49,661 nucleotides of DNA, from positions 1 through 49,661 of IMG/VR virus record IMGVR_UViG_3300022747_000006. The stretch is one strand, 5' to 3'. Position 1 is the first letter of the stretch. Each line of letters opens with the position of its first letter. The DNA comes from a virus. The notes beneath the pieces are model-generated. The model saw only the letters and a list, made by a program, of their open reading frames with translations, searched no databases and was not told where the DNA came from. Positions 1 to 49,661 of the stretch are shown in pieces. Both the position numbers and the translations under genes were made by a program.

Positions 1-127
1 CCGCTTATGGAGCAAGCACTTCATACACATCCTTGACTTCTACAACCTACACGCCGGGTAGTGGATTGGGTTTAGCTTGGAATGGTCAAACATTTGTCGC
101 CTACCTCTTTGCATCCTGCCCCGGCGT
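1..127. repeat. Terminal overlap: exact copy of 49535..49661 (circular assembly or terminal redundancy)
   Basis: Bases 1-127 (ccgcttatggagcaagcact...gcatcctgccccggcgt) recur verbatim as the last 127 bases of the window, so the unique sequence is 49534 bp. Confidence 0.95.
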
Positions 128-428
128 AAGCAAGGTGTTTAGCTACACAGGTAACGGTGGTTCACAGACAATTGGATGTGGTTTCACAGCAGGTGCTAGG
201 TTTGTTCTTATTAAACGCACCGACTCTACAGGAGATTGGTATGTTTGGGACACAGCTAGAGGCATTGTTTCTGGGAATGATCCTCATTTGAGTTTGAACA
301 CAACAGCTGCAGAAGTTACTACCGACGATACAATTGATCCAGATTCTTCTGGTTTTGTTGTTAATCAACTTGCTGCAACCAACTGTAATGTATCTGGTGC
401 AACTTATATTGGCCTGGCCGTGGCGTAA
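1..428 (+). CDS. Tail fibre protein, C-terminal part (continuation of the CDS starting at 48040)
   Basis: Same frame as 48040.. once the 49534-bp period is applied (33 equals 49567). The peptide LTSTTYTPGSGLGLAWNGQTFVAYLFASCPGV is read at both ends. Stop TAA at 426..428. The joined CDS is 1923 nt (640 aa). Confidence 0.85.
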   Translation, partial: AYGASTSYTSLTSTTYTPGSGLGLAWNGQTFVAYLFASCPGVSKVFSYTGNGGSQTIGCGFTAGARFVLIKRTDSTGDWYVWDTARGIVSGNDPHLSLNTTAAEVTTDDTIDPDSSGFVVNQLAATNCNVSGATYIGLAVA

Positions 429-452
429 GCCACCAATTGCTTAAGGAATTTT

Positions 453-953
453 ATGGAAATTTATATTACTGAAACAGGAAAGGTTGTTACAGAACAAGAG
501 TTTCGCTCTATGTATCTTAACGTATCTTTTCCTACACAACTAACAGAAGATCTCATTAACCAGTTTGGTGGTGAAGTTGTTCTGGAAGGTCCTCAAGCAA
601 CGGTGGAGCCTCCTTATCAATTCTCTCAACGCTCAGGTATTGAGAAGATTGACGGAAAATGGTTTACCAAATACATTGCTGGTCCAGTGTTTACATCCTT
701 TACAGGTGAAGATGGTGCTATTGTTACTCCTGCAGAACAAGAGAAAGCTTACAAGATTCACAAAGATTCTGAACAAGCTACGCAAGTTCGTGCAGAACGC
801 AATCGTCGCATTGCAGAACTCGATTGGACACAGGGTAAAGACATTCCAGACAACATTAGTATTCCTGCTGCTAAAGTACGACAGGAACTACGAGATGTTC
901 CTTCACAGGTAGGCTTTCCATGGACCATTGTTTGGCCTGAACTGAAAGCTTAA
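453..953 (+). CDS. Hypothetical protein, possibly tail-fibre assembly/chaperone-like
   Basis: 166-aa ORF with an AAGGA RBS, directly downstream of the fibre gene. The C-terminal RNRRIAELDWTQ...VPSQVGFPW resembles the R..L..tDW motif of fibre-assembly proteins. Confidence 0.45.
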   Translation: MEIYITETGKVVTEQEFRSMYLNVSFPTQLTEDLINQFGGEVVLEGPQATVEPPYQFSQRSGIEKIDGKWFTKYIAGPVFTSFTGEDGAIVTPAEQEKAYKIHKDSEQATQVRAERNRRIAELDWTQGKDIPDNISIPAAKVRQELRDVPSQVGFPWTIVWPELKA

Positions 954-956
954 TGT

Positions 957-1178
957 ATGGAAGAAATTAGTCATCGTGAACTTTATGATCGACTGGTTTT
1001 AGTGGAAACTGCTGTAGGAGATTTGACAACAAACACTGCTGCAATGGTTTCCGCTTTCCAAGCTGCACAAGGGGCTTTCACTGTACTAGAATGGTTGGCT
1101 AAAGTGGCTAAACCAATCCTGTATTTGGGAGCAATGGTTGGCGCTGTATATACAGCACTACATGGAATTAAACACTAA
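957..1178 (+). CDS. Small protein with a C-terminal hydrophobic segment (holin/membrane candidate)
   Basis: 73-aa ORF; the segment KPILYLGAMVGAVYTALHG is hydrophobic. Its stop overlaps the next start (TAATG). Confidence 0.4.
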   Translation: MEEISHRELYDRLVLVETAVGDLTTNTAAMVSAFQAAQGAFTVLEWLAKVAKPILYLGAMVGAVYTALHGIKH

Positions 1179-1546
1179 TGTTACTCGAAACAATCATTGG
1201 AGCACTTGTTCCCGTTGGAGTTGAAGGTATTAAACAAGCAGCAGCACGTTACTTCGGTGGCGTGCGTGCTACCACTGTTCAAGAACAAATTCAACTTGAT
1301 AACAACGAAATTGAAAAGATTAAAGCACTAGCAGCTTTGGATACACCAATTGGAACACCTTCTCAATGGGTTGTTGATTTAAGAGCTTCTGCACGATATG
1401 TAGGTGCTCTTGCAGTGATCTTTGTGGGTGTTGGCAGTTTGTTCTTGCAGGTTGATCCTAAAGTACAAGCCATTGCTTTAGAAGCAGCCAACATTGCATT
1501 TGGTTTCCTGTTTGGTTCTCGTATTGTTGCTAATCTGAGGAAATAA
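1178..1546 (+). CDS. Membrane protein, possible holin
   Basis: 122 aa with hydrophobic segments (IIGALVPVGV, YVGALAVIFVGVGSLFL, ANIAFGFLFG). Translationally coupled to 957..1178. Confidence 0.4.
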   Translation: MLLETIIGALVPVGVEGIKQAAARYFGGVRATTVQEQIQLDNNEIEKIKALAALDTPIGTPSQWVVDLRASARYVGALAVIFVGVGSLFLQVDPKVQAIALEAANIAFGFLFGSRIVANLRK

Positions 1547-1547
1547 T

Positions 1548-2246
1548 ATGACCACTCTTTGGAAACTAAATAAAGATGAAGTTATTACAGCAGCTCTTCG
1601 TAAGCTTGCTGTTTTGTCTGGGGGCACTACTCCCCAAACATATCAAGTGTCTGATGCTACACAAGCATTGAACGCTATGGTTAAAGGCTTTCAAGTTGAC
1701 GGTATGCCTGTATGGGCAATGAAGAGTTTTACATTCAACGTCATTGAAGGTCAACCCCAATATGTCATTGGAGAAGGACAGGCACTAGATACTTCTGCTC
1801 CATTGAAAGTTACGCAAGCATGGCGTACACAGGGAGATAACACAGCAAACATTCCTATGAATGTCTATACAGATTACAACTACAATCTGTTGCCTCTGTC
1901 AGTTTCTTCTGGTACACCTGTTAATCTGTATTATCAGCCTTTTGGTGCTACGGGTAATATCAACCTATGGCCCATCCCTAATGATGACACTGTAACCATT
2001 ACAATGCGTTATCAGCGTCCATTTACTGATATGGTTGATGCTACAGATGATTTTGATTTTCCGTCTTATTGGACAGAAGCTCTTATTTATGGCTTGGCTG
2101 ATCGTCTTGCTCCTGAATATGGTTTGCCTCTTCAGGATCGTTCTGCACTGAAAGCAGAAGCAAAAGATTTCCATGAACAGGCATTGAGCTTTGGTACAGA
2201 AGAAGGCGGATTGTTTTTCCAACCAGATTGGTCAGGACGTAGATAA
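1548..2246 (+). CDS. Putative head-to-tail adaptor / tail tubular A-like protein
   Basis: 232-aa ORF with a GAGGA RBS. It sits just before a large nozzle-like protein and the internal proteins, as in T7-type gene order. The call rests on position and size only. Confidence 0.4.
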   Translation: MTTLWKLNKDEVITAALRKLAVLSGGTTPQTYQVSDATQALNAMVKGFQVDGMPVWAMKSFTFNVIEGQPQYVIGEGQALDTSAPLKVTQAWRTQGDNTANIPMNVYTDYNYNLLPLSVSSGTPVNLYYQPFGATGNINLWPIPNDDTVTITMRYQRPFTDMVDATDDFDFPSYWTEALIYGLADRLAPEYGLPLQDRSALKAEAKDFHEQALSFGTEEGGLFFQPDWSGRR

Positions 2247-2249
2247 AAT

Positions 2250-3869
2250 ATGCCATATAGCAAAACTCCAGTAGTTTCTACTTATGACACAAAACGTATT
2301 CACTTCTTGTCGAATCCGTTGCAACGTAGTAGTGACGCAAACCAAGACTTTCGTCTTGTAAATATGATGACTGAGATGGTAGCTTCTGCTCAAACCACTC
2401 GTCAGTACATTAAAAGTCGTCCGGGACTTAACCTGACATTTCAGACTACTGCTGGAGTTAGCAGAGGGTTTTATTATTGGGTGTTTGGCGGTACTGGCTT
2501 TGCCATGTCCGTTGTGGGTAACAAAGTGTACAGCAACAGTACATTGGTACTTACCCTAGCAACATCTACAGGAGATTGTGGATTTACTGAGTTTGTGCAT
2601 TCTGATGCTGCAGACCAACTTATTTTGGTAGACGGTGTTGATGGATATGTTTTCACATCTCCTACAGCTTATACTAAAATCTCTATTGATAATACTGCTA
2701 TATGGACTGGTACACATGCCTATATTTCTAATGATTTGGTTCGTCCTACAACAAGTACAGGATTGATTTATCGTTGCACTGTTGCAGGTACTTCTGGTTC
2801 CACAGAACCTACTTGGCCTACAACAGAAGGAGCCACTGTTACAGATGGTACAGTTACTTGGGTGTCTGAAGCCTTTGCGTTTCCCTCTCCACATGTACCA
2901 GCTCCAATCTTTATGGACGGCTACCTCTTCTTGGCTAAAGCAGGTTCACAAGACGTGTATAATAGCAATCTAGATGATCCATTCAACTGGACTCCTGGAG
3001 ACTTCTTTACTGCTGAAATGTATCCAGATCGCATTGTTACATTGTCCAAGAACAACAACTATTTGTATGCCATTGGAACAAACAGTGTGGAATATCTGTA
3101 TGATGCTGCAAACCCCATTGGAAGTCCGTTAGCTCGACAACAGGGTGCTGTGCAACAGTTTGGTTGTACGGCTGCTGGAACTGCTGTGCAAACCGAGAAG
3201 CAGGTTATCTTTGTAGGTAAAACTGGCAATGGTGGCTACACTGTGTGGACCATTGACGGTTTTAATGCAACAGAGATTGGTATTCCTGCTGTTAAATACT
3301 CTCTCCTTGCAGAAGGTTTGAACTTGGTTAATGCTAATGCTTTCTGTATTCGGGTTGCTGCACAGAAACTTTATGTTTTGTGTTTGTCTTCTCGTACATG
3401 GGTGTACAGCTTTGATACACAGATGTGGAGTGAATGGGATTCTAATAGCAATCCTTTCATTTGTGATTTTGGTAGTGATGGTCCAGGTGGTGAAGCCTAT
3501 TTGCTAGATAAATCATCTGGCAACATTTACATCATGGATGAAACCTTCTTGACAGACAACGGTAGCCCTATTATATGCTCAGTCACTTCTAGTAAACTAG
3601 ACTTTGACAGCATGAATCGAAAGTTTATGTCTCGACTTACCATCATTGGTGATGTTCCTGACAACTCACTGACTTCTGTGAATGTGCAGTGGTCTGATGA
3701 TGACTACAAGACGTGGAGTGCTAATAGAGCACTAAACTTTAATGCTGATTTGCCTTCGTTGTTTCAGCTTGGAACCTTCCGTAGACGCGCATTGAAACTC
3801 ACCTATTCTGCTCCCTACCTTTTCCGTATTGAGGGAATTGAGGTAGATATTAACAAAGGAGCTAGGTAA
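2250..3869 (+). CDS. Putative tail tubular B / nozzle-like protein
   Basis: 539-aa beta-rich ORF between the adaptor-like gene and the internal virion protein genes. Positional inference. Confidence 0.4.
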   Translation: MPYSKTPVVSTYDTKRIHFLSNPLQRSSDANQDFRLVNMMTEMVASAQTTRQYIKSRPGLNLTFQTTAGVSRGFYYWVFGGTGFAMSVVGNKVYSNSTLVLTLATSTGDCGFTEFVHSDAADQLILVDGVDGYVFTSPTAYTKISIDNTAIWTGTHAYISNDLVRPTTSTGLIYRCTVAGTSGSTEPTWPTTEGATVTDGTVTWVSEAFAFPSPHVPAPIFMDGYLFLAKAGSQDVYNSNLDDPFNWTPGDFFTAEMYPDRIVTLSKNNNYLYAIGTNSVEYLYDAANPIGSPLARQQGAVQQFGCTAAGTAVQTEKQVIFVGKTGNGGYTVWTIDGFNATEIGIPAVKYSLLAEGLNLVNANAFCIRVAAQKLYVLCLSSRTWVYSFDTQMWSEWDSNSNPFICDFGSDGPGGEAYLLDKSSGNIYIMDETFLTDNGSPIICSVTSSKLDFDSMNRKFMSRLTIIGDVPDNSLTSVNVQWSDDDYKTWSANRALNFNADLPSLFQLGTFRRRALKLTYSAPYLFRIEGIEVDINKGAR

Positions 3870-4108
3870 TGATTACTCCACCACCCCTTAAAGCAGACTT
3901 TCAAGAGTTTGTTTGGAAAGAATGGTTTAATAGAGTTTATGATATGCTTAAGGGCAGTGCAGAAAACTCAATGGTTGTGTCTTCTGCAGATCCTTCTACT
4001 ACAACCCTTCCTACAGGAACATGGGCAGTTTATAAAAACACTTCTACCGGAACTGTTAAGCTCTGGGCAAACGATAACGGAACTCTTAAATCCGTTACTT
4101 TAACATAA
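3869..4108 (+). CDS. Hypothetical small virion-module protein
   Basis: 79-aa ORF; the ATG overlaps the preceding stop (TAATG). Confidence 0.45.
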   Translation: MITPPPLKADFQEFVWKEWFNRVYDMLKGSAENSMVVSSADPSTTTLPTGTWAVYKNTSTGTVKLWANDNGTLKSVTLT

Positions 4109-4117
4109 AGGTTACAA

Positions 4118-5569
4118 ATGGCTGATACTCTTCCGTCGCTTAATACCAGTCTCCTGAAGAATACTCCCACAGGATATGACCAAACAATTCAGCAGTATAC
4201 TGATGCTGCTGGAAATGTTTATACTCCCAATTATGGTGGAGAGATGAACACCCTTATGGGGTATACTGGTGCTGCCAAACTCGGCAATGCCAATATTAAT
4301 GCTAACTATGATGCTGCTGGAAACTTTACGGGTGGATATGGCACTACCTTAACCAACATTAATGGTAAAGATTACGGCACACAGTATGATGCGAGTGGTA
4401 AAGCTACTTATTTTGTCCCACAAACTTCTGGACTGTTGGCTGATCTTGCCCCAGTAATTGGAATGGTTGCGATGGCTTTTGGTGCTCCAATGCTAGGTAA
4501 TCTTATCTCAACTACTACGGGTCTTACAGGAGCTTCTTTGGCTGCTGCTACTGGTGCAACAATGGGTGCAGGAACTGCTGCTCTTACTGGTCAAGACATT
4601 GCTAAAGGCGCTGTCCTTGGTGGAGCAGCTGGTTGGGCTGGCAATACTATGTTTGGTCCTTCCACAACTACTACATCTGGTTTGACAGATGCTGCAGGTA
4701 ATGCTGTGGCTACTCCAAGCGATTTCTTTCCCATTGGTGGTGCAGGAAATGCCAACCTTACTCCTGCAGCTTTGGAATCAGGCCTTGGTACTCCAGGCTA
4801 TGGCTTTAATGCTGGTGCTGCTGCTAGTGGCTTGTTTAATCCGGATGTAATTGGTGCTGGTGCAAATCAAGACTTCTCTCTTGATAATATCAACTATAGT
4901 AATGAGGGTCGCAATTATCCAACACCAGATAGCACACAGGGCACTGGTGGTAGTCCTGTAAATGCTTCTACTGCTACTACAAACGGTTTGCCCTTTGTTC
5001 CAGTGACTCCAGGGGTAACTACTGGTGGTGGTACGGTAACTGGTGGTGGAACTGGTGGAGGCTTTCCTCCAGGTTCTTTGGGTGGAGGTGGAACGGGAAC
5101 AGGTACGACAGATACCAATTGGGCAGGTTTGGCTGCAGGCCTGTATGATATGTATGCCAAGAATAAGATGGCAGATGCGTGGCAAGCACAGTTGGATAAA
5201 GTTAACAAAGGTATTGAAGGTTTGTATGCCCCAGGCAGTCCAGAATATCAAGCATTGTGGCAAGACATGTCCCGTAAAGATGCTGCTGCTGGACGTAATA
5301 GCCAGTATGGTGTTCGTGCTGTAGACTTGGCTGGTAAGATTGCTCCAATTAAAACAAACGCTATGGTACAGTCTCTTGGTCCTACAACTACAATGATGCA
5401 GAATCAACTGTCTAATCAATATGGTGGTTTGAACAGTTTGTTCTACGGTGCTGGTTCTAACAATGCTCTAAATACTGCCATTAATTCTGGTGTAAACTCT
5501 CTGGTGAACACTGGAGTGGATGCTGCTAAACAGGGCTTAAGTTCTTTGGCAGATTGGGTTGGAGGTTAA
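4118..5569 (+). CDS. Gly/Ala/Thr-rich internal virion (ejection) protein candidate
   Basis: 483 aa with hydrophobic Gly/Ala stretches (LAPVIGMVAMAFGAPMLGNL..., AGTAALTG) and a poly-Gly/Thr tract (TGGGTVTGGGTGGGFPPGSLGGGGTGTGTT). First of three genes in the position of podovirus internal proteins. Confidence 0.5.
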   Translation: MADTLPSLNTSLLKNTPTGYDQTIQQYTDAAGNVYTPNYGGEMNTLMGYTGAAKLGNANINANYDAAGNFTGGYGTTLTNINGKDYGTQYDASGKATYFVPQTSGLLADLAPVIGMVAMAFGAPMLGNLISTTTGLTGASLAAATGATMGAGTAALTGQDIAKGAVLGGAAGWAGNTMFGPSTTTTSGLTDAAGNAVATPSDFFPIGGAGNANLTPAALESGLGTPGYGFNAGAAASGLFNPDVIGAGANQDFSLDNINYSNEGRNYPTPDSTQGTGGSPVNASTATTNGLPFVPVTPGVTTGGGTVTGGGTGGGFPPGSLGGGGTGTGTTDTNWAGLAAGLYDMYAKNKMADAWQAQLDKVNKGIEGLYAPGSPEYQALWQDMSRKDAAAGRNSQYGVRAVDLAGKIAPIKTNAMVQSLGPTTTMMQNQLSNQYGGLNSLFYGAGSNNALNTAINSGVNSLVNTGVDAAKQGLSSLADWVGG

Positions 5570-5572
5570 TAT

Positions 5573-6541
5573 ATGGATACACAAACACTTGCCCAACTAC
5601 TGGGTCCTGCCGGCGCTTCTTATGCTCTTGGGCAACAAGTGGCAGATTCTCGAAAAGAGGCAGAAAGCCAACAAGCTCTTCGTAAAGCTCAGATGGATGA
5701 AATCTTGCAAAAGACAGAGGCAGCTAAACAAATGCAGCCTTATGATGTGCAAGCTAAACAAGCATCTATTTTGAAGTCTCAACTAGAGAATGCTGCTAAA
5801 CAGAGTGACCATCTTGGTAACATTATGGGACAAGCTGCTACATTCTTGGAGACAGTTCCTGCTGCTCCCGGTGCTCGTCAAGCAATGCTTCAACAGTTCT
5901 TCCAAAGTCATGGAATGGATGCAAGCAATCCTCAAGCAGCACAGATGCTTCAACAGCTGTCTCAAATTCCGGGTGATCAGCTACCTCAAACACTTAGTAA
6001 ACTTCGTGATGGATTTATCCAGAAAGGTGCTGACTTTCAGAAGGCTATGGCTACTGCCAATGTTCAGAAAGAATCTCATCTTGAAGGCATTAAGATGCAG
6101 ACTGAGCAACAAGCACGTAATCAAGAATCACAGAATAAAGCCCATTTGCAGGGCATTAGTATGCAGGTTCAAGGACAGAAAGATGTTACCCAGATGAACA
6201 TTGATGCTGGTAAGTTTAACAAGGGTGGAGGTGCTACAGCATCCGCTTCCTTGCTTAAAGCTACTCCAGACAAACGCTTGGGTGCTGTTAAGGCCATCTT
6301 GGAGGCGGGTATTAATCCTGACTCTAAAGAACCTCTTACAGCCACAGAACGTATGTTCTATGAAAACATGTACAATCAAGATGTACAAACAATGAATGCC
6401 CAACTGGCAGCACGTCAACAGCAAGGTGTTATGCCTCAGGTTGCTCCGGGTGGTGGTATTCAATTGCAAAATAAAGCTCCTGTACAGCTCGGTGGACCGG
6501 CAACGCAACCACAGCTTCCTGCAGGATGGACAATGAAATAA
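5573..6541 (+). CDS. Gln-rich coiled-coil internal virion protein candidate
   Basis: 322 aa, rich in Q/A/K; located between two other internal-protein candidates. Confidence 0.45.
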   Translation: MDTQTLAQLLGPAGASYALGQQVADSRKEAESQQALRKAQMDEILQKTEAAKQMQPYDVQAKQASILKSQLENAAKQSDHLGNIMGQAATFLETVPAAPGARQAMLQQFFQSHGMDASNPQAAQMLQQLSQIPGDQLPQTLSKLRDGFIQKGADFQKAMATANVQKESHLEGIKMQTEQQARNQESQNKAHLQGISMQVQGQKDVTQMNIDAGKFNKGGGATASASLLKATPDKRLGAVKAILEAGINPDSKEPLTATERMFYENMYNQDVQTMNAQLAARQQQGVMPQVAPGGGIQLQNKAPVQLGGPATQPQLPAGWTMK

Positions 6542-6553
6542 TTAAGGATTTTT

Positions 6554-9500
6554 ATGCCTACGTTTTCTTATAAAGGTTATGATTTTGAAGTGGCACATCA
6601 GCCTACTGCTGAAGAATTTGCCCAAATGTCTGCCTATGTAGATACTTTGCCTCCTAAAGAGACTAAGGCAAAACTCAATCCTGATGAATTGTTCCACGAA
6701 CTCAGCCAGAAAGGTAAAAACTGGACGGCTGGGTTGCAAGGAGCTGCTGAAACTGGTTTGTCTTTGGCCACTGGCGCTGCTGCTATGCCCGGTGGTGCCA
6801 TTGCTTCTGGCTTGTCTCAGCTTACACAGAATCCTTTCGGTGTTGAGCAGGGCATGGAAGCCCTGACATACGAACCTCGTACTGAACTGGGTAAGGAGTT
6901 TACAAACAAGGCTGGTGAAGCTATTAGCCGTTATGTGGTTCCTGCTGCTGTGGCTGTACAAGGTTTGCCCTATGCCAATACTCTGGCACCTGCTGCAGAA
7001 GCCCTTGCAGGCTCGTTAAAGCGTGCAGGTAAGGCTACCCCTAAGGCCGTGGCTAAAGAGCCCGTTAAAGGGCTTTCTACGGCCTTGGATGAGCTTTCTG
7101 GTAAGACTCCTGAGGTGGTTGATCCCATGGCAGAGTTTTACAAGCAACAAGCACAGGAAAAACAGCAACAAGCTATTGCTCAACAGCAACGAGCTGGTGA
7201 ACAGCCTATCACCGTAGACACTCAAGGTCGTGCTTCCACTTTGGGTGCAACAGGTCCTTTGGAACCCGTCTCTCCTATGGAATCGATGGCTCGTCAACTA
7301 GGTGCTGAACCGGCTTCGCCAGAAGCCACTCCCATGAGTCGTATGGCTTCTGATTTGACTGCAGAACGGTCTACTCCAGAACAACGTGCTGTTCAAGAAC
7401 GTATTGATGCTCGTAATGCTGCTCAAGAAGCGGAATTGCGTCAACAAATGGCTCTCGATATTAATGCAGAGCGCTATCGCAATCGTGAGAATGCTCCTAC
7501 AGGTTATGCAGAACATGTTCAAGGTGAAGAACAGCGAGCCCATGACTTGCGTGTACAACGCGACAGTGAAATGGCTCAACGTGCTGGTCAAGGTGAACAA
7601 GCCAATTTGTGGGAACCACACACAAACATGGCACGTCCTTACACAGAAGTGTTTGCTCAAGAACAAGGAAAGGTTCGTCCTTTTTCGTTCAATGAGTTTA
7701 AAACTACTCTGGACAATTTGGCTAAAGAACCAGGCACTGCCTTTAAGATGCCTGAAGACTTGAAAGCGGCTTATCACGAATATCTTGCACATCCCGAACA
7801 CGGTCAACAAGACCTATTTGGTGCACACACAGTTGAGCAAAAACCTAGTCACGTTCCTTATGGCGAATTGTCTCCCCAAAAGCGCGGGGCAATGACTAAG
7901 CAAGCTAAGAATGGCAAAACCATTTCTGATGCTATGTTGGAACGTATGCGTATTGAGGAGCTATCTGGTAAAGATGGTATTACAAAAATGAATGCCATGA
8001 TGCCTGATGATTTTCTTAAGAAATTCCCAGGTTTCTCCGCTTCTAAACTGCGTGATCCGTCGGGTCAATTGCGTGTCATGTATCATGGTACGTCCAAAGA
8101 TAAAATCTTTCAAGAAGTCAAAGCAGGAAATCGTGGTGCATGGTTGACAGGAGACCCCACAAGCGCTTCTGAATATGCTAAACAAAATGATAGTCAAAAA
8201 CTTGTCTATGAAAACGGTCGTTATAATGAAGTAAATACTGCTTCACGTGTCATGCCTGTATACGTCAATCTTAAAAATCCGTACACTCTATCGGCTTCAG
8301 ACACTGCTGCATATCGAACAGCAAAGTCCTATGCCAAATTCCAAAAAGATCTGACCGATCGAGTAAAACGTGAAGGATATGATGGCATTGATTGGGGCTA
8401 TGATGTGTACACTGTGTTTGACGGAAGTCAGATCAAGTCCGCCATTGCTCCTGAAACAAAGACGCCAAAGATCATAGAAATGCGTTCTGGTTTTACTGCC
8501 GAAGACATGCATCTGTCACAGTTGCTGCATAAGTTTGGTGGCCCATCCCCAATGAATAACATTCCTGGGATTGGTGATCGTCTTAAGTCTATTGGTAATG
8601 CTCGTATTGAAACTCCAGAATTGGCCATTAAGCTGGCTAAGGAAGTTCCTGATGTTTCTCAGAATGCTGCACAACGTGCCATTAACTATCTGACTAAAGG
8701 TGGTATCTACCTTAAAGCTAAACTGAATAATCCAGTGGTTCATTTCACTGTTGATCGTTTTATTAAAGCGGAAGGGCTTGCTAAAGCAGAGATTTCCCAG
8801 AAACTACATGGTGAATATTTAACAACCTTGCGGGATTTGTCTAAACAGGAATACAAGACTGCTTTTGAACTGTTAAATGTGGCTGACTTGTATAAGAAAG
8901 AACTTACTCCTGAGTTCTTAACTGAACATACTATTTCTCCCAAAGTGCAAGAGTTTATTCAATTGCATCAGTCTATGATGAAAAAGGCTTTGGACAAGAT
9001 TAACCAAGTACGTGAAGCAGCAGGTAAAAAGCCCATTCAAGCCCGTGTGGCATATTCAGCAATGAACATGACGGGAGACTTCCGTAAGGTAGTTCGTAAA
9101 GATGGTGAGGTTGTTGGTGTCATTGGTGCTAACAGCAAAACTATTGGTAAGAACTCCTTGTCTAAGCTGGAAACTTCTCTGAAACAGAAAGATCCTACAC
9201 TGGAGTTTGGTCCTCTGCAAGATATGTCTGCTGTGAATCGTTCCAATAAAGGAACTCCTCATGAGGCTTTCCTAGATGCACTAAATATTCTTGGTGAAGA
9301 CAATCCCAACATTGCACAATTCCTAGACACGTTGAAAGAAGTGGCTAAGGACGATCCTAACAACTACATGGGTATGCAGAAGCACACCATGCAGAAGAAA
9401 GGTGTCTTTGGCATGGAAGGTCGCAAGCCTTGGATGACTACAGAAGAAAATGCTACAGCGTTCTTTGAGAACCAAGTTAAATACTTGGAAAGTTCTTTCA

Positions 9501-11173
9501 ACTGGAGTGAGCTAGCTCTTGCAGCAAAAGATGTCAACCAAGTGTTACGTGATGGCGATGTGGTGGGTAAACAAAGCAATGCTATCACTCTGTCTGAACG
9601 CTATATGCAGAATGCTTTGGGTTTGAATCCTAGTAAGATTGGTAATGCTTTTACTAATTTTATGAACACTGCTTTTAGTTCTGCGGGTATCGGTCCTTCT
9701 ATTCCGAAACAGGGTATGGAATTGGCACGTTCTGGTGCTAACACGATGCTGCTGTCTTTGAATCCCGCTTTCTTGGGCATTCAGCTAATCCAGTCTCCTG
9801 CCGTGCTTCCAGGTATCACTGCTATGTTGCGTGGCCTGGGCGCTGCTCCTAAAGGAACTGCTCTTACCTTTGGCTTTAACCATGCGGCTAATGCTATGGT
9901 GGCTTTGGGTAAGTATGTTACAGGCAAAGGTAGCTTGTCTGCCATTGAGCGTGGTGCTTTGGACTATGCAACAAAGAATCACATCTATGCAACTGATTTG
10001 GTGGAACACACCAATCAAACACAAAAAGGCGTGGCATATTATACATCGAAGATTACACAAACTCCTGCAGCTAAAATTGAAGCAGGAACTCGTGCTCACA
10101 TGTTCATGACTCTTGTAGACATGATGCATGAAGCAGGTGTTAAACCTAAAGATGGTTTGTACGAACAAGCACAGCGCTTCACCGACATGGCCATGAACCA
10201 TTATGGTAGCATTGAGAAGCCACAAATGTATAATGCCCTGGGCCCATTGGGCAGTATGGCATATAACCTACGTAGTTTCGGTCACAATGAAATCAGTCGC
10301 TGGGCTTTGTATGCGCGGGAACTATCCCAAACAGGCAATAAAGCTCCTCTGCTCACACAGATGGCCTCTACCATTGCTTTGGCTGGGGTTATGGGTTTGC
10401 CACTCTTCTCTGAATGGGAATTTATCTATGACTTCATTACCAAGAAACTTGGTAAACCACGTTCTTTGGCATTGGATGTTATGACAGCTTCTGAGAAAGT
10501 TGGACAGGCTTTGGGTCCCAATGGTGCCTATGCTTTGTCGAATGGTCTGCCTTCTCTGCTTGGTACTGACTTGTCTAAGCGTACAGGCTTGGGCGATGTG
10601 CTTCCTAGCTCTGCTGCTGATGCGGCATTTGCTGGTGGCCTTAAATTGGGTCAAATGGCTAAAGCTGGCTATCAGTTGGCTACCAATCCTAGTGAAGAGA
10701 CAGCAAAAGCTGCTGCCATTAACTTTGCTCCTCCCATTGCACAAGGTCCTTTGGATCTTGCATGGTATCAGAAGGGCAATCTGGCATATAGCAAAGACCC
10801 AGAGAATCTCCGTCCAATGGCACAACGCAATGATGCAGATGTGTTGTTCAAGAAGATTGGTTTGATGGGCATTAACGAATCTGCCCAAAAGCAGAAGGAC
10901 TATCAACAAACTCAGTTGGACAAGGCTTATCAGGAATATCGTACAACAGCAATGCACACCATTGCACAGGACTTCTTCCGTAACCGTCCCATTGAACAGA
11001 AGACCATTGATCGTTACTTTGCAACAGGCCAGGGTGATCCTTCGACATTCATGCGTGATTTGGAACAGTTGGCAGTTCAACAGAACATGTCTCCTGAACA
11101 ATTTGCTCTGCTACGTCAGTCGGCTACACAGCAAATTCCTCAACTTCAAAGTCTCATTCGGAGAACACAATAA
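6554..11173 (+). CDS. Giant internal virion / DNA-ejection protein with an embedded ART-like module
   Basis: Uninterrupted 1539-aa ORF, by far the largest gene, at the position of T7 gp16-type ejected proteins. Contains hydrophobic helices in the C-terminal half and the module described at 8040..8445. Confidence 0.65.
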   Translation: MPTFSYKGYDFEVAHQPTAEEFAQMSAYVDTLPPKETKAKLNPDELFHELSQKGKNWTAGLQGAAETGLSLATGAAAMPGGAIASGLSQLTQNPFGVEQGMEALTYEPRTELGKEFTNKAGEAISRYVVPAAVAVQGLPYANTLAPAAEALAGSLKRAGKATPKAVAKEPVKGLSTALDELSGKTPEVVDPMAEFYKQQAQEKQQQAIAQQQRAGEQPITVDTQGRASTLGATGPLEPVSPMESMARQLGAEPASPEATPMSRMASDLTAERSTPEQRAVQERIDARNAAQEAELRQQMALDINAERYRNRENAPTGYAEHVQGEEQRAHDLRVQRDSEMAQRAGQGEQANLWEPHTNMARPYTEVFAQEQGKVRPFSFNEFKTTLDNLAKEPGTAFKMPEDLKAAYHEYLAHPEHGQQDLFGAHTVEQKPSHVPYGELSPQKRGAMTKQAKNGKTISDAMLERMRIEELSGKDGITKMNAMMPDDFLKKFPGFSASKLRDPSGQLRVMYHGTSKDKIFQEVKAGNRGAWLTGDPTSASEYAKQNDSQKLVYENGRYNEVNTASRVMPVYVNLKNPYTLSASDTAAYRTAKSYAKFQKDLTDRVKREGYDGIDWGYDVYTVFDGSQIKSAIAPETKTPKIIEMRSGFTAEDMHLSQLLHKFGGPSPMNNIPGIGDRLKSIGNARIETPELAIKLAKEVPDVSQNAAQRAINYLTKGGIYLKAKLNNPVVHFTVDRFIKAEGLAKAEISQKLHGEYLTTLRDLSKQEYKTAFELLNVADLYKKELTPEFLTEHTISPKVQEFIQLHQSMMKKALDKINQVREAAGKKPIQARVAYSAMNMTGDFRKVVRKDGEVVGVIGANSKTIGKNSLSKLETSLKQKDPTLEFGPLQDMSAVNRSNKGTPHEAFLDALNILGEDNPNIAQFLDTLKEVAKDDPNNYMGMQKHTMQKKGVFGMEGRKPWMTTEENATAFFENQVKYLESSFNWSELALAAKDVNQVLRDGDVVGKQSNAITLSERYMQNALGLNPSKIGNAFTNFMNTAFSSAGIGPSIPKQGMELARSGANTMLLSLNPAFLGIQLIQSPAVLPGITAMLRGLGAAPKGTALTFGFNHAANAMVALGKYVTGKGSLSAIERGALDYATKNHIYATDLVEHTNQTQKGVAYYTSKITQTPAAKIEAGTRAHMFMTLVDMMHEAGVKPKDGLYEQAQRFTDMAMNHYGSIEKPQMYNALGPLGSMAYNLRSFGHNEISRWALYARELSQTGNKAPLLTQMASTIALAGVMGLPLFSEWEFIYDFITKKLGKPRSLALDVMTASEKVGQALGPNGAYALSNGLPSLLGTDLSKRTGLGDVLPSSAADAAFAGGLKLGQMAKAGYQLATNPSEETAKAAAINFAPPIAQGPLDLAWYQKGNLAYSKDPENLRPMAQRNDADVLFKKIGLMGINESAQKQKDYQQTQLDKAYQEYRTTAMHTIAQDFFRNRPIEQKTIDRYFATGQGDPSTFMRDLEQLAVQQNMSPEQFALLRQSATQQIPQLQSLIRRTQ
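8040..8445 (+). other. ADP-ribosyltransferase-like (polyvalent-protein type) domain region inside the giant protein
   Basis: Peptide LRDPSGQLRVMYHGTSKDKIFQEVKAG...GAWLTGDPTSASEYA...VMPVYVNLKNPY...REGYDGIDWGYDVYTVFDGSQIKS recalls the YHGT / S.A..YA / GYDGI...VF...QIK pattern of ART-PolyVal modules. Recognised by eye only. Confidence 0.4.
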
Positions 11174-11664
11174 TGAACGACTCTCTTGCTGAACTATTTA
11201 AACGTGCGGGAGTAACCGAGGACGATCCTCTACAACTCCTAAAGGTTTTACAACAGCAGGGGGTTGTTCCTTCTGTTAAGTGGAATCCAGAGTTGCCAAT
11301 GCAATACATGGGAGCTTATGTTCCTAGTAAAAACATGATGGAGTTTGATCCTAATGTTCCTCCTAATAGGGGCACAGCTGTTCATGAAACTCAGCATGCT
11401 CTGGATGAAGCTATTCGTAGGTCTGCTCCAATGTTTGGTTCTTCCCAATTGAATGATGCTTATCAGAAACTGAATCAGCCTCCTGCTTTGCGTACGTACT
11501 ACCGAGAAGAAGATCGAGCTTCTCCAGAAGAACGCCGTGCATATGGCCTATCTAATATGCTATATCCCAAAGAAGCTAAACGCCCTGATAGGGCACATAT
11601 GGATGCTACAATGGCTTCTGAGGCAGCAATTTTACGTGAACTATTTAGTAGGAAATCTAAATGA
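11173..11664 (+). CDS. HExxH zincin-like metallopeptidase candidate
   Basis: 163 aa containing GTAVHETQHALDEA (HExxH). The ATG overlaps the stop of the giant protein (TAATG). Confidence 0.4.
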   Translation: MNDSLAELFKRAGVTEDDPLQLLKVLQQQGVVPSVKWNPELPMQYMGAYVPSKNMMEFDPNVPPNRGTAVHETQHALDEAIRRSAPMFGSSQLNDAYQKLNQPPALRTYYREEDRASPEERRAYGLSNMLYPKEAKRPDRAHMDATMASEAAILRELFSRKSK

Positions 11665-12032
11665 CTCTTAATGTTCGCTCTGAAAAAAACCTTGCTGGGG
11701 TACACCCTGACTTGGTTAAGGTAGTTCGCAAGACTGCTGAAACCATGCAATTTGTTGTGACGGAAGGACTGCGTACAGCGGAACGACAGAAACAACTAGT
11801 TGCTGCAGGAGCATCCCAGACGCAAAAAAGCCGCCATCTAACAGGACATGCTGTCGATTTGGCGGCTCTTGTAGGTGATGAAATTAGATGGGACTGGCCT
11901 CTGTATAAGAAGCTGTCCGATGGGATGAAAGAGGCTGCTAAACAGCTTTCTATTCCCATTGAATGGGGCGGTGATTGGACTACCCTAAAAGATGGTCCAC
12001 ATTTCCAGCTCCCTTGGAAACAATATCCATAA
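11661..12032 (+). CDS. Endolysin, peptidase M15 (L-alanyl-D-glutamate / VanY-like) family
   Basis: 123 aa with SRHLTGHAVDL and DGPHFQL, the H..H.D...H zinc-ligand pattern of M15 peptidoglycan peptidases. Last gene of the plus-strand arm. Confidence 0.75.
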   Translation: MTLNVRSEKNLAGVHPDLVKVVRKTAETMQFVVTEGLRTAERQKQLVAAGASQTQKSRHLTGHAVDLAALVGDEIRWDWPLYKKLSDGMKEAAKQLSIPIEWGGDWTTLKDGPHFQLPWKQYP

Positions 12033-12037
12033 CGCAA

Positions 12038-12072
12038 AAAGCCCCCATATCCTTCACAGGACTGGGGGCTTT
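12038..12072. terminator. Bidirectional rho-independent terminator at the convergence of the two arms
   Basis: 10-bp stem (aaagccccca / tgggggcttt), 15-nt loop, followed by TTCTTTTG on the plus strand and flanked by an A-run giving a U-run on the minus-strand transcript. It lies between the last plus-strand and last minus-strand genes. Confidence 0.7.
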
Positions 12073-12082
12073 CTTTTGCCTG

Positions 12083-12226
12083 TTACTCAGGCTTTAGGGA
12101 AATAAACATAATACGGAAGATACCCAAGTGGATAGCTACCAACCAGTTATACTCATCATCTTCTTGACCAGTGTCATGCTCAAGACCAAAGGTTAAACCA
12201 GTAATAAATTCACCTGCAATTAGCAT
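12083..12226 (-). CDS. Small hypothetical protein (47 aa, below the ORF-track cutoff)
   Basis: ATG at 12226 preceded by AAGGA (TAAGAAGGAACAATATG) directly after the RNR stop. Peptide MLIAGEFITGLTFGLEHDTGQEDDEYNWLVAIHLGIFRIMFISLKPE. Stop is just before the terminator. Confidence 0.3.
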   Translation of the reverse strand: MLIAGEFITGLTFGLEHDTGQEDDEYNWLVAIHLGIFRIMFISLKPE

Positions 12227-12237
12227 ATTGTTCCTTC

Positions 12238-14148
12238 TTAACGAATGGGGCAAGCGCCTGTAGCACAGTCATCATCCAAACCAATGTTGGCTTCTGAGAT
12301 AGCTGTAATGGTTGTTGTATTTGCAACCAAGGCATTATACTGTTCTTCTGTAATCTCTTCCAGAGGAGCCTGCTTAAAGCCATGGTCATTGTGCAACAAG
12401 AATGACAAACTCTTGTGATTGTTCTTGTAGTTCTTCTTGAGATACTTACGAATCTCTGGAAGCTCTTCCTTGCGATAATACACAGTACAACTCACACTAT
12501 TATCACTCCACACTTCCTGCAACCACTTAACTGTTTCCAGTTGCTGGATTGCTGTAACATCCTTTGCCAAGACAGCATGGTCAGGATGACGGAATGGGAA
12601 GCTAACAACCACTGTACCAAAGTCTTCACTACCATCGAAGTTCTGTTGATATTCAACATGGTAGCCATGATCTTTACAGACTTGAACCAATGGGTGGTTA
12701 CTGCTGATACGAATACGACGAATCATATATCGAGCATAGGCAGGATGGCAACCTGGAGTAACACCGGGCAACAGACTAAGTGTACCAGAAGGCTTCACGG
12801 TTGTCAGTTTAATACTAGGGTTAAAGCCATTAGCCTTGCTATACTCAACGTCATAGGCACGAAGGGCCACATAACATTCATCCAACCAAGCTTTCTGCTC
12901 TTCCGTTGCTTGCAACACACCTGTCACACCAATACCCATACGCATGTTTTCATGCACAATGGTTTCAGTAATTTTCTGGTGACATGGCAAAGCCAAGGAG
13001 TGTTTGTTTACACGATAGAGGAGTTTGGCAACATCAAAAAGTTCAGCTTTACTTTCAATGTTTGGTAGGAAGATTTCGGCGAGACAACAGGTTTCTCCGT
13101 CTGCCAAAGATTGTTCAGCACATGGGTTATATCCTTGAACCTGTGGATCTGGGTACTGGGTTTCACCAAGTCGTCCCACTTTGCGAGAAAGTTTGAGATT
13201 GATAAGTCCGTAAGGCTCACCTTTGCCTTCGTATCCATCCCAGAAGAAATCATGCAAATCTCCAATGTCATGACATACGACGCTGTTGTTCGACATAGCT
13301 CGCCAGCTTGGAATGTTTCCCAAGTCCCATCGTTTAGCAAGTAGATATTCGACGTCATCTGCATCTCCAATAGCAATCTGTGCACTGCGGCGCACATTAC
13401 CTGCCACAACAACAGCACCAATGATGTTCATAATGTCAAGAGCATCAATGGGACGGATTTGCTTTCCAGCACGCTTCTCCAAGATGTTACTGATCTGAGC
13501 AATCCCCCAAACCAAATCCTCTGGACCACTTGCTGTACCACCAAAGCCCTTAATAGGAGCCCCTTTAGAGCGAATAAGCTGTGTGGAGTAGGAGAAGGTT
13601 TGCTTACCGCTAGAATGGGCCAGGAAGGCTGCTTTAAGCGTTTTACCAAGCAATGCTACCCAACCTTCACGGCTGTCTGGAACAATGAAGTCTGCACCAG
13701 CATCATTAACACGAGTAGGAGCTTTAAAGTTCAGATTGACAGGAGGAAGTTTCTTAACATTCTCTTGCTGGATGTTATAGCCAACACCACTACCAAGCAT
13801 CAGCATGTCCATAGCCCATGTAAAAGGCTCAACAGGCTTATCTACAGTACGGAATGCACAGTTTTGCAAACTGGACAAACCAAGTTGGTTCACTGTTTCT
13901 GTACCTAGTTGCCACCAGAATCGTCCTGCAACACTTCCCTTCAACCCAAGCAAGTAGTTACGCAAACGTTCTGTTTCCTCATTGGTAAAGTTACAATGCA
14001 GTTGAGTGTCTGTGGCTTTAATGACACGTTCCACTGTGTCAGGAAATTCCTCTGTTGGACTAGTGATATCATCCTCATTCAAACGACGGGCATAAGTACG
14101 TTTGTATGTTAGATACCCAACAGAAGACCATGGAGTTGTTGTAGTCAT
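12238..14148 (-). CDS. nrdJ: Ribonucleotide reductase, class II (adenosylcobalamin-dependent, monomeric RTPR-like)
   Basis: 636 aa with the N-terminal YLTYKRTYARR...E.FPDTVERV signature, active-site GYNPCAEQSL...ETCCLAEIFL and a C-terminal redox pair DDCATGACPI. No nrdB-like (ferritin-like) gene is present anywhere in the genome. Confidence 0.8.
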   Translation of the reverse strand: MTTTTPWSSVGYLTYKRTYARRLNEDDITSPTEEFPDTVERVIKATDTQLHCNFTNEETERLRNYLLGLKGSVAGRFWWQLGTETVNQLGLSSLQNCAFRTVDKPVEPFTWAMDMLMLGSGVGYNIQQENVKKLPPVNLNFKAPTRVNDAGADFIVPDSREGWVALLGKTLKAAFLAHSSGKQTFSYSTQLIRSKGAPIKGFGGTASGPEDLVWGIAQISNILEKRAGKQIRPIDALDIMNIIGAVVVAGNVRRSAQIAIGDADDVEYLLAKRWDLGNIPSWRAMSNNSVVCHDIGDLHDFFWDGYEGKGEPYGLINLKLSRKVGRLGETQYPDPQVQGYNPCAEQSLADGETCCLAEIFLPNIESKAELFDVAKLLYRVNKHSLALPCHQKITETIVHENMRMGIGVTGVLQATEEQKAWLDECYVALRAYDVEYSKANGFNPSIKLTTVKPSGTLSLLPGVTPGCHPAYARYMIRRIRISSNHPLVQVCKDHGYHVEYQQNFDGSEDFGTVVVSFPFRHPDHAVLAKDVTAIQQLETVKWLQEVWSDNSVSCTVYYRKEELPEIRKYLKKNYKNNHKSLSFLLHNDHGFKQAPLEEITEEQYNALVANTTTITAISEANIGLDDDCATGACPIR

Positions 14149-14333
14149 ATTTTCCTAATAGTTACAGGAGGCTGGTTAGCGCCTCCTTGCTGTTCATAAA
14201 GTTTACGTTGTTTGTCTCTCTCTACAAGACACAATTCACATTGTCCTTTCCTCATCCACATCCGGTGCTTCTGGCACCTCTGAGGTTGGAATGTAGGAAT
14301 AGGTGCGGATTTCTCGCTCTGCGGCTCGTTCAT
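14145..14333 (-). CDS. Hypothetical small protein
   Basis: 62-aa ORF whose stop overlaps the RNR start (ATGA). Cys pairs are present (QRCQKH...CELC). Confidence 0.4.
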   Translation of the reverse strand: MNEPQSEKSAPIPTFQPQRCQKHRMWMRKGQCELCLVERDKQRKLYEQQGGANQPPVTIRKI

Positions 14334-14408
14334 CTAGTTTCCGTTCAAGGTATTTCTTTTTGTAATGTTGTTTTTCAACAGACTCATAGTGATTGTGCGT
14401 AGATTTTT

Positions 14409-14558
14409 TCATTCCGTAGCTTCAATAAACTCATCCATATTTGCAGAAATATCATCGTCAAACAGATCAATAATATCTACAAGTTCGTATCCAAGAATAT
14501 CCATGAATTCTAGAATATCTAGTTTGTGAATAATAAGTTCTTTCAACTCACCGAGCAT
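14409..14558 (-). CDS. Small acidic hypothetical protein
   Basis: The track ORF is 14409..14609. The ATG at 14558 (MLGELKEL...) lies 8 nt before the MazG stop, which gives the more plausible coupled start. Very acidic C-terminus (DLFDDDISANMDEFIEATE). Confidence 0.35.
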   Translation of the reverse strand: MLGELKELIIHKLDILEFMDILGYELVDIIDLFDDDISANMDEFIEATE

Positions 14559-14874
14559 CACCAGTACCTTTGAGGACATTGCGCTCCTTTCGATCTGTGA
14601 GCTTTTCAATATTCATCACAGCAACTTCTTCCAATGTCATGTTAAGTTCTTTAGCTGCACGAGCCAATTGCCACAAAACATCTCCCAGTTCTTTAGCAGC
14701 AAGTGCTGTTTCAAATATTCCATCTCGAATGAACTTTGCAATCTTACCCGCATACTCGCCTGCTTCTTCCGCAAGACCCAATGCAGTATATGTCATAGCT
14801 TCTCGATTGCCTGTTCCAGCACCTGGATAAATAGCAAACTTTTCAATTGCTTTCTGATATTCATTTAGTTGCAA
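14548..14874 (-). CDS. mazG: MazG-like nucleoside triphosphate pyrophosphohydrolase
   Basis: 108 aa with LGLAEEAGEYAGK (EExGE) and ELGDVLWQL..., typical of the all-alpha MazG fold. Confidence 0.8.
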   Translation of the reverse strand: MQLNEYQKAIEKFAIYPGAGTGNREAMTYTALGLAEEAGEYAGKIAKFIRDGIFETALAAKELGDVLWQLARAAKELNMTLEEVAVMNIEKLTDRKERNVLKGTGDAR

Positions 14875-15490
14875 GGCTTGGCAACTCCTTCATAATAATT
14901 ATTTTGATTTGTTCTGCAATGTCCCGATGTTCTTTCTGTGTAGACACATGGGTACGAACATCCAAGTAGTGCAACCAACTGCGAATAGTTCCAGACATAT
15001 ACATCCGACTCATTGTGTTGCCTTCTGGTAGAACAGCACGAGCCTGTTCTTTAGCAATACCTTCGGCAAGAGCCCAGTTATATACCTTCAATGCATGGTC
15101 GATTACGTCCTGTTGAGCACGTTCCCACATATCAGCACGCTCACGATCTTCGTTCAGGATAGAGTTCTGACGATTCTTTGTATCCTGTAGACGAGCTTCC
15201 CGTGTGTCAAACATTGTGGCAACAGCATATCGTTGGCTAAACTCTTGGAAAGAGAAGCTACGATGACGTAGGATTTGACGTGCAATATCTCGTGTTGTTT
15301 CAATTTCAATGCAAGCACTGGCCATCTCAAAAGGACTCCAGTGTTTATTATCCATCAAATACTTCAAGAGTTTTGGTGCTGTTTGTTGATTGTCTTGATT
15401 GGCTGGATTAGACACCCGAGCACAATAGGCAATTGTATTCTCCGCGTTGGGGGTAATCCAAATAAGTTTAGCTTTGCTCATATGCTCCAA
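14861..15490 (-). CDS. thyX: Flavin-dependent thymidylate synthase ThyX
   Basis: 209 aa carrying the ThyX signature RHRSFSFQEFSQRY (RHRxxSxxxxSxRY). Confidence 0.9.
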   Translation of the reverse strand: MEHMSKAKLIWITPNAENTIAYCARVSNPANQDNQQTAPKLLKYLMDNKHWSPFEMASACIEIETTRDIARQILRHRSFSFQEFSQRYAVATMFDTREARLQDTKNRQNSILNEDRERADMWERAQQDVIDHALKVYNWALAEGIAKEQARAVLPEGNTMSRMYMSGTIRSWLHYLDVRTHVSTQKEHRDIAEQIKIIIMKELPSLATK

Positions 15491-15749
15491 TCATCTTGTC
15501 TAAATACCAACGCATTTTCTTTAGGTCTTCCACTCCATTCTTTTCCATGAAGCGCATGCCATATTGCATAGCCTGTACATAGTCAGCGACAAACATTGGA
15601 GGTACATTCTTAGGAAGTTTTCCTGCCAAGCGTGTTAACACATCTCGTACTTCAATACCAAACTCATCAAACAACATGTAATGTTTTGGCTTAGTTACAG
15701 CATCGAATGGTAGCTGCTTATAGTCTTTCAAATCATGTTCATTTAGCAT
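15468..15749 (-). CDS. DUF3310-like protein
   Basis: 93 aa with KPKHY and QAMQYGMRFMEKNGVEDLKKMRWYL, matching the P.HY...KY..R...K.g.eDl.Ka.wYl pattern of that family. Confidence 0.55.
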   Translation of the reverse strand: MLNEHDLKDYKQLPFDAVTKPKHYMLFDEFGIEVRDVLTRLAGKLPKNVPPMFVADYVQAMQYGMRFMEKNGVEDLKKMRWYLDKMIGAYEQS

Positions 15750-16506
15750 ATTTCTTCTTTACAAAATCCAAACTAACACTCATCAAATCAAATTCCCCAT
15801 CCTTAACTTCATGCAATACCAAGAAACCACGCCAGTGATTATTACCTTGCTGAGACATATAGTCTTCGTTATGCTCATAACAAGATCCTGCAATTACTGA
15901 GGTGAGTCGTTTACCGTCGGCTTTATAGCTTGTAGCAATTTGTAGGCCCTGTTGGTGGCCTTGTATAGTAGACATGTGCTTCTTAGAGAGACAAGCTGCA
16001 GCAGTAGTGACAGGCCGACCCATAAGGCCAGTGGTAAAGTAATGAGAATAAGCAACGCCATCAATAACAATGACGTCAAGAAATGGAACCACGTTCCAAC
16101 CGTAGGCTTCATAGCCCAAAGCATCGAGTGTAAGTACGCCTTCCAACTTCGGGTCATCGTTTACCGCCCTTGTAATTCTGTTTTCATGATTCCCCAGTGT
16201 CAAGACCATCTTTGGTCGGTAGAGTTTCTCTTTATTTCGTTTGGCTTTCTCATTAAATTGATGCAAAGGGCCAAGGAGCATGCCCATCGCGTCATGGCTA
16301 GCCTCAATGTCTTTAACATATCGTTTGCCCTCAAAACTTTTCTTACCAACATCATAGCTGGAAAGACTTGGCATGTCTGCAAAGTCTCCCAAACAAATGA
16401 TTGTGTCAGGTTTCTTTGCGACAATGTAATTGCCAATGGTCTGCAAATAGCTGAAGTCAATGCCAGGTTTGGCCTGCACATCAGGAATTACAAGGTGAGT
16501 TGTCAC
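15739..16506 (-). CDS. Calcineurin-like metallophosphoesterase
   Basis: 255 aa with a GTG start. Motifs LVIPDVQ, LGDFADM and LGNHENR (D.H / GD / GNHE). Confidence 0.75.
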   Translation of the reverse strand: MTTHLVIPDVQAKPGIDFSYLQTIGNYIVAKKPDTIICLGDFADMPSLSSYDVGKKSFEGKRYVKDIEASHDAMGMLLGPLHQFNEKAKRNKEKLYRPKMVLTLGNHENRITRAVNDDPKLEGVLTLDALGYEAYGWNVVPFLDVIVIDGVAYSHYFTTGLMGRPVTTAAACLSKKHMSTIQGHQQGLQIATSYKADGKRLTSVIAGSCYEHNEDYMSQQGNNHWRGFLVLHEVKDGEFDLMSVSLDFVKKKYAK

Positions 16507-16682
16507 TGAATGGTGTCCTTTTGATCTTCTGTAACATCTTTAGAAGCAGTGAATGGAATGGCTCCATTCTGAAGCAGGAAATTAAGGCCAATTTTAATGA
16601 CAAAATCCAGTTCTTTCTGCTCAAGTTCGCCTTCAAATTTCACTGTACCGTTTGGAGTTTCAATAGATTTATTTACTAGCAT
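16503..16682 (-). CDS. Small hypothetical protein (59 aa, below the ORF-track cutoff)
   Basis: Peptide MLVNKSIETPNGTVKFEGELEQKELDFVIKIGLNFLLQNGAIPFTASKDVTEDQKDTIQ. It fills an otherwise empty 160-bp gap. The ATG overlaps the HNH gene end and the TGA overlaps the GTG of the phosphoesterase gene (GTGA). Confidence 0.4.
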   Translation of the reverse strand: MLVNKSIETPNGTVKFEGELEQKELDFVIKIGLNFLLQNGAIPFTASKDVTEDQKDTIQ

Positions 16683-17052
16683 ACTTCTTTGCTATTTCCT
16701 TTTCTTTTTTCGTCTTAGTTAGGTGACATGTTTTGCACAATACTTGTAAATTATCTTCAGTGCAGAACAAGCGATTGATATAGTCATCCCAAGATTTAAA
16801 ACCTTTCTTGGGATCAATCACGGGTTTAATGTGATCTACTTCAACATCCTTAGACGTGAATTCTTCCTTACAGCCATTGCATTTGTAATGTTGTGCAATG
16901 CGTCCTGTCTTGACATTCACTTTCTTTTCTGTTTTAGCAGCATTTAATGTCTGATATTTTGGAGGCCAGCGTCTAGAGCCAGCCCGTAATGTAGATACAA
17001 TAAAACTTCTAATACGTCCTTCTGTCCACTGGGTCATGTAGGAAAGTTCCAA
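16669..17052 (-). CDS. HNH endonuclease
   Basis: 127 aa with CNGCKEEF...VEVDHIKPV...NLQVLCKTCHLTKT (CxxC...DH...N...CxxCH). Confidence 0.75.
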   Translation of the reverse strand: MELSYMTQWTEGRIRSFIVSTLRAGSRRWPPKYQTLNAAKTEKKVNVKTGRIAQHYKCNGCKEEFTSKDVEVDHIKPVIDPKKGFKSWDDYINRLFCTEDNLQVLCKTCHLTKTKKEKEIAKKYASK

Positions 17053-17735
17053 ACTTGTTCTGGTTCCCTACGAATCCACAGACAGCGGCCATTCATTAGA
17101 AGACGAGCATCATCATTGTACAGAGACTGAACAAGCCCAAACATGTCAAGCTCATCGTCATAACTTGCCAGCTCTTCAAAAACAGGTTCCAAGAATTTAG
17201 GAACTGACTGTCTTGCCTTGCCGTCAAAACCAAATATATTGTCAGTCCTATCGCCCATAAGGAGCTGCCAGTAGAAATGCCTAATAGCAGGTATGCTAAA
17301 CTGTTCACGTCGAATTCCTTTTACAAAATCATAATGTTCTCCAGGAATCATCAGCAAATCTTTGTCAATAGAACAAATGATTGTGTCCTTTGAACGCATT
17401 TGCTCGATGCCCAAGGCATCATCAGCTTCCTGTCCATCCTCTACGGTGGCTTTCCATTCCACAACCAAGTGCTCACGGCATTGTTGTAACCATTCTGGTC
17501 TTGGTACATCCTTACGATTGCCTTTGTAGTCTGGATTTACTTCATAACGAAAGTTATTAGAGCCTGTTAAATAAGCTTTGTAGCTATCAGATTCTGTTTC
17601 ATGTAGGATACGTTGCATCAAATCGTTTACACGCATTATAGCAACTTCTACAGGCTCTACAGTGATTCCTTTTTGTTGACAAGAAGCAGCAGACCTATAG
17701 CAAATAATATCCCCATCAATGAGGGCAGTTGTCAT
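17034..17735 (-). CDS. 5'-3' exonuclease (FEN / T7 gp6-like)
   Basis: 233 aa. N-terminal ALIDGDIICYRSAAS resembles the T7 gp6 segment MDGDWLVFQAMSAAE. Acidic clusters (EADDALG, SIDKDL) fit a PIN/FEN-like fold. Confidence 0.65.
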   Translation of the reverse strand: MTTALIDGDIICYRSAASCQQKGITVEPVEVAIMRVNDLMQRILHETESDSYKAYLTGSNNFRYEVNPDYKGNRKDVPRPEWLQQCREHLVVEWKATVEDGQEADDALGIEQMRSKDTIICSIDKDLLMIPGEHYDFVKGIRREQFSIPAIRHFYWQLLMGDRTDNIFGFDGKARQSVPKFLEPVFEELASYDDELDMFGLVQSLYNDDARLLMNGRCLWIRREPEQVWNFPT

Positions 17736-17896
17736 TTCTTTTTAGGTGCTTTCTTAGCAGCAGGAACTTTAGCACCTGCTCGTCGTTGAACATCCAAAGC
17801 AATGGCAATGGCTTGTTTTTGTGGTTTTCCTGCAGCAATCTCTTTCTTAATATTCTCAGAAACAGCTGCTTTAGAGGTTGATTTTTTCAGTGGCAT
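17732..17896 (-). CDS. Small basic hypothetical protein (54 aa, below the ORF-track cutoff)
   Basis: Peptide MPLKKSTSKAAVSENIKKEIAAGKPQKQAIAIALDVQRRAGAKVPAAKKAPKKK. RBS AAGGA. The stop overlaps the exonuclease ATG (ATGA). Confidence 0.4.
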   Translation of the reverse strand: MPLKKSTSKAAVSENIKKEIAAGKPQKQAIAIALDVQRRAGAKVPAAKKAPKKK

Positions 17897-18031
17897 CTTA
17901 GTCCTTTATAAAAAGATGGTATACGTTAGGCTCCCAACATTCATCGCAAATCAAGTTCACTAGAATTGGCCGTGTCCTCCTCGCAGTATACCAGTGCGGA
18001 GCACTCCCTCATTAACGCAAGAGGACGGCGT

Positions 18032-18580
18032 TTACTCTACTTGTGGAATATCAAAGTCAGGCAAGTCATCAAAGCCTGTAGGGCCAGTGTCTTTAGGTTC
18101 AGTACCAAACACATAAGCTTCAAACTGCTTTGCCAAGTCAATCACAGCATCACCAGCAGGTGGTGCTTTAACACCAGCAGTAAGCACAGTAGCAGCACTA
18201 GACAAACTGGACTGACGAACGATGAGAACTTGACGCTGTGCCCGCTCTTCTGCCGTTTCATAGTTGCTCTTAGGAGCAGCAGTAGCTGTTTTACTTGCTG
18301 CAGGAGGAGTTTGAGCACCAGGAACAACCCCGCCCTTCGTGGCAGATACCCAGTCATTGTAGCCCTTGTCATTCTTAACAACCTCAATCTCATAGCTTTC
18401 ACCTGACTGTGCAATTGACAGGATACCAAAGGTATTCTTTGTTGCACCGAAGCTCATGAGTTTCTTTCCTTCAACCTTACCTTGGAAAGAGTTATTTTTG
18501 TAAGCAATGTCTGCTACTTGGTAAGAACCTTTTTGTGTAGGTACAGTTGCAACAGAGACGTTCAAAATTGTAATGTTCAT
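18032..18580 (-). CDS. Single-stranded DNA-binding protein candidate
   Basis: 182 aa with a beta-rich N-terminal 110 aa, a low-complexity linker (PPAASKTATAAP) and an acidic C-terminal tail (GFDDLPDFDIPQVE), as in SSB and gp2.5-type proteins. Located within the replication module. Confidence 0.55.
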   Translation of the reverse strand: MNITILNVSVATVPTQKGSYQVADIAYKNNSFQGKVEGKKLMSFGATKNTFGILSIAQSGESYEIEVVKNDKGYNDWVSATKGGVVPGAQTPPAASKTATAAPKSNYETAEERAQRQVLIVRQSSLSSAATVLTAGVKAPPAGDAVIDLAKQFEAYVFGTEPKDTGPTGFDDLPDFDIPQVE

Positions 18581-18659
18581 AATTTCCTTAAATTGATTTT
18601 CTAATTCAGATACTTTTCTTGTACCTATACTTTAATTGTAGCATACTCAACAAAGAATG

Positions 18660-19361
18660 TCAAGTAAATTTCTTCATTGACTTCATATCAGGCCCAAACT
18701 TTGATTCACAAGCCATTGGAACGCTCCACTTGTACCCAAAGACACTGTAAATACGACTAGGCAAATCCACAAACACTCCGTCAAATATGTTCCGTAAGTC
18801 TCCAAGCCACTTCTCTCTAGTATCGACCACAATACTATCGTGAACAGTAGATATGAAGTCACAAGGAATACCAGCATCTTCAATCCTTTTCTTAGCCATA
18901 ATACGAGCCAACATCATTACATCAGCACCAGTGCCTTGAACTGGGTAGTTTGTAAGAGTTGTCCAAGGAACTTTAAGTTCTCCTCTATAGTCTCGCTTGG
19001 GGGGACAATCCCAACTTCTTCCCATGGGGCCGACGATTGTTTTGCCACCCATAACGGTATCTTTCCATCTTTGATGACAAGAGTCAATGCCCCGATATTT
19101 TGCATAGAATTTTGCATTCATTTCATCCCAGAATTGGCTGCTAGTACTAACGTGCATAAAGTCGGGATCATTGGCGAAAGACCATCCAGAGCCACGATAA
19201 ATGGTACGGAACAGGAAAATCTTTGCAATGAGTCGGCTAGGTAGTCCAAAAGCTTCTTGGTTTTTAGCATGGGTGTCTTCACCTCCTAAAATTTCTTGAA
19301 TACCTACGTTGTCTTTAGCAAGTTCGAGTAGGGTACGCCACTCAAAGCTGCGACGCATCAC
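18660..19361 (-). CDS. DNA polymerase I family, C-terminal fragment (rest of motif A, plus motifs B and C)
   Basis: 233 aa. RRSFEWRTLLELAKD compares with the Pol I segment SQIELRIMAHLSRD. GEDTHAKNQ, RLIAKIFLFRTIYRGS (motif B, R..AK...F...YG) and TVHDSIVVD (motif C, HDE-type). Starts GTG 19361 / ATG 19358. Confidence 0.85.
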   Translation of the reverse strand: MMRRSFEWRTLLELAKDNVGIQEILGGEDTHAKNQEAFGLPSRLIAKIFLFRTIYRGSGWSFANDPDFMHVSTSSQFWDEMNAKFYAKYRGIDSCHQRWKDTVMGGKTIVGPMGRSWDCPPKRDYRGELKVPWTTLTNYPVQGTGADVMMLARIMAKKRIEDAGIPCDFISTVHDSIVVDTREKWLGDLRNIFDGVFVDLPSRIYSVFGYKWSVPMACESKFGPDMKSMKKFT

Positions 19362-19543
19362 ATTGGATTAACATCGCCTACCTCCTTTCGCTTAAGATCT
19401 CCGGCTGCAATTTCTAAAGCTACTTGTGCAGCTACGTGTTTAGCAAAAAGATAGCGATCAAAGACATAGCAAATATTAAATATTTCATCTGGAATGCCTA
19501 CCAAAGACATTGCATAGAGCTCATCAATTTTTTCTTTATTCAT
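19358..19543 (-). CDS. Hypothetical protein (within the polymerase insert)
   Basis: 61-aa ORF. Its stop TGA overlaps the start of the Pol C-fragment. Confidence 0.4.
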   Translation of the reverse strand: MNKEKIDELYAMSLVGIPDEIFNICYVFDRYLFAKHVAAQVALEIAAGDLKRKEVGDVNPM

Positions 19544-19718
19544 TTAAATCATCTACCACAAAAGGAACTGACCGTACATCTGGATATTTTGCAAAAAACT
19601 CTTCTTTGGTAATGTCTTTTCCGATAACAATCTCCTCATATGGAATATTTTTATTCAACAGTTTACTTTTTAGCACCATGCAAGCAGGACAATTGGGTTG
19701 TGAATAAACAGTTTTCAT
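19536..19718 (-). CDS. Glutaredoxin / NrdH-like redoxin (within the polymerase insert)
   Basis: 60 aa. MKTVYSQPNCPACMVLK (CxxC after a beta-strand) and RSVPFVV (cis-Pro loop region) fit a thioredoxin fold. Confidence 0.7.
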   Translation of the reverse strand: MKTVYSQPNCPACMVLKSKLLNKNIPYEEIVIGKDITKEEFFAKYPDVRSVPFVVDDLNE

Positions 19719-19900
19719 TTTCTCAACAATGCTGCAACAGGTTTCTCTGGAAAGCGATTGATTTGTACTTTCATTTCCTGAAACAAATCAGGATAGAATG
19801 ATTGGAAGTCTGCAAGCACTCGTCGTGCTCCATATTGTTGCATAGATGATGCCAAAGTTACCATCACGTCGTTATAGTCCAGAAGTTCTTGTTCATTCAT
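19715..19900 (-). CDS. Hypothetical protein (within the polymerase insert)
   Basis: 61-aa ORF, overlap-coupled on both sides. Confidence 0.4.
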   Translation of the reverse strand: MNEQELLDYNDVMVTLASSMQQYGARRVLADFQSFYPDLFQEMKVQINRFPEKPVAALLRK

Positions 19901-20109
19901 TTATCAATCCTATCATCAAAACAGGCACATCCACGTTCAAGGCATCCTATATCCATCTTTTGTGAAAGATTGACTATACTAGCCTCCCATCCACGTTTAA
20001 AGGCTGTATAGCGCCTATTAGCCAACTCCTGTCCCTCCTCGGTCATTGGAACTTGCCAAGATTCTGCTTCTCTCCATGCAAGGTATATATCCCGTTCTTC
20101 ATCAGTCAT
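19897..20109 (-). CDS. Hypothetical protein (within the polymerase insert)
   Basis: 70-aa ORF. The ATG at 20109 overlaps the end of the Pol N-fragment. Confidence 0.4.
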   Translation of the reverse strand: MTDEERDIYLAWREAESWQVPMTEEGQELANRRYTAFKRGWEASIVNLSQKMDIGCLERGCACFDDRIDK

Positions 20110-21235
20110 AATATTTACTCACAAAAATGTCTTGTAGTTCAGAGGCGAAGTTTTGCAAATTGGGTTTACTACTACTAAGCCTTCCTGTTTGAGCAATGGT
20201 TTGATTGAAGTTGCCATGTAACAAGCCAGGTTCCCAATGCATTTCTTCTCTAAGTTTCACTAGTCCGGTATAATAGGTTCCATTAAGTTTTTCTAGTTTG
20301 GAGAGTTCCAAGATGAGGTCTACAAGAGCACGTTTACCTTTCAGCTTACGTAAGGTAGATTCATCTACTGCATAATTACCTTCCTTAGCCATTTCACTGC
20401 CCTTCAATGGAGTGAACATACGAGGAAGCTTGTGCTCAATAATTATGTTTTTGTACTTGGGCTGCCCGGCTTTCTGTCCAGATTTAAAATACCCGATATG
20501 TTCCTTGCCATCTTCTTTAACTGTTCCGCCATAAAGAAAGGCAGACAAATGGTCATTAGAGGCAAAATTAATAGGAATGTTAGGATAGATAGCTTTGAGT
20601 TTTCCCTTAATCTCTGTGATCTTGTCATCCACCTCCTGTGATCGTTGTTTACAAAGCTGTTCGTCAAATGGAATGCCGTTGCCTTCCATTTCCTGTAGGA
20701 TTTGCAGGTCTTGACACATCAAGTAACAAAGCTTCACTTGGGCAGGAGACATAAGCTTTCGTTGTGCATGGTAACAAGCAAGTGTTAGCTCGGCATCTCT
20801 AGTCGCGTATTCTTCCAGCACATCCCAAGGGATTTCGTCTGTGTTAATTCCTTTATCCCAATACTCTGTTTTAACTACGTCGAGTTTAGGCTCGAAGCCA
20901 TACTTGAGAGCTGTTTCATTTAAGCTAGGCAGTCGATTCGTTTGGTTGGACAGGATGAACTCTGCGATTTGCACATCCCAGATTTGCTTTCGTCGCAAGA
21001 TTGATAGACCGTACTTGAGCAACCAGTGCAAGTCGAACTTGAAGTTGAATCCAATAACCAGTCGAACACCTTGGAGAAGATTTTGCACCAGAACAATGTT
21101 ATCACTATGATGAGCACCACTCCCAATGGTACTAGTAGGGCTAGCATAACTAATGCAAACAAGCTTGTTACGACTGTCATAAGCGTTCCCTTTATTCCAT
21201 GTTGTTGTTTCGGTATCGAGGGCTAAGACATTCAT
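20102..21235 (-). CDS. DNA polymerase I family, N-terminal fragment (3'-5' exonuclease plus the polymerase domain up to motif A)
   Basis: 377 aa with Exo I LALDTETT and TGRLSSSKPNLQNF (Pol I: TGRLSSTDPNLQNIP). It ends ...ELQDIFVSKYYD followed by TGA TGA. Confidence 0.85.
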   Translation of the reverse strand: MNVLALDTETTTWNKGNAYDSRNKLVCISYASPTSTIGSGAHHSDNIVLVQNLLQGVRLVIGFNFKFDLHWLLKYGLSILRRKQIWDVQIAEFILSNQTNRLPSLNETALKYGFEPKLDVVKTEYWDKGINTDEIPWDVLEEYATRDAELTLACYHAQRKLMSPAQVKLCYLMCQDLQILQEMEGNGIPFDEQLCKQRSQEVDDKITEIKGKLKAIYPNIPINFASNDHLSAFLYGGTVKEDGKEHIGYFKSGQKAGQPKYKNIIIEHKLPRMFTPLKGSEMAKEGNYAVDESTLRKLKGKRALVDLILELSKLEKLNGTYYTGLVKLREEMHWEPGLLHGNFNQTIAQTGRLSSSKPNLQNFASELQDIFVSKYYD

Positions 21236-21377
21236 TTAGTTTTTCAATTTCATTAGCTGCTTCCTCTAGTAGATCGGCCAGTCGATCTGGCTTCCCTTCC
21301 TGTACACTTTTTCTTGTGACGATTTGTCTACGTATTTGTGCACGGATACGCAGGCGTTCTATTAGATCATGCATCAT
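21192..21377 (-). CDS. Hypothetical protein
   Basis: The track ORF is 21192..21413. The ATG at 21377 (MMHDLIERLR...) overlaps the upstream stop and is the more plausible coupled start. Confidence 0.35.
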   Translation of the reverse strand: MMHDLIERLRIRAQIRRQIVTRKSVQEGKPDRLADLLEEAANEIEKLNECLSPRYRNNNME

Positions 21378-21603
21378 AATAGGTTGACATATGTACCTCA
21401 AAAGAAACATCATCCTTAGTAAATCCCTTGTCTACAAATTCTTGCATACAAGCATCACGAAAATCTTCTGCTCCTTCTAAGAAGGGAAATACTCCTACAG
21501 CAGTGGCAGAAGGATAACGCATAACAATGTAACAATTGGCTCGATGTTTTGGGAATCGCATTTTTACAAAAGGCCTTTCATTAAATATCTTCGTAGCGGG
21601 CAA
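21367..21603 (-). CDS. Hypothetical protein
   Basis: 78-aa ORF overlapping the helicase 3' end by 23 nt. Confidence 0.4.
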   Translation of the reverse strand: MPATKIFNERPFVKMRFPKHRANCYIVMRYPSATAVGVFPFLEGAEDFRDACMQEFVDKGFTKDDVSFEVHMSTYYDA

Positions 21604-22166
21604 TGCCCGGATTGATCAACACTTCACGCTTGCCATGGCGCTGGTCAGGAATGGTGTCTTCATCGCCAATAAGTTTATTCTTACTTGCATGGAGATAACG
21701 AACATTCTCATAACCGGCATCAGGAATCTTACCAATACCTACAATCCAATCTGCTTCTGCCTGTTTAGCTGTCTTGGCATTAGCAACGTGTCCCATGTTG
21801 AGCCACTTCTGGCCCTCACCGGTTCCGTCTGCTTGACACACAGCAATTACAGGACAGTATTCTTTGGCAAGTTCCCGTCCCCATTGATACATTGCACCAA
21901 GACGCAAGTCTTCACGGTCATTACTGAAGCCGTGTACCTTATCAATCTGGTCAAAGATAATTAGAGAGGGCTTGTACTGCTTACATACTTGCTCAACGGT
22001 GGACTTAGTGATAACCCCACTGTCAAAGATTTTATGCTTACCCTTAGTCTTCTCCATGAACTTAGTTCGATTGCCTTTAAGGTCGGCAAACAGCTGTGTC
22101 ATGTTCAGTCCAAGAGAGGCTTGATAACAACGGAGTTTTACTTTGTTACCTTGTTCTTCGTTATTA
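21581..22166 (-). CDS. Replicative (T7 gp4 / DnaB-like) helicase, exon 2
   Basis: The frame is open from 22166, upstream of the first ATG (22102), and reads (F)NNEEQGNKVKLRCYQASLGLNMTQLF...IIFDQIDKV (Walker B-like)...VIAVCQADGTGE...RYLHASKNK. The NNEE segment corresponds to the T7 gp4 segment LAMLEES that follows Walker A. Confidence 0.7.
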
Positions 22167-22899
22167 CTTGATGTTCGGAGTAGTTCGTTAAGCTACTCCC
22201 GGCTATGCCAGCTACATGTTCCCATGTAGAACAGACTATATCATCGTCCTTAGGACGTTCCGCACTTCCACTCACTTGAGTGTACGCCTTTCGGCTAGTC
22301 GTTACACCTTTATACATAACTATACAATTGCCCGTTCCAAATTTTTCCAATAACAGATCGAGTAACACCAAATTGATCAGCAACTTTTTGTTGCGTTTCC
22401 TCAGTGATTGTCTTAATCTGCTTAACCTGTTCAATAGTCAGTTTATTTTTAAACAGTCCGGTTTCATGAGCATGTCTAGTATTTTCTGACTTAGTTACCC
22501 ACTCTAGATTGGAGAGTAGATTGCAGGACTTGTCGCCATTTTTATGATTGACATCTAGATTAGGGGCATGTGCTGGAGCAAAGGTAGACAATACTACCCG
22601 ATGAACTAAGCACAGTCTTCCTTGCGGACGTTTCTCATTAAACAGTTTGACTACTTTGTATCCCTTTCCATTATCCACGGCAGAAAGTATTTTACCCTTC
22701 TTGTCGCTGCGAATAAGGCCATTAGGATTCACAGAGTAGTTTGGATAATCTGGAATTATTTTAAAATTACCGGCCATGTTGGGCCTCCTATATTGTGGTA
22801 GGTTGTTATGTATACTTGGCTCGGGATTACCTGTTCTAGGCTTCCCCCGAATTCACGGAATTTTCAAATAAGATTGCTCTTATAGGGGTCTATTAGTTA
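22167..22899 (-). mobile_element. Putative group I intron (733 nt) carrying an HNH homing endonuclease ORF
   Basis: The 5' exon ends in U (22900), which can wobble-pair with G22890 in a GGUU:GACC P1-like helix. The intron ends in G (22167). Joining the exons restores ...GPIIWF|NNEEQG... in frame (536+586 nt, 374 codons). The non-ORF parts are densely hairpinned (GCCgaaaGGC, CGTCCtaaGGACG, CTACATGggaaCATGTAG, GGAGTAGcttaacgaaCTACTCC). Confidence 0.6.
22310..22777 (-). CDS. HNH homing endonuclease (NUMOD4-like N-terminus, HNH, C-terminal HTH; I-HmuI-like architecture)
   Basis: 155 aa with YPNYSVNPNGLIRS (NUMOD4-like), VHRVVLSTF...VNHKNGDKSCNLLSNLEWVTKSENTRH (HNH) and QQKVADQFGVTRSVIGKIWNG (HTH). 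Confidence 0.85.
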   Translation of the reverse strand: MAGNFKIIPDYPNYSVNPNGLIRSDKKGKILSAVDNGKGYKVVKLFNEKRPQGRLCLVHRVVLSTFAPAHAPNLDVNHKNGDKSCNLLSNLEWVTKSENTRHAHETGLFKNKLTIEQVKQIKTITEETQQKVADQFGVTRSVIGKIWNGQLYSYV

Positions 22900-23435
22900 A
22901 ACCAGATGATGGGCCCGCTGTCAGGACTAAGTTGTTCAGCCATGAAAGTTGTTTCTGAAGCGAGGAATGTTGTTTTGCCCGTTTCGGGTCGAGCGAATAT
23001 AAATCCGAAATCGCCTTTGCGTAGGCTACCCAACATTTGATTAAGTGTTGATAAGCGCCATCTAAGTCCTTGTTGTTTGACTGCACTATCTGCAAGCTCC
23101 TCTAGATCGTCTGAAATGAACTCAAACTTTTCTTCCTTAGCAGCAACTTCCTGTGTCTTAAGGAAACCACTGAGCATATCACTCATCTTAGCAATCTCAA
23201 GCTTACCCTGAGTTACGTCATATGCTGCAAGAGAAATTTCTTTGAGTTGTTTGTTAGACAGGATGGAATTGATAAGGGTGTAGGTTGTTTCTGGTGAAAC
23301 TTCCAAGTCCTTAAGATTTTCAATCACACCAAGATAATAATCCTTGTCCTTATTGGACAAAGCAAACAACAAGTTAGCTAAGTCATGTACAGAAAGATTA
23401 TGTTGTTCTTCATTTTGAAGATGGTAGTTATTCAA
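22900..23435 (-). CDS. Replicative (T7 gp4 / DnaB-like) helicase, exon 1
   Basis: Walker A GFIFARPETGKTTF. If unspliced, the frame stops right after ...GPIIWFN. The listed TTG start (23435) has no RBS; see the finding on an upstream ATT at 23552. Confidence 0.7.
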
Positions 23436-23588
23436 TACAGAATAAACAGGCTGTACTTCTTTTGTTAAATCAGTAACAGTAAGTTTATCTTTGAATGTAT
23501 TCCAAATACTATATGTAAGGAATAGTTTGATAATAGATATTTCTGGATTAATAGTATACTCCTTGTAAAGTTATCTCCTTATATTATT

Positions 23589-23618
23589 ATTGTACCATAC
23601 ACATCTCCTGTTTGTCAA
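23589..23618 (-). promoter_or_regulatory. Sigma70-like promoter upstream of the helicase gene
   Basis: Minus strand reads TTGACA (23618..23613), an 18-nt spacer, then TACAAT (23594..23589), in a 190-bp AT-rich gap. Confidence 0.5.
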
Positions 23619-23627
23619 GCATTATTT

Positions 23628-23927
23628 TTAGCTGTCCATTTCTTCATCGGCAAGCGGTACATACAAAGTATTCATTGTCTCGAAACTACCATCTGGAAAC
23701 TTAGTAAGAACCTTAGAAGTTCTAACCATATTCTGTCCCCAGACATAGTGATTTACTGTACGTACATGGGCAATCTCATTTCCAGGAAACATCTCTGTAT
23801 CAAAGGAAGCTTTCCCAATGAACTTAACAGTAGGTTTCTGCTTCTTACCAAAAATACGGTCGTATCCCTCATCAAATGCTTTCTTGTCTTCTGGACGACG
23901 GTTGTCGCCTTTACCTGCTTCTCTCAT
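23628..23927 (-). CDS. Hypothetical protein
   Basis: The track ORF is 23628..23975. The ATG at 23927 (MREAGKGDNRRPEDKKAFDEGYDRIFG...) overlaps the upstream stop (ATGA). Confidence 0.45.
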   Translation of the reverse strand: MREAGKGDNRRPEDKKAFDEGYDRIFGKKQKPTVKFIGKASFDTEMFPGNEIAHVRTVNHYVWGQNMVRTSKVLTKFPDGSFETMNTLYVPLADEEMDS

Positions 23928-24145
23928 ACTGGTATATCCTCTTGTACAGTTGGACAAACTGAGACATCTGTCCATGCAGCAAAGTAATGATTTAGACCTT
24001 CTTCATCTTTGCACCAGCAATACATACCATCCAGTTTGATGTATTTGTAGTATGCATCGTAATCTACTTCCTCACTATCTGGAGGAGTAGTGGGTTGCTC
24101 TTGTAAAAGAAAGGTTTGTCCTGATTTTAGTTCATAAAGTTTCAT
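23924..24145 (-). CDS. Hypothetical protein
   Basis: 73-aa ORF. The ATG overlaps the primase stop (ATGA). Confidence 0.45.
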   Translation of the reverse strand: MKLYELKSGQTFLLQEQPTTPPDSEEVDYDAYYKYIKLDGMYCWCKDEEGLNHYFAAWTDVSVCPTVQEDIPV

Positions 24146-24861
24146 TTCAAAAATTCCTGTAGTTCTTCTGTAGAATATTCCTTAGGATCTTTGGGAGTAA
24201 AAATTGTACTAGCATTCCATCCCAAAAACTTAGCTGCTTCTGCTATTTCACATGCTTCCTTCCACTTGTCATCATCCAACCACACGATTAAACGCTCGTA
24301 AAGGGGCCTTAAAGCGGCTAAACGAGAGCGTCCTATACTAGTCCCTAGGAGGGGCATTCCAGTGGCTACACGGCCCACCTTAATAGCTGACAAAACATCC
24401 TCAGTGAATACCAAAGTAGTACCTGTTCCATACCTTGTATCACTCAAAGACTTGTCTCCTATGTTGTAATACTTTGCTTTGCTTGCCCGTTTAGGATTAA
24501 AGTTTTTGGCTTGGATACAACAAAGGTGTCCGTCTTTGTCGTAGAGGGGGATGAGAAGTTGTTCCCATCCAGGACTCCATTTAAGCCCTGCATGTATAAC
24601 CTCGCGTCCCAATAGTCCATACGACGATAGCCAATTAGTTGCTCTTTCATCCAAAGTGGAATCTGCATCTGCTGGGAACTCCACTGCTGATTCATCATTG
24701 CTTCCTTCAGTCTGCCCATCACGTTCTCCTACAAAAGGTGATATGTTTGCTGATTCATAGTGGTGACAACCAAAACAGAAAGCACTTCCATCGGAATATC
24801 TACCTAGGTTATCCCTGCTTCCGCATGACGGACATGCCTCATGTTTTACAAATGTTGCCAT
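24142..24861 (-). CDS. DNA primase (T7-type zinc ribbon plus TOPRIM)
   Basis: CPSCGSRDNLGRYSDGSAFCFGCHHYE compares with the T7 gp4 segment CDNCGSSDGNSLFSDGHTFCYVCEKW. TOPRIM motifs LVFTEDVLSAIKV and IVWLDDDKWKEA. The ATG at 24861 has AAGGAG 7 nt upstream; the track start at 24894 is less likely. Confidence 0.8.
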   Translation of the reverse strand: MATFVKHEACPSCGSRDNLGRYSDGSAFCFGCHHYESANISPFVGERDGQTEGSNDESAVEFPADADSTLDERATNWLSSYGLLGREVIHAGLKWSPGWEQLLIPLYDKDGHLCCIQAKNFNPKRASKAKYYNIGDKSLSDTRYGTGTTLVFTEDVLSAIKVGRVATGMPLLGTSIGRSRLAALRPLYERLIVWLDDDKWKEACEIAEAAKFLGWNASTIFTPKDPKEYSTEELQEFLK

Positions 24862-25273
24862 TGTTCTTCTCCTTGGGTTTGGCTTCGATGGCAAGTCGGT
24901 ATGCTTTGCTCAGATACTCTTCATCTGGCTCCTGCACAGGTGCTGCGGGCAGAAATTGGCGAACCAAGCCTTCAATTGACGCGAAGCCTTTCTTGTATTG
25001 GTCGCGCCAAGAAACGGCCTCTGCTTTTGTTTTAAACAGCATCATTTCGTCCGTTGATGTGTGCCAACCGGCCCACGCCACAGGCTCCTGCTCTGGCTGC
25101 TCCAGTCTTGCTCGGATGGCGGTGATGGCTTTTTCGTACTTGGCACAAATGTCCTTGTCGACTTTCAGTCCGTATTTTTTAAAGTCAACGCCATAACCTT
25201 CTTCAAGTTCATTGGCCATTTCCAACGCCTTCAGCGCCTGCTCCATTAGTTGTTTGTTAGTCATGGTTGTCAT
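24839..25273 (-). CDS. Hypothetical protein
   Basis: The track ORF is 24839..25321. The ATG at 25273 (MTTMTNKQLMEQALKALE...) overlaps the upstream TGA (ATGA). This stretch is visibly GC-richer. Confidence 0.45.
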   Translation of the reverse strand: MTTMTNKQLMEQALKALEMANELEEGYGVDFKKYGLKVDKDICAKYEKAITAIRARLEQPEQEPVAWAGWHTSTDEMMLFKTKAEAVSWRDQYKKGFASIEGLVRQFLPAAPVQEPDEEYLSKAYRLAIEAKPKEKNNGNICKT

Positions 25274-25731
25274 CCTGTTGTTTTGGTGATGGCTGCACGG
25301 GCTTTTTGAATTGCGGCCCATTCGCCGTCATTCACATCACCGTTGTCGAACTCCGCTGACATTGCCTTCAGAGCATCCAGCAGCTCATTGCGATCGGCCA
25401 TCAGTGCGTTGAAGTGCGCAATGCAATCGATGTTGGCTAAACGCAGTCGCTCAAAGTCTCCAGCCTTATACGAATATTGTGATGGGATTCCTTTTTCGAG
25501 GCGATGCATCAGATTCACTGGGCCATATCCATCATCATCGCAATGAGCATTCCAATGACTGTCGATTTCCTCGGCAGCTGCAATCATCACAGAGCGTAGG
25601 TTTTCGTTTTCTTCATGCAATCGGCGGAGTTCTGCTGCGGATTTCAATAGAGTTTCTTTATCGCAATATTCATGGTTCAATTGCAAATCGTCAGCTAGTT
25701 TCAGCGCTTCTGGTTGTTGTGTGTCAGTCAT
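25270..25731 (-). CDS. Hypothetical protein
   Basis: The track ORF is 25270..25776. The ATG at 25731 (MTDTQQPEAL...) overlaps the stop of the small Cys-rich ORF. Confidence 0.45.
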   Translation of the reverse strand: MTDTQQPEALKLADDLQLNHEYCDKETLLKSAAELRRLHEENENLRSVMIAAAEEIDSHWNAHCDDDGYGPVNLMHRLEKGIPSQYSYKAGDFERLRLANIDCIAHFNALMADRNELLDALKAMSAEFDNGDVNDGEWAAIQKARAAITKTTG

Positions 25732-25903
25732 ACTCCTCTTCTCCTTCGTCATGCTCATCTGGTGCATAGCCATCAACGGTGTCTACATCATCCGATATGG
25801 TGGCCAAGCATTTGTTACACATATCTACATATGTGCCACTCTCTTTGAACTTACGAGTGGATTCTTGTGGAGACAAGATTGTATTGCAGCAAGAACAACG
25901 CAT
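25724..25903 (-). CDS. Small Cys-rich (zinc-ribbon-like) protein (59 aa, below the ORF-track cutoff)
   Basis: Peptide MRCSCCNTILSPQESTRKFKESGTYVDMCNKCLATISDDVDTVDGYAPDEHDEGEEEYD, with CxCC...CxxC and an acidic tail. It fills the gap between 25776 and 25913. Confidence 0.4.
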   Translation of the reverse strand: MRCSCCNTILSPQESTRKFKESGTYVDMCNKCLATISDDVDTVDGYAPDEHDEGEEEYD

Positions 25904-25912
25904 GATGTTTCC

Positions 25913-26587
25913 TTATTTCAAAGCAGCAGCCCAACGACTGCATCCGTTATTGTGAATGATACTGTTGTAAAACTCCGTTTTACTCTTGGAATTAAATCCA
26001 TTAATATCATAGTACCAGCATCCTGTTGCTTTCTCTGGAACTTTAAATCCCTGAGCTTTCACAAGAGCCTTGGCATCTGCACTGAACGACGTTTCAATGG
26101 TACACAGAGGAGACTCATCACTAAAAATACTGTCCCAATCTGTAAACTCATACTTGTAGTTTGCTACACGAATGAGCATAGAGACAGCAGAGATTTGGTA
26201 AGTGGATTCCCACAAAGCATTGGGGATATGCAACACTACCTGTTTACTTCCTTGTGTGTAAACAGACAATTTAGTGTTACAGTCTTCCAACAGTCGTTTA
26301 TTTAGTACAGCAATGTTCTTCTTAAAACGAGTGATCTGGTCAATGTTGGTTAGATGAAAATACAAACCGGCCTTATTGAACTTCACATCATTCTGGAATG
26401 AATAGATTCCAAACTTATACTGTGCCTGCTTCCATGCAACAACATCATTAAAGAAGTCCCTACACTTAATCAATCCTGATTGAGATGTGAGGGTTTTCTT
26501 GTCACGATGCATAATGCGCCACCGCAGGGGATTTACCTGAGCAACTTCACCATACTTGGTATTGTGTGTAATGTCAAGTTTAAACAT
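25913..26587 (-). CDS. Hypothetical protein, last gene of the amidoligase cluster
   Basis: 224-aa ORF. The ATG overlaps the ATP-grasp stop (ATGTTTAA). I recognise no family. Confidence 0.5.
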   Translation of the reverse strand: MFKLDITHNTKYGEVAQVNPLRWRIMHRDKKTLTSQSGLIKCRDFFNDVVAWKQAQYKFGIYSFQNDVKFNKAGLYFHLTNIDQITRFKKNIAVLNKRLLEDCNTKLSVYTQGSKQVVLHIPNALWESTYQISAVSMLIRVANYKYEFTDWDSIFSDESPLCTIETSFSADAKALVKAQGFKVPEKATGCWYYDINGFNSKSKTEFYNSIIHNNGCSRWAAALK

Positions 26588-27293
26588 ATTTCACCATCTC
26601 GTCAAGATATTTTTCCACATTAGTGCCTTGAATGCCGGGAGCACTGTTCACTTCAATTACAAACAGCTCGTTTTTCTTTTCGTTGTAGCCAATGTCAACT
26701 CCTCGGAAGTCACTGTAGGACACTTTTGCTGCTCGGAGAGCCAGCTCTTGTAGGCCATTTGGAATGTCATCGACTTGTTGGACAAACACGTAGCCATTTG
26801 CAAGGTTGCGGATTTTGGTGTCTCGCTCCCCTTCAAATCCTTTGCGTCTTTTCTTTTCTGTGACATTCACCACCTCATCTTTGAACACATGGACACGGAA
26901 CTCACGTTTCTTCTTCTTGTACTTAGTGTAAACAGGACAGATAGGAATTTGATCATCTGTTTCTGGTTCGATTACTACAATCCCTTTACCACAAGAAGAA
27001 TTGAGATATTTTCGACCAAACACAGTTGAGTTTTCATTCAACCAGTCTACGACATCATTTGGATTTGCTGTAAATTCCAGTGCGGGGATGTCATTTGCCT
27101 TATACCACTGATACTGAGTAAGTTTGTCAACACTTTGACCATACTTAAACTGCTTACGGATGAGGGATGGCTTGGTTGTGCGGAAAATCTTACCACGTTT
27201 GAGACGAGTTGATAGACCTTGAGCAATTAGCTTCAGACTGGCACTCTTCAATGTGGAATTAGTGCAGAGTAACGAGGGCTTTTTCTTGTTCAT
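26580..27293 (-). CDS. ATP-grasp family ligase
   Basis: About 237 aa with VFGRKYLNSSCGKGIVVI, REFRVHVF, IRNLANGY and a C-terminal ELFVIEVNSAPG (E.N metal-binding end of ATP-grasp folds). The ATG at 27293 with an AGGA RBS is preferred over the track start at 27323. Confidence 0.65.
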   Translation of the reverse strand: MNKKKPSLLCTNSTLKSASLKLIAQGLSTRLKRGKIFRTTKPSLIRKQFKYGQSVDKLTQYQWYKANDIPALEFTANPNDVVDWLNENSTVFGRKYLNSSCGKGIVVIEPETDDQIPICPVYTKYKKKKREFRVHVFKDEVVNVTEKKRRKGFEGERDTKIRNLANGYVFVQQVDDIPNGLQELALRAAKVSYSDFRGVDIGYNEKKNELFVIEVNSAPGIQGTNVEKYLDEMVKYV

Positions 27294-28479
27294 CAAGTTT
27301 ATCCTGAATGTATTTAGAACCAATGACTGTATGTTTGGATGGTTTGAATGCTATTGGAAGGGGTGCTGAATTCTCCAAAACAAGTGTTGCACGACGAGCC
27401 TTGGTGTCATAGAGAACATCTACAACACGACCAGACCACAGAGTACCATCTAACTTAGAGCTAGTAAGATTCAAAGGCTTGAGGTCAACGGTAGAAACTA
27501 CCATATGATCTTCTTTAAGTTTGTCTGATGAACCCATCAAACGAAACTCTGTTTCACCTTGTTCCTCAAGAGCCGGAAAATTCGCCTCAATATAGTCTTC
27601 CACCCACCACTCGATTTTTGTACCGATGTGTTTGCGGCGAAATCGCTTATACGCATTCTTAGACAGGCCCTCCTTATTAGAAGTTTGCACAATCTTCGTA
27701 AATGTTTTGACCGTATTGACCCCAGTAGCCGCCTTGGTATACTGGGGAATAGGCTTTTTTGGCTCAATTTTCTCCTCTTTCAATTCGTTCTTGTCAAGAT
27801 CAAATGAAAGCAGGGTAAACTCAGGCACAACCTTAATTTCAAACTTCTTAGGATCATACCCATTGCGTAACAAAATCCAGAAAAGCATTGGAGCCTCACT
27901 GGCATAATACCAACCATTGTCGGTTGATACATAAGCCAATGGCCGCTCCTTGTTGCGGAACAACCGCACTGTGTTGGTACGTTGGTCGTACATGGAAACA
28001 GCATATGCACCACTCACTTTGCCCAGAGTTTCAGCAAACTTCTCAGCATAGTCTTCCTCAGCAAATGCCTCATAGAACACATGGGCCAAGGCCTCGCTGT
28101 CAACCTCTGTGTCTTTCAATGATTTATGATTGTACAATGTACCGTTATGTACCATTGCAAACTCATCATTGATGACAAAGGGGTGAGCAGACTGGTCTTC
28201 AATCTTGCCAACAGTTTTCTTGCGATTGTGCCCAACAAGAGCTTTACCACGAGCAAACATCGCTCGTTCCATGTCACTGCCCTTATATGTTTGAGCAAAC
28301 CATGCTGCCTCAGTGGCCTCCTTCATGATATGGAAAGACGAATCTTTCTCAACACCAATAATACCTGTGGAGTCATCACCACGTAGGGCATTCACATACA
28401 ATAGTTGATTGAACATATCCTCATGCTGTTTCAACAGGCCAGAAGTATACTTAGAAATTACACCAACAATACCACACAT
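27259..28479 (-). CDS. Class II (Ntn) glutamine amidotransferase with an uncharacterised C-terminal domain
   Basis: 406 aa. The N-terminal MCGIVGVI (Cys2 nucleophile), RGDDSTGI, HNRKKTVG and MVHNGTLYN are typical of the GATase_2/6 fold. The last ~170 aa match no family I recognise. Confidence 0.75.
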   Translation of the reverse strand: MCGIVGVISKYTSGLLKQHEDMFNQLLYVNALRGDDSTGIIGVEKDSSFHIMKEATEAAWFAQTYKGSDMERAMFARGKALVGHNRKKTVGKIEDQSAHPFVINDEFAMVHNGTLYNHKSLKDTEVDSEALAHVFYEAFAEEDYAEKFAETLGKVSGAYAVSMYDQRTNTVRLFRNKERPLAYVSTDNGWYYASEAPMLFWILLRNGYDPKKFEIKVVPEFTLLSFDLDKNELKEEKIEPKKPIPQYTKAATGVNTVKTFTKIVQTSNKEGLSKNAYKRFRRKHIGTKIEWWVEDYIEANFPALEEQGETEFRLMGSSDKLKEDHMVVSTVDLKPLNLTSSKLDGTLWSGRVVDVLYDTKARRATLVLENSAPLPIAFKPSKHTVIGSKYIQDKLDEQEKALVTLH

Positions 28480-28488
28480 AATGAGTCC

Positions 28489-29259
28489 TTAGATCAAAGA
28501 AAGTTTAACGTCCAACAAACCATTTTGAATGATCTGAGGAAGTGCTGGCTCAAGAGCACGACAACGCGCACTATGTCCAAACACCTTATGGAACCAGCGC
28601 TTGTGGGAATTAGTATCTGCAATCTCAACTGGTGTGATTACAGAATCCTTACTGAGTTGCCACAAACTTTCCAAGGCAGTAAGCCACTCTTGCAGCAAAG
28701 AAGCATCGTCTGTGCCTTGCAAATGACGGAACTCCATTGTACCATACTTAGCCAAAGGAAGCATATTCAATGCAGTGTACTTATGCCAGCGAGGAATCAG
28801 GGAAGGCAACTGGAATCGGTAAATCATTGGCAAGAATGTCTCAGACAATGGAACACAATGAATGTTATTACGACGGTCTTTGTTCACCATAGAGAAGAAC
28901 ACTTCCTCGAAGATGGCATACAAATACAGCATGTTCTTGACTTGCTGTTCATTGAAGCTACGACAATTCACATGCACATGGGTTGATGTTCGAGAAGAAA
29001 AGGCATCTTCACGATTATGGAACACAATACTTGCCTGAAGATCTTTGAATTGATCTAGCAAATGAGGAACCTGCATTGGAACAGAGACAAACTCACAACC
29101 ATCATTACGCAAACTACCGTCTTCAATTGCGTTGAAGTAGGGAGACTTGGGACGCTTCGCTACAGATTCAATCTCACACTCAATCCCTGCAAACATTGGA
29201 ATAGCTTCTTCATTCAGCTTACTTTGCTCCAAGCCAAACAATTCAAATACTTTTGTCAT
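28489..29259 (-). CDS. Amidoligase_2-type (glutamine synthetase-like) carboxylate-amine ligase
   Basis: 256 aa with FAGIECEIES, EDGSLRNDGCEFVSVPM and RTSTHVHVN, the characteristic motif triad of that family. Confidence 0.7.
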   Translation of the reverse strand: MTKVFELFGLEQSKLNEEAIPMFAGIECEIESVAKRPKSPYFNAIEDGSLRNDGCEFVSVPMQVPHLLDQFKDLQASIVFHNREDAFSSRTSTHVHVNCRSFNEQQVKNMLYLYAIFEEVFFSMVNKDRRNNIHCVPLSETFLPMIYRFQLPSLIPRWHKYTALNMLPLAKYGTMEFRHLQGTDDASLLQEWLTALESLWQLSKDSVITPVEIADTNSHKRWFHKVFGHSARCRALEPALPQIIQNGLLDVKLSLI

Positions 29260-29858
29260 TGTGCCACCTTAAAATGAGAACCATTAGCAATCTCTGTCAA
29301 CTCTGGTACAAAGATTGGAGAACGGAGACGGATGAGTTTTGATGTGGTATCGACTTCACCAATAGGAACCATGTCCACATACAAACCTTTGCTACGTGGA
29401 ACATAGGCAATACGTGAAGTCAGCACAGTGGAGGTCATACGTCCTTTGTTAGCAATAGCTTCGTCCAATGACGGAAACTTCTGCTTAGAAACATAGGCTT
29501 TCAGTGTATCAAATCCCAGTTGCATGGCCTCTGTAGTACCATCACTTCGCAGAGAATACAACCGTGTATTTGAATCACTCAGACCACGTTGATATTGCTT
29601 GGCAGGATGACGAGACAAAGCGACAGCACGTTTACCAAGTTGGAAAAAGCTTTTGTGTGGAAGAAGGAAGTCAACCTCATAGGGATGTTCATCACTCAAG
29701 CACAGTTCAAAATCCACATGGTCTTCGTCGACACCACACACAGCATCGGGAGAAACATAACGAATGAAGAAAAGTTTCTCACCCATTTCAGAGAACTTGA
29801 CATAGGTATTCTTGTAATACCGATTAATGTCTTCCCAGTTTGATGACATAAAAATCAT
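29256..29858 (-). CDS. Hypothetical protein within the amidoligase cluster
   Basis: 200-aa ORF with ATGA overlap to the upstream gene. No recognisable family. Confidence 0.5.
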   Translation of the reverse strand: MIFMSSNWEDINRYYKNTYVKFSEMGEKLFFIRYVSPDAVCGVDEDHVDFELCLSDEHPYEVDFLLPHKSFFQLGKRAVALSRHPAKQYQRGLSDSNTRLYSLRSDGTTEAMQLGFDTLKAYVSKQKFPSLDEAIANKGRMTSTVLTSRIAYVPRSKGLYVDMVPIGEVDTTSKLIRLRSPIFVPELTEIANGSHFKVAQ

Positions 29859-30604
29859 ACTACCTCCAGATTGTATTGCTTGACCAAATCCATAGCAACT
29901 TGTTTGTTGTTATTGTTGATGGCATCCAAGATACGCTCTTGTTCTGCAACAACATCCACATTGCTTTGAACAGCACGTTCTGTGTTGCGCCATGCCCAAC
30001 GAATAAGTTTCTCGTCAAAGATCCAAAAGTTTGAAAGAGTTCGATATTCCACCCCATAAGACTTAGCACGGAAAGCACCAGCTTTACCGTACAATTGTTT
30101 ACGCAAAACACCATCGTCCATCAGGACAGAAGGCACACCGAGGAACAAGTCCATATTGCGAATCACTTCCAATGGGTCACGTTTAGTTTCCACATGGATA
30201 TGACCACCTGCACTACGCATAAGGGGATGCGGAGGGTTGGGTTTCTTGTTCACATCTTTAGTCCATGCATCGAAGTCAGGCTCACATCCAAAGATGTAAG
30301 CGGCTGGATGCTGCATTTGCTCCTCAGGAAACACAATGCAGGACAGCTTGGAAAATGATAGACCGTCCACATATTCCAGACTCTTCTTCATCACAGCCTG
30401 AATGTGCTGCACAAATTCATCTGCTGATGCTGCCGGTGGAATACCATACTCAAGAGAAACATTGTCCTCCTGCAATGTATAGCCATCAGGCATGTCAGGA
30501 ATTTGCAAAGGATTCCATTTATCCGCATTGATGTAGCCAATGGCAGACACGGGATTGCCTGCATGGTCTTGCAGGAACACTTCTGGATCAGAACCGAGAC
30601 GCAT
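29855..30604 (-). CDS. phiEco32-like COOH-NH2 ligase (type 2 amidoligase)
   Basis: 249 aa. The N-terminal MRLGSDPEVFL, EDNVSLEYGIPPA, FGCEPDFDAW, GGHIHVE and GVEYRTLSNFW resemble that phage-restricted ligase family. Confidence 0.6.
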   Translation of the reverse strand: MRLGSDPEVFLQDHAGNPVSAIGYINADKWNPLQIPDMPDGYTLQEDNVSLEYGIPPAASADEFVQHIQAVMKKSLEYVDGLSFSKLSCIVFPEEQMQHPAAYIFGCEPDFDAWTKDVNKKPNPPHPLMRSAGGHIHVETKRDPLEVIRNMDLFLGVPSVLMDDGVLRKQLYGKAGAFRAKSYGVEYRTLSNFWIFDEKLIRWAWRNTERAVQSNVDVVAEQERILDAINNNNKQVAMDLVKQYNLEVV

Positions 30605-30606
30605 GG

Positions 30607-31020
30607 TTATACCTCGAAATTAATGGTTTTAACAGTGATTACTTTGGAAACAGAGATGGCTTTCATCACAACAAAGCCACAATCCGGTACTTGTTTGGCA
30701 AGACGTTCTGCTTCTTTGGTGGCTTCTGCAAGAGTGTAGTGCGGAACAGGAGTATTGGAGCCTACAAAACATCCCGCAGGAGTCTGCTTAATGACAATGT
30801 ATGTCCCATCCTTTTTAGGTTTTGCATCACCATTAAGAATTGTTTTGTTTTCGTCGTTCACTTTTTCCACCTTTTTTAAAACAAAGCCACCAAAACACAG
30901 TCCAATGTATTTTGCACCATTGTTTTGCTTACATCCTTGTTTGAAATCACACTGATTACAAGCAGCATTATATCCAGTATACTTGACTTTCCGATAGTCA
31001 ACTCCTTCAATCATGCCCAC
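30607..31020 (-). CDS. Hypothetical protein within the amidoligase cluster
   Basis: 137-aa ORF overlapping the upstream gene end by 10 nt. No recognisable family. Confidence 0.5.
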   Translation of the reverse strand: MGMIEGVDYRKVKYTGYNAACNQCDFKQGCKQNNGAKYIGLCFGGFVLKKVEKVNDENKTILNGDAKPKKDGTYIVIKQTPAGCFVGSNTPVPHYTLAEATKEAERLAKQVPDCGFVVMKAISVSKVITVKTINFEV

Positions 31021-31688
31021 TCCTCAGCAAAAAGATATTCTGCAATTGCTTCATTACAGAATGAAACAAAGCGACTATTGGGTGTTGACCATTCTGGATG
31101 GCCCTGAATAGCCAATGCCTTAATGTCTGGAAAGAAAACAATCTCAGGTTCTTTGAATGTTTTGTTGGCCACAGCCTCACGCAAATGAGCAGGAGTTTCT
31201 GCTTCCTGTCCATAATACACACGACTCAGAGGTTCATCACTCCACGCCAACAATTCATGATTGGTGCCATGAACATCCAGCATTTGGTGATGTGAGGATG
31301 TCACAGTGAACAACTCACCATGAGAAGTCATAACATCATGGTCTCCCATTGTATGACCAGCAACATGCTGCAACAGCTTACCGCCAGCAAAAGCGCACAG
31401 AAACTGTGCACCACGACACACACCAATCATTGGGATGCCGTGTGCCTTGCAGTATTTCATTGCACGCCATTCCCACAAGTCACGGTCAGAAGGCATGGTA
31501 GGAGCACCACTGAAACGATTGTGTGTTTGTCCATAGAAGGATGGATGAATGTCAGTTCCACCCCACAAGACAAGCGCGTCAATCTTTGATAGACCGTCTA
31601 GTCCGCAATTGGTTTTCTCGTCGAACACCATGTCAAAGGGGAAGATGTTCTGTCCATTGCCCCATGGTGAAAAGCCTAGTGTTTTCAT
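31011..31688 (-). CDS. Class I glutamine amidotransferase-like / peptidase C26 (gamma-glutamyl hydrolase-like)
   Basis: 225 aa with ALVLWGGTDIHPSFYG, the nucleophile elbow IGVCRGAQFL and the His motif AIQGHPEW. Confidence 0.8.
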   Translation of the reverse strand: MKTLGFSPWGNGQNIFPFDMVFDEKTNCGLDGLSKIDALVLWGGTDIHPSFYGQTHNRFSGAPTMPSDRDLWEWRAMKYCKAHGIPMIGVCRGAQFLCAFAGGKLLQHVAGHTMGDHDVMTSHGELFTVTSSHHQMLDVHGTNHELLAWSDEPLSRVYYGQEAETPAHLREAVANKTFKEPEIVFFPDIKALAIQGHPEWSTPNSRFVSFCNEAIAEYLFAEEWA

Positions 31689-31840
31689 TCTCGTTCCTCC
31701 AAATATTCAATCAGTGAGTACAGGACAATTAGCAAGTCTGTTGCAAACAGATGTGTGTAGCTAATCGTGTAGCCTTGGAAGTATGCGTAAACATCTACGA
31801 AGAATCCAAGGATAAATACAATTAAGAATGTTAAGTACAT
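31685..31840 (-). CDS. Small two-TM membrane protein
   Basis: The track ORF is 31685..31900. The ATG at 31840 (MYLTFLIVFILGFFVDVYAYF...DLLIVLYSLIEYLEERE) lies directly after the upstream stop. Its TGA overlaps the next ATG (ATGA). Confidence 0.4.
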   Translation of the reverse strand: MYLTFLIVFILGFFVDVYAYFQGYTISYTHLFATDLLIVLYSLIEYLEERE

Positions 31841-31841
31841 A

Positions 31842-32264
31842 TTAGCATACCACGGCAAAGGGATCTTTCTTTGCCAAGTAGTTGGACGTACAGAACACAT
31901 GCTGTGAACGATTCTTCAATGGGGCAAATGTAACCACCATTGGATTGTCATTCTTCCACACATGGTCATATGAGAAGTCCTTATAAGACCGTGACACACC
32001 GACAACAACCACCATACCATACTCATCATAGTCTTTCTTGATGGATGGATAGGCAGTGTCGCCTGTCTGCATACCGCATTCAGTAGACAATTTCTGTACC
32101 AAAGCATTGCGACGCATATATTCTGCTGGAGTAATCTTACGCAGCTTGGCTTGCTTGATTTCCTCAGGAGAATAGATAACATCATCCGACTTATTGGCAG
32201 TCATCTGATAGGGAAGGGCTGACGTAACAATGGTACGCTTAGAAGGAAAATGCTGTTGAATCAT
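31842..32264 (-). CDS. Hypothetical protein
   Basis: 140-aa ORF in the co-directional early block. Confidence 0.5.
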   Translation of the reverse strand: MIQQHFPSKRTIVTSALPYQMTANKSDDVIYSPEEIKQAKLRKITPAEYMRRNALVQKLSTECGMQTGDTAYPSIKKDYDEYGMVVVVGVSRSYKDFSYDHVWKNDNPMVVTFAPLKNRSQHVFCTSNYLAKKDPFAVVC

Positions 32265-32629
32265 TAAAAGCCGTCCTGAATGGGGGGATGTTGTACAAAG
32301 TTTGCCAAAATATCTGGAGCACCCACAAACTTAACACCTGGTTTTTTTGGTGCCGTGTTCTTAGCTTTCTCATTCAGAACAGTTTTTTTCTTCAATGGAG
32401 CTGCCTTATGGCGAGTTTCTTGATGAAGAACTTGACCTGTTTCTGGATTAAACGCCGTAATCACCATCATGTAATAGGTGTATTCTCCAGCATCCACATA
32501 CATCTTGAACTTTGCTTCCAGTTGGGCAACCTCGTCTGGTGTAAGATTTACCCGTGAAGCAGCATGCTGTGCTTTGGAATGGTAGTCATACTTGTCAGCA
32601 CTGACATAAACAGAAATTACATTCATCAT
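32264..32629 (-). CDS. Hypothetical protein
   Basis: 121-aa ORF with a basic middle segment (PLKKKTVLNEKAKNTAPKKPG). Confidence 0.5.
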   Translation of the reverse strand: MMNVISVYVSADKYDYHSKAQHAASRVNLTPDEVAQLEAKFKMYVDAGEYTYYMMVITAFNPETGQVLHQETRHKAAPLKKKTVLNEKAKNTAPKKPGVKFVGAPDILANFVQHPPIQDGF

Positions 32630-32997
32630 TCACCTTTCGTCCATCGAAACAGATGCACATCGTTGGGGCCATGACTCTTATTGGTGAAAGAGTCCACTTT
32701 CTTAACGCCTTTGACTTTTTTAATGTCGGGCATATTCGTCAATTGAGAGTCACTCAGTAGAAAATAGGCATCCCGAATGACATAGCTTCCAGCCAACAGA
32801 TCGCCAAGCCAGTCAAAGAACTTGTCGATACCTGCATGTTTGAGATTATACGTATCAAAGTCATGTAAATTACGTACAGCACAGGAACTAAATCCCCATG
32901 TGTCTAGTTTACAGACACAACGGTCTCCATACATAACTCGACCAGTCCATATACTGGAATACTCAGGCGGATTGTCCAGCTTGACAAGCTCAAACAT
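32626..32997 (-). CDS. Hypothetical protein
   Basis: The track ORF is 32626..33075. The ATG at 32997 (MFELVKLDNPPEY...) overlaps the stop of an upstream mini-ORF and is the more plausible start. Confidence 0.45.
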   Translation of the reverse strand: MFELVKLDNPPEYSSIWTGRVMYGDRCVCKLDTWGFSSCAVRNLHDFDTYNLKHAGIDKFFDWLGDLLAGSYVIRDAYFLLSDSQLTNMPDIKKVKGVKKVDSFTNKSHGPNDVHLFRWTKGE

Positions 32998-33130
32998 AGC
33001 AGTCTTCTCCTGAAGCAATGTTGATTTTCTCGTCCACGTCAGCATGCGGTTGTTCTTCTTCGTGTGTTTCTTCAATCATTTGATTGGATTCTTCAAGAAG
33101 TTCTTTAACAAAGACAAAAATGTTAGTCAT
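32990..33130 (-). CDS. Mini-ORF (46 aa, acidic)
   Basis: Peptide MTNIFVFVKELLEESNQMIEETHEEEQPHADVDEKINIASGEDCYV. Start and stop both overlap neighbouring ORFs (ATGACTAA, ATGTTTGA). Confidence 0.25.
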   Translation of the reverse strand: MTNIFVFVKELLEESNQMIEETHEEEQPHADVDEKINIASGEDCYV

Positions 33131-33233
33131 GAGACACCTCTGTTTTCAGCAAAATGTTAGATGTGAGCACAGAATAGTGGATGTTTCCTCCATTAAATTT
33201 AGAACGCTTGACCATAACAGATACGAATTTCAT
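33123..33233 (-). CDS. Mini-ORF (36 aa)
   Basis: Peptide MKFVSVMVKRSKFNGGNIHYSVLTSNILLKTEVSHD. ATGA overlap with the 33230..33523 stop, and its own stop overlaps the next ATG. Confidence 0.2.
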   Translation of the reverse strand: MKFVSVMVKRSKFNGGNIHYSVLTSNILLKTEVSHD

Positions 33234-33523
33234 GTGTATTCCTCCAGAATTTGGGAAAGTGTATGCCAGTATTTAAAGCCTTGTGTTGAACCACTCCAAG
33301 CAAAAGCTTTTGCCAATGTCGTGGCATTAATGCTTACCGGTAAACCATCCCGGATACGCTTGGAAATGTGTTCAATCACCTCATATTGCAGTTGTTTTGT
33401 GGGCAATTTCATAATCTGTTTCATCAGATTAGACGTTCGCCACTTCAACAATATTTGGTCATTCTCAGGCAAAGGAATCACCGGATTGGCCTTCCTTGCC
33501 ACACCATTAAGAACAAGAGTCAT
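33230..33523 (-). CDS. Hypothetical protein
   Basis: 97-aa ORF with a C-terminal FAWSGSTQGFKYWHTL motif that recurs in small phage proteins. Confidence 0.5.
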   Translation of the reverse strand: MTLVLNGVARKANPVIPLPENDQILLKWRTSNLMKQIMKLPTKQLQYEVIEHISKRIRDGLPVSINATTLAKAFAWSGSTQGFKYWHTLSQILEEYT

Positions 33524-33744
33524 GCTTCCCTCGCTTTCAGCATGGCGTTTGCTTGTTTGTATGCTCCAGCAGCAATTCCATCAAACACCTGTTGATCGCT
33601 ATACCAACCAACATTCTGTGTGAATGACTCCATTGCCTTGGCCGCAAAGTAATCGCGCAGGGTCATGCCGTTAGCAGCTTCACGGCTACTGTTGATGTAA
33701 TCCCATTCGCATGGAAACGCTGGCCCGCCTGTGTTTGTAGTCAT
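33520..33744 (-). CDS. Hypothetical protein
   Basis: 74-aa ORF. The GMTLRDYFAAKAM motif is common in small phage orphans. Confidence 0.5.
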   Translation of the reverse strand: MTTNTGGPAFPCEWDYINSSREAANGMTLRDYFAAKAMESFTQNVGWYSDQQVFDGIAAGAYKQANAMLKAREA

Positions 33745-34037
33745 GCAACTCCCCCCTTATGAGAACTATTGAGCCCCTTAAGCAAACTAAAATCTGTCAC
33801 AAGAATATAATTGCTTTTAGGCATAGGTACTACACAATGTTTTTTAGCTTTGGCTAGTTTTTCACCACAAGATAGGCAAGTGATATAGCCAAGCAAGTAA
33901 CGACCACTTGAAATCTCTTCATCACATTGAACACAAGCATGACGGCCATCTGAACGGCATTGATAGACCCTCGTTTTGTTCCTGTCTTTAGGCCTATAAC
34001 CGATGAATCCTCGACCAACTGTTGTTGATTTTGCCAT
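33741..34037 (-). CDS. Zinc-finger protein, TraR/DksA C4-type-like
   Basis: 98 aa with CVQCDEEISSGRYLLGYITCLSCGEKL (CxxC-x17-CxxC). Confidence 0.4.
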   Translation of the reverse strand: MAKSTTVGRGFIGYRPKDRNKTRVYQCRSDGRHACVQCDEEISSGRYLLGYITCLSCGEKLAKAKKHCVVPMPKSNYILVTDFSLLKGLNSSHKGGVA

Positions 34038-34042
34038 GTCAT

Positions 34043-34063
34043 AAAATCCTAACGTTAAGAAAA
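34043..34063. promoter_or_regulatory. Operator-like motif, copy B (aaaatcCtaacgttaagaaaa)
   Basis: 20 of 21 bases identical to 35051..35071. It lies between the terminator of the first early gene and the ATG at 34037. Confidence 0.45.
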
Positions 34064-34081
34064 CCGCTGATTTTTACAGAC

Positions 34082-34108
34082 GAAAAAAAGCCCGCTCAAG
34101 GCGGGCTC
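34082..34108 (-). terminator. Rho-independent terminator after the first leftward gene
   Basis: Minus strand reads AGCCCGC-cttga-GCGGGCT followed by TTTTTTTCG, 18 nt after the stop of 34126..34995. Confidence 0.8.
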
Positions 34109-34125
34109 TTATGGGTTAAGGGGTT

Positions 34126-34995
34126 TTAGACAGGAGCATCCTCTTCGAATTCCACCTCAATATTGTGATGTTCAAGCATCATGATTTTGTATGTGGTTTC
34201 GTCAATCTGGCCATTCTCATATTGTGCCTCGATTGATTCCACACTGGGGACAGCCTGTGCCTTAGCCACCGCATTAGCGGCAATGGCAGAGACATCACCG
34301 TTTGTCTGGTGCAACATTGTGAGGGTTTCTGCCTGTTCGCGGTAAAGTCCCTCATAGGTGGCAAGCATGGATTTCAGCGCGGCAATGGCGGTGACATAGT
34401 CGCCCAAGTCGGTTTTTTCTGTGCGTGCCTGAATGTCAGCGGACAGTTTGACAAGCTTACCTGCCACACCCTCAGATTCACCACTGCTCGGCTTGGCATC
34501 GTCCAGCAAGGCCTTAATAGCATTAATGGGCATGAGTTTGCCATTAATGACGGGCAACTGGCCAAGGTGACAAAACAGTTTAGAAACATAGCTTTTCACC
34601 AGTGCATATGTGCCAGTACGCAAGCCAAGGCTGTATTCTTGCCATTGTTTCTCGATTGTCGCGGGCGTTTGTCCCTTGTTTTCCAAGTCTTTGGTAAAAA
34701 TGGGTTTCATATATTCCACCTCAATGTCACGCAAAGCGCCCCTGAATTCAGGTGTGATCTTTTCGTTATGGGGTGTCTGACCCTTGTATGCATCGAATCG
34801 GGGATTGTCAAGCATGTGTGCCAGCAATGTGAGCGCCCCCACACTGGCGTATTTGCCAGCATTTTGTTCTTTGCGGATTGATTTAATCGCGTCAATATCA
34901 GGGACAATATCGAACAGATCCAATTTCTCAGACTTATTTTTATCGTCAGTGATAATGACTTGATTGTCAGTGTAAGAGATAGTTTTCTTTGACAT
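34126..34995 (-). CDS. Hypothetical early protein (first gene of the leftward arm)
   Basis: 289-aa ORF, visibly GC-richer than its neighbours, with its own terminator. No recognisable family. Confidence 0.55.
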   Translation of the reverse strand: MSKKTISYTDNQVIITDDKNKSEKLDLFDIVPDIDAIKSIRKEQNAGKYASVGALTLLAHMLDNPRFDAYKGQTPHNEKITPEFRGALRDIEVEYMKPIFTKDLENKGQTPATIEKQWQEYSLGLRTGTYALVKSYVSKLFCHLGQLPVINGKLMPINAIKALLDDAKPSSGESEGVAGKLVKLSADIQARTEKTDLGDYVTAIAALKSMLATYEGLYREQAETLTMLHQTNGDVSAIAANAVAKAQAVPSVESIEAQYENGQIDETTYKIMMLEHHNIEVEFEEDAPV

Positions 34996-35050
34996 GATGT
35001 ACTTTCAGTTTGTAAGACTTGCCCCGTCATACTGTTTTGAATCAGGGTGC

Positions 35051-35071
35051 AAAATCTTAACGTTAAGAAAA
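35051..35071. promoter_or_regulatory. Operator-like motif, copy A (aaaatcttaacgttaagaaaa; 14-bp perfect palindrome TCTTAACGTTAAGA)
   Basis: Read directly. It sits 56 bp upstream of the ATG at 34995 on the minus strand. Confidence 0.45.
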
Positions 35072-35964
35072 GCAAACTACATTACTACAGGCGTAGTTTA
35101 CCCCTGAGTGCCCATCCCTCATTTTCACAGGCGTGCCGTACGATTACGGCTTGTGGCAAGTATAAAGGAACACCCTTACACAAGCCTTACAAGACTAGGG
35201 AACATCCCCACAAAGGCCTCTAGTATATCTGTAACCCGGCATCACCCGGTTATTCTCACCAGACTAGATTTCTCTGCTGTCTTGCCCTCAATTATAGGGG
35301 GGTTTGCTTACACCAACCTTACAACTTAGCTTTATAGGAAAGACAGTTGTAACAAAGTGTAACAGACACACCCAACATCAAGGACGTGGGAGCAGTGTAC
35401 ATGAAAAGAGGGGACGTGTCTGTCACATTGGAGACACCTAGAATATGGGGGTGGGACGTGTAGGTAAGCCCTTGATTTTAAAGTGTGATACTGGAAACAT
35501 CCCTCTTATGTCCTATTTCACCACATTTTAGGAAGGGGGGTGGGGGGAAAACTTGGGTTGGACTAATTGTGCGTAATGCACCATCCTACGCTGCTACTAT
35601 TTTTCAAAAAAGGGGACGTTAGTATGGGGAACGATTTAAACGAGTTTTAAGAGGTTTTTAATAGGAGTGGCTACATACCCCTATCCCTACCCATTACAGG
35701 AGCTTCTAGCATGGTTTAAAGCTGTTTTAGAGCTATTGCTGCTGCTCGGCTTAGGCCTCGCATGAAGTTACAAGCGTTATGGAAACCTTATTGTTTCTTT
35801 TGGACAGGAAGATGTTTGTTCTGTTTTGTTCAGCGCTTCGCGCGTATTGTATTTATTTAAATAATATATTTATTAAATAATATATATATATATAGTTATA
35901 TTAGGGTATCATACTTCTTGTTAAATGTCAAGATATATTTTTATAAATATTTTTTGTAAAACTA
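35072..35964. promoter_or_regulatory. ORF-poor divergent control region (candidate origin, packaging site or long leader)
   Basis: No credible ORF on either strand. Contents are itemised in the finding on the 35072..36098 control region. Confidence 0.5.
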
Positions 35965-35993
35965 TTGACTTTTGAATAAAACTATGGTATAAT
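35965..35993 (+). promoter_or_regulatory. Near-consensus sigma70 promoter with extended -10 for the rightward (structural) arm
   Basis: TTGACT (35965..35970), a 17-nt spacer whose last three bases are TGg, then TATAAT (35988..35993). An AT-rich UP-like block lies upstream. The first gene starts at 36099 after a GGAGG RBS. Confidence 0.75.
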
Positions 35994-36098
35994 GATAAGT
36001 ATACACTCGCTGCTTTTACAAGAGCAGCTCGTAAATAGACTAACAATCCTGTTAAAGAAGGAACTTCACATGGCTGCGCCCGACAACGGAGGTCAAAC

Positions 36099-36746
36099 AT
36101 GGCTTTGACCGACAATCCCAATACTAAAAATCGTAAACCTAAAATCCGTGCTGTTGATGCTAAAACCAACAAATCTTGGAGTGACAAACAAAAACTTGAG
36201 GCTGTTCAGTCTTGGTTGTTGCTTGGCAATTTAGCCCTAACCAGTCGTATTCTTGGAATTCCTGAAATTACGCTGCGCGTATGGAAAACCACAGACTGGT
36301 GGAAAAACGTAGTGGACGACATTAAACTTCAAGAAGACATGCAAATGTCTGCCAAACTGAAGAAAATTGTTGAGGCTAGTTTGGGGGCTGTTGAAGACAG
36401 GCTCACCAATGGTGATTGGATTTATGACCAAAAAACAGGGCAAATGATTCGTAAACAAGTGAACATGAAAGATGCTCACAAGGTTGCTGTTGACTTGATG
36501 GATAAGAAAGCAGTACTTGAAAAGGCTGCAGCGCCAGCAACAGTGGAACAAAAAGACGAAGATAGGTTGCTTAAACTGGCAGAGAAATTTGCTGAATTTG
36601 TCACAAAGAAAAAGGACGTAGTGATTGACGTCACTGACGTACAGGAGAAACAACATGCCGAGCAAGGAACGGTGGGAGAAAATGACTCCAGAACAGAAAG
36701 CTCAGTATTCAGTGAAAGCACGGGAATGGAAACAAAAGAACCGTGA
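36099..36746 (+). CDS. Terminase small subunit candidate (HTH protein)
   Basis: 215 aa and the first gene of the arm, upstream of terL. HTH-like LLLGNLALTSRILGIPEITLRVWK, followed by a charged coiled-coil region. Confidence 0.5.
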   Translation: MALTDNPNTKNRKPKIRAVDAKTNKSWSDKQKLEAVQSWLLLGNLALTSRILGIPEITLRVWKTTDWWKNVVDDIKLQEDMQMSAKLKKIVEASLGAVEDRLTNGDWIYDQKTGQMIRKQVNMKDAHKVAVDLMDKKAVLEKAAAPATVEQKDEDRLLKLAEKFAEFVTKKKDVVIDVTDVQEKQHAEQGTVGENDSRTESSVFSESTGMETKEP

Positions 36747-37098
36747 AAAATGGAATGAATATCAAAAAGAACGGTACTTAAAAGAAGTTGGAGTTCTTTC
36801 TAATAATATGCAGCATACTCCTGAATCTCGTGCACAATGGCATCGAGATAAAAGTAATGCCCGGTGTACTAGAGCAAAACAAGCCCGCTTTACCGATGAA
36901 TTAACAGACTTAATTACAAAAGAAGCACATGATTTACGTAAATTGAGAAATCTTTTTACAGGAATAGAGTGGCATGTAGATCATATTATTCCACTTAAGG
37001 GTGCAGACGTATGTGGTTTGCATATTTGGTCAAATCTTGCAGTGATACCTAAAGTAGAAAATCTGCGAAAGGGGAATAAAAATTCCTTATATGCGTAA
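36655..37098 (+). CDS. HNH endonuclease
   Basis: EWHVDHIIPLKGADVCGLHIWSNLAVIPKVENLRKGNK. The ATG at 36655 follows AGGAG; the track start at 36625 is less likely. It overlaps the terS-like 3' end. Confidence 0.75.
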   Translation: MPSKERWEKMTPEQKAQYSVKAREWKQKNREKWNEYQKERYLKEVGVLSNNMQHTPESRAQWHRDKSNARCTRAKQARFTDELTDLITKEAHDLRKLRNLFTGIEWHVDHIIPLKGADVCGLHIWSNLAVIPKVENLRKGNKNSLYA

Positions 37099-37390
37099 TG
37101 GAAAAAGAGATTACAAGACGGAGTATGCGAAGTACCACTCGACTCCGGAACAGCGACACAATCGGTCGGAACGGACAACCCTGAGGAATGAAGCCAATGC
37201 AAAAGGCATTACTCACAAAGGGGACGGAAAAGACCTTGACCACAAAAAACCCTTATCTAAGGGGGGCTCCAACACGTTGGCCAATGCCCGAGTGGTATCA
37301 GCAAGTACCAACCGAAGTTTCAGTCGAAACGCAGACGGAAGTTTGCGAAACCAGCAAAGCACACGAGAGCGTAAAGCAAAACACAAATGA
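37091..37390 (+). CDS. Small HNH endonuclease, terminase-associated type
   Basis: 99 aa with KDLDHKKPLSKGGSNTLANARVVSASTNRS (DH...GG.N...N...N). The stop overlaps the terL ATG (ATGA). Confidence 0.6.
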   Translation: MRNGKRDYKTEYAKYHSTPEQRHNRSERTTLRNEANAKGITHKGDGKDLDHKKPLSKGGSNTLANARVVSASTNRSFSRNADGSLRNQQSTRERKAKHK

Positions 37391-38904
37391 AGGTAACATC
37401 TGAAATTATCCAGGGTTTTGTAGGTTCTGTTCTCTCGTCTCGATTTGATGGACAGGCAGTAACCCCAGAATTTCATAAAGAATGTTGGGAACTTTGCTGT
37501 TCTCCTGAGAAGTTTGTTGCTATTTCTGCCCCACGCGGGCACGCTAAGTCCACGGCTGTAACTCTTGGTTATGGCTTGGCCACCTTGTTGTTCAGGGAAC
37601 GAAAGTTCATGCTCTTGGTGTCTGATACAGAATCTCAAGCGTCTCTGTTCTTAGGGACGTTTAAACAAGAACTTCAAGACAATCAAGAACTCATTGACTT
37701 GTTTGGATTGAAACGTAATGACAAGGGTTTGGTGACGTTTGTAAAAGACACTGAAACCGACATTGTGGTGGAATGTACGGACGGACATAAGTTTCGGATT
37801 ATTGCTAAGGGAGCGGAACAGAAGCTCCGTGGTCTAATCTGGAACGGGTCCCGCCCGGACATTATCATGTGTGACGATATGGAGAACGACGAACTGGTCT
37901 TGAATAAAGAACGTCGTGAAAAGATGCGTAAATGGTTTAAAGGAGCGCTTCTTCCTTGTCGTAGTGATAATGGTATTGTTCGTATTGTGGGAACAATTCT
38001 TCATGCAGACAGTATGCTGGAACGGCTTATGCCCAATCCATCAGATAAAACTACTGTAGTAGAAGAACTCAAACAATACAGTACCCGTAAGGGTATGTGG
38101 AAAGCAGTTAAATATCGAGCACACAATAGCGATTTTACAAAGCTCTTGTGGCCAGATAAGAAGAATGCTGCTGAATTTAAAATGCTATATGAAGAGGCGG
38201 TTAAAGACGGTACAACTGACATTTACAGTCAGGAATACTTGAATGAGCCTATTGACGAAGCGGTGTCTTTCTTTAAGAAAGCAGACTTCTTACCAATGAC
38301 TCAGGAAGACCGGTCTCTTAAACTCAACTACTACATTACAGCTGACTTGGCTATTTCTGAAACAGAAAAGGCCGACTTCTCAGTGTTTGTTATTGCAGGG
38401 GTTGATGAAGATAAACGAATTCACGTAAAGAATATTATCCGTGAGCGTATGGACGGTAAAGAGATTGTAGATACCTTTTTGGCTCTACAGAAGCTTTATG
38501 AGCCTATTGCCATGGGTGTTGAAGATATGCAAATCTCAAAGGCCATTGGCCCATTCCTACGTGAAGAGATGATTAAAAACAATACATTTATTTCATTGCT
38601 TCCTTTGAAGCATGGAGGTAAAGACAAACCCACTCGTGCAAGGAGCATTCAAGCCCGTCTTCGTGCACATGGACTTAAGTTTGACAAAGAAGGGGATTGG
38701 TATCCTATCTTTGAGAACGAATGTTTGGCCTTTCCTCGTGGTAAGCATGACGACCAGGTTGACGCATTTGCCTATTTAGGTTTGATGCTGGACAATCTGA
38801 TTGAAGCTCCAACAAAAGAAGAAATAGATGATGAATTGTATGCAGATGAAATGTCTGACAGTGGTCTAGATAGTCAAGGGCGTTCAACTTATACAGGTTA
38901 TTAA
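37387..38904 (+). CDS. terL: Terminase large subunit
   Basis: 505 aa with Walker A AISAPRGHAKST, Walker B DIIMCDDMEND and nuclease acidic residues (ITADLAISE..., KHDDQVDAFAY). Confidence 0.9.
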   Translation: MKVTSEIIQGFVGSVLSSRFDGQAVTPEFHKECWELCCSPEKFVAISAPRGHAKSTAVTLGYGLATLLFRERKFMLLVSDTESQASLFLGTFKQELQDNQELIDLFGLKRNDKGLVTFVKDTETDIVVECTDGHKFRIIAKGAEQKLRGLIWNGSRPDIIMCDDMENDELVLNKERREKMRKWFKGALLPCRSDNGIVRIVGTILHADSMLERLMPNPSDKTTVVEELKQYSTRKGMWKAVKYRAHNSDFTKLLWPDKKNAAEFKMLYEEAVKDGTTDIYSQEYLNEPIDEAVSFFKKADFLPMTQEDRSLKLNYYITADLAISETEKADFSVFVIAGVDEDKRIHVKNIIRERMDGKEIVDTFLALQKLYEPIAMGVEDMQISKAIGPFLREEMIKNNTFISLLPLKHGGKDKPTRARSIQARLRAHGLKFDKEGDWYPIFENECLAFPRGKHDDQVDAFAYLGLMLDNLIEAPTKEEIDDELYADEMSDSGLDSQGRSTYTGY

Positions 38905-38906
38905 AT

Positions 38907-40925
38907 ATGGATGAAACAAAACCGTTGGCGTCAATGATGGAAAGCATTAACATTGCTGAATCCCTTGACGATGCTCAACTTACAAAAATTGGTAAAGAAG
39001 CTTCTGCTGGTTTTGAACTTGACCATGACAGTCGCAAAGACTGGGAAAAGAACATTGATGAGTGGACCAAGCTTGCAAAGCAAACGGTAGAGCCTAAAAC
39101 CTACCCATGGCCTAAAGCTTCCAACATCAAATATCCTCTGCTCAGTACCGCTGCAATGCAGTTTGCTGCCCGAGCCTATCCTTCTTTGGTGCCTTCCAGT
39201 GGTAAGCTGGTTAATGCCCGTCCAGTAGGAAAAGATGCTACAGGGACAAAGAGCAAAATTGCTGAGGCTGTGTCAGTTTACATGTCTTATCAACTTCTTG
39301 AGGAAATGGATTCCTGGGAAGAAGAGATGGATAAGTTGCTCATCATGTTGCCTATTGTTGGCACCATGTTTAAGAAAACTTATTGGGACCCTCTGAAAGA
39401 AACCAACTGCTCGCATGTTGTGCTTCCTAAGAACCTCATTGTGAACTACTGGGCACGTAGCCTAAAGGATGCAGAACGTATCTCGGAAATCCTGGAGGTG
39501 TCTCCACGGAAAGTAAAAGAACGTCAGCAAAGCGGTTTGTGGCTTGACATTGACTTTGGTCGTGCACCCCAACCAGAAAAGAATGCTCCTGTTCCAATGG
39601 CAGTGGATGAAACAACTCCATTTACTTTCATTGAACAGCACACCTTCTTGGATTTGGATGAAGACGGTTACAAAGAACCCTATGTAGTCACTTTCCATAA
39701 GGAAAGCAAAAAGGTTGTTCGTATTGTAGCACGTTTTGACGAAACAACCATAAAACTGGATGCTCAGGGCAATCTGCAAAAGATTGATCCTATTCAGTTC
39801 TACACAAAGTTTGGTTTCATTCCTAACCCCGATGGTGGGTTTTATGATATTGGCTTTGGTGTGCTGCTTGGTCCTCTAAACGAATCTGTAAACACCGTGA
39901 TTAACCAATTGCTTGATGCAGGACATTTGTCCACATTGCAAGCAGGCTTTATTGGTAAGGGTTTGCGTATTCGTATGGGAGATACTCGCTTCCTTCCAGG
40001 TGAATGGAAAGCAGTTAACTCCACAGGTGCTGACCTTAAACAACAAATTGTTCCTCTCCCAACAAAAGAACCATCCAACGTATTGTTCCAATTGATGGGA
40101 AGTTTGATTACTTCTGGCAAAGAGCTTGCTTCGGTCGCTGAGATTTTTACAGGTAAAATGCCTGGACAAAATACTCCTGCAACAACCACAATGGCCACTG
40201 TTGAACAGGGCATGAAAGTGTTCACTGCAGTGTATAAGCGACTCTATCGTAGCTTGACAGAAGAATTTCTTAAGCTTGCACGACTCAATCGCATGTATCT
40301 CAACCCACAGACCTTTGTGGAAGTTGTAGAAGAAGAGATTGGTCCAGAAGCTTTTGATGTAAAACAACATAAAATTTATCCTGGAGCTGATCCAACAGCT
40401 GTGTCTCAAACAGAGCGTTTGATGAAAGCACAAGGTTTGATGGAATTGCTTCCAACAGGGATTCTTGATCCTGTCAAAGTGGTTATGCGAGTGCTTGAAG
40501 CACAAGAGCAGCCCAATTGGCAAGAGATTATGAACCCACAAGTGCTACAGAGTGGTCAAATGCCACAGCAACCTGATCCAAAAGCCATGGAAATGCAGAT
40601 GAAAGGGCAATTGGAACAGCAGAAAATCCAAATGCAGAGTCAAGCACAACAGCATAAAATGCAATTGGAAGAGCGTAGTCAACAAGTTCAACTGGCAATG
40701 AAGCAACAGGAGCATGCACAAGACATGCAACACCGTGCTGACATGGCTAATATCCAGGCTGCAGAGGCCGTACATAAGCAACGAGTGTTTTCTGCTACAG
40801 AACAAGCAGCATTCATTCAAAAATTGATGCATGCTGACGCTGCACACACACAAAAGTTGCAACATACCTCTCAAGCAGCTAAACAGCAGGCTAAGAAGCC
40901 GACAAAAGGAGCGAAAGCAGATTGA
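38907..40925 (+). CDS. Portal protein
   Basis: 672 aa directly after terL. YPWPKASNIKYPLLSTAAMQFAARAYP is a portal-type motif. Long Gln-rich C-terminal coiled coil. Confidence 0.8.
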   Translation: MDETKPLASMMESINIAESLDDAQLTKIGKEASAGFELDHDSRKDWEKNIDEWTKLAKQTVEPKTYPWPKASNIKYPLLSTAAMQFAARAYPSLVPSSGKLVNARPVGKDATGTKSKIAEAVSVYMSYQLLEEMDSWEEEMDKLLIMLPIVGTMFKKTYWDPLKETNCSHVVLPKNLIVNYWARSLKDAERISEILEVSPRKVKERQQSGLWLDIDFGRAPQPEKNAPVPMAVDETTPFTFIEQHTFLDLDEDGYKEPYVVTFHKESKKVVRIVARFDETTIKLDAQGNLQKIDPIQFYTKFGFIPNPDGGFYDIGFGVLLGPLNESVNTVINQLLDAGHLSTLQAGFIGKGLRIRMGDTRFLPGEWKAVNSTGADLKQQIVPLPTKEPSNVLFQLMGSLITSGKELASVAEIFTGKMPGQNTPATTTMATVEQGMKVFTAVYKRLYRSLTEEFLKLARLNRMYLNPQTFVEVVEEEIGPEAFDVKQHKIYPGADPTAVSQTERLMKAQGLMELLPTGILDPVKVVMRVLEAQEQPNWQEIMNPQVLQSGQMPQQPDPKAMEMQMKGQLEQQKIQMQSQAQQHKMQLEERSQQVQLAMKQQEHAQDMQHRADMANIQAAEAVHKQRVFSATEQAAFIQKLMHADAAHTQKLQHTSQAAKQQAKKPTKGAKAD

Positions 40926-41131
40926 ACAAAGCAGATTTTGTAGATTGGAAACGTCACCCGGTCACTCAGGTGGTTTTCAGTCAATTAAAAGCCCGTATTC
41001 AGGATTTGCAAGACATGCTTGGGGAGAGTGCAGGACAAAACCCTCTCCAAGACACACAATTTGTAGGTGCAATTAAAGCTTACAAAGACATGTTGTTGAT
41101 TGATTTTGAAGAAACTGAGGAGACTCAATGA
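40922..41131 (+). CDS. Hypothetical head-module protein
   Basis: 69-aa ORF with a TTG start overlapping the portal stop (TTGA). Confidence 0.35.
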   Translation: MNKADFVDWKRHPVTQVVFSQLKARIQDLQDMLGESAGQNPLQDTQFVGAIKAYKDMLLIDFEETEETQ

Positions 41132-41451
41132 TTATTCCAACACTCCATCGAATTCTTGTCAAGGCAGACAAGCTCGAAGAAGTAGATAAAACCCATGTTA
41201 AGGCCCGTCAGCTCGGTTTGGTAATTCCAGACAGTGATGACAACAAACGAGCCCAAGCGGGGGTAGACAGAGGCACTGTGGTGTCAGTCGGTCCAACCGC
41301 ATTCCGTGATTTCAATGCTGAAAGCCCAATTAAAGTAGGCGACTATATTGCATATGCACGATTTGCTGGTAAGATGCTTACTGATCCTGCAACTGAAGAA
41401 GACTTCGTTATCCTAAACGACGAAGACATTGTCTGTATTTTTAAAGACTAA
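41128..41451 (+). CDS. GroES/Cpn10-like co-chaperonin
   Basis: 107 aa. IIPTLHRILVKADKLEE...GLVIPDS...RGTVVSVGP...IKVGDYIAY...FVILNDEDIVCI aligns by eye with GroES IRPLHDRVIVKRKEVE...GIVLTGS...RGEVLAVGN...VKVGDIVIF...VLIMSESDILAI. Confidence 0.6.
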   Translation: MIIPTLHRILVKADKLEEVDKTHVKARQLGLVIPDSDDNKRAQAGVDRGTVVSVGPTAFRDFNAESPIKVGDYIAYARFAGKMLTDPATEEDFVILNDEDIVCIFKD

Positions 41452-41461
41452 GGAGGCCTAG

Positions 41462-42244
41462 ATGGCTGAAGAACAAGTTGTCACAACTGACGACAATCAA
41501 CCCGCTAATAACGAACCACAACTGACCGCTGCTGAAGAAAAAGCAATGGAACAGGGCTGGGTTCCTCAAGACCAGTGGGAAGGTGATCCAGAACAATGGC
41601 GTCCTGCCAAAGAATTCCTGGATCGTGGAGAACTTTTTAAGAAGATTGAAGATCAAAACCGCACAATTAAAGAATTTAAACGTGCTCTGGATGATCTGAA
41701 AGGCCACCACGCCAAGACTCGTGAAACTGAATATCAACGAGCTCTTGATGCCCTGAAAGCGCAGAAAAAAACTGCCCTTGAAGAAGGAGATGCAGAATCG
41801 GTCATTAAATTGGATGACCAGATCGATCTGGTGAAAGATGAACAGAATAAACTGAAGCAGAATGCTACACCTGCTACACCAGCAGTAAACTCTGAGTTTG
41901 CTGAATGGGTAGACAAGAATAAATGGTATGACAACAGTCAACCTATGCGAGCATATGCAGATGCGTTGGGCCGTGACCTTGCTTACAAAGGTATGGCACC
42001 TTCTGAGGTTCTCAAAGAAGTTGAACGACAAGTTCGTATGGAATTCCCGCACAAATTTAGCAACCCCAATCGCAATAAACCGGGTGCTGTAGAGGGAAGT
42101 ACAAATAAAGGTGGTAAGACCAATAGTGATTCTATTGATCTTTCCGATGAAGAGCGTCGAGTGATGCAGCGTTTCGTGCGTACAGGTGTAATGACTGAAA
42201 AGGAATACATGTCTGAACTGAAACGTATTAAACAAGGAGCTTAA
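41462..42244 (+). CDS. Scaffolding protein candidate
   Basis: 260 aa, highly charged (E/K/D/R/Q) and helical, with a strong RBS (TAAGGAGG), located between portal and capsid genes. Confidence 0.6.
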   Translation: MAEEQVVTTDDNQPANNEPQLTAAEEKAMEQGWVPQDQWEGDPEQWRPAKEFLDRGELFKKIEDQNRTIKEFKRALDDLKGHHAKTRETEYQRALDALKAQKKTALEEGDAESVIKLDDQIDLVKDEQNKLKQNATPATPAVNSEFAEWVDKNKWYDNSQPMRAYADALGRDLAYKGMAPSEVLKEVERQVRMEFPHKFSNPNRNKPGAVEGSTNKGGKTNSDSIDLSDEERRVMQRFVRTGVMTEKEYMSELKRIKQGA

Positions 42245-42246
42245 TT

Positions 42247-42657
42247 ATGAGTGACGTTAAAGAAGCTATTGCGAAAGCACCGAGAGGTCGTACGCAGCGT
42301 GTTCCCGTGGGAACACGTCAGGTTTTGTCTGTGGCAGGGAAAGACCCTAGCTACGAATATAGGATTGTTAATGACTCTGGAGACAGGGTGCAGGAGTTTC
42401 TGGATGCAGGCTACGAAGTAGTTGCAGCCGACTCTGTGCGAGTTGGTGATAAACGTGTGAATTCCGCTTCGTCGGAAGGATCTGTTTCTCAGATTTCAGT
42501 TGGACAGGGCCAAAAAGCTTTTGTTCTGCGTATCAAAAAAGAATGGTATGCAGAAGATCAAGCTTCCAAGCAACAGCGTGTCAACGAACTGGAATCCGCC
42601 ACCAAAGCAAAAGCTCTTGATGGTACTTATGGTAAGCTCGAAATTTCTCGAAGCTAA
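42247..42657 (+). CDS. Hypothetical head-module protein
   Basis: 136-aa ORF. RGRTQRVPVGTRQVL...YEYRIVND.GDRVQEFLDAGYEVV resembles a motif seen in podovirus head modules. Confidence 0.45.
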   Translation: MSDVKEAIAKAPRGRTQRVPVGTRQVLSVAGKDPSYEYRIVNDSGDRVQEFLDAGYEVVAADSVRVGDKRVNSASSEGSVSQISVGQGQKAFVLRIKKEWYAEDQASKQQRVNELESATKAKALDGTYGKLEISRS

Positions 42658-42709
42658 CAACAACTAAGTGCCGTTAGGAAATGTCTATTTTATTAATGGA
42701 GAATTGCTA

Positions 42710-43333
42710 ATGGCAAGTGTATCTCGTATTAACGGCTTTCGTCCCGTTAAATCTATTACTGGCGCACCCTACTCGGGCCAAGCCAATTTGTATTTTGTCC
42801 CCTCGTCTGACTCTACCACCATCATGGTTGGTGATGCTGTCAAACTTGCTGGTGACTCTCGTTCCCCAACTGGTGCTCCTACCGTAACTCGTTGCGGCGC
42901 TACTGATACCCCCGTGGGTGTGGTGGTCGGCATCTTGTTCACTGGTGTGGGTGATGTGCAGAACGTGCCTCCGGTTAACAACCTGAACACTCCTGTGTAT
43001 CGTGCTCCTTCGACAGATCGCTATCTGTTGGTTGCGGATGATCCCAACCTTGTGTATGAAGTTCAGTATGCCGGCACTTCCGTTGCTGCTGCTACCATTA
43101 CTGCTAACGTGGGCTTGAACGGTCAGTTCACCACTACTGCAGGTAGCACAACTTCTGGTTCGTCTGGTATGCAATTGGACAGTTCTGGCTTGGCTACTAC
43201 TGCCACTCTGCCTTTGAAGGTTGTGGGTTTCCCCAGCCGTCCTGACAATATCCCTGGCGACACCTATTTCAGCTACTATGTGAAGCTTAACAGCGTCACT
43301 TATGGTACTGGTACTGGCCAAGCTGGCGTTTAA
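42710..43333 (+). CDS. Capsid decoration / cement protein candidate
   Basis: The ATG at 42710 follows GGAG; the track start at 42668 is a GTG without an RBS. 207 aa, beta-rich, immediately upstream of the major capsid gene. Confidence 0.4.
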   Translation: MASVSRINGFRPVKSITGAPYSGQANLYFVPSSDSTTIMVGDAVKLAGDSRSPTGAPTVTRCGATDTPVGVVVGILFTGVGDVQNVPPVNNLNTPVYRAPSTDRYLLVADDPNLVYEVQYAGTSVAAATITANVGLNGQFTTTAGSTTSGSSGMQLDSSGLATTATLPLKVVGFPSRPDNIPGDTYFSYYVKLNSVTYGTGTGQAGV

Positions 43334-43351
43334 TTAAAGGAAAGGTAAGAT

Positions 43352-44260
43352 ATGTCTATTATCAATAGTGGCTCGTTTAGTAAAGCGCTCTGGCCTGGCG
43401 TAAATGCATGGTACGGTAAAGCGTACGATGAGTATGAAACCGAATACGACAAACTGTTCGACAAATTCACTTCGCAAAAAGCGTTTGAAGAAGACGTCGG
43501 TATTTCGTCTTTCGGCCTGGCAGTGAACAAGCCTGAAGGCGCTGGCATCTCGTATGACAGTGAGCGTCAAGCTTTCATCACTCGCTACCAACACGCTGTG
43601 TTCGCACTGGGTTTCATCATCACTCGTGAAATGATGGAAGATGACCAGTATGACGTGGTGGGTCAACGCAAAGCACAAGGCCTGGCCTTCTCTATGCGTC
43701 AGACTAAAGAGGTGATTGGTGCCAACGTGTACAACCGTGCTTTCAACAGCGCATACACTGGTGGCGATGGCAAGGAACTGATTAGCAACGCACACGTCAA
43801 CATCAAAGGTGGTACATGGTCCAACACCCTGTCTACCGCTGCTGACTTGTCCGAAGCTGCTCTGGAACAAGCTGCAATCGACATTGCTGGTTTCACCAAT
43901 GATGCTGGTCTGCTGATTGCTGTTCGTCCTGAATCGCTCATTATCCCACGTCAACTGATGTTTGAAGCAAAACGTATCCTGGGCTCTGATGGCCGAGTTG
44001 GTACAGATAACAATGACCTGAACGCTGTGAAGGCCATGGGCTTGATTCCCAATGTTACTGTTAACCACTTCCTGACTGACCCAGATGCTTGGTTCATCCG
44101 TACCAATACCCCACACGGTATGAAGTATTTTGAGCGTCGTGCTGACCAGTTCGACATGGACAATGATTGGGATACTGAGAACGCCAAGTTCAAAGCCACT
44201 GCTCGTTACAGCTTCGGCTGGACCGATCCTCGTGGTCTGTACGGTTCCGCAGGCGCCTAA
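43352..44260 (+). CDS. Major capsid protein (HK97-fold type)
   Basis: 302 aa with an RBS AAGGAAAGG. Typical capsid length and position, followed by a strong hairpin terminator. Biased codon usage leaves a 504-aa antisense shadow ORF. Confidence 0.8.
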   Translation: MSIINSGSFSKALWPGVNAWYGKAYDEYETEYDKLFDKFTSQKAFEEDVGISSFGLAVNKPEGAGISYDSERQAFITRYQHAVFALGFIITREMMEDDQYDVVGQRKAQGLAFSMRQTKEVIGANVYNRAFNSAYTGGDGKELISNAHVNIKGGTWSNTLSTAADLSEAALEQAAIDIAGFTNDAGLLIAVRPESLIIPRQLMFEAKRILGSDGRVGTDNNDLNAVKAMGLIPNVTVNHFLTDPDAWFIRTNTPHGMKYFERRADQFDMDNDWDTENAKFKATARYSFGWTDPRGLYGSAGA

Positions 44261-44267
44261 TTTACCT

Positions 44268-44295
44268 GGGGAGGCAGAAATGCTTCCCCTTTTAT
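44268..44295 (+). terminator. Rho-independent terminator / attenuator after the major capsid gene
   Basis: 9-bp stem GGGGAGGCA / TGCTTCCCC with a GAAA tetraloop, followed by TTTTAT. Confidence 0.7.
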
Positions 44296-44308
44296 GAAAG
44301 GATAAATT

Positions 44309-44740
44309 ATGGGTTTTCTTGCAACTGACGTTACCCCGATTTCGTCTACTGGCCCTACAGTTCTTATTCCCTCGAATAAGGACGTAGTTGTCAAAGTGTT
44401 TAAAGTGGCTCGCACTGAGACCGCTGATGTGCTGAAAGTGGTTTTGCCCGCTGACGCTTCCATCATTGGTGTGAAAGTGTATGGCGGTACAGCATCTGAT
44501 GCTGGTACGTCGGCTACTCTGACATTCACTGTGGCAAACAACAGTGGTACTATTTCGTCTGGTACTTATGATGTTAAAACAAACGGTGCAGTGACTGGTG
44601 AAGCTACCATGAGTGGTTTGCCTAATCTGCAACCTGTCCCCCTGACTGGTGACATTACCATTAAAGCAAAATATGCTGAAGTTGGTACTGCTTCCACCAC
44701 TGGTGGGGCTTGGAATGTGCTGGTTTCGTACATTCGTTAA
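44309..44740 (+). CDS. Hypothetical virion protein
   Basis: 143-aa beta-rich ORF bracketed by two hairpin terminators. Confidence 0.5.
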   Translation: MGFLATDVTPISSTGPTVLIPSNKDVVVKVFKVARTETADVLKVVLPADASIIGVKVYGGTASDAGTSATLTFTVANNSGTISSGTYDVKTNGAVTGEATMSGLPNLQPVPLTGDITIKAKYAEVGTASTTGGAWNVLVSYIR

Positions 44741-44743
44741 TGG

Positions 44744-44770
44744 AAGGGGCGCAATGCCCCTTTCTTTTAT
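44744..44770 (+). terminator. Rho-independent terminator / attenuator
   Basis: Stem AAGGGGC / GCCCCTT with loop GCAAT, followed by TCTTTTATT. Confidence 0.65.
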
Positions 44771-44813
44771 TGGTGGACGAGGAGTCTTCCGTCTTTGGTA
44801 AAAGGAGAAAATT

Positions 44814-45167
44814 ATGGCTGGTTCTAACGTATGGGTCAAATGTGGCAAGGTTTATAACCTCGATCCCAACGGTGCAGGTTTGACTGCTACTGGTGCTACA
44901 CCCCGAATTTATAAAGATAGCCCTTACGCTACCTTTCAAGCTTATGGCACCACTTCTGCTGGTGTCGGAGCTGCTACAGTTGCTATTGAAGGTAGCAATG
45001 TAGATGATCCAAATACTTTTGTCAGTTTGGGTACTCTCACCCTGACTTTGGGCACCACAACTACTGCTGCTGGTTTGGCAACAACCGCTCCATGGAAGTT
45101 TGTTCGTGCTAACGTAACTGCTATTTCTGGTACAAACGCCACCGTGTATGTGACCATGGGGGTGTAA
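44814..45167 (+). CDS. Hypothetical virion protein
   Basis: 117-aa ORF, rich in G/T/A and beta-strand-like, with an RBS AAGGAG. Confidence 0.5.
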   Translation: MAGSNVWVKCGKVYNLDPNGAGLTATGATPRIYKDSPYATFQAYGTTSAGVGAATVAIEGSNVDDPNTFVSLGTLTLTLGTTTTAAGLATTAPWKFVRANVTAISGTNATVYVTMGV

Positions 45168-45168
45168 A

Positions 45169-45927
45169 ATGTCCACATCAGGTGTAACACAGGCTAGTGG
45201 CCTTGAACAAGAATATAATGGAGATTATCAATTACAGGTTGCTCGTGGTCTAGTAAATGGCCATACAGCAATTTTTCGTGCTGCCTATTCTCCTTATATT
45301 ACTACAGGACAAAATTATAGTGTATGGCCTCGTGCTGCCACGTATGTATTTCCTACTGTTGCATCCACAATGACTCTTTCTAGTAGTGCTACAGGAGATG
45401 TAGGGCAACTGGTTCTTGTTACAGGATTGGATAACACATATGCTAGTATTTCTGAAGTACTTGTCCTTAATGGACAAACTCCTGTCTCTAGTGTAACAAG
45501 TTTCTTTAGAGTGAACGATATTCTGGTTCTTACAGATTCTCCTACAGGAAATATCTATTTTGGTACAGGAACTGTAACTACTGGCGTTCCAGCAAACGTC
45601 TATGGTTTTATTGCTGCAGGTGATAATACAATGATGTCTGCTCATTATACTGTTCCAGCGGGACATTCCTTGTATATTTTGGGTGGTAGTGTTAATACTG
45701 CATTGGCCAACCAAAATAAAACTGTTATTGTTAGTTTCAATACTCGTATTAATGGTGTTATATACAAGGGAGCAAACATTCAGTCTTCTGGTGGATACCA
45801 ACACTATCCATATACACCTCCATTGGCGGTGACAGAAAAGATGGATATTTGGGACACTGCCACAACATCCGATGGAACACCCTCCTCTGTTACAGCTAAC
45901 CTATCTGGTATTTTGATTAAGAACTAA
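45169..45927 (+). CDS. Hypothetical virion structural protein
   Basis: 252-aa ORF coupled to its neighbours in the structural arm. Confidence 0.5.
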   Translation: MSTSGVTQASGLEQEYNGDYQLQVARGLVNGHTAIFRAAYSPYITTGQNYSVWPRAATYVFPTVASTMTLSSSATGDVGQLVLVTGLDNTYASISEVLVLNGQTPVSSVTSFFRVNDILVLTDSPTGNIYFGTGTVTTGVPANVYGFIAAGDNTMMSAHYTVPAGHSLYILGGSVNTALANQNKTVIVSFNTRINGVIYKGANIQSSGGYQHYPYTPPLAVTEKMDIWDTATTSDGTPSSVTANLSGILIKN

Positions 45928-45928
45928 C

Positions 45929-46798
45929 ATGAAAAATCATCTCATTTTAGGTAACTGGAATGCTTTATGTGATAGTTGTGGACGCAAGTTTAAAGCACTA
46001 GACCTCCAGAAACGCTGGGATGGTTTAATGGTTTGTAAAGAAGACTGGGAACAACGACATCCTTCTGACTTTCTGCGTGTACAGAAAGAGAAGATTAATG
46101 TAGAGTTCTCTCGTCCCTATCCTGCACAAGACAACTTCTTGCCACAAAATCTTTGGGTAAATCCTGAAGATATTATTGGAATACCTGATCAAACAGCAAT
46201 GGCTGTTGTTAAGATTATTCCTGAACTGATTTCTAACATCATTACTACTGGTGGTTTTAACTCCTATTCATTCAATGAACATGAACTGGATTATGGAGAT
46301 ACTACTATTCCTCCTACAGTATCAGGAGAATCTGTTACTATTACAGAAATCTTTAATGCTGTGTTGGGTAGATTCTTAGATGACAGTTTGTCCTTGGCAG
46401 AGGCTCTTGCTGTAACGTTCACAAAAGCAATTGATGAAACAATCCCTGTGGGTGAAAATCTGTATTTTGCAGAAGAAGACCATGCTTTAGACAGTGTTTC
46501 ATTGTCTGAATCTCAGCAGTTTGTTTTCTCTTTGAACTTGTCAGACAGTGTTGCTATCACAGAATCCCTGAGTAATTCCTTGTCTACATCTACAACAGAT
46601 GTCATTGGTATTACAGAAACAGTGATTCCATTGCCAATTTACAACTTGTCTGATTCCACAAGTGTTGCAGAAAGCAGTTTCTTTGCAGTTACTTCCATTC
46701 AAACAGATTCTGTTGCAATTGCAGAATCTCTTTCATCTTCTTTAACAATTGGTGCAGTCTTTAACGGGGCTGTTCTTAATTCACAATCTTTAGGATAA
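45929..46798 (+). CDS. Virion/tail protein with an N-terminal Cys motif and Ser-rich DSVxIxES repeats
   Basis: GNWNALCDSCGRKFKALDLQKRWDGLMVCKEDWEQRHPSDF at the N-terminus, then LDSVSLSES, LSDSVAITESLS, TDVIGITET, LSDSTSVAESS and TDSVAIAESLS. Confidence 0.5.
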   Translation: MKNHLILGNWNALCDSCGRKFKALDLQKRWDGLMVCKEDWEQRHPSDFLRVQKEKINVEFSRPYPAQDNFLPQNLWVNPEDIIGIPDQTAMAVVKIIPELISNIITTGGFNSYSFNEHELDYGDTTIPPTVSGESVTITEIFNAVLGRFLDDSLSLAEALAVTFTKAIDETIPVGENLYFAEEDHALDSVSLSESQQFVFSLNLSDSVAITESLSNSLSTSTTDVIGITETVIPLPIYNLSDSTSVAESSFFAVTSIQTDSVAIAESLSSSLTIGAVFNGAVLNSQSLG

Positions 46799-46801
46799 TA
46801 T

Positions 46802-47242
46802 ATGATTAATGACACACTTCCTGTTGTTGGTAAACTGTCTCTGGTGCTGCGCGATGAGTATGGCAACATTAAACAACAAATCGACAAAGACAATCTGGTT
46901 GTCACAGTAGGCAAGAACTTTTTGGCTAATGCTGTTTTGGCAAGCTCCTCTAGTCCCTTTACTCACATGGCTATTGGTACTAATGGTACTGCCGCTACGC
47001 TGGCTGACACCACTTTGGGTACTGAAATTGCACGTTCAGCCTTCACTACTTCTAGTCGTACTAATAACGTTGTAACTCTGTCTACTACATATGGTGCTGG
47101 TACAGGCACAGGTGCTCTGCAAGAAGCTGGGATTTTCAATGCTAGTTCTGCGGGTACTTTGCTGTCTCATGTAGTGTTCTCTGTTATTAACAAAGGCTCT
47201 GCTGACTCTCTTTCTATTACTTGGACTATTACTGTAGGGTGA
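46802..47242 (+). CDS. Hypothetical virion/tail protein
   Basis: 146-aa ORF. The motif GALQEAGIFNASSAGTLLSHV recurs in phage tail-associated proteins. Confidence 0.45.
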   Translation: MINDTLPVVGKLSLVLRDEYGNIKQQIDKDNLVVTVGKNFLANAVLASSSSPFTHMAIGTNGTAATLADTTLGTEIARSAFTTSSRTNNVVTLSTTYGAGTGTGALQEAGIFNASSAGTLLSHVVFSVINKGSADSLSITWTITVG

Positions 47243-47247
47243 TTTAA

Positions 47248-48030
47248 ATGACAATCATGTTTACTAACAATGCAGCATCAACGTTAGCAAGCGGGATTAC
47301 AAACTCAGCCACCAGTTTGACGGTTCAGACTGGTGCTGGTGCATTGTTTCCTAGTTTGACTGGTGCAGATATTTTTTATGTAACTTTGGCAAATACCTCT
47401 GGTACTGTTGAAGTTGTACAAGTTACAGCACGTTCTTCTGATACATTCACGATTGTCCGTGGTCAGGACAGCACAACTGCTGTGTCATGGAATACTGGTG
47501 ATAAAGTTGAATTGCGGCCTGTAGCAATTGCTATGCGAGCAATGGCTCAAACAGCAAATAACCTATCTGATTTGGCAAGTGCAACAACTGCTCGTACCAA
47601 CCTTGGTTTGGGTACTATTGCCACATTGGCTGCTCCTGCAGGCACTGTGGTGGGTACTACAGACACTCAAACACTGACCAACAAAACAATTACTGCTGGT
47701 GTATTTGGTGGTGGTTACACTGAAGGTGTTAATACTGCTAATACTTCTACAGCCTATACAATTAGTTTGGCAAACGGTACAGAGCAAATTTTGACCTTGA
47801 CTGGCAATTGTACATATACTTTTCCTACAGCAGTTGCTGGACAAAGCTTCTTGCTGGTTCAGAAACAAGATGCTACAGGAAGTCGTACAGTGACATGGCC
47901 TGCTACTGTTAAATGGCCAGCGAATACAGCCCCAACAATTACTGCAACGGCAAGTAAAGCAGATTTGTATGCTTTTACTTCTGATGGTACTAACTGGTTT
48001 GGACGTACTATTGGTCAAAACTATCTGTAA
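47248..48030 (+). CDS. Tail fibre / tail spike-associated protein
   Basis: 260 aa. NNLSDLASATTARTNLGLGT is a widespread phage tail-fibre motif. Confidence 0.6.
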   Translation: MTIMFTNNAASTLASGITNSATSLTVQTGAGALFPSLTGADIFYVTLANTSGTVEVVQVTARSSDTFTIVRGQDSTTAVSWNTGDKVELRPVAIAMRAMAQTANNLSDLASATTARTNLGLGTIATLAAPAGTVVGTTDTQTLTNKTITAGVFGGGYTEGVNTANTSTAYTISLANGTEQILTLTGNCTYTFPTAVAGQSFLLVQKQDATGSRTVTWPATVKWPANTAPTITATASKADLYAFTSDGTNWFGRTIGQNYL

Positions 48031-48039
48031 GGAGAAGTA

Positions 48040-49661
48040 ATGTTTTCAGCAGATATGGGCACTACACCTTCAAGTAGTGCCAATTACATCGAGGACGTGT
48101 TCAGCACGTACCTCTACACAGGCAACGGCTCTACCCAAACAATCACCAACGGGATTGATTTGGCGGGTAAGGGTGGGTTGGTTTGGATTAAGGCTCGAGG
48201 TGCAAATGGGCAATCTAATAACTTATACGACACTAACAGAGGTGTTGGTTTGTCAATTCAGACAGACTCTACAAATGCGAATACTTCTTGGACTGGTGTA
48301 TCTGCGTTCAACGCAGACGGATTCTCGTTAGGTTCAAATAGTCAAACAAACTTTAATAATGATCCTTATGCCTCATGGACATTCCGCAAGCAGCCGAAGT
48401 TCTTTGATGTGGTGACGTATACGGGAACGGGCAGCAACAAAACTGTTGCGCACAATCTTGGTTCTGTTCCGGGGTGCATCATCATCAAACGCACAGATTC
48501 AGCAGGAACAAACTGGGTTGTTTATCACAAGGATTTGACCTCCGCTGCTTATGCTTTGGTTTTGAACGGCACTCTGGCGCAAACTTCCAGCCCAACGTCA
48601 TTTAACAGCACTGCACCAACAAGCACTGTTTTTTCTGTTGGCACAAGCATAGCAACCAACGCTTCTGGTGGAACTTACGTCGCCTACATCTTCGCCCACA
48701 ACGCAGGAGGCTTTGGCCTGACGGGTACTGACAATGTGATTTCGTGTGGGTCGTTTACAAGCGATGCAAGCGATATTGCCACAGTAAACCTTGGTTATGA
48801 GCCGCAGCTTGTAATCATGAAAGCGGTCAGCACAACAGGCCACTGGTGGATGGCCGACAACATGAGAGGTTTCACCGTTAATGACGAGCAGTATCTGTTG
48901 GCTAATAGCAGCGGAGCTGAAGCGTCTGGCACAAACATTCGCTTGACAAACACAGGCTTTTATCAAGCAAGCACAACTGGCTCGGCAACCACCTACATCT
49001 ACATCGCCATCCGCCGTGGTCCGATGAAAGTGCCTACGGATGGGACTAAGGTGTTTGCTCCATTGGCTCTGAACAACGGCTTTGATACAGTAAACACAAC
49101 AGGGTTCCCGGTCGATTTGCAAATTCGAGGCTATCGACCCGGAGGAGCTGTAGCGGGACGCAACCCCGCCGTGTTGGATCGGCTGCGTGGAGTCAGCAGC
49201 GTGCCTTCTGATGTTTCAAGCACCTTCCCACTTCTTTGCACCGCAGTGACGGACGCTCAAAACACATCAGGTCAATACGCAAACAACTGGAACAACACGG
49301 GCTTCAGCACGGCGTTAAGCCTTGCCGGAGATAACGCAATGTGGAACTTCCGCCGCGCCCCCAGCTTCTTTGATGAGGTTTGCTATACGGGGACGGGAAC
49401 AGAAGTAGCTACAAACCACAATTTGGGTGTTGTTCCAGAACTGATTATCACAAAGTGTCGCTCTTATTCTCCGTCACAGTGGATTGTAGGTAGCTCGGCT
49501 GATTGGTCTAAGTACTTGGTCTTGAACCAAACAGCCGCTTATGGAGCAAGCACTTCATACACATCCTTGACTTCTACAACCTACACGCCGGGTAGTGGAT
49601 TGGGTTTAGCTTGGAATGGTCAAACATTTGTCGCCTACCTCTTTGCATCCTGCCCCGGCGT
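48040..49661 (+). CDS. Tail fibre protein, N-terminal part (open at the window end, continues at 1..428)
   Basis: ATG at 48040 after GGAG (48031). There is no stop before the window end, which is why it is absent from the ORF track. It contains tandem domains of roughly 100-150 aa (see finding). Confidence 0.85.
   Translation, partial: MFSADMGTTPSSSANYIEDVFSTYLYTGNGSTQTITNGIDLAGKGGLVWIKARGANGQSNNLYDTNRGVGLSIQTDSTNANTSWTGVSAFNADGFSLGSNSQTNFNNDPYASWTFRKQPKFFDVVTYTGTGSNKTVAHNLGSVPGCIIIKRTDSAGTNWVVYHKDLTSAAYALVLNGTLAQTSSPTSFNSTAPTSTVFSVGTSIATNASGGTYVAYIFAHNAGGFGLTGTDNVISCGSFTSDASDIATVNLGYEPQLVIMKAVSTTGHWWMADNMRGFTVNDEQYLLANSSGAEASGTNIRLTNTGFYQASTTGSATTYIYIAIRRGPMKVPTDGTKVFAPLALNNGFDTVNTTGFPVDLQIRGYRPGGAVAGRNPAVLDRLRGVSSVPSDVSSTFPLLCTAVTDAQNTSGQYANNWNNTGFSTALSLAGDNAMWNFRRAPSFFDEVCYTGTGTEVATNHNLGVVPELIITKCRSYSPSQWIVGSSADWSKYLVLNQTAAYGASTSYTSLTSTTYTPGSGLGLAWNGQTFVAYLFASCPG
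49535..49661. repeat. Terminal overlap: exact copy of 1..127
   Basis: Read directly; identical to the window start. Confidence 0.95.

Follow-up and report, generated by a model that had tools for sequence, protein, structure and literature searches.

On the minus strand of an uncultured phage genome of 49,661 nucleotides (IMG/VR record IMGVR_UViG_3300022747_000006; this whole stretch is called the window below), the gene for a DnaB-type helicase is cut by an insert of 733 nt (22899..22167), which itself contains an open reading frame for a 155-aa protein. Here, we describe the two parts of the helicase gene, the fold predicted for the insert and its relatives in other phages, and we weigh the explanations that have been considered for this arrangement. 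The features of the locus are collected in Table 1.

Table 1. Coordinates of the features at the interrupted helicase locus (positions in the window; a caret marks a splice site; helices are those of the predicted intron fold)
Feature	Position	Strand	Remarks
Putative sigma-70-like promoter	23589..23618	-	TTGACA-18-TACAAT (with TG); consensus match at 11/12 positions; just upstream of helicase
Helicase exon 1	22900..23552	-	Walker A ARPETGKTT; ends ...IIW-UU; probable start ATT 23552..23550
Predicted group I intron, 733 nt	22167..22899	-	5' splice site after U22900; 3' splice site after G22167
P1	22887..22903	-	GGUU^UA (22903..22898) with UAGACC (22892..22887); U22900·G22890 at splice site
P2	22868..22883	-	AUAAGAgcaaUCUUAU; 98.1% of cells paired; 6/6 pairs with changes on both sides
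P3	22860..22856 with 22262..22258	-	UUCCG with CGGAA; covaries across paired half-matches
P4	22850..22846 with 22825..22821	-	Encloses P5; 99.5% paired; 5/5 pairs compensatory
P5	22841..22829	-	82.5% paired
P6	22820..22818 with 22308..22306	-	GCC with GGU; G·U / C-G / C-G conserved or covarying in relatives
P6a	22814..22805 with 22320..22311	-	UAUACAUAAC with GUUAUGUAUA; perfect 10-bp stem, loops out the ORF
Predicted homing endonuclease gene, 155 aa	22310..22777	-	In P6a loop; Pfam HNH_3 and NUMOD4
P7	22300..22296 with 22238..22234	-	GACUA with UAGUC; G22300-C22234 is the predicted guanosine-binding pair
P7.1	22295..22286	-	GCCgaaaGGC; covaries, 97.0% paired
P7.2	22282..22269	-	Covaries, 99.7% paired
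P8	22257..22245	-	CGUCCuaaGGACG; covaries in relatives
P9	22229..22212	-	CUACAUGggaaCAUGUAG; 99.8% paired in relatives
P9.1	22210..22200	-	86.7% paired in relatives
P9.2	22199..22177	-	GGAGUAG...CUACUCC; 97.2% paired in relatives
3' tail	within 22167..22229	-	GAACAUCAAG and terminal G22167; motif GAACAxxAAG conserved
Helicase exon 2	21581..22166	-	Starts U-AAU-AAC-GAA-GAA (NNEEQ, H1a); stop 21583..21581

The helicase gene and the open reading frame within it

The upstream ORF (23435..22893) encodes the Walker A sequence FARPETGKTTF and ends in ...GPIIWFN, in agreement with a preliminary description of this DNA; two in-frame stops follow, TAA at 22895..22893 and TAG at 22892..22890. The remainder of the helicase is found in the third ORF (22102..21581), whose first ATG lies at 22102 and which is preceded in the same frame by 21 open codons (NNEEQGNKVKLRCYQASLGLN), where about 20 had been estimated earlier. 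When the sequence is cut after U22900 and after G22167, the two parts join in frame as 536 + 586 nt from the TTG at 23435, which gives the 1122 nt calculated in the preliminary description. Four neighbouring cut positions lead to an identical mRNA, and of these only U22900/G22167 leaves a U as the last exon base together with a G as the last base removed. The spliced junction is predicted to read ...ATCATCTGGTT^TAATAACGAAGAACAAGG... at the nucleotide level. In an alignment of 14 sequences the joined exons show no indel relative to uninterrupted homologues and the junction takes the form ...GPI(I/L)W(F/I/L)^NNEEQ... with NNEEQ invariant, so that the comparison with intact homologues that had been proposed returns the expected WFNNEE.

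Searched with an N-terminally extended query, the joined helicase has 4325 relatives at E <= 0.001, and the best of them show 83-85% identity, a usual length of 412 aa and the Pfam domains DnaB_C and AAA_25; these are also the only two Pfam domains of the joined protein. All of the 80 related IMG/VR helicase loci examined are uninterrupted, and interruptions are likewise absent from the closest protein-database relatives. No match to the joined helicase was obtained in the PDB with phmmer, and the profile of the helicase family (from the 14-sequence alignment) matches the bacterial DnaB structures 2vye and 6bbm (E ~1e-4). The preliminary description had likened this segment to LAMLEES of T7 gp4-type helicases; the profile alignment lays NNEE on the SLEM (H1a) motif of bacterial DnaB, which means that the insert sits immediately before a catalytic-site motif. 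By its helicase the phage comes closest, among cultured phages, to Alcaligenes phage QDWS535 (52%) and to MEP401/402 of the Methylophilales (~45%). The window corresponds to the ENA contig ERZ27251980:k141_1437 (49,675 bp), in the annotation of which the helicase appears as two ORFs, both lacking Pfam matches.

The mechanical ORF call places the helicase start at TTG 23435, and the 373-aa protein of the preliminary description begins there; on this point a correction is needed. Upstream, the helicase frame extends without interruption to the stop at 23573..23571, and an ATT at 23552..23550 sits 6 nt after AAGGAG (23564..23559), exactly in the column where the homologues begin. In 21 intron-less relatives and the window, this column is occupied by ATT (9, including the window), ATG (6), TTG (3), ATA (2), GTG (1) and CTG (1), and in the relatives AAGGAG usually precedes it. 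Given the starts of the homologues and the start-column codons behind AAGGAG, the mature helicase is most likely a protein of 412 aa from ATT 23552 and not of 373 aa. The consensus match at 23589..23618 may function as a promoter.

The ORF inside the insert had been described as a NUMOD4-like/HNH gene, and both domains indeed exceed the Pfam cut-offs: HNH_3 with E 9e-11 and 41.7 bits (cut-off 24.8), and the N-terminal NUMOD4 with E 1e-5 and 25.8 bits (cut-off 23.4). For the putative C-terminal helix-turn-helix DNA-binding domain only DUF7769 is found, below the cut-off (E 0.0039), and some relatives have PF13936. The sole match in the PDB is I-HmuI (1u3e, E 1.1e-10), the nicking endonuclease from the DNA-polymerase intron of SPO1; in the alignment, vnHkngdkscNllsNlewvt stands against vdHkdgnkdnNlstNlrwvt, and the His and Asn of the motif are aligned. 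Judged by these matches, the 155-aa product is an I-HmuI-like HNH/NUMOD4 endonuclease. Its gene has a Shine-Dalgarno sequence, AGGAGG at 22789..22784, 6 nt before the ATG, and the final codons and stop fall within the 3' strand of P6a, so that translation of this gene would be expected to compete with the formation of P6a.

The predicted group I fold

The helix coordinates from P1 to P9.2 were assigned by hand, and the resulting full model, the construction of which the preliminary description had recommended, is backed by covariation in relatives. All five perfect hairpins that had been noticed in the flanks of the ORF are present and correspond to P7.1, P8, P9, P9.2 and P2. The end of the 5' exon pairs with the internal guide sequence and has a U·G at the splice site; the earlier pairing of GGUU (22903..22900) with GACC (22890..22887) was correct, and 38 of 43 distinct relatives retain the U·G. 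The in-frame UAA and UAG (22895..22890) lie inside the P1 hairpin. At the other end G22167 is the last base of the intron, as had been claimed, and ligation of the exons restores the reading frame. Guanosine would be bound at G22300-C22234 in P7, a pair that is G-C in 77 of 77 relatives. P10 is weak (~2 bp by eye). Two additional helices, P7.1 and P7.2, separate P7 from the 3' strand of P3, as in subgroup IA, and by its predicted helices and its likeness to phage introns of this type the intron is of the phage IA type, presumably IA2. When a GAAA loop stands in for the ORF, the folding energy is -84.4 kcal/mol, compared with -62.5 ± 4.4 for shuffled sequences (z = -4.97, 0/200 as good), and the unconstrained fold returns P1-P6/P6a, P7.1, P7.2, P8, P9, P9.1 and P9.2, the P7 pseudoknot excepted.

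Rfam at its gathering thresholds gave no match in the whole window. With permissive filters RF00028 yields two collinear half-matches, one on each side of the ORF, at 22909..22628 (29.7 bits, E 2e-5; P1-P6) and 22379..22212 (28.4 bits, E 5e-5; P7-P9), both below the curated threshold of 50 bits, and other relevant Rfam matches were absent from the 24 kb scanned. A contiguous match at the gathering score is lacking because the ORF insert of 484 nt splits it, and the covariance-model scan that had been suggested places the RF00028 signal exactly on both non-coding flanks. With a 24-nt core pattern an ORF-less intron of 265 nt was found on one IMG/VR contig (L081; IMGVR_UViG_3300036832_000073, 2462..2726), which reaches 74.1 bits against the RF00028 threshold of 50; two shorter sequence patterns each gave more than 119 loci. 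The sequence of P7, J8/7 and P9 is identical in L081 and the window, and compensatory changes are seen in P2, P3, P4, P7.1, P7.2, P8, P9.1 and P9.2.

Since MAFFT alignments of the window with L081 mis-registered P7.1, P8 and P9.2, these were not used as seeds, and single-sequence covariance models were derived from the window fold instead, R1 for the 3' half and R2 for the 5' half, with which the window and 99 loci were searched. R1 gave 95 matches (84 distinct), with 97.2% of cells paired and changes on both sides in 33/36 pairs; R2 gave 50 matches (43 distinct), with 94.3% of cells paired and 19/21 pairs compensatory. Controls in which the partner was slid showed 34-45% pairing for the 3' half and 34-47% for the 5' half. 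The R1 and R2 alignments were fitted to the window-derived structure, by which their paired percentages are somewhat inflated, and the weight is therefore carried by two checks that are free of this bias. First, for P3 and P6, which are part of neither half-model, 237 of 280 cells are paired when the half-matches of one locus are combined, and CG, UA, GC and AU all occur at single positions. Second, the model R3, built from 34 other introns with the window left out, matches 22320..22165 with 160 bits (E 1.9e-43) and zero non-standard pairs. Covariation, the cross-half pairing of P3 and P6 and the R3 match all point to a conserved P3-P8 core with a P3/P7 pseudoknot. R3 found no second match beyond chance across the 49.6-kb window, and the one at 41399..41454 (8.3 bits, E 0.72) was rejected as chance. 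Approximately half of the paired relatives are ORF-less, and the rest have an insert of 386-800 nt at the P6a position of the window.

Same-site relatives, proposed homing and competing explanations

In IMG/VR the endonuclease has at most 44% identity to any protein, and its same-site orthologues were found via a large protein database instead, in which relatives of 52-82% identity occur on many metagenomic contigs. The context was examined for four of these, and each was found to interrupt a helicase gene where the window does. Their helicases are 54-66% (L398/L399; junction ...ILWF^NNEEQ), 42-54% (L400/L401; same WF^N site), 40-57% (L402; ...GVWV^NNEEQ) and 41% (L404; ...EWF^) identical to that of the window. 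The two intron halves score 159 and 105 bits, 109 and 67 bits, and 123 and 56 bits with R1 and R2 in the first three, of which L402 is without P2; the flanks of L404 were not scored with these models. The exon end GGGU and guide GCCC of L402, compared with GGUU and GACC in the window, represent a compensatory change between exon and intron. For a more distant endonuclease relative (L405, only 39% identical) the context gave no helicase match. Since the orthologous introns of four other lineages keep the fold via compensatory changes, selection for splicing is implied.

The presence of the intron in helicases of 40-66% identity and its absence from the nearest helicases form the classic pattern of homing, and it seems that the intron is still moving between related phages that have not been cultured. 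The target DNA without an intron is strongly conserved, as TGG TTY AAY AAY GAR GAR CAR GG, across the 52 loci in which it could be located; an example is the intron-less sequence of L001, GGACCTATTCTTTGGTTCAACAACGAAGAGCAAGG.

Taken together, the insert is very probably a mobile phage group I intron of the IA (IA2-like) type in a DnaB-family replicative helicase gene; the intron with HNH homing endonuclease envisaged in the preliminary description is supported by the Rfam halves, the covariation, R3 and the colinear junction. In the mechanism that we propose from the sequence, the helicase gene would be transcribed into one pre-mRNA, on which ribosomes translating exon 1 would halt at the UAA/UAG in the P1 loop, the intron folding afterwards. 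The guide UAGACC and the exon end GGUU^UA would form P1, in which the U·G wobble marks the cut site, a free guanosine held by the G-C pair of P7 would attack after U22900, and the terminal G22167 would then replace the guanosine while the exons are ligated. Splicing would thereby produce ...PIIWF-NNEEQG..., with the H1a motif restored in a 412-aa helicase. The endonuclease gene in the P6a loop would use its own ribosome-binding site, and in mixed infections its product may nick or cut intron-less helicase alleles at TGG TTY AAY AAY GAR GAR CAR, after which the intron would be copied into them as they are repaired from an intron-bearing allele, and would so spread.

It has also been considered, as a rather doubtful extension, that intron and endonuclease are more than a neutral parasite, namely a weapon that cuts the H1a site of intron-less co-infecting phages, combined with two throttles on helicase dosage. 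The throttles would be the splicing requirement and the weak ATT start, both of which are post-transcriptional. The sporadic distribution at the same site, in helicases of 40-66% identity, is compatible with such ideas.

A reading of small probability is that the helicase consists of two polypeptides that assemble non-covalently, with a free-standing HNH gene between them and no RNA splicing. Gene callers indeed give two ORFs, of 180 and 173 aa, and the DNA polymerase of the same phage is truly encoded by two genes, with no intron signal; a second intron in this split polymerase was considered and rejected, as group I signal was not found there and its halves are set apart by four separate small ORFs. 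However, two separate helicase polypeptides would leave untranslated the 21 open codons before the ATG, which encode the invariant NNEEQ..RC.QA, and there is no ribosome-binding site before 22102. The non-coding flanks moreover form a complete, covarying group I core, and the breakpoint matches the P1 U·G and the terminal G to the nucleotide.

Just as improbable is a decayed intron that no longer splices, which would make the helicase gene a pseudogene; the genome might then be defective, or a helicase of the host or of a helper might take over. The contiguous Rfam score below threshold and the weak P10 would fit such decay, but in the R3 match 36/36 modelled pairs of the 3' half are standard, every modelled helix of the 5' half (21 pairs) forms in the window, and neither the guanosine-binding pair nor the U·G nor the terminal G has been lost. 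Both exons and the endonuclease ORF are intact, and decay is also difficult to reconcile with the same-site introns of four other lineages that hold the fold by compensatory changes. Finally, a fractured gene with split-intein halves, protein trans-splicing and a homing endonuclease gene between them, an arrangement known from environmental replication genes (PMC2677866), is practically ruled out by the colinearity with intact homologues, since exon 1 ends one codon past the junction, exon 2 starts at it, no extra residue leaves room for intein halves, and Pfam reveals no Hint domain.

Comparison with known phage introns

The recognition of the group I intron has practical value for annotation. 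Gene callers split an essential helicase into two ORFs without domains, and do likewise in at least four other metagenomic phage lineages; when the intron is recognized, the complete replication module is restored. The range of the phage IA2 intron family is widened with respect to both the host site, the H1a motif of a DnaB-type helicase, and the host lineage, uncultured relatives of MEP401-like phages and Alcaligenes phage QDWS535. The orthologous introns, which differ in the presence of P2 and show joint changes of exon and guide, form a natural series that could serve in studies of homing-site recognition. The knowledge of how such elements work is unchanged.

By sequence similarity the intron is a member of a very large and well-known family of phage introns. 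A megablast search of the region against cultured phages gave no match. Sequences with 72-78% identity to the 3' half of the intron, covering more than 90% of this half, occur in 638 records of cultured phages, among them phages of Escherichia, Staphylococcus, Pseudomonas, Yersinia and Bacillus. The commonest annotation of the best matches is that of DNA polymerase genes beside HNH endonucleases, many matches are unannotated, and some are labelled Intron_gpI or 'HNH endonuclease inducing intron mobility'. The introns of T7-like and G7C-like phages (Xanthomonas DES1 and Valrath, Escherichia PhAPEC5/7, Erwinia phiEa1H) belong to the same RNA family as that of the window. Phage introns of the IA2 type with HNH endonucleases are known from the DNA polymerase genes of SPO1 (I-HmuI), Bastille (I-BasI) and Xanthomonas phage phiL7. 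These share with the window P7.1 and P7.2, an I-HmuI-type endonuclease and an insertion site at a strongly conserved replication-gene motif, whereas the host gene is a DNA polymerase in the SPO1-type introns and a DnaB-type helicase in the window, and the phage of the window is uncultured, unlike theirs. The td intron of T4 is likewise a phage group I intron with its endonuclease ORF looped from P6 and with in-frame stops closely after the 5' splice site, but its host gene encodes thymidylate synthase and its endonuclease I-TevI is of the GIY-YIG and not of the HNH type.

Phage helicase genes with group I introns are already on record, and the helicase genes of the Staphylococcus myoviruses K, G1, Romulus and Remus are reported to carry introns (PMC5526547). 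These are myoviruses of Gram-positive hosts, unlike the phage of the window, and are likened to it here by the type of host gene. The phage of the window also has the split DNA polymerase in common with the Methylophilales phages MEP401/402 (PMC10580990). The closest ORF-less relative found is the L081 intron described above, which differs from that of the window in being without an ORF, in its location, which is the tail-sheath-like gene of a phage with high GC content (junction ..KVPL^YWVEVDPS..), and, by compensatory changes, in most of its peripheral helices.

Relatives of the helicase intron on other contigs

A group I intron of 265 nt without an ORF, scored at 74 bits with Rfam, is found on the high-GC phage contig L081, where it interrupts a tail-sheath-like gene between ..NIKVPL and YWVEVDPS... 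The P7/J8-7/P9 sequence of this intron is identical to that of the window intron. The orthologous helicase intron occurs on L402, a 50-kb contig binned as Methanosarcina (GCA_035707045); it is without P2 and has an altered P1 (exon GGGU and guide GCCC). L402 as a whole appears to be a phage genome wrongly binned into an archaeal MAG. At several IMG/VR loci, the covariance model of the 3' half of the window intron matches two or three times in a span of a few kb, a pattern that points to genes, or clusters of genes, with more than one intron of this family.

Apparent start and putative promoter of the helicase gene

The apparent start codon of the helicase gene is ATT, located 6 nt 3' of AAGGAG, while gene callers place the start at TTG 23435 or, as in protein P0004, further upstream. 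When the window was aligned with 21 related phages (helicase starts of L001-L040), the start position was ATT or ATA in 11 of the 22 sequences and ATG, TTG, GTG or CTG in the remainder. In this gene a non-canonical start codon (ATT/ATA) apparently recurs, and gene callers overlook it. Directly 5' of the gene lies a putative sigma-70-like promoter with near-consensus TTGACA-18-TACAAT and an extended -10 TG.

Features of the window, L081 and L402, and loci with repeated matches to the intron 3'-half model
Feature	Sequence	Positions	Strand
ORF-less group I intron	L081	2462..2726	
Orthologous helicase intron	L402	2385..3123	
Repeated matches	L156	730..1581	
Repeated matches	L126, L114, L110, L098, L087, L107, L089, L084, L127		
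Putative promoter	window	23589..23618	minus
AAGGAG and apparent ATT start	window	23550..23564	minus
DNA polymerase, first gene	window	21235..20102	minus
Glutaredoxin-like ORF	window	19718..19536	
DNA polymerase, second gene	window	19361..18660	minus
HNH-like ORF	window	16669..17052	minus

HNH-like ORF and split DNA polymerase

Judged by its HNH-like signature (..VEVDHIKPV...LQVLCKTCHLTKT..), a 127-aa ORF of the window may encode a free-standing HNH endonuclease. The family A DNA polymerase is encoded in two genes, separated by four small ORFs, one of them glutaredoxin-like with a CPAC motif. No group I intron signal was found in this region (18660..21235). The split polymerase arrangement has likewise been discussed for the Methylophilales phages MEP401/402 (PMC10580990).

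Follow-up and report, generated by a model that had tools for sequence, protein, structure and literature searches.

The window, the whole 49,661-nucleotide stretch of viral DNA that was analysed, contains eight co-directional minus-strand open reading frames (ORFs), g1–g8, which the initial annotation had described as a cluster and which the ORF list of the window places where they had been reported. Two conserved genes flank them, beyond the limits reported. The features, from upstream to downstream, are as follows.

31842..32264, minus strand: orf140, a conserved 140-aa protein directly upstream of g1
31011..31688, minus strand: g1, a class-I glutamine-amidotransferase-fold thiol hydrolase of the Peptidase_C26 type
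30607..31020, minus strand: g2, a 135–137-aa protein with a CxxC motif, a window-specific insert
29855..30604, minus strand: g3, a phiEco32-type COOH-NH2 ligase (GCS2/YbdK-like carboxylate-amine ligase)
29256..29858, minus strand: g4, the conserved "slot" protein of ~200 aa, mostly beta, that separates the two GS/GCS-like ligases
28489..29259, minus strand: g5, an Amidoligase_2 protein (glutamine-synthetase-like carboxylate-amine ligase)
27259..28479, minus strand: g6, a glutamine amidotransferase domain of the Ntn type (class II) that reaches to about residue 225, followed by a variable linker and a C-terminal domain
26580..27293, minus strand: g7 (237 aa; the longest ORF reaches a TTG at 27323), a RimK-family ATP-grasp ligase of the alpha-L-glutamate-ligase type
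25913..26587, minus strand: g8, a dedicated phage-only protein at the 3' end of the gene string
25724..25903, minus strand: orf59, a conserved zinc-ribbon protein of 59 aa with four Cys residues, whose C-terminal tail is strongly acidic; it follows g8 directly

The junctions within the cassette are tight, with overlaps of 4, 4, 4, 35, and 8 nt and gaps of 2 and 9 nt. A Shine-Dalgarno sequence is recognisable for seven of the eight genes, with a weak stretch upstream of g8. Promoter-like sites were sparse in the scan (11 observed, 21.9 expected), which gave no convincing terminator inside the cassette either. The cassette belongs to the early/middle transcribed genes and immediately precedes the primase/helicase. 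Independent gene calls started g7 at the ATG at 27293 and g2 at the ATG at 31014, and these starts are more likely than those initially assigned.

Families were called at the Pfam curated cut-offs, and the residues given below for the five enzymes are at least 95% conserved over 19–25 homologues. All five families that had been proposed from short motifs, every one of which was found in the translations, scored above the cut-offs in the profile search, and the catalytic residues are intact.

For g3, Pfam PF14395 (COOH-NH2_lig) was matched with 51.7 bits and phrog_3815 with an E value of 6.5e-72. Residues D6, E8, E46, E52, E108, H135, H137, E186, and R188 are conserved (25 sequences). The identity is 50–83% within the clade and 33–43% to MW202697, PaP3, and phiEco32, and g3 is the most conserved gene of the cassette. 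For g5, Pfam PF12224 was matched with 29.4 bits (cut-off 22) and phrog_7469 with an E value of 8e-38, and residues E27, E29, E31, R51, H94, H96, E118, E176, and R178 are conserved (23 sequences). Neither g3 nor g5 has a relative among PDB sequences. For g7, the Pfam RimK family was matched with 37.7 bits and phrog_2599 with an E value of 6.5e-45; the closest NCBIfam models are MptN, CofF, RimK, and LysX, all under their equivalog cut-offs, and K157, D210, E224, and N226 are conserved (25 sequences). As judged from these residues, the cassette codes for three catalytically intact ATP-dependent carboxylate-amine ligases, g3, g5, and g7.

The remaining two enzymes are g1, a Cys-His-Glu thiol hydrolase of the C26 type, and g6, an Ntn glutamine amidotransferase whose glutamine site is complete. 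For g1, Peptidase_C26 scored 68.2 bits, compared to 31 bits for GATase, and the triad C91/H197/E199 is conserved (19 homologues). The best NCBIfam matches, all below threshold, are led by gamma-glutamyl-CDP-amidate hydrolase and include gamma-glutamyl-GABA hydrolase (PuuD), and g1 probably cleaves gamma-glutamyl amides. For g6, Pfam GATase_6/7 covers residues 1–200 only, and the N-domain matches PurF and GlmS among PDB sequences and GlmS, PurF, and AsnB in NCBIfam. Residues C2, R33, H84-N85-R86, N112-G113, and D127 are conserved (23 sequences), and correspond to the GlmS glutamine-site residues Cys1, Arg73, Asn98-Gly99, and Asp123. The C-terminal part of g6, initially annotated as a domain of ~170 aa, is actually a variable linker followed by a conserved domain of about 100–120 aa, which opens with a basic SKNxFKRFRK segment, is not synthase-like, and gave no Pfam or PDB match. 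As no synthase domain can be recognised within g6, the protein requires a partner. The Amidoligase_2 gene lies immediately upstream of the class II amidotransferase gene in the window, MW202697, PaP3, phiEco32, and QDWS535, and we infer that g5 is the synthase partner of g6. Overall, the families and the intact catalytic residues support the earlier proposal of a phage-encoded, multi-enzyme, ATP-dependent amide-bond system with glutamine/gamma-glutamyl chemistry.

The other three genes, g2, g4, and g8, had been reported as orphans, and Pfam likewise yields no family for any of them. For g2, only a weak match to phrog_17352, a PHROG without assigned function, was observed, and no homologue was found in about 35 related loci or in the phage collection. 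In the relatives, g1 and g3 abut or are separated by a different small ORF. Hence g2 is an insert specific to the window, outside the conserved cassette.

For g4 and g8, both dedicated proteins, neither a family nor a structural relative could be detected. The g4 slot between the two GS/GCS-like ligases is kept in every locus, and hhalign gave weak but collinear, full-length matches of g4 to PaP3 ORF47 (E 5e-4) and the Kuravirus gp85 family (E 0.004), all of which share an N-terminal D[FI]xxYYxxT[YW] motif. No PDB sequence matched g4, and its AF2 model (pLDDT 91.6) retrieved nothing significant from the PDB with Foldseek (best E 0.1, weak small-beta-barrel matches to Spt5 and eIF5A chains). 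It is possibly an adaptor or substrate-binding subunit. For g8, none of 88 homologues has a Pfam family, and 555 representative clusters were matched at E<=1e-3 among 1.84 billion representatives; among GTDB genomes, g8 occurs on three MAG contigs only. Its AF2 model (pLDDT 96.6, pTM 0.93) gave a best E value of 0.19 and TM scores below 0.25 against the PDB in Foldseek, and retrieved only an ortholog from BFVD, so the modelled fold is apparently new. The conserved residues E14, Q17, C42, D44, D48, S133, and H212 resemble those of an enzyme. Wherever the upstream DNA suffices, g8 closes the same gene string. Of the 20 IMG/VR loci, 14 have the string in full, starting with g1; in five it is cut by the contig end, and in the last one just the 3' end of g8 is present, wrapped around. 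In MW202697, UOF80670 is homologous to g8 (hhalign probability 96, E 5e-9). The roles of g4, g8, and the C-terminal domain of g6 could change the picture of the pathway set out below.

The conserved string consists of the COOH-NH2 ligase, the ~200-aa protein, Amidoligase_2, the Ntn glutamine amidotransferase, and the RimK-type ATP-grasp ligase, followed by the primase/helicase. The same cassette, in the same order and genomic position, is present in phiEco32, PaP3/LUZ24, Alcaligenes phage QDWS535, and >300 GenBank phage records. Order and position are also kept in MW202697 and about 35 metagenomic loci, although the small genes around the cassette come and go. Phages with the COOH-NH2 ligase have, where a host is named, overwhelmingly Gram-negative hosts. 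The window thus holds an intact copy of a cassette already noted in hundreds of tailed phages, and the initial view of it as the best candidate for an undescribed system does not hold; the cassette is rather a known puzzle.

The copy is a variant form. It lacks the gamma-glutamyl cyclotransferase (GGACT, gamma-glutamylamine cyclotransferase) usual in such cassettes and carries the Peptidase_C26 thiol hydrolase g1 and the phage-only g8. PaP3 and phiEco32 have GGACT as the alternative accessory gene and lack g1, whereas QDWS535 has both g1 and GGACT; g1 was also found in the window clade and MW202697. Across the five lineages that were compared, g8 and GGACT exclude each other.

The eight-gene boundary drawn initially was wrong in both directions. 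Because g2 is absent from every related locus, the conserved unit comprises seven genes, and two conserved flanking genes had been missed. By tblastn, orf140 adjoins g1 in 13 of 16 clade loci and orf59 lies downstream of g8 in 15 of the 16, mostly directly and in several 0.3–1 kb further, whereas the neighbours u_97, g2, d_168, and d_160 are conserved in none. No Pfam or PHROG family was found for orf140, nor any homologue in MW202697, PaP3, or phiEco32, and it is a possible extra member of the module. An orf59 homologue directly follows the g8 homologue in MW202697; in QDWS535, about 280 nt separate it from the ATP-grasp gene upstream. Its C3, C6, C29, and C32 are invariant, and it has no Pfam or PDB match. 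It may be a module member (acceptor or carrier) or a replication accessory.

In the literature searched, no product, substrate, target, or phenotype of the cassette has been demonstrated, in agreement with the initial annotation. That annotation had also credited Iyer et al. 2009 with predicting peptide metabolites or tags only; two later papers go further and cite the survey for a link to superinfection, in PMC10580990 via cell-wall modification and also in PMC11706807. The cassette itself has been described in silico as a seven-gene podovirus "peptidoglycan modification cassette", with reference to Hardies 2013 and Iyer (PMC5498523).

Most likely, the cassette specifies a pathway that operates in the cytoplasm, depends on ATP and glutamine, and assembles or edits, on some acceptor, a peptide or amide that contains glutamate. 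We hold with moderate confidence that the window carries a copy of the conserved podovirus amidoligase cassette (phiEco32, LUZ24/PaP3, RIO-1) working as follows. The enzymes would all act in the cytoplasm on one low-molecular-weight glutamate-containing acceptor. A carboxylate of the acceptor would be phosphorylated by g5 and turned into a carboxamide by ammonia that the adjacent g6 frees from glutamine, and g3 and g7 would add two more amide/peptide bonds, one of the gamma-glutamyl type and one of the alpha-glutamate type. Later, g1 would trim or remove the gamma-glutamyl group, as may g8 in the window variant, since g8 occurs in genomes without GGACT. The nearest named relatives of g1, which include gamma-glutamyl-amide hydrolases, and those of g7, the alpha-L-glutamate ligases MptN, CofF, and RimK, support this pathway; the order of the reactions and the g5/g6 pairing are deduced from gene adjacency.

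The leading specific target, and the sole published candidate, is a peptidoglycan stem-peptide precursor, whose modification might alter the envelope or block superinfection; this target is unproven. Nothing similar to a Mur ligase, a UDP-sugar-binding domain, a racemase, or a membrane-anchored enzyme was found in the cassette, so the case for peptidoglycan is one of analogy only. To our knowledge, the substrates of all characterised GGACT and C26 enzymes are L-gamma-glutamyl compounds, whereas peptidoglycan contains gamma-D-glutamyl.

Alternatively, the ligases might target a protein and modify or lengthen its acidic C-terminal tail, with g1 and g8 de-modifying or releasing it. Proteins are also among the substrates of RimK and GS-like ligases, S6 in the case of RimK and, with Pup, in the case of the GS-like Pup ligase PafA, and peptide tags were reportedly considered by Iyer et al. 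2009. The target could be orf59, as a LysW-like amino-group carrier or tagged substrate, or a protein of the host or phage, by analogy with polyglutamylation by RimK or with Pup-like tagging. The membership of g7 in the RimK/LysX family is consistent with this, as is the LysW layout of orf59, in which a CxxC...CxxC ribbon at the N-terminus is combined with about 27 aa of acidic tail; in addition, orf59 stays by the ATP-grasp/g8 end in the clade, MW202697, and QDWS535, while other small neighbours vanish. However, orf59 has no significant sequence similarity to LysW, the last residues of its tail vary (D, E, Y, N, K, H, C, V) in place of the invariant EDWGE of LysW, and no homologue was found in the PaP3 locus or at 30–77 kb of phiEco32, both of which have the core cassette. 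It also adjoins replication genes, and accessory proteins of the replisome typically carry acidic tails. A protein-directed system is rather unlikely.

Decidedly unlikely is an auxiliary metabolic role, in which the cassette would boost or rewire host glutamine, glutamate, or gamma-glutamyl (glutathione-like or polyamine-conjugate) metabolism during infection, with no dedicated phage product. The set of folds parallels GshA/GshB with the gamma-glutamyl cycle, and PuuA/PuuD, and the Pfam and NCBIfam matches fit this parallel. Several genome papers also class cassette genes as auxiliary metabolic genes (PMC10945688; PMC10580990; PMC11706807). Against this, the proteins diverge strongly from cellular enzymes (all NCBIfam equivalog scores are far under the cut-offs), g3 and g5 are without PDB relatives, g4 and g8 are phage-only, and a gene order that stays fixed even between distant phages speaks for a dedicated pathway.

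Transfer of an amino-acid or amide moiety to a DNA base, nucleotide precursor, or RNA, shielding the genome from restriction, is very improbable, despite the location of the cassette in the replication and nucleotide-metabolism arm, the basic segment of g6, and the co-occurrence of amidoligase and amidotransferase genes with thymidine-hypermodification genes in metagenomic contigs (PMC8989533). Among the scanned ORFs, no 5-hmU DNA kinase, aGPT-Pplase, glycosylase, dUMP hydroxymethylase, DpdA, or similar hallmark was found, and the thymidylate synthase is an ordinary ThyX. The window strongly avoids 4- and 6-bp palindromes (Mann-Whitney p 1.6e-4 and 3.6e-11; GGTACC occurs 0 times against 10.8 expected), and phiEco32 does likewise. 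The avoidance and the missing hallmarks disfavour DNA hypermodification and weaken the base-modification option raised initially; palindrome avoidance indicates that the DNA is open to attack by type II restriction enzymes, and could on its own account for resistance to restriction-modification.

The window is a complete, circularly closed phage genome of ~49.5 kb, since its ends are joined by an exact 127-bp direct repeat (1-127 and 49535-49661), and the ENA contig ERZ27251980 k141_1437 is identical to it. The structural genes (terminase, portal, head-closure protein) lie on the plus strand, and the early, amidoligase, replication, and nucleotide-metabolism genes on the minus strand. The eight minus-strand ORFs that the initial annotation had placed at 25913-31688 (g1-g8, in order of transcription) are all there, and each motif quoted for them was found in the translations. 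The successive genes overlap by 4, 4, 4, 35, and 8 nt at five junctions and are separated by 2 and 9 nt at the others, with a recognisable Shine-Dalgarno sequence before seven of the eight. A sequence scan revealed neither an excess of promoter-like sites nor a convincing terminator inside the cluster; a strong terminator is located farther upstream, at 34110-34086. By independent gene calling, g7 begins with the ATG at 27293, which gives 237 aa, and g2 with the one at 31014.

Genes of the cassette and its flanks, with Pfam scores and the residues conserved at ≥95% among 19-25 homologues per gene
31842-32264, minus strand: orf140 (140 aa), 5' of g1
25913-31688, minus strand: the cluster g1-g8, as follows
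g1: Peptidase_C26, 68.2 bits (class-I GATase just 31 bits); C91, H197, E199 (n = 19)
g2: insert between g1 and g3
g3: COOH-NH2 ligase (COOH-NH2_lig, PF14395), 51.7 bits (cut-off 25); D6, E8, E46, E52, E108, H135, H137, E186, R188
g4: slot protein of ~200 aa between g3 and g5
g5: Amidoligase_2, 29.4 bits; E27, E29, E31, H94, H96, E118, E176, R178
g6: class II amidotransferase (GAT-II), GATase_6/7 over residues 1-200 only; C2, R33, H84-N85-R86, N112-G113, D127 (n = 23)
g7: RimK-type ATP-grasp, 37.7 bits (cut-off 21); K157, D210, E224, N226 (ATP-grasp Mg/ATP ligands)
g8: phage-only protein
25724-25903, minus strand: orf59 (59 aa), 3' of g8
24142-24894: primase, downstream of g8 and separated from it by three small ORFs

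All five family assignments made previously exceed the curated Pfam cut-offs, the PHROGs are concordant, and the catalytic residues, including the Cys nucleophiles, are conserved at the above threshold. For g1, the Cys-His-Glu triad is present, with C91 in the nucleophile elbow GVCRGAQ and the pair H197-P-E199. For g6, the Ntn hallmarks are the N-terminal Cys nucleophile C2 and the glutamine-binding R86, N112-G113, and D127, and its N-domain matches those of PurF and GlmS (PDB sequences, NCBIfam). The nearest NCBIfam models were gamma-glutamyl-amide hydrolases for g1 (gamma-glutamyl-CDP-amidate hydrolase, PuuD), GlmS, PurF, and AsnB for the g6 N-domain, and alpha-L-glutamate ligases for g7 (MptN, CofF, RimK, LysX). 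The scores of all three are far under the equivalog cut-offs, and therefore no specific substrate is transferable to them. Profile and sequence searches of g3, g4, g5, and g8 against PDB sequences gave nothing useful. These results show that the cassette comprises three intact acyl-phosphate-type ligases, an intact Ntn glutaminase, and an intact C26 thiol hydrolase in a tight operon, and they uphold, at family level, the amide-bond assembly chemistry originally assigned to it.

Related loci were found in IMG/VR, eleven via g3 and twenty via g8, besides metagenome contigs and three mis-binned MAG contigs. At all of them, wherever the contig is long enough, the string g1-g3-g4-g5-g6-g7-g8 is kept. 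The proposed eight-gene unit has to be redrawn. No homologue of g2 was detected at the related loci (IMG/VR, metagenome) or among GenBank phages, and the corresponding slot is empty or filled by another, unrelated small ORF; g2 is an insert specific to the window. Conversely, orf140 is kept directly 5' of g1 in 13 of the 16 clade loci, and orf59 is kept 3' of g8 in 15 of them, mostly directly after it. Because orf140 and orf59 are conserved and g2 is not, the conserved block spans ~25724-32264 without g2. The ORFs flanking the cluster, orf140 among them, gave no match when scanned with Pfam, PHROG, and NCBIfam. The flanking genes were also tabulated to check whether the synteny merely mirrors close kinship. 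The small neighbours u_97, g2, d_168, and d_160 are conserved at none of the clade loci, and close relatedness alone was set aside as an explanation, since small neighbours turn over while the cassette is kept. Between orf140 and g1 there may be one more ORF, absent from the gene calls (31685-31840, minus strand), which would encode 51 aa with two hydrophobic stretches; it shares 4 nt with the start of g1, and the related loci contain no homologue.

The core order of COOH-NH2 ligase, ~200-aa protein, Amidoligase_2, GAT-II, and ATP-grasp is also seen in the phages PaP3, phiEco32, and QDWS535, where it sits just upstream of the primase/helicase genes. In the window, the immediate succession of Amidoligase_2, class-II GAT, and RimK-like ATP-grasp was confirmed, and the cassette is flanked by the early genes on one side and the primase/helicase replication module on the other, as in PaP3, phiEco32, MW202697, and QDWS535. 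The window shares its five-gene core, in order and genomic place, with the cassette of the phiEco32/LUZ24-PaP3/RIO-1 phages, the ~200-aa slot protein being a putative counterpart, and the function is only predicted in both. However, the window lacks the AIG2-type gamma-glutamyl cyclotransferase (GGACT) of PaP3 and phiEco32, as well as counterparts of two upstream proteins of 315-400 aa (PaP3 ORF49/50, phiEco32 gp87/88), whereas it has an upstream C26 hydrolase and a downstream g8 and zinc-ribbon protein (orf59) that the phiEco32/PaP3 cassette does not. Its enzymes are also more compact than those of PaP3/phiEco32 (256 aa versus 367-398 for g5, 406 versus 517-676 for g6, and 237 versus 296-397 for g7). 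The core proteins share just 26-43% identity with the phiEco32/LUZ24-type cassette, g3 being 33-43% identical to the COOH-NH2 ligases of MW202697, PaP3, and phiEco32. Megablast of the cluster against GenBank phages gave no match because the window phage is too divergent, and tblastn with the ligases matched 316 and 335 phage records of GenBank, whose dominant named hosts are Pseudomonas, Escherichia, Vibrio, Aeromonas, Proteus, and Salmonella.

Among cultured phages, Alcaligenes phage vB_Af_QDWS535 is the one most closely related to the window phage (portal 56%, capsid-like protein 69%, and TerL 58% identical), and this kinship suggests that the window's clade infects betaproteobacteria. In QDWS535 (OK172329.1, L043), the cassette at 35246-44432 has a C26-like gene (annotated 'peptidase') and GGACT, and is without g8. 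As a cultured phage, it offers an experimental system.

In-silico accounts of the podovirus amidoligase cassette were reportedly given by Iyer et al. in 2009 and Hardies et al. in 2013. The cassette was described in UFV-P2/LUZ24 comparative genomics (PMC3890496), and it has been named a 'peptidoglycan modification cassette', with the hypothesis that the cell surface is altered and superinfection prevented (PMC5498523). The peptidoglycan modification or superinfection role is a hypothesis in PMC10580990 as well, and the function 'remains to be explored' (PMC10580990, PMC11706807). Full-text literature searches found no experimental product or target, ~17 years after the first in-silico description. 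The claim of an undescribed system is thus not supported; the cassette has already been described, though only computationally, and the window holds a variant of it, with C26, g8, and the zinc ribbon and without GGACT.

One difference concerns g8 and GGACT. By tblastn, GGACT is present in PaP3, phiEco32, and QDWS535, and no match to it was obtained in MW202697, the window, or any of the clade loci. The window clade and MW202697 carry g8, and the C26 hydrolase is present in both of these and in QDWS535. Among the five lineages, a small sample that is not phylogenetically independent, g8 and GGACT never occur together. This mutual exclusion suggests that g8 may take over the gamma-glutamyl-removal step from the cyclotransferase, and the complementary distribution points to an interchangeable step. 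The g8 family comprises 555 representative clusters at E≤1e-3 and has no Pfam family, and the only homologues in GTDB genomes were three phage-like MAG contigs. The very confident AlphaFold model of g8 (pLDDT 96.6, pTM 0.93) had no relative in the PDB by Foldseek (best E 0.19, TM <0.25) and no more than an ortholog in BFVD, where further matches, at E 0.047 to a GAP52 protein and at E 0.36 to an 'amidoligase', were too weak for use. The g8 and g4 profiles showed no relationship in hhalign to PaP3 ORF41, 44, 49, and 50 or to phiEco32 gp76, 78, 87, 88, and 89. The invariant polar residues of g8 (E14, Q17, C42, D44, D48, S133, and H212), which are retained in the distant MW202697 homologue, look like a putative active site.

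For g4, the slot between the two GS/GCS-like ligases and the protein size are the same in all lineages. Its family aligned weakly but collinearly over ~150 columns with PaP3 ORF47 and Kuravirus gp85 in hhalign (E 5e-4, 3e-4, and 0.004), with the N-terminus D[FI]xxYYxxT[YW] in common. The QDWS535 homologue is clear (E 1e-12), and the comparison with the MW202697 slot protein was not significant. The g4 model (pLDDT 91.6) is mainly beta and had no significant Foldseek match in the PDB; Spt5/eIF5A-like matches were too weak for use. For g6, the initial annotation described a GAT fused to a ~170-aa domain of no known family. The lack of a family stands, with no Pfam or PDB match for residues ~226-406, whereas the domain itself resolves into a linker of variable sequence followed by ~100-120 conserved aa, a domain that opens with a basic SKNxFKRFRK segment. 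No fused synthase domain of known type (SIS, PRTase, Asn-synthetase) was found in g6. At the g6 C-terminus (27259-27270), most aligned clade homologues (L003, L004, L009-L013) end in histidine, as ...TLH, ...SLH, ...LVH, ...AVH, ...SVH, or ...VCH, the residues before it being variable.

Since g6 lacks an acceptor domain of its own and its gene always lies right after that of Amidoligase_2, g5 and g6 would most likely form one unit for the glutamine-dependent amidation of a carboxylate. Two more amide bonds would be made by g3, which is GCS2-like, and g7, which is RimK-like. From the accessory hydrolases (C26, GGACT, and possibly g8), we infer that a gamma-glutamyl amide may first be installed and later be trimmed or removed. 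In PuuA/PuuD of E. coli putrescine utilisation and in the protecting-group chemistry of butirosin BtrJ/BtrG, a gamma-glutamyl group is put on and then taken off, the installers being the GS-like PuuA and the ATP-grasp BtrJ, and the removers the C26 hydrolase PuuD and the GGACT-like BtrG. Both pair an ATP-dependent installing ligase with a remover, as proposed here. The resemblance of g1 to PuuD in NCBIfam is far under the equivalog cut-off and does not amount to orthology to either pathway; unlike these, the cassette has three ligases instead of one and an additional Ntn amidotransferase, and it has no ACP, decarboxylase, or oxidase genes.

We favour a low-molecular-weight acceptor, because the families of the cassette act mostly on small molecules. 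The sole published candidate is a peptidoglycan stem-peptide precursor, which fits the mostly Gram-negative named hosts; no feature of the cassette specifically points there. Precedents for stem-peptide modification are MurT/GatD and AsnB1/LtsA, which carry out glutamine-dependent amidation of stem-peptide carboxylates, and the D-aspartate ligase Aslfm, an ATP-grasp enzyme that adds an amino acid, all on cytoplasmic precursors. This is the sort of chemistry that the peptidoglycan hypothesis would seem to need, but the cassette has no Mur-ligase-fold protein, and its GAT-II is without an asparagine-synthetase domain.

There is also some support for a protein acceptor, with orf59 as a candidate LysW-like carrier. 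This protein is a zinc ribbon with four invariant cysteines (C3, C6, C29, and C32) and a very acidic C-terminal tail, a layout that mimics the LysW carrier, and it adjoins the gene of a RimK/LysX-family ligase, as in the LysW/LysX system, where a RimK-family ATP-grasp is near a ~55-60-aa protein with an N-terminal four-Cys ribbon and an acidic tail. The orf59 family is also found in MW202697 and QDWS535 (unannotated, 35246-35398) at the g8/ATP-grasp end of the cassette. However, orf59 has no sequence similarity to LysW and no PDB or Pfam match, hhalign aligned a trivial CxxC stretch alone, and these sequence tests did not support the LysW hypothesis; the two proteins share their layout only. 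In addition, the tail termini vary, the LysW acceptor motif EDWGE is not conserved, no orf59 homologue was found in the cassettes of PaP3 and phiEco32, and, unlike the LysW/LysX system, the window has no downstream kinase, reductase, or aminotransferase genes. We consider it improbable that, in the window variant, orf59 would serve as scaffold or substrate, with g7, g3, and g5 building an amide product on its tail, g8, with its new fold and its conserved Cys, His, and acidic residues, replacing the cyclotransferase as a novel type of gamma-glutamyl-releasing enzyme, and g4 acting as a new adaptor. If so, the phage would encode its own analogue of protein tagging or of biosynthesis on an amino-group carrier of the LysW type.

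The modification of DNA bases, an option in the initial annotation, is disfavoured. In the window, 4- and 6-bp palindromes are strongly avoided (p 1.6e-4 and 3.6e-11), with mean z values of -1.74 for palindromic 4-mers versus +0.12 for non-palindromes and of -0.73 versus 0.01 for 6-mers; the observed and expected counts are 0 and 10.8 for GGTACC, 1 and 10.1 for GATATC, and 92 and 151 for GATC. The 30-77 kb region of phiEco32 exhibits the same avoidance. Moreover, none of the hallmarks of thymidine hypermodification clusters (5-hmU DNA kinase, aGPT-Pplase/glycosylase-like protein, dUMP hydroxymethylase) was revealed among the ~45 ORFs of the window scanned with Pfam, PHROGs, or NCBIfam, and its ThyX is a thymidylate synthase of the ordinary kind. 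Resistance of Kuraviruses to RM has been reported (PMC11990801), and site avoidance may explain it by itself. That the genes are generic AMGs is unlikely, because their order is fixed and they come with dedicated partners known only from phages.

Occurring in >300 cultured phages and commonly in metagenomes, the cassette is among the most widespread multi-enzyme modules of lytic podoviruses, with E. coli Kuraviruses and the Bruynogheviruses used therapeutically against Pseudomonas among its carriers. The identity of the product would tell whether cell-wall remodelling, protein tagging, or metabolite synthesis takes place during infection, and would give a function to Pfam PF14395 and PF12224. 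To this question, which is real, widespread, already recognised, and addressable in cultured phages, the window contributes a compact variant, the complementary distribution of g8 and GGACT, and two dedicated proteins whose models are confident and resemble no known structure; the variant alone does not open a new field.

Further features were observed outside the cassette. The family-A DNA polymerase is split into ORFs at 20102-21235 and 18660-19361 (minus strand) with small ORFs between them; the UFV-P2 polymerase gene is likewise in two parts (PMC3890496). The DnaB-like helicase is also split (22893-23435 and 21581-22102, minus strand), with an HNH/NUMOD4 homing endonuclease at 22310-22777 between the parts, and a second HNH lies at 16669-17052. 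In the structural arm, a 1539-aa ORF (6554-11173, plus strand), which has no PHROG match, resembles the large QDWS535 protein gp19 (~25% identity over ~800 residues).
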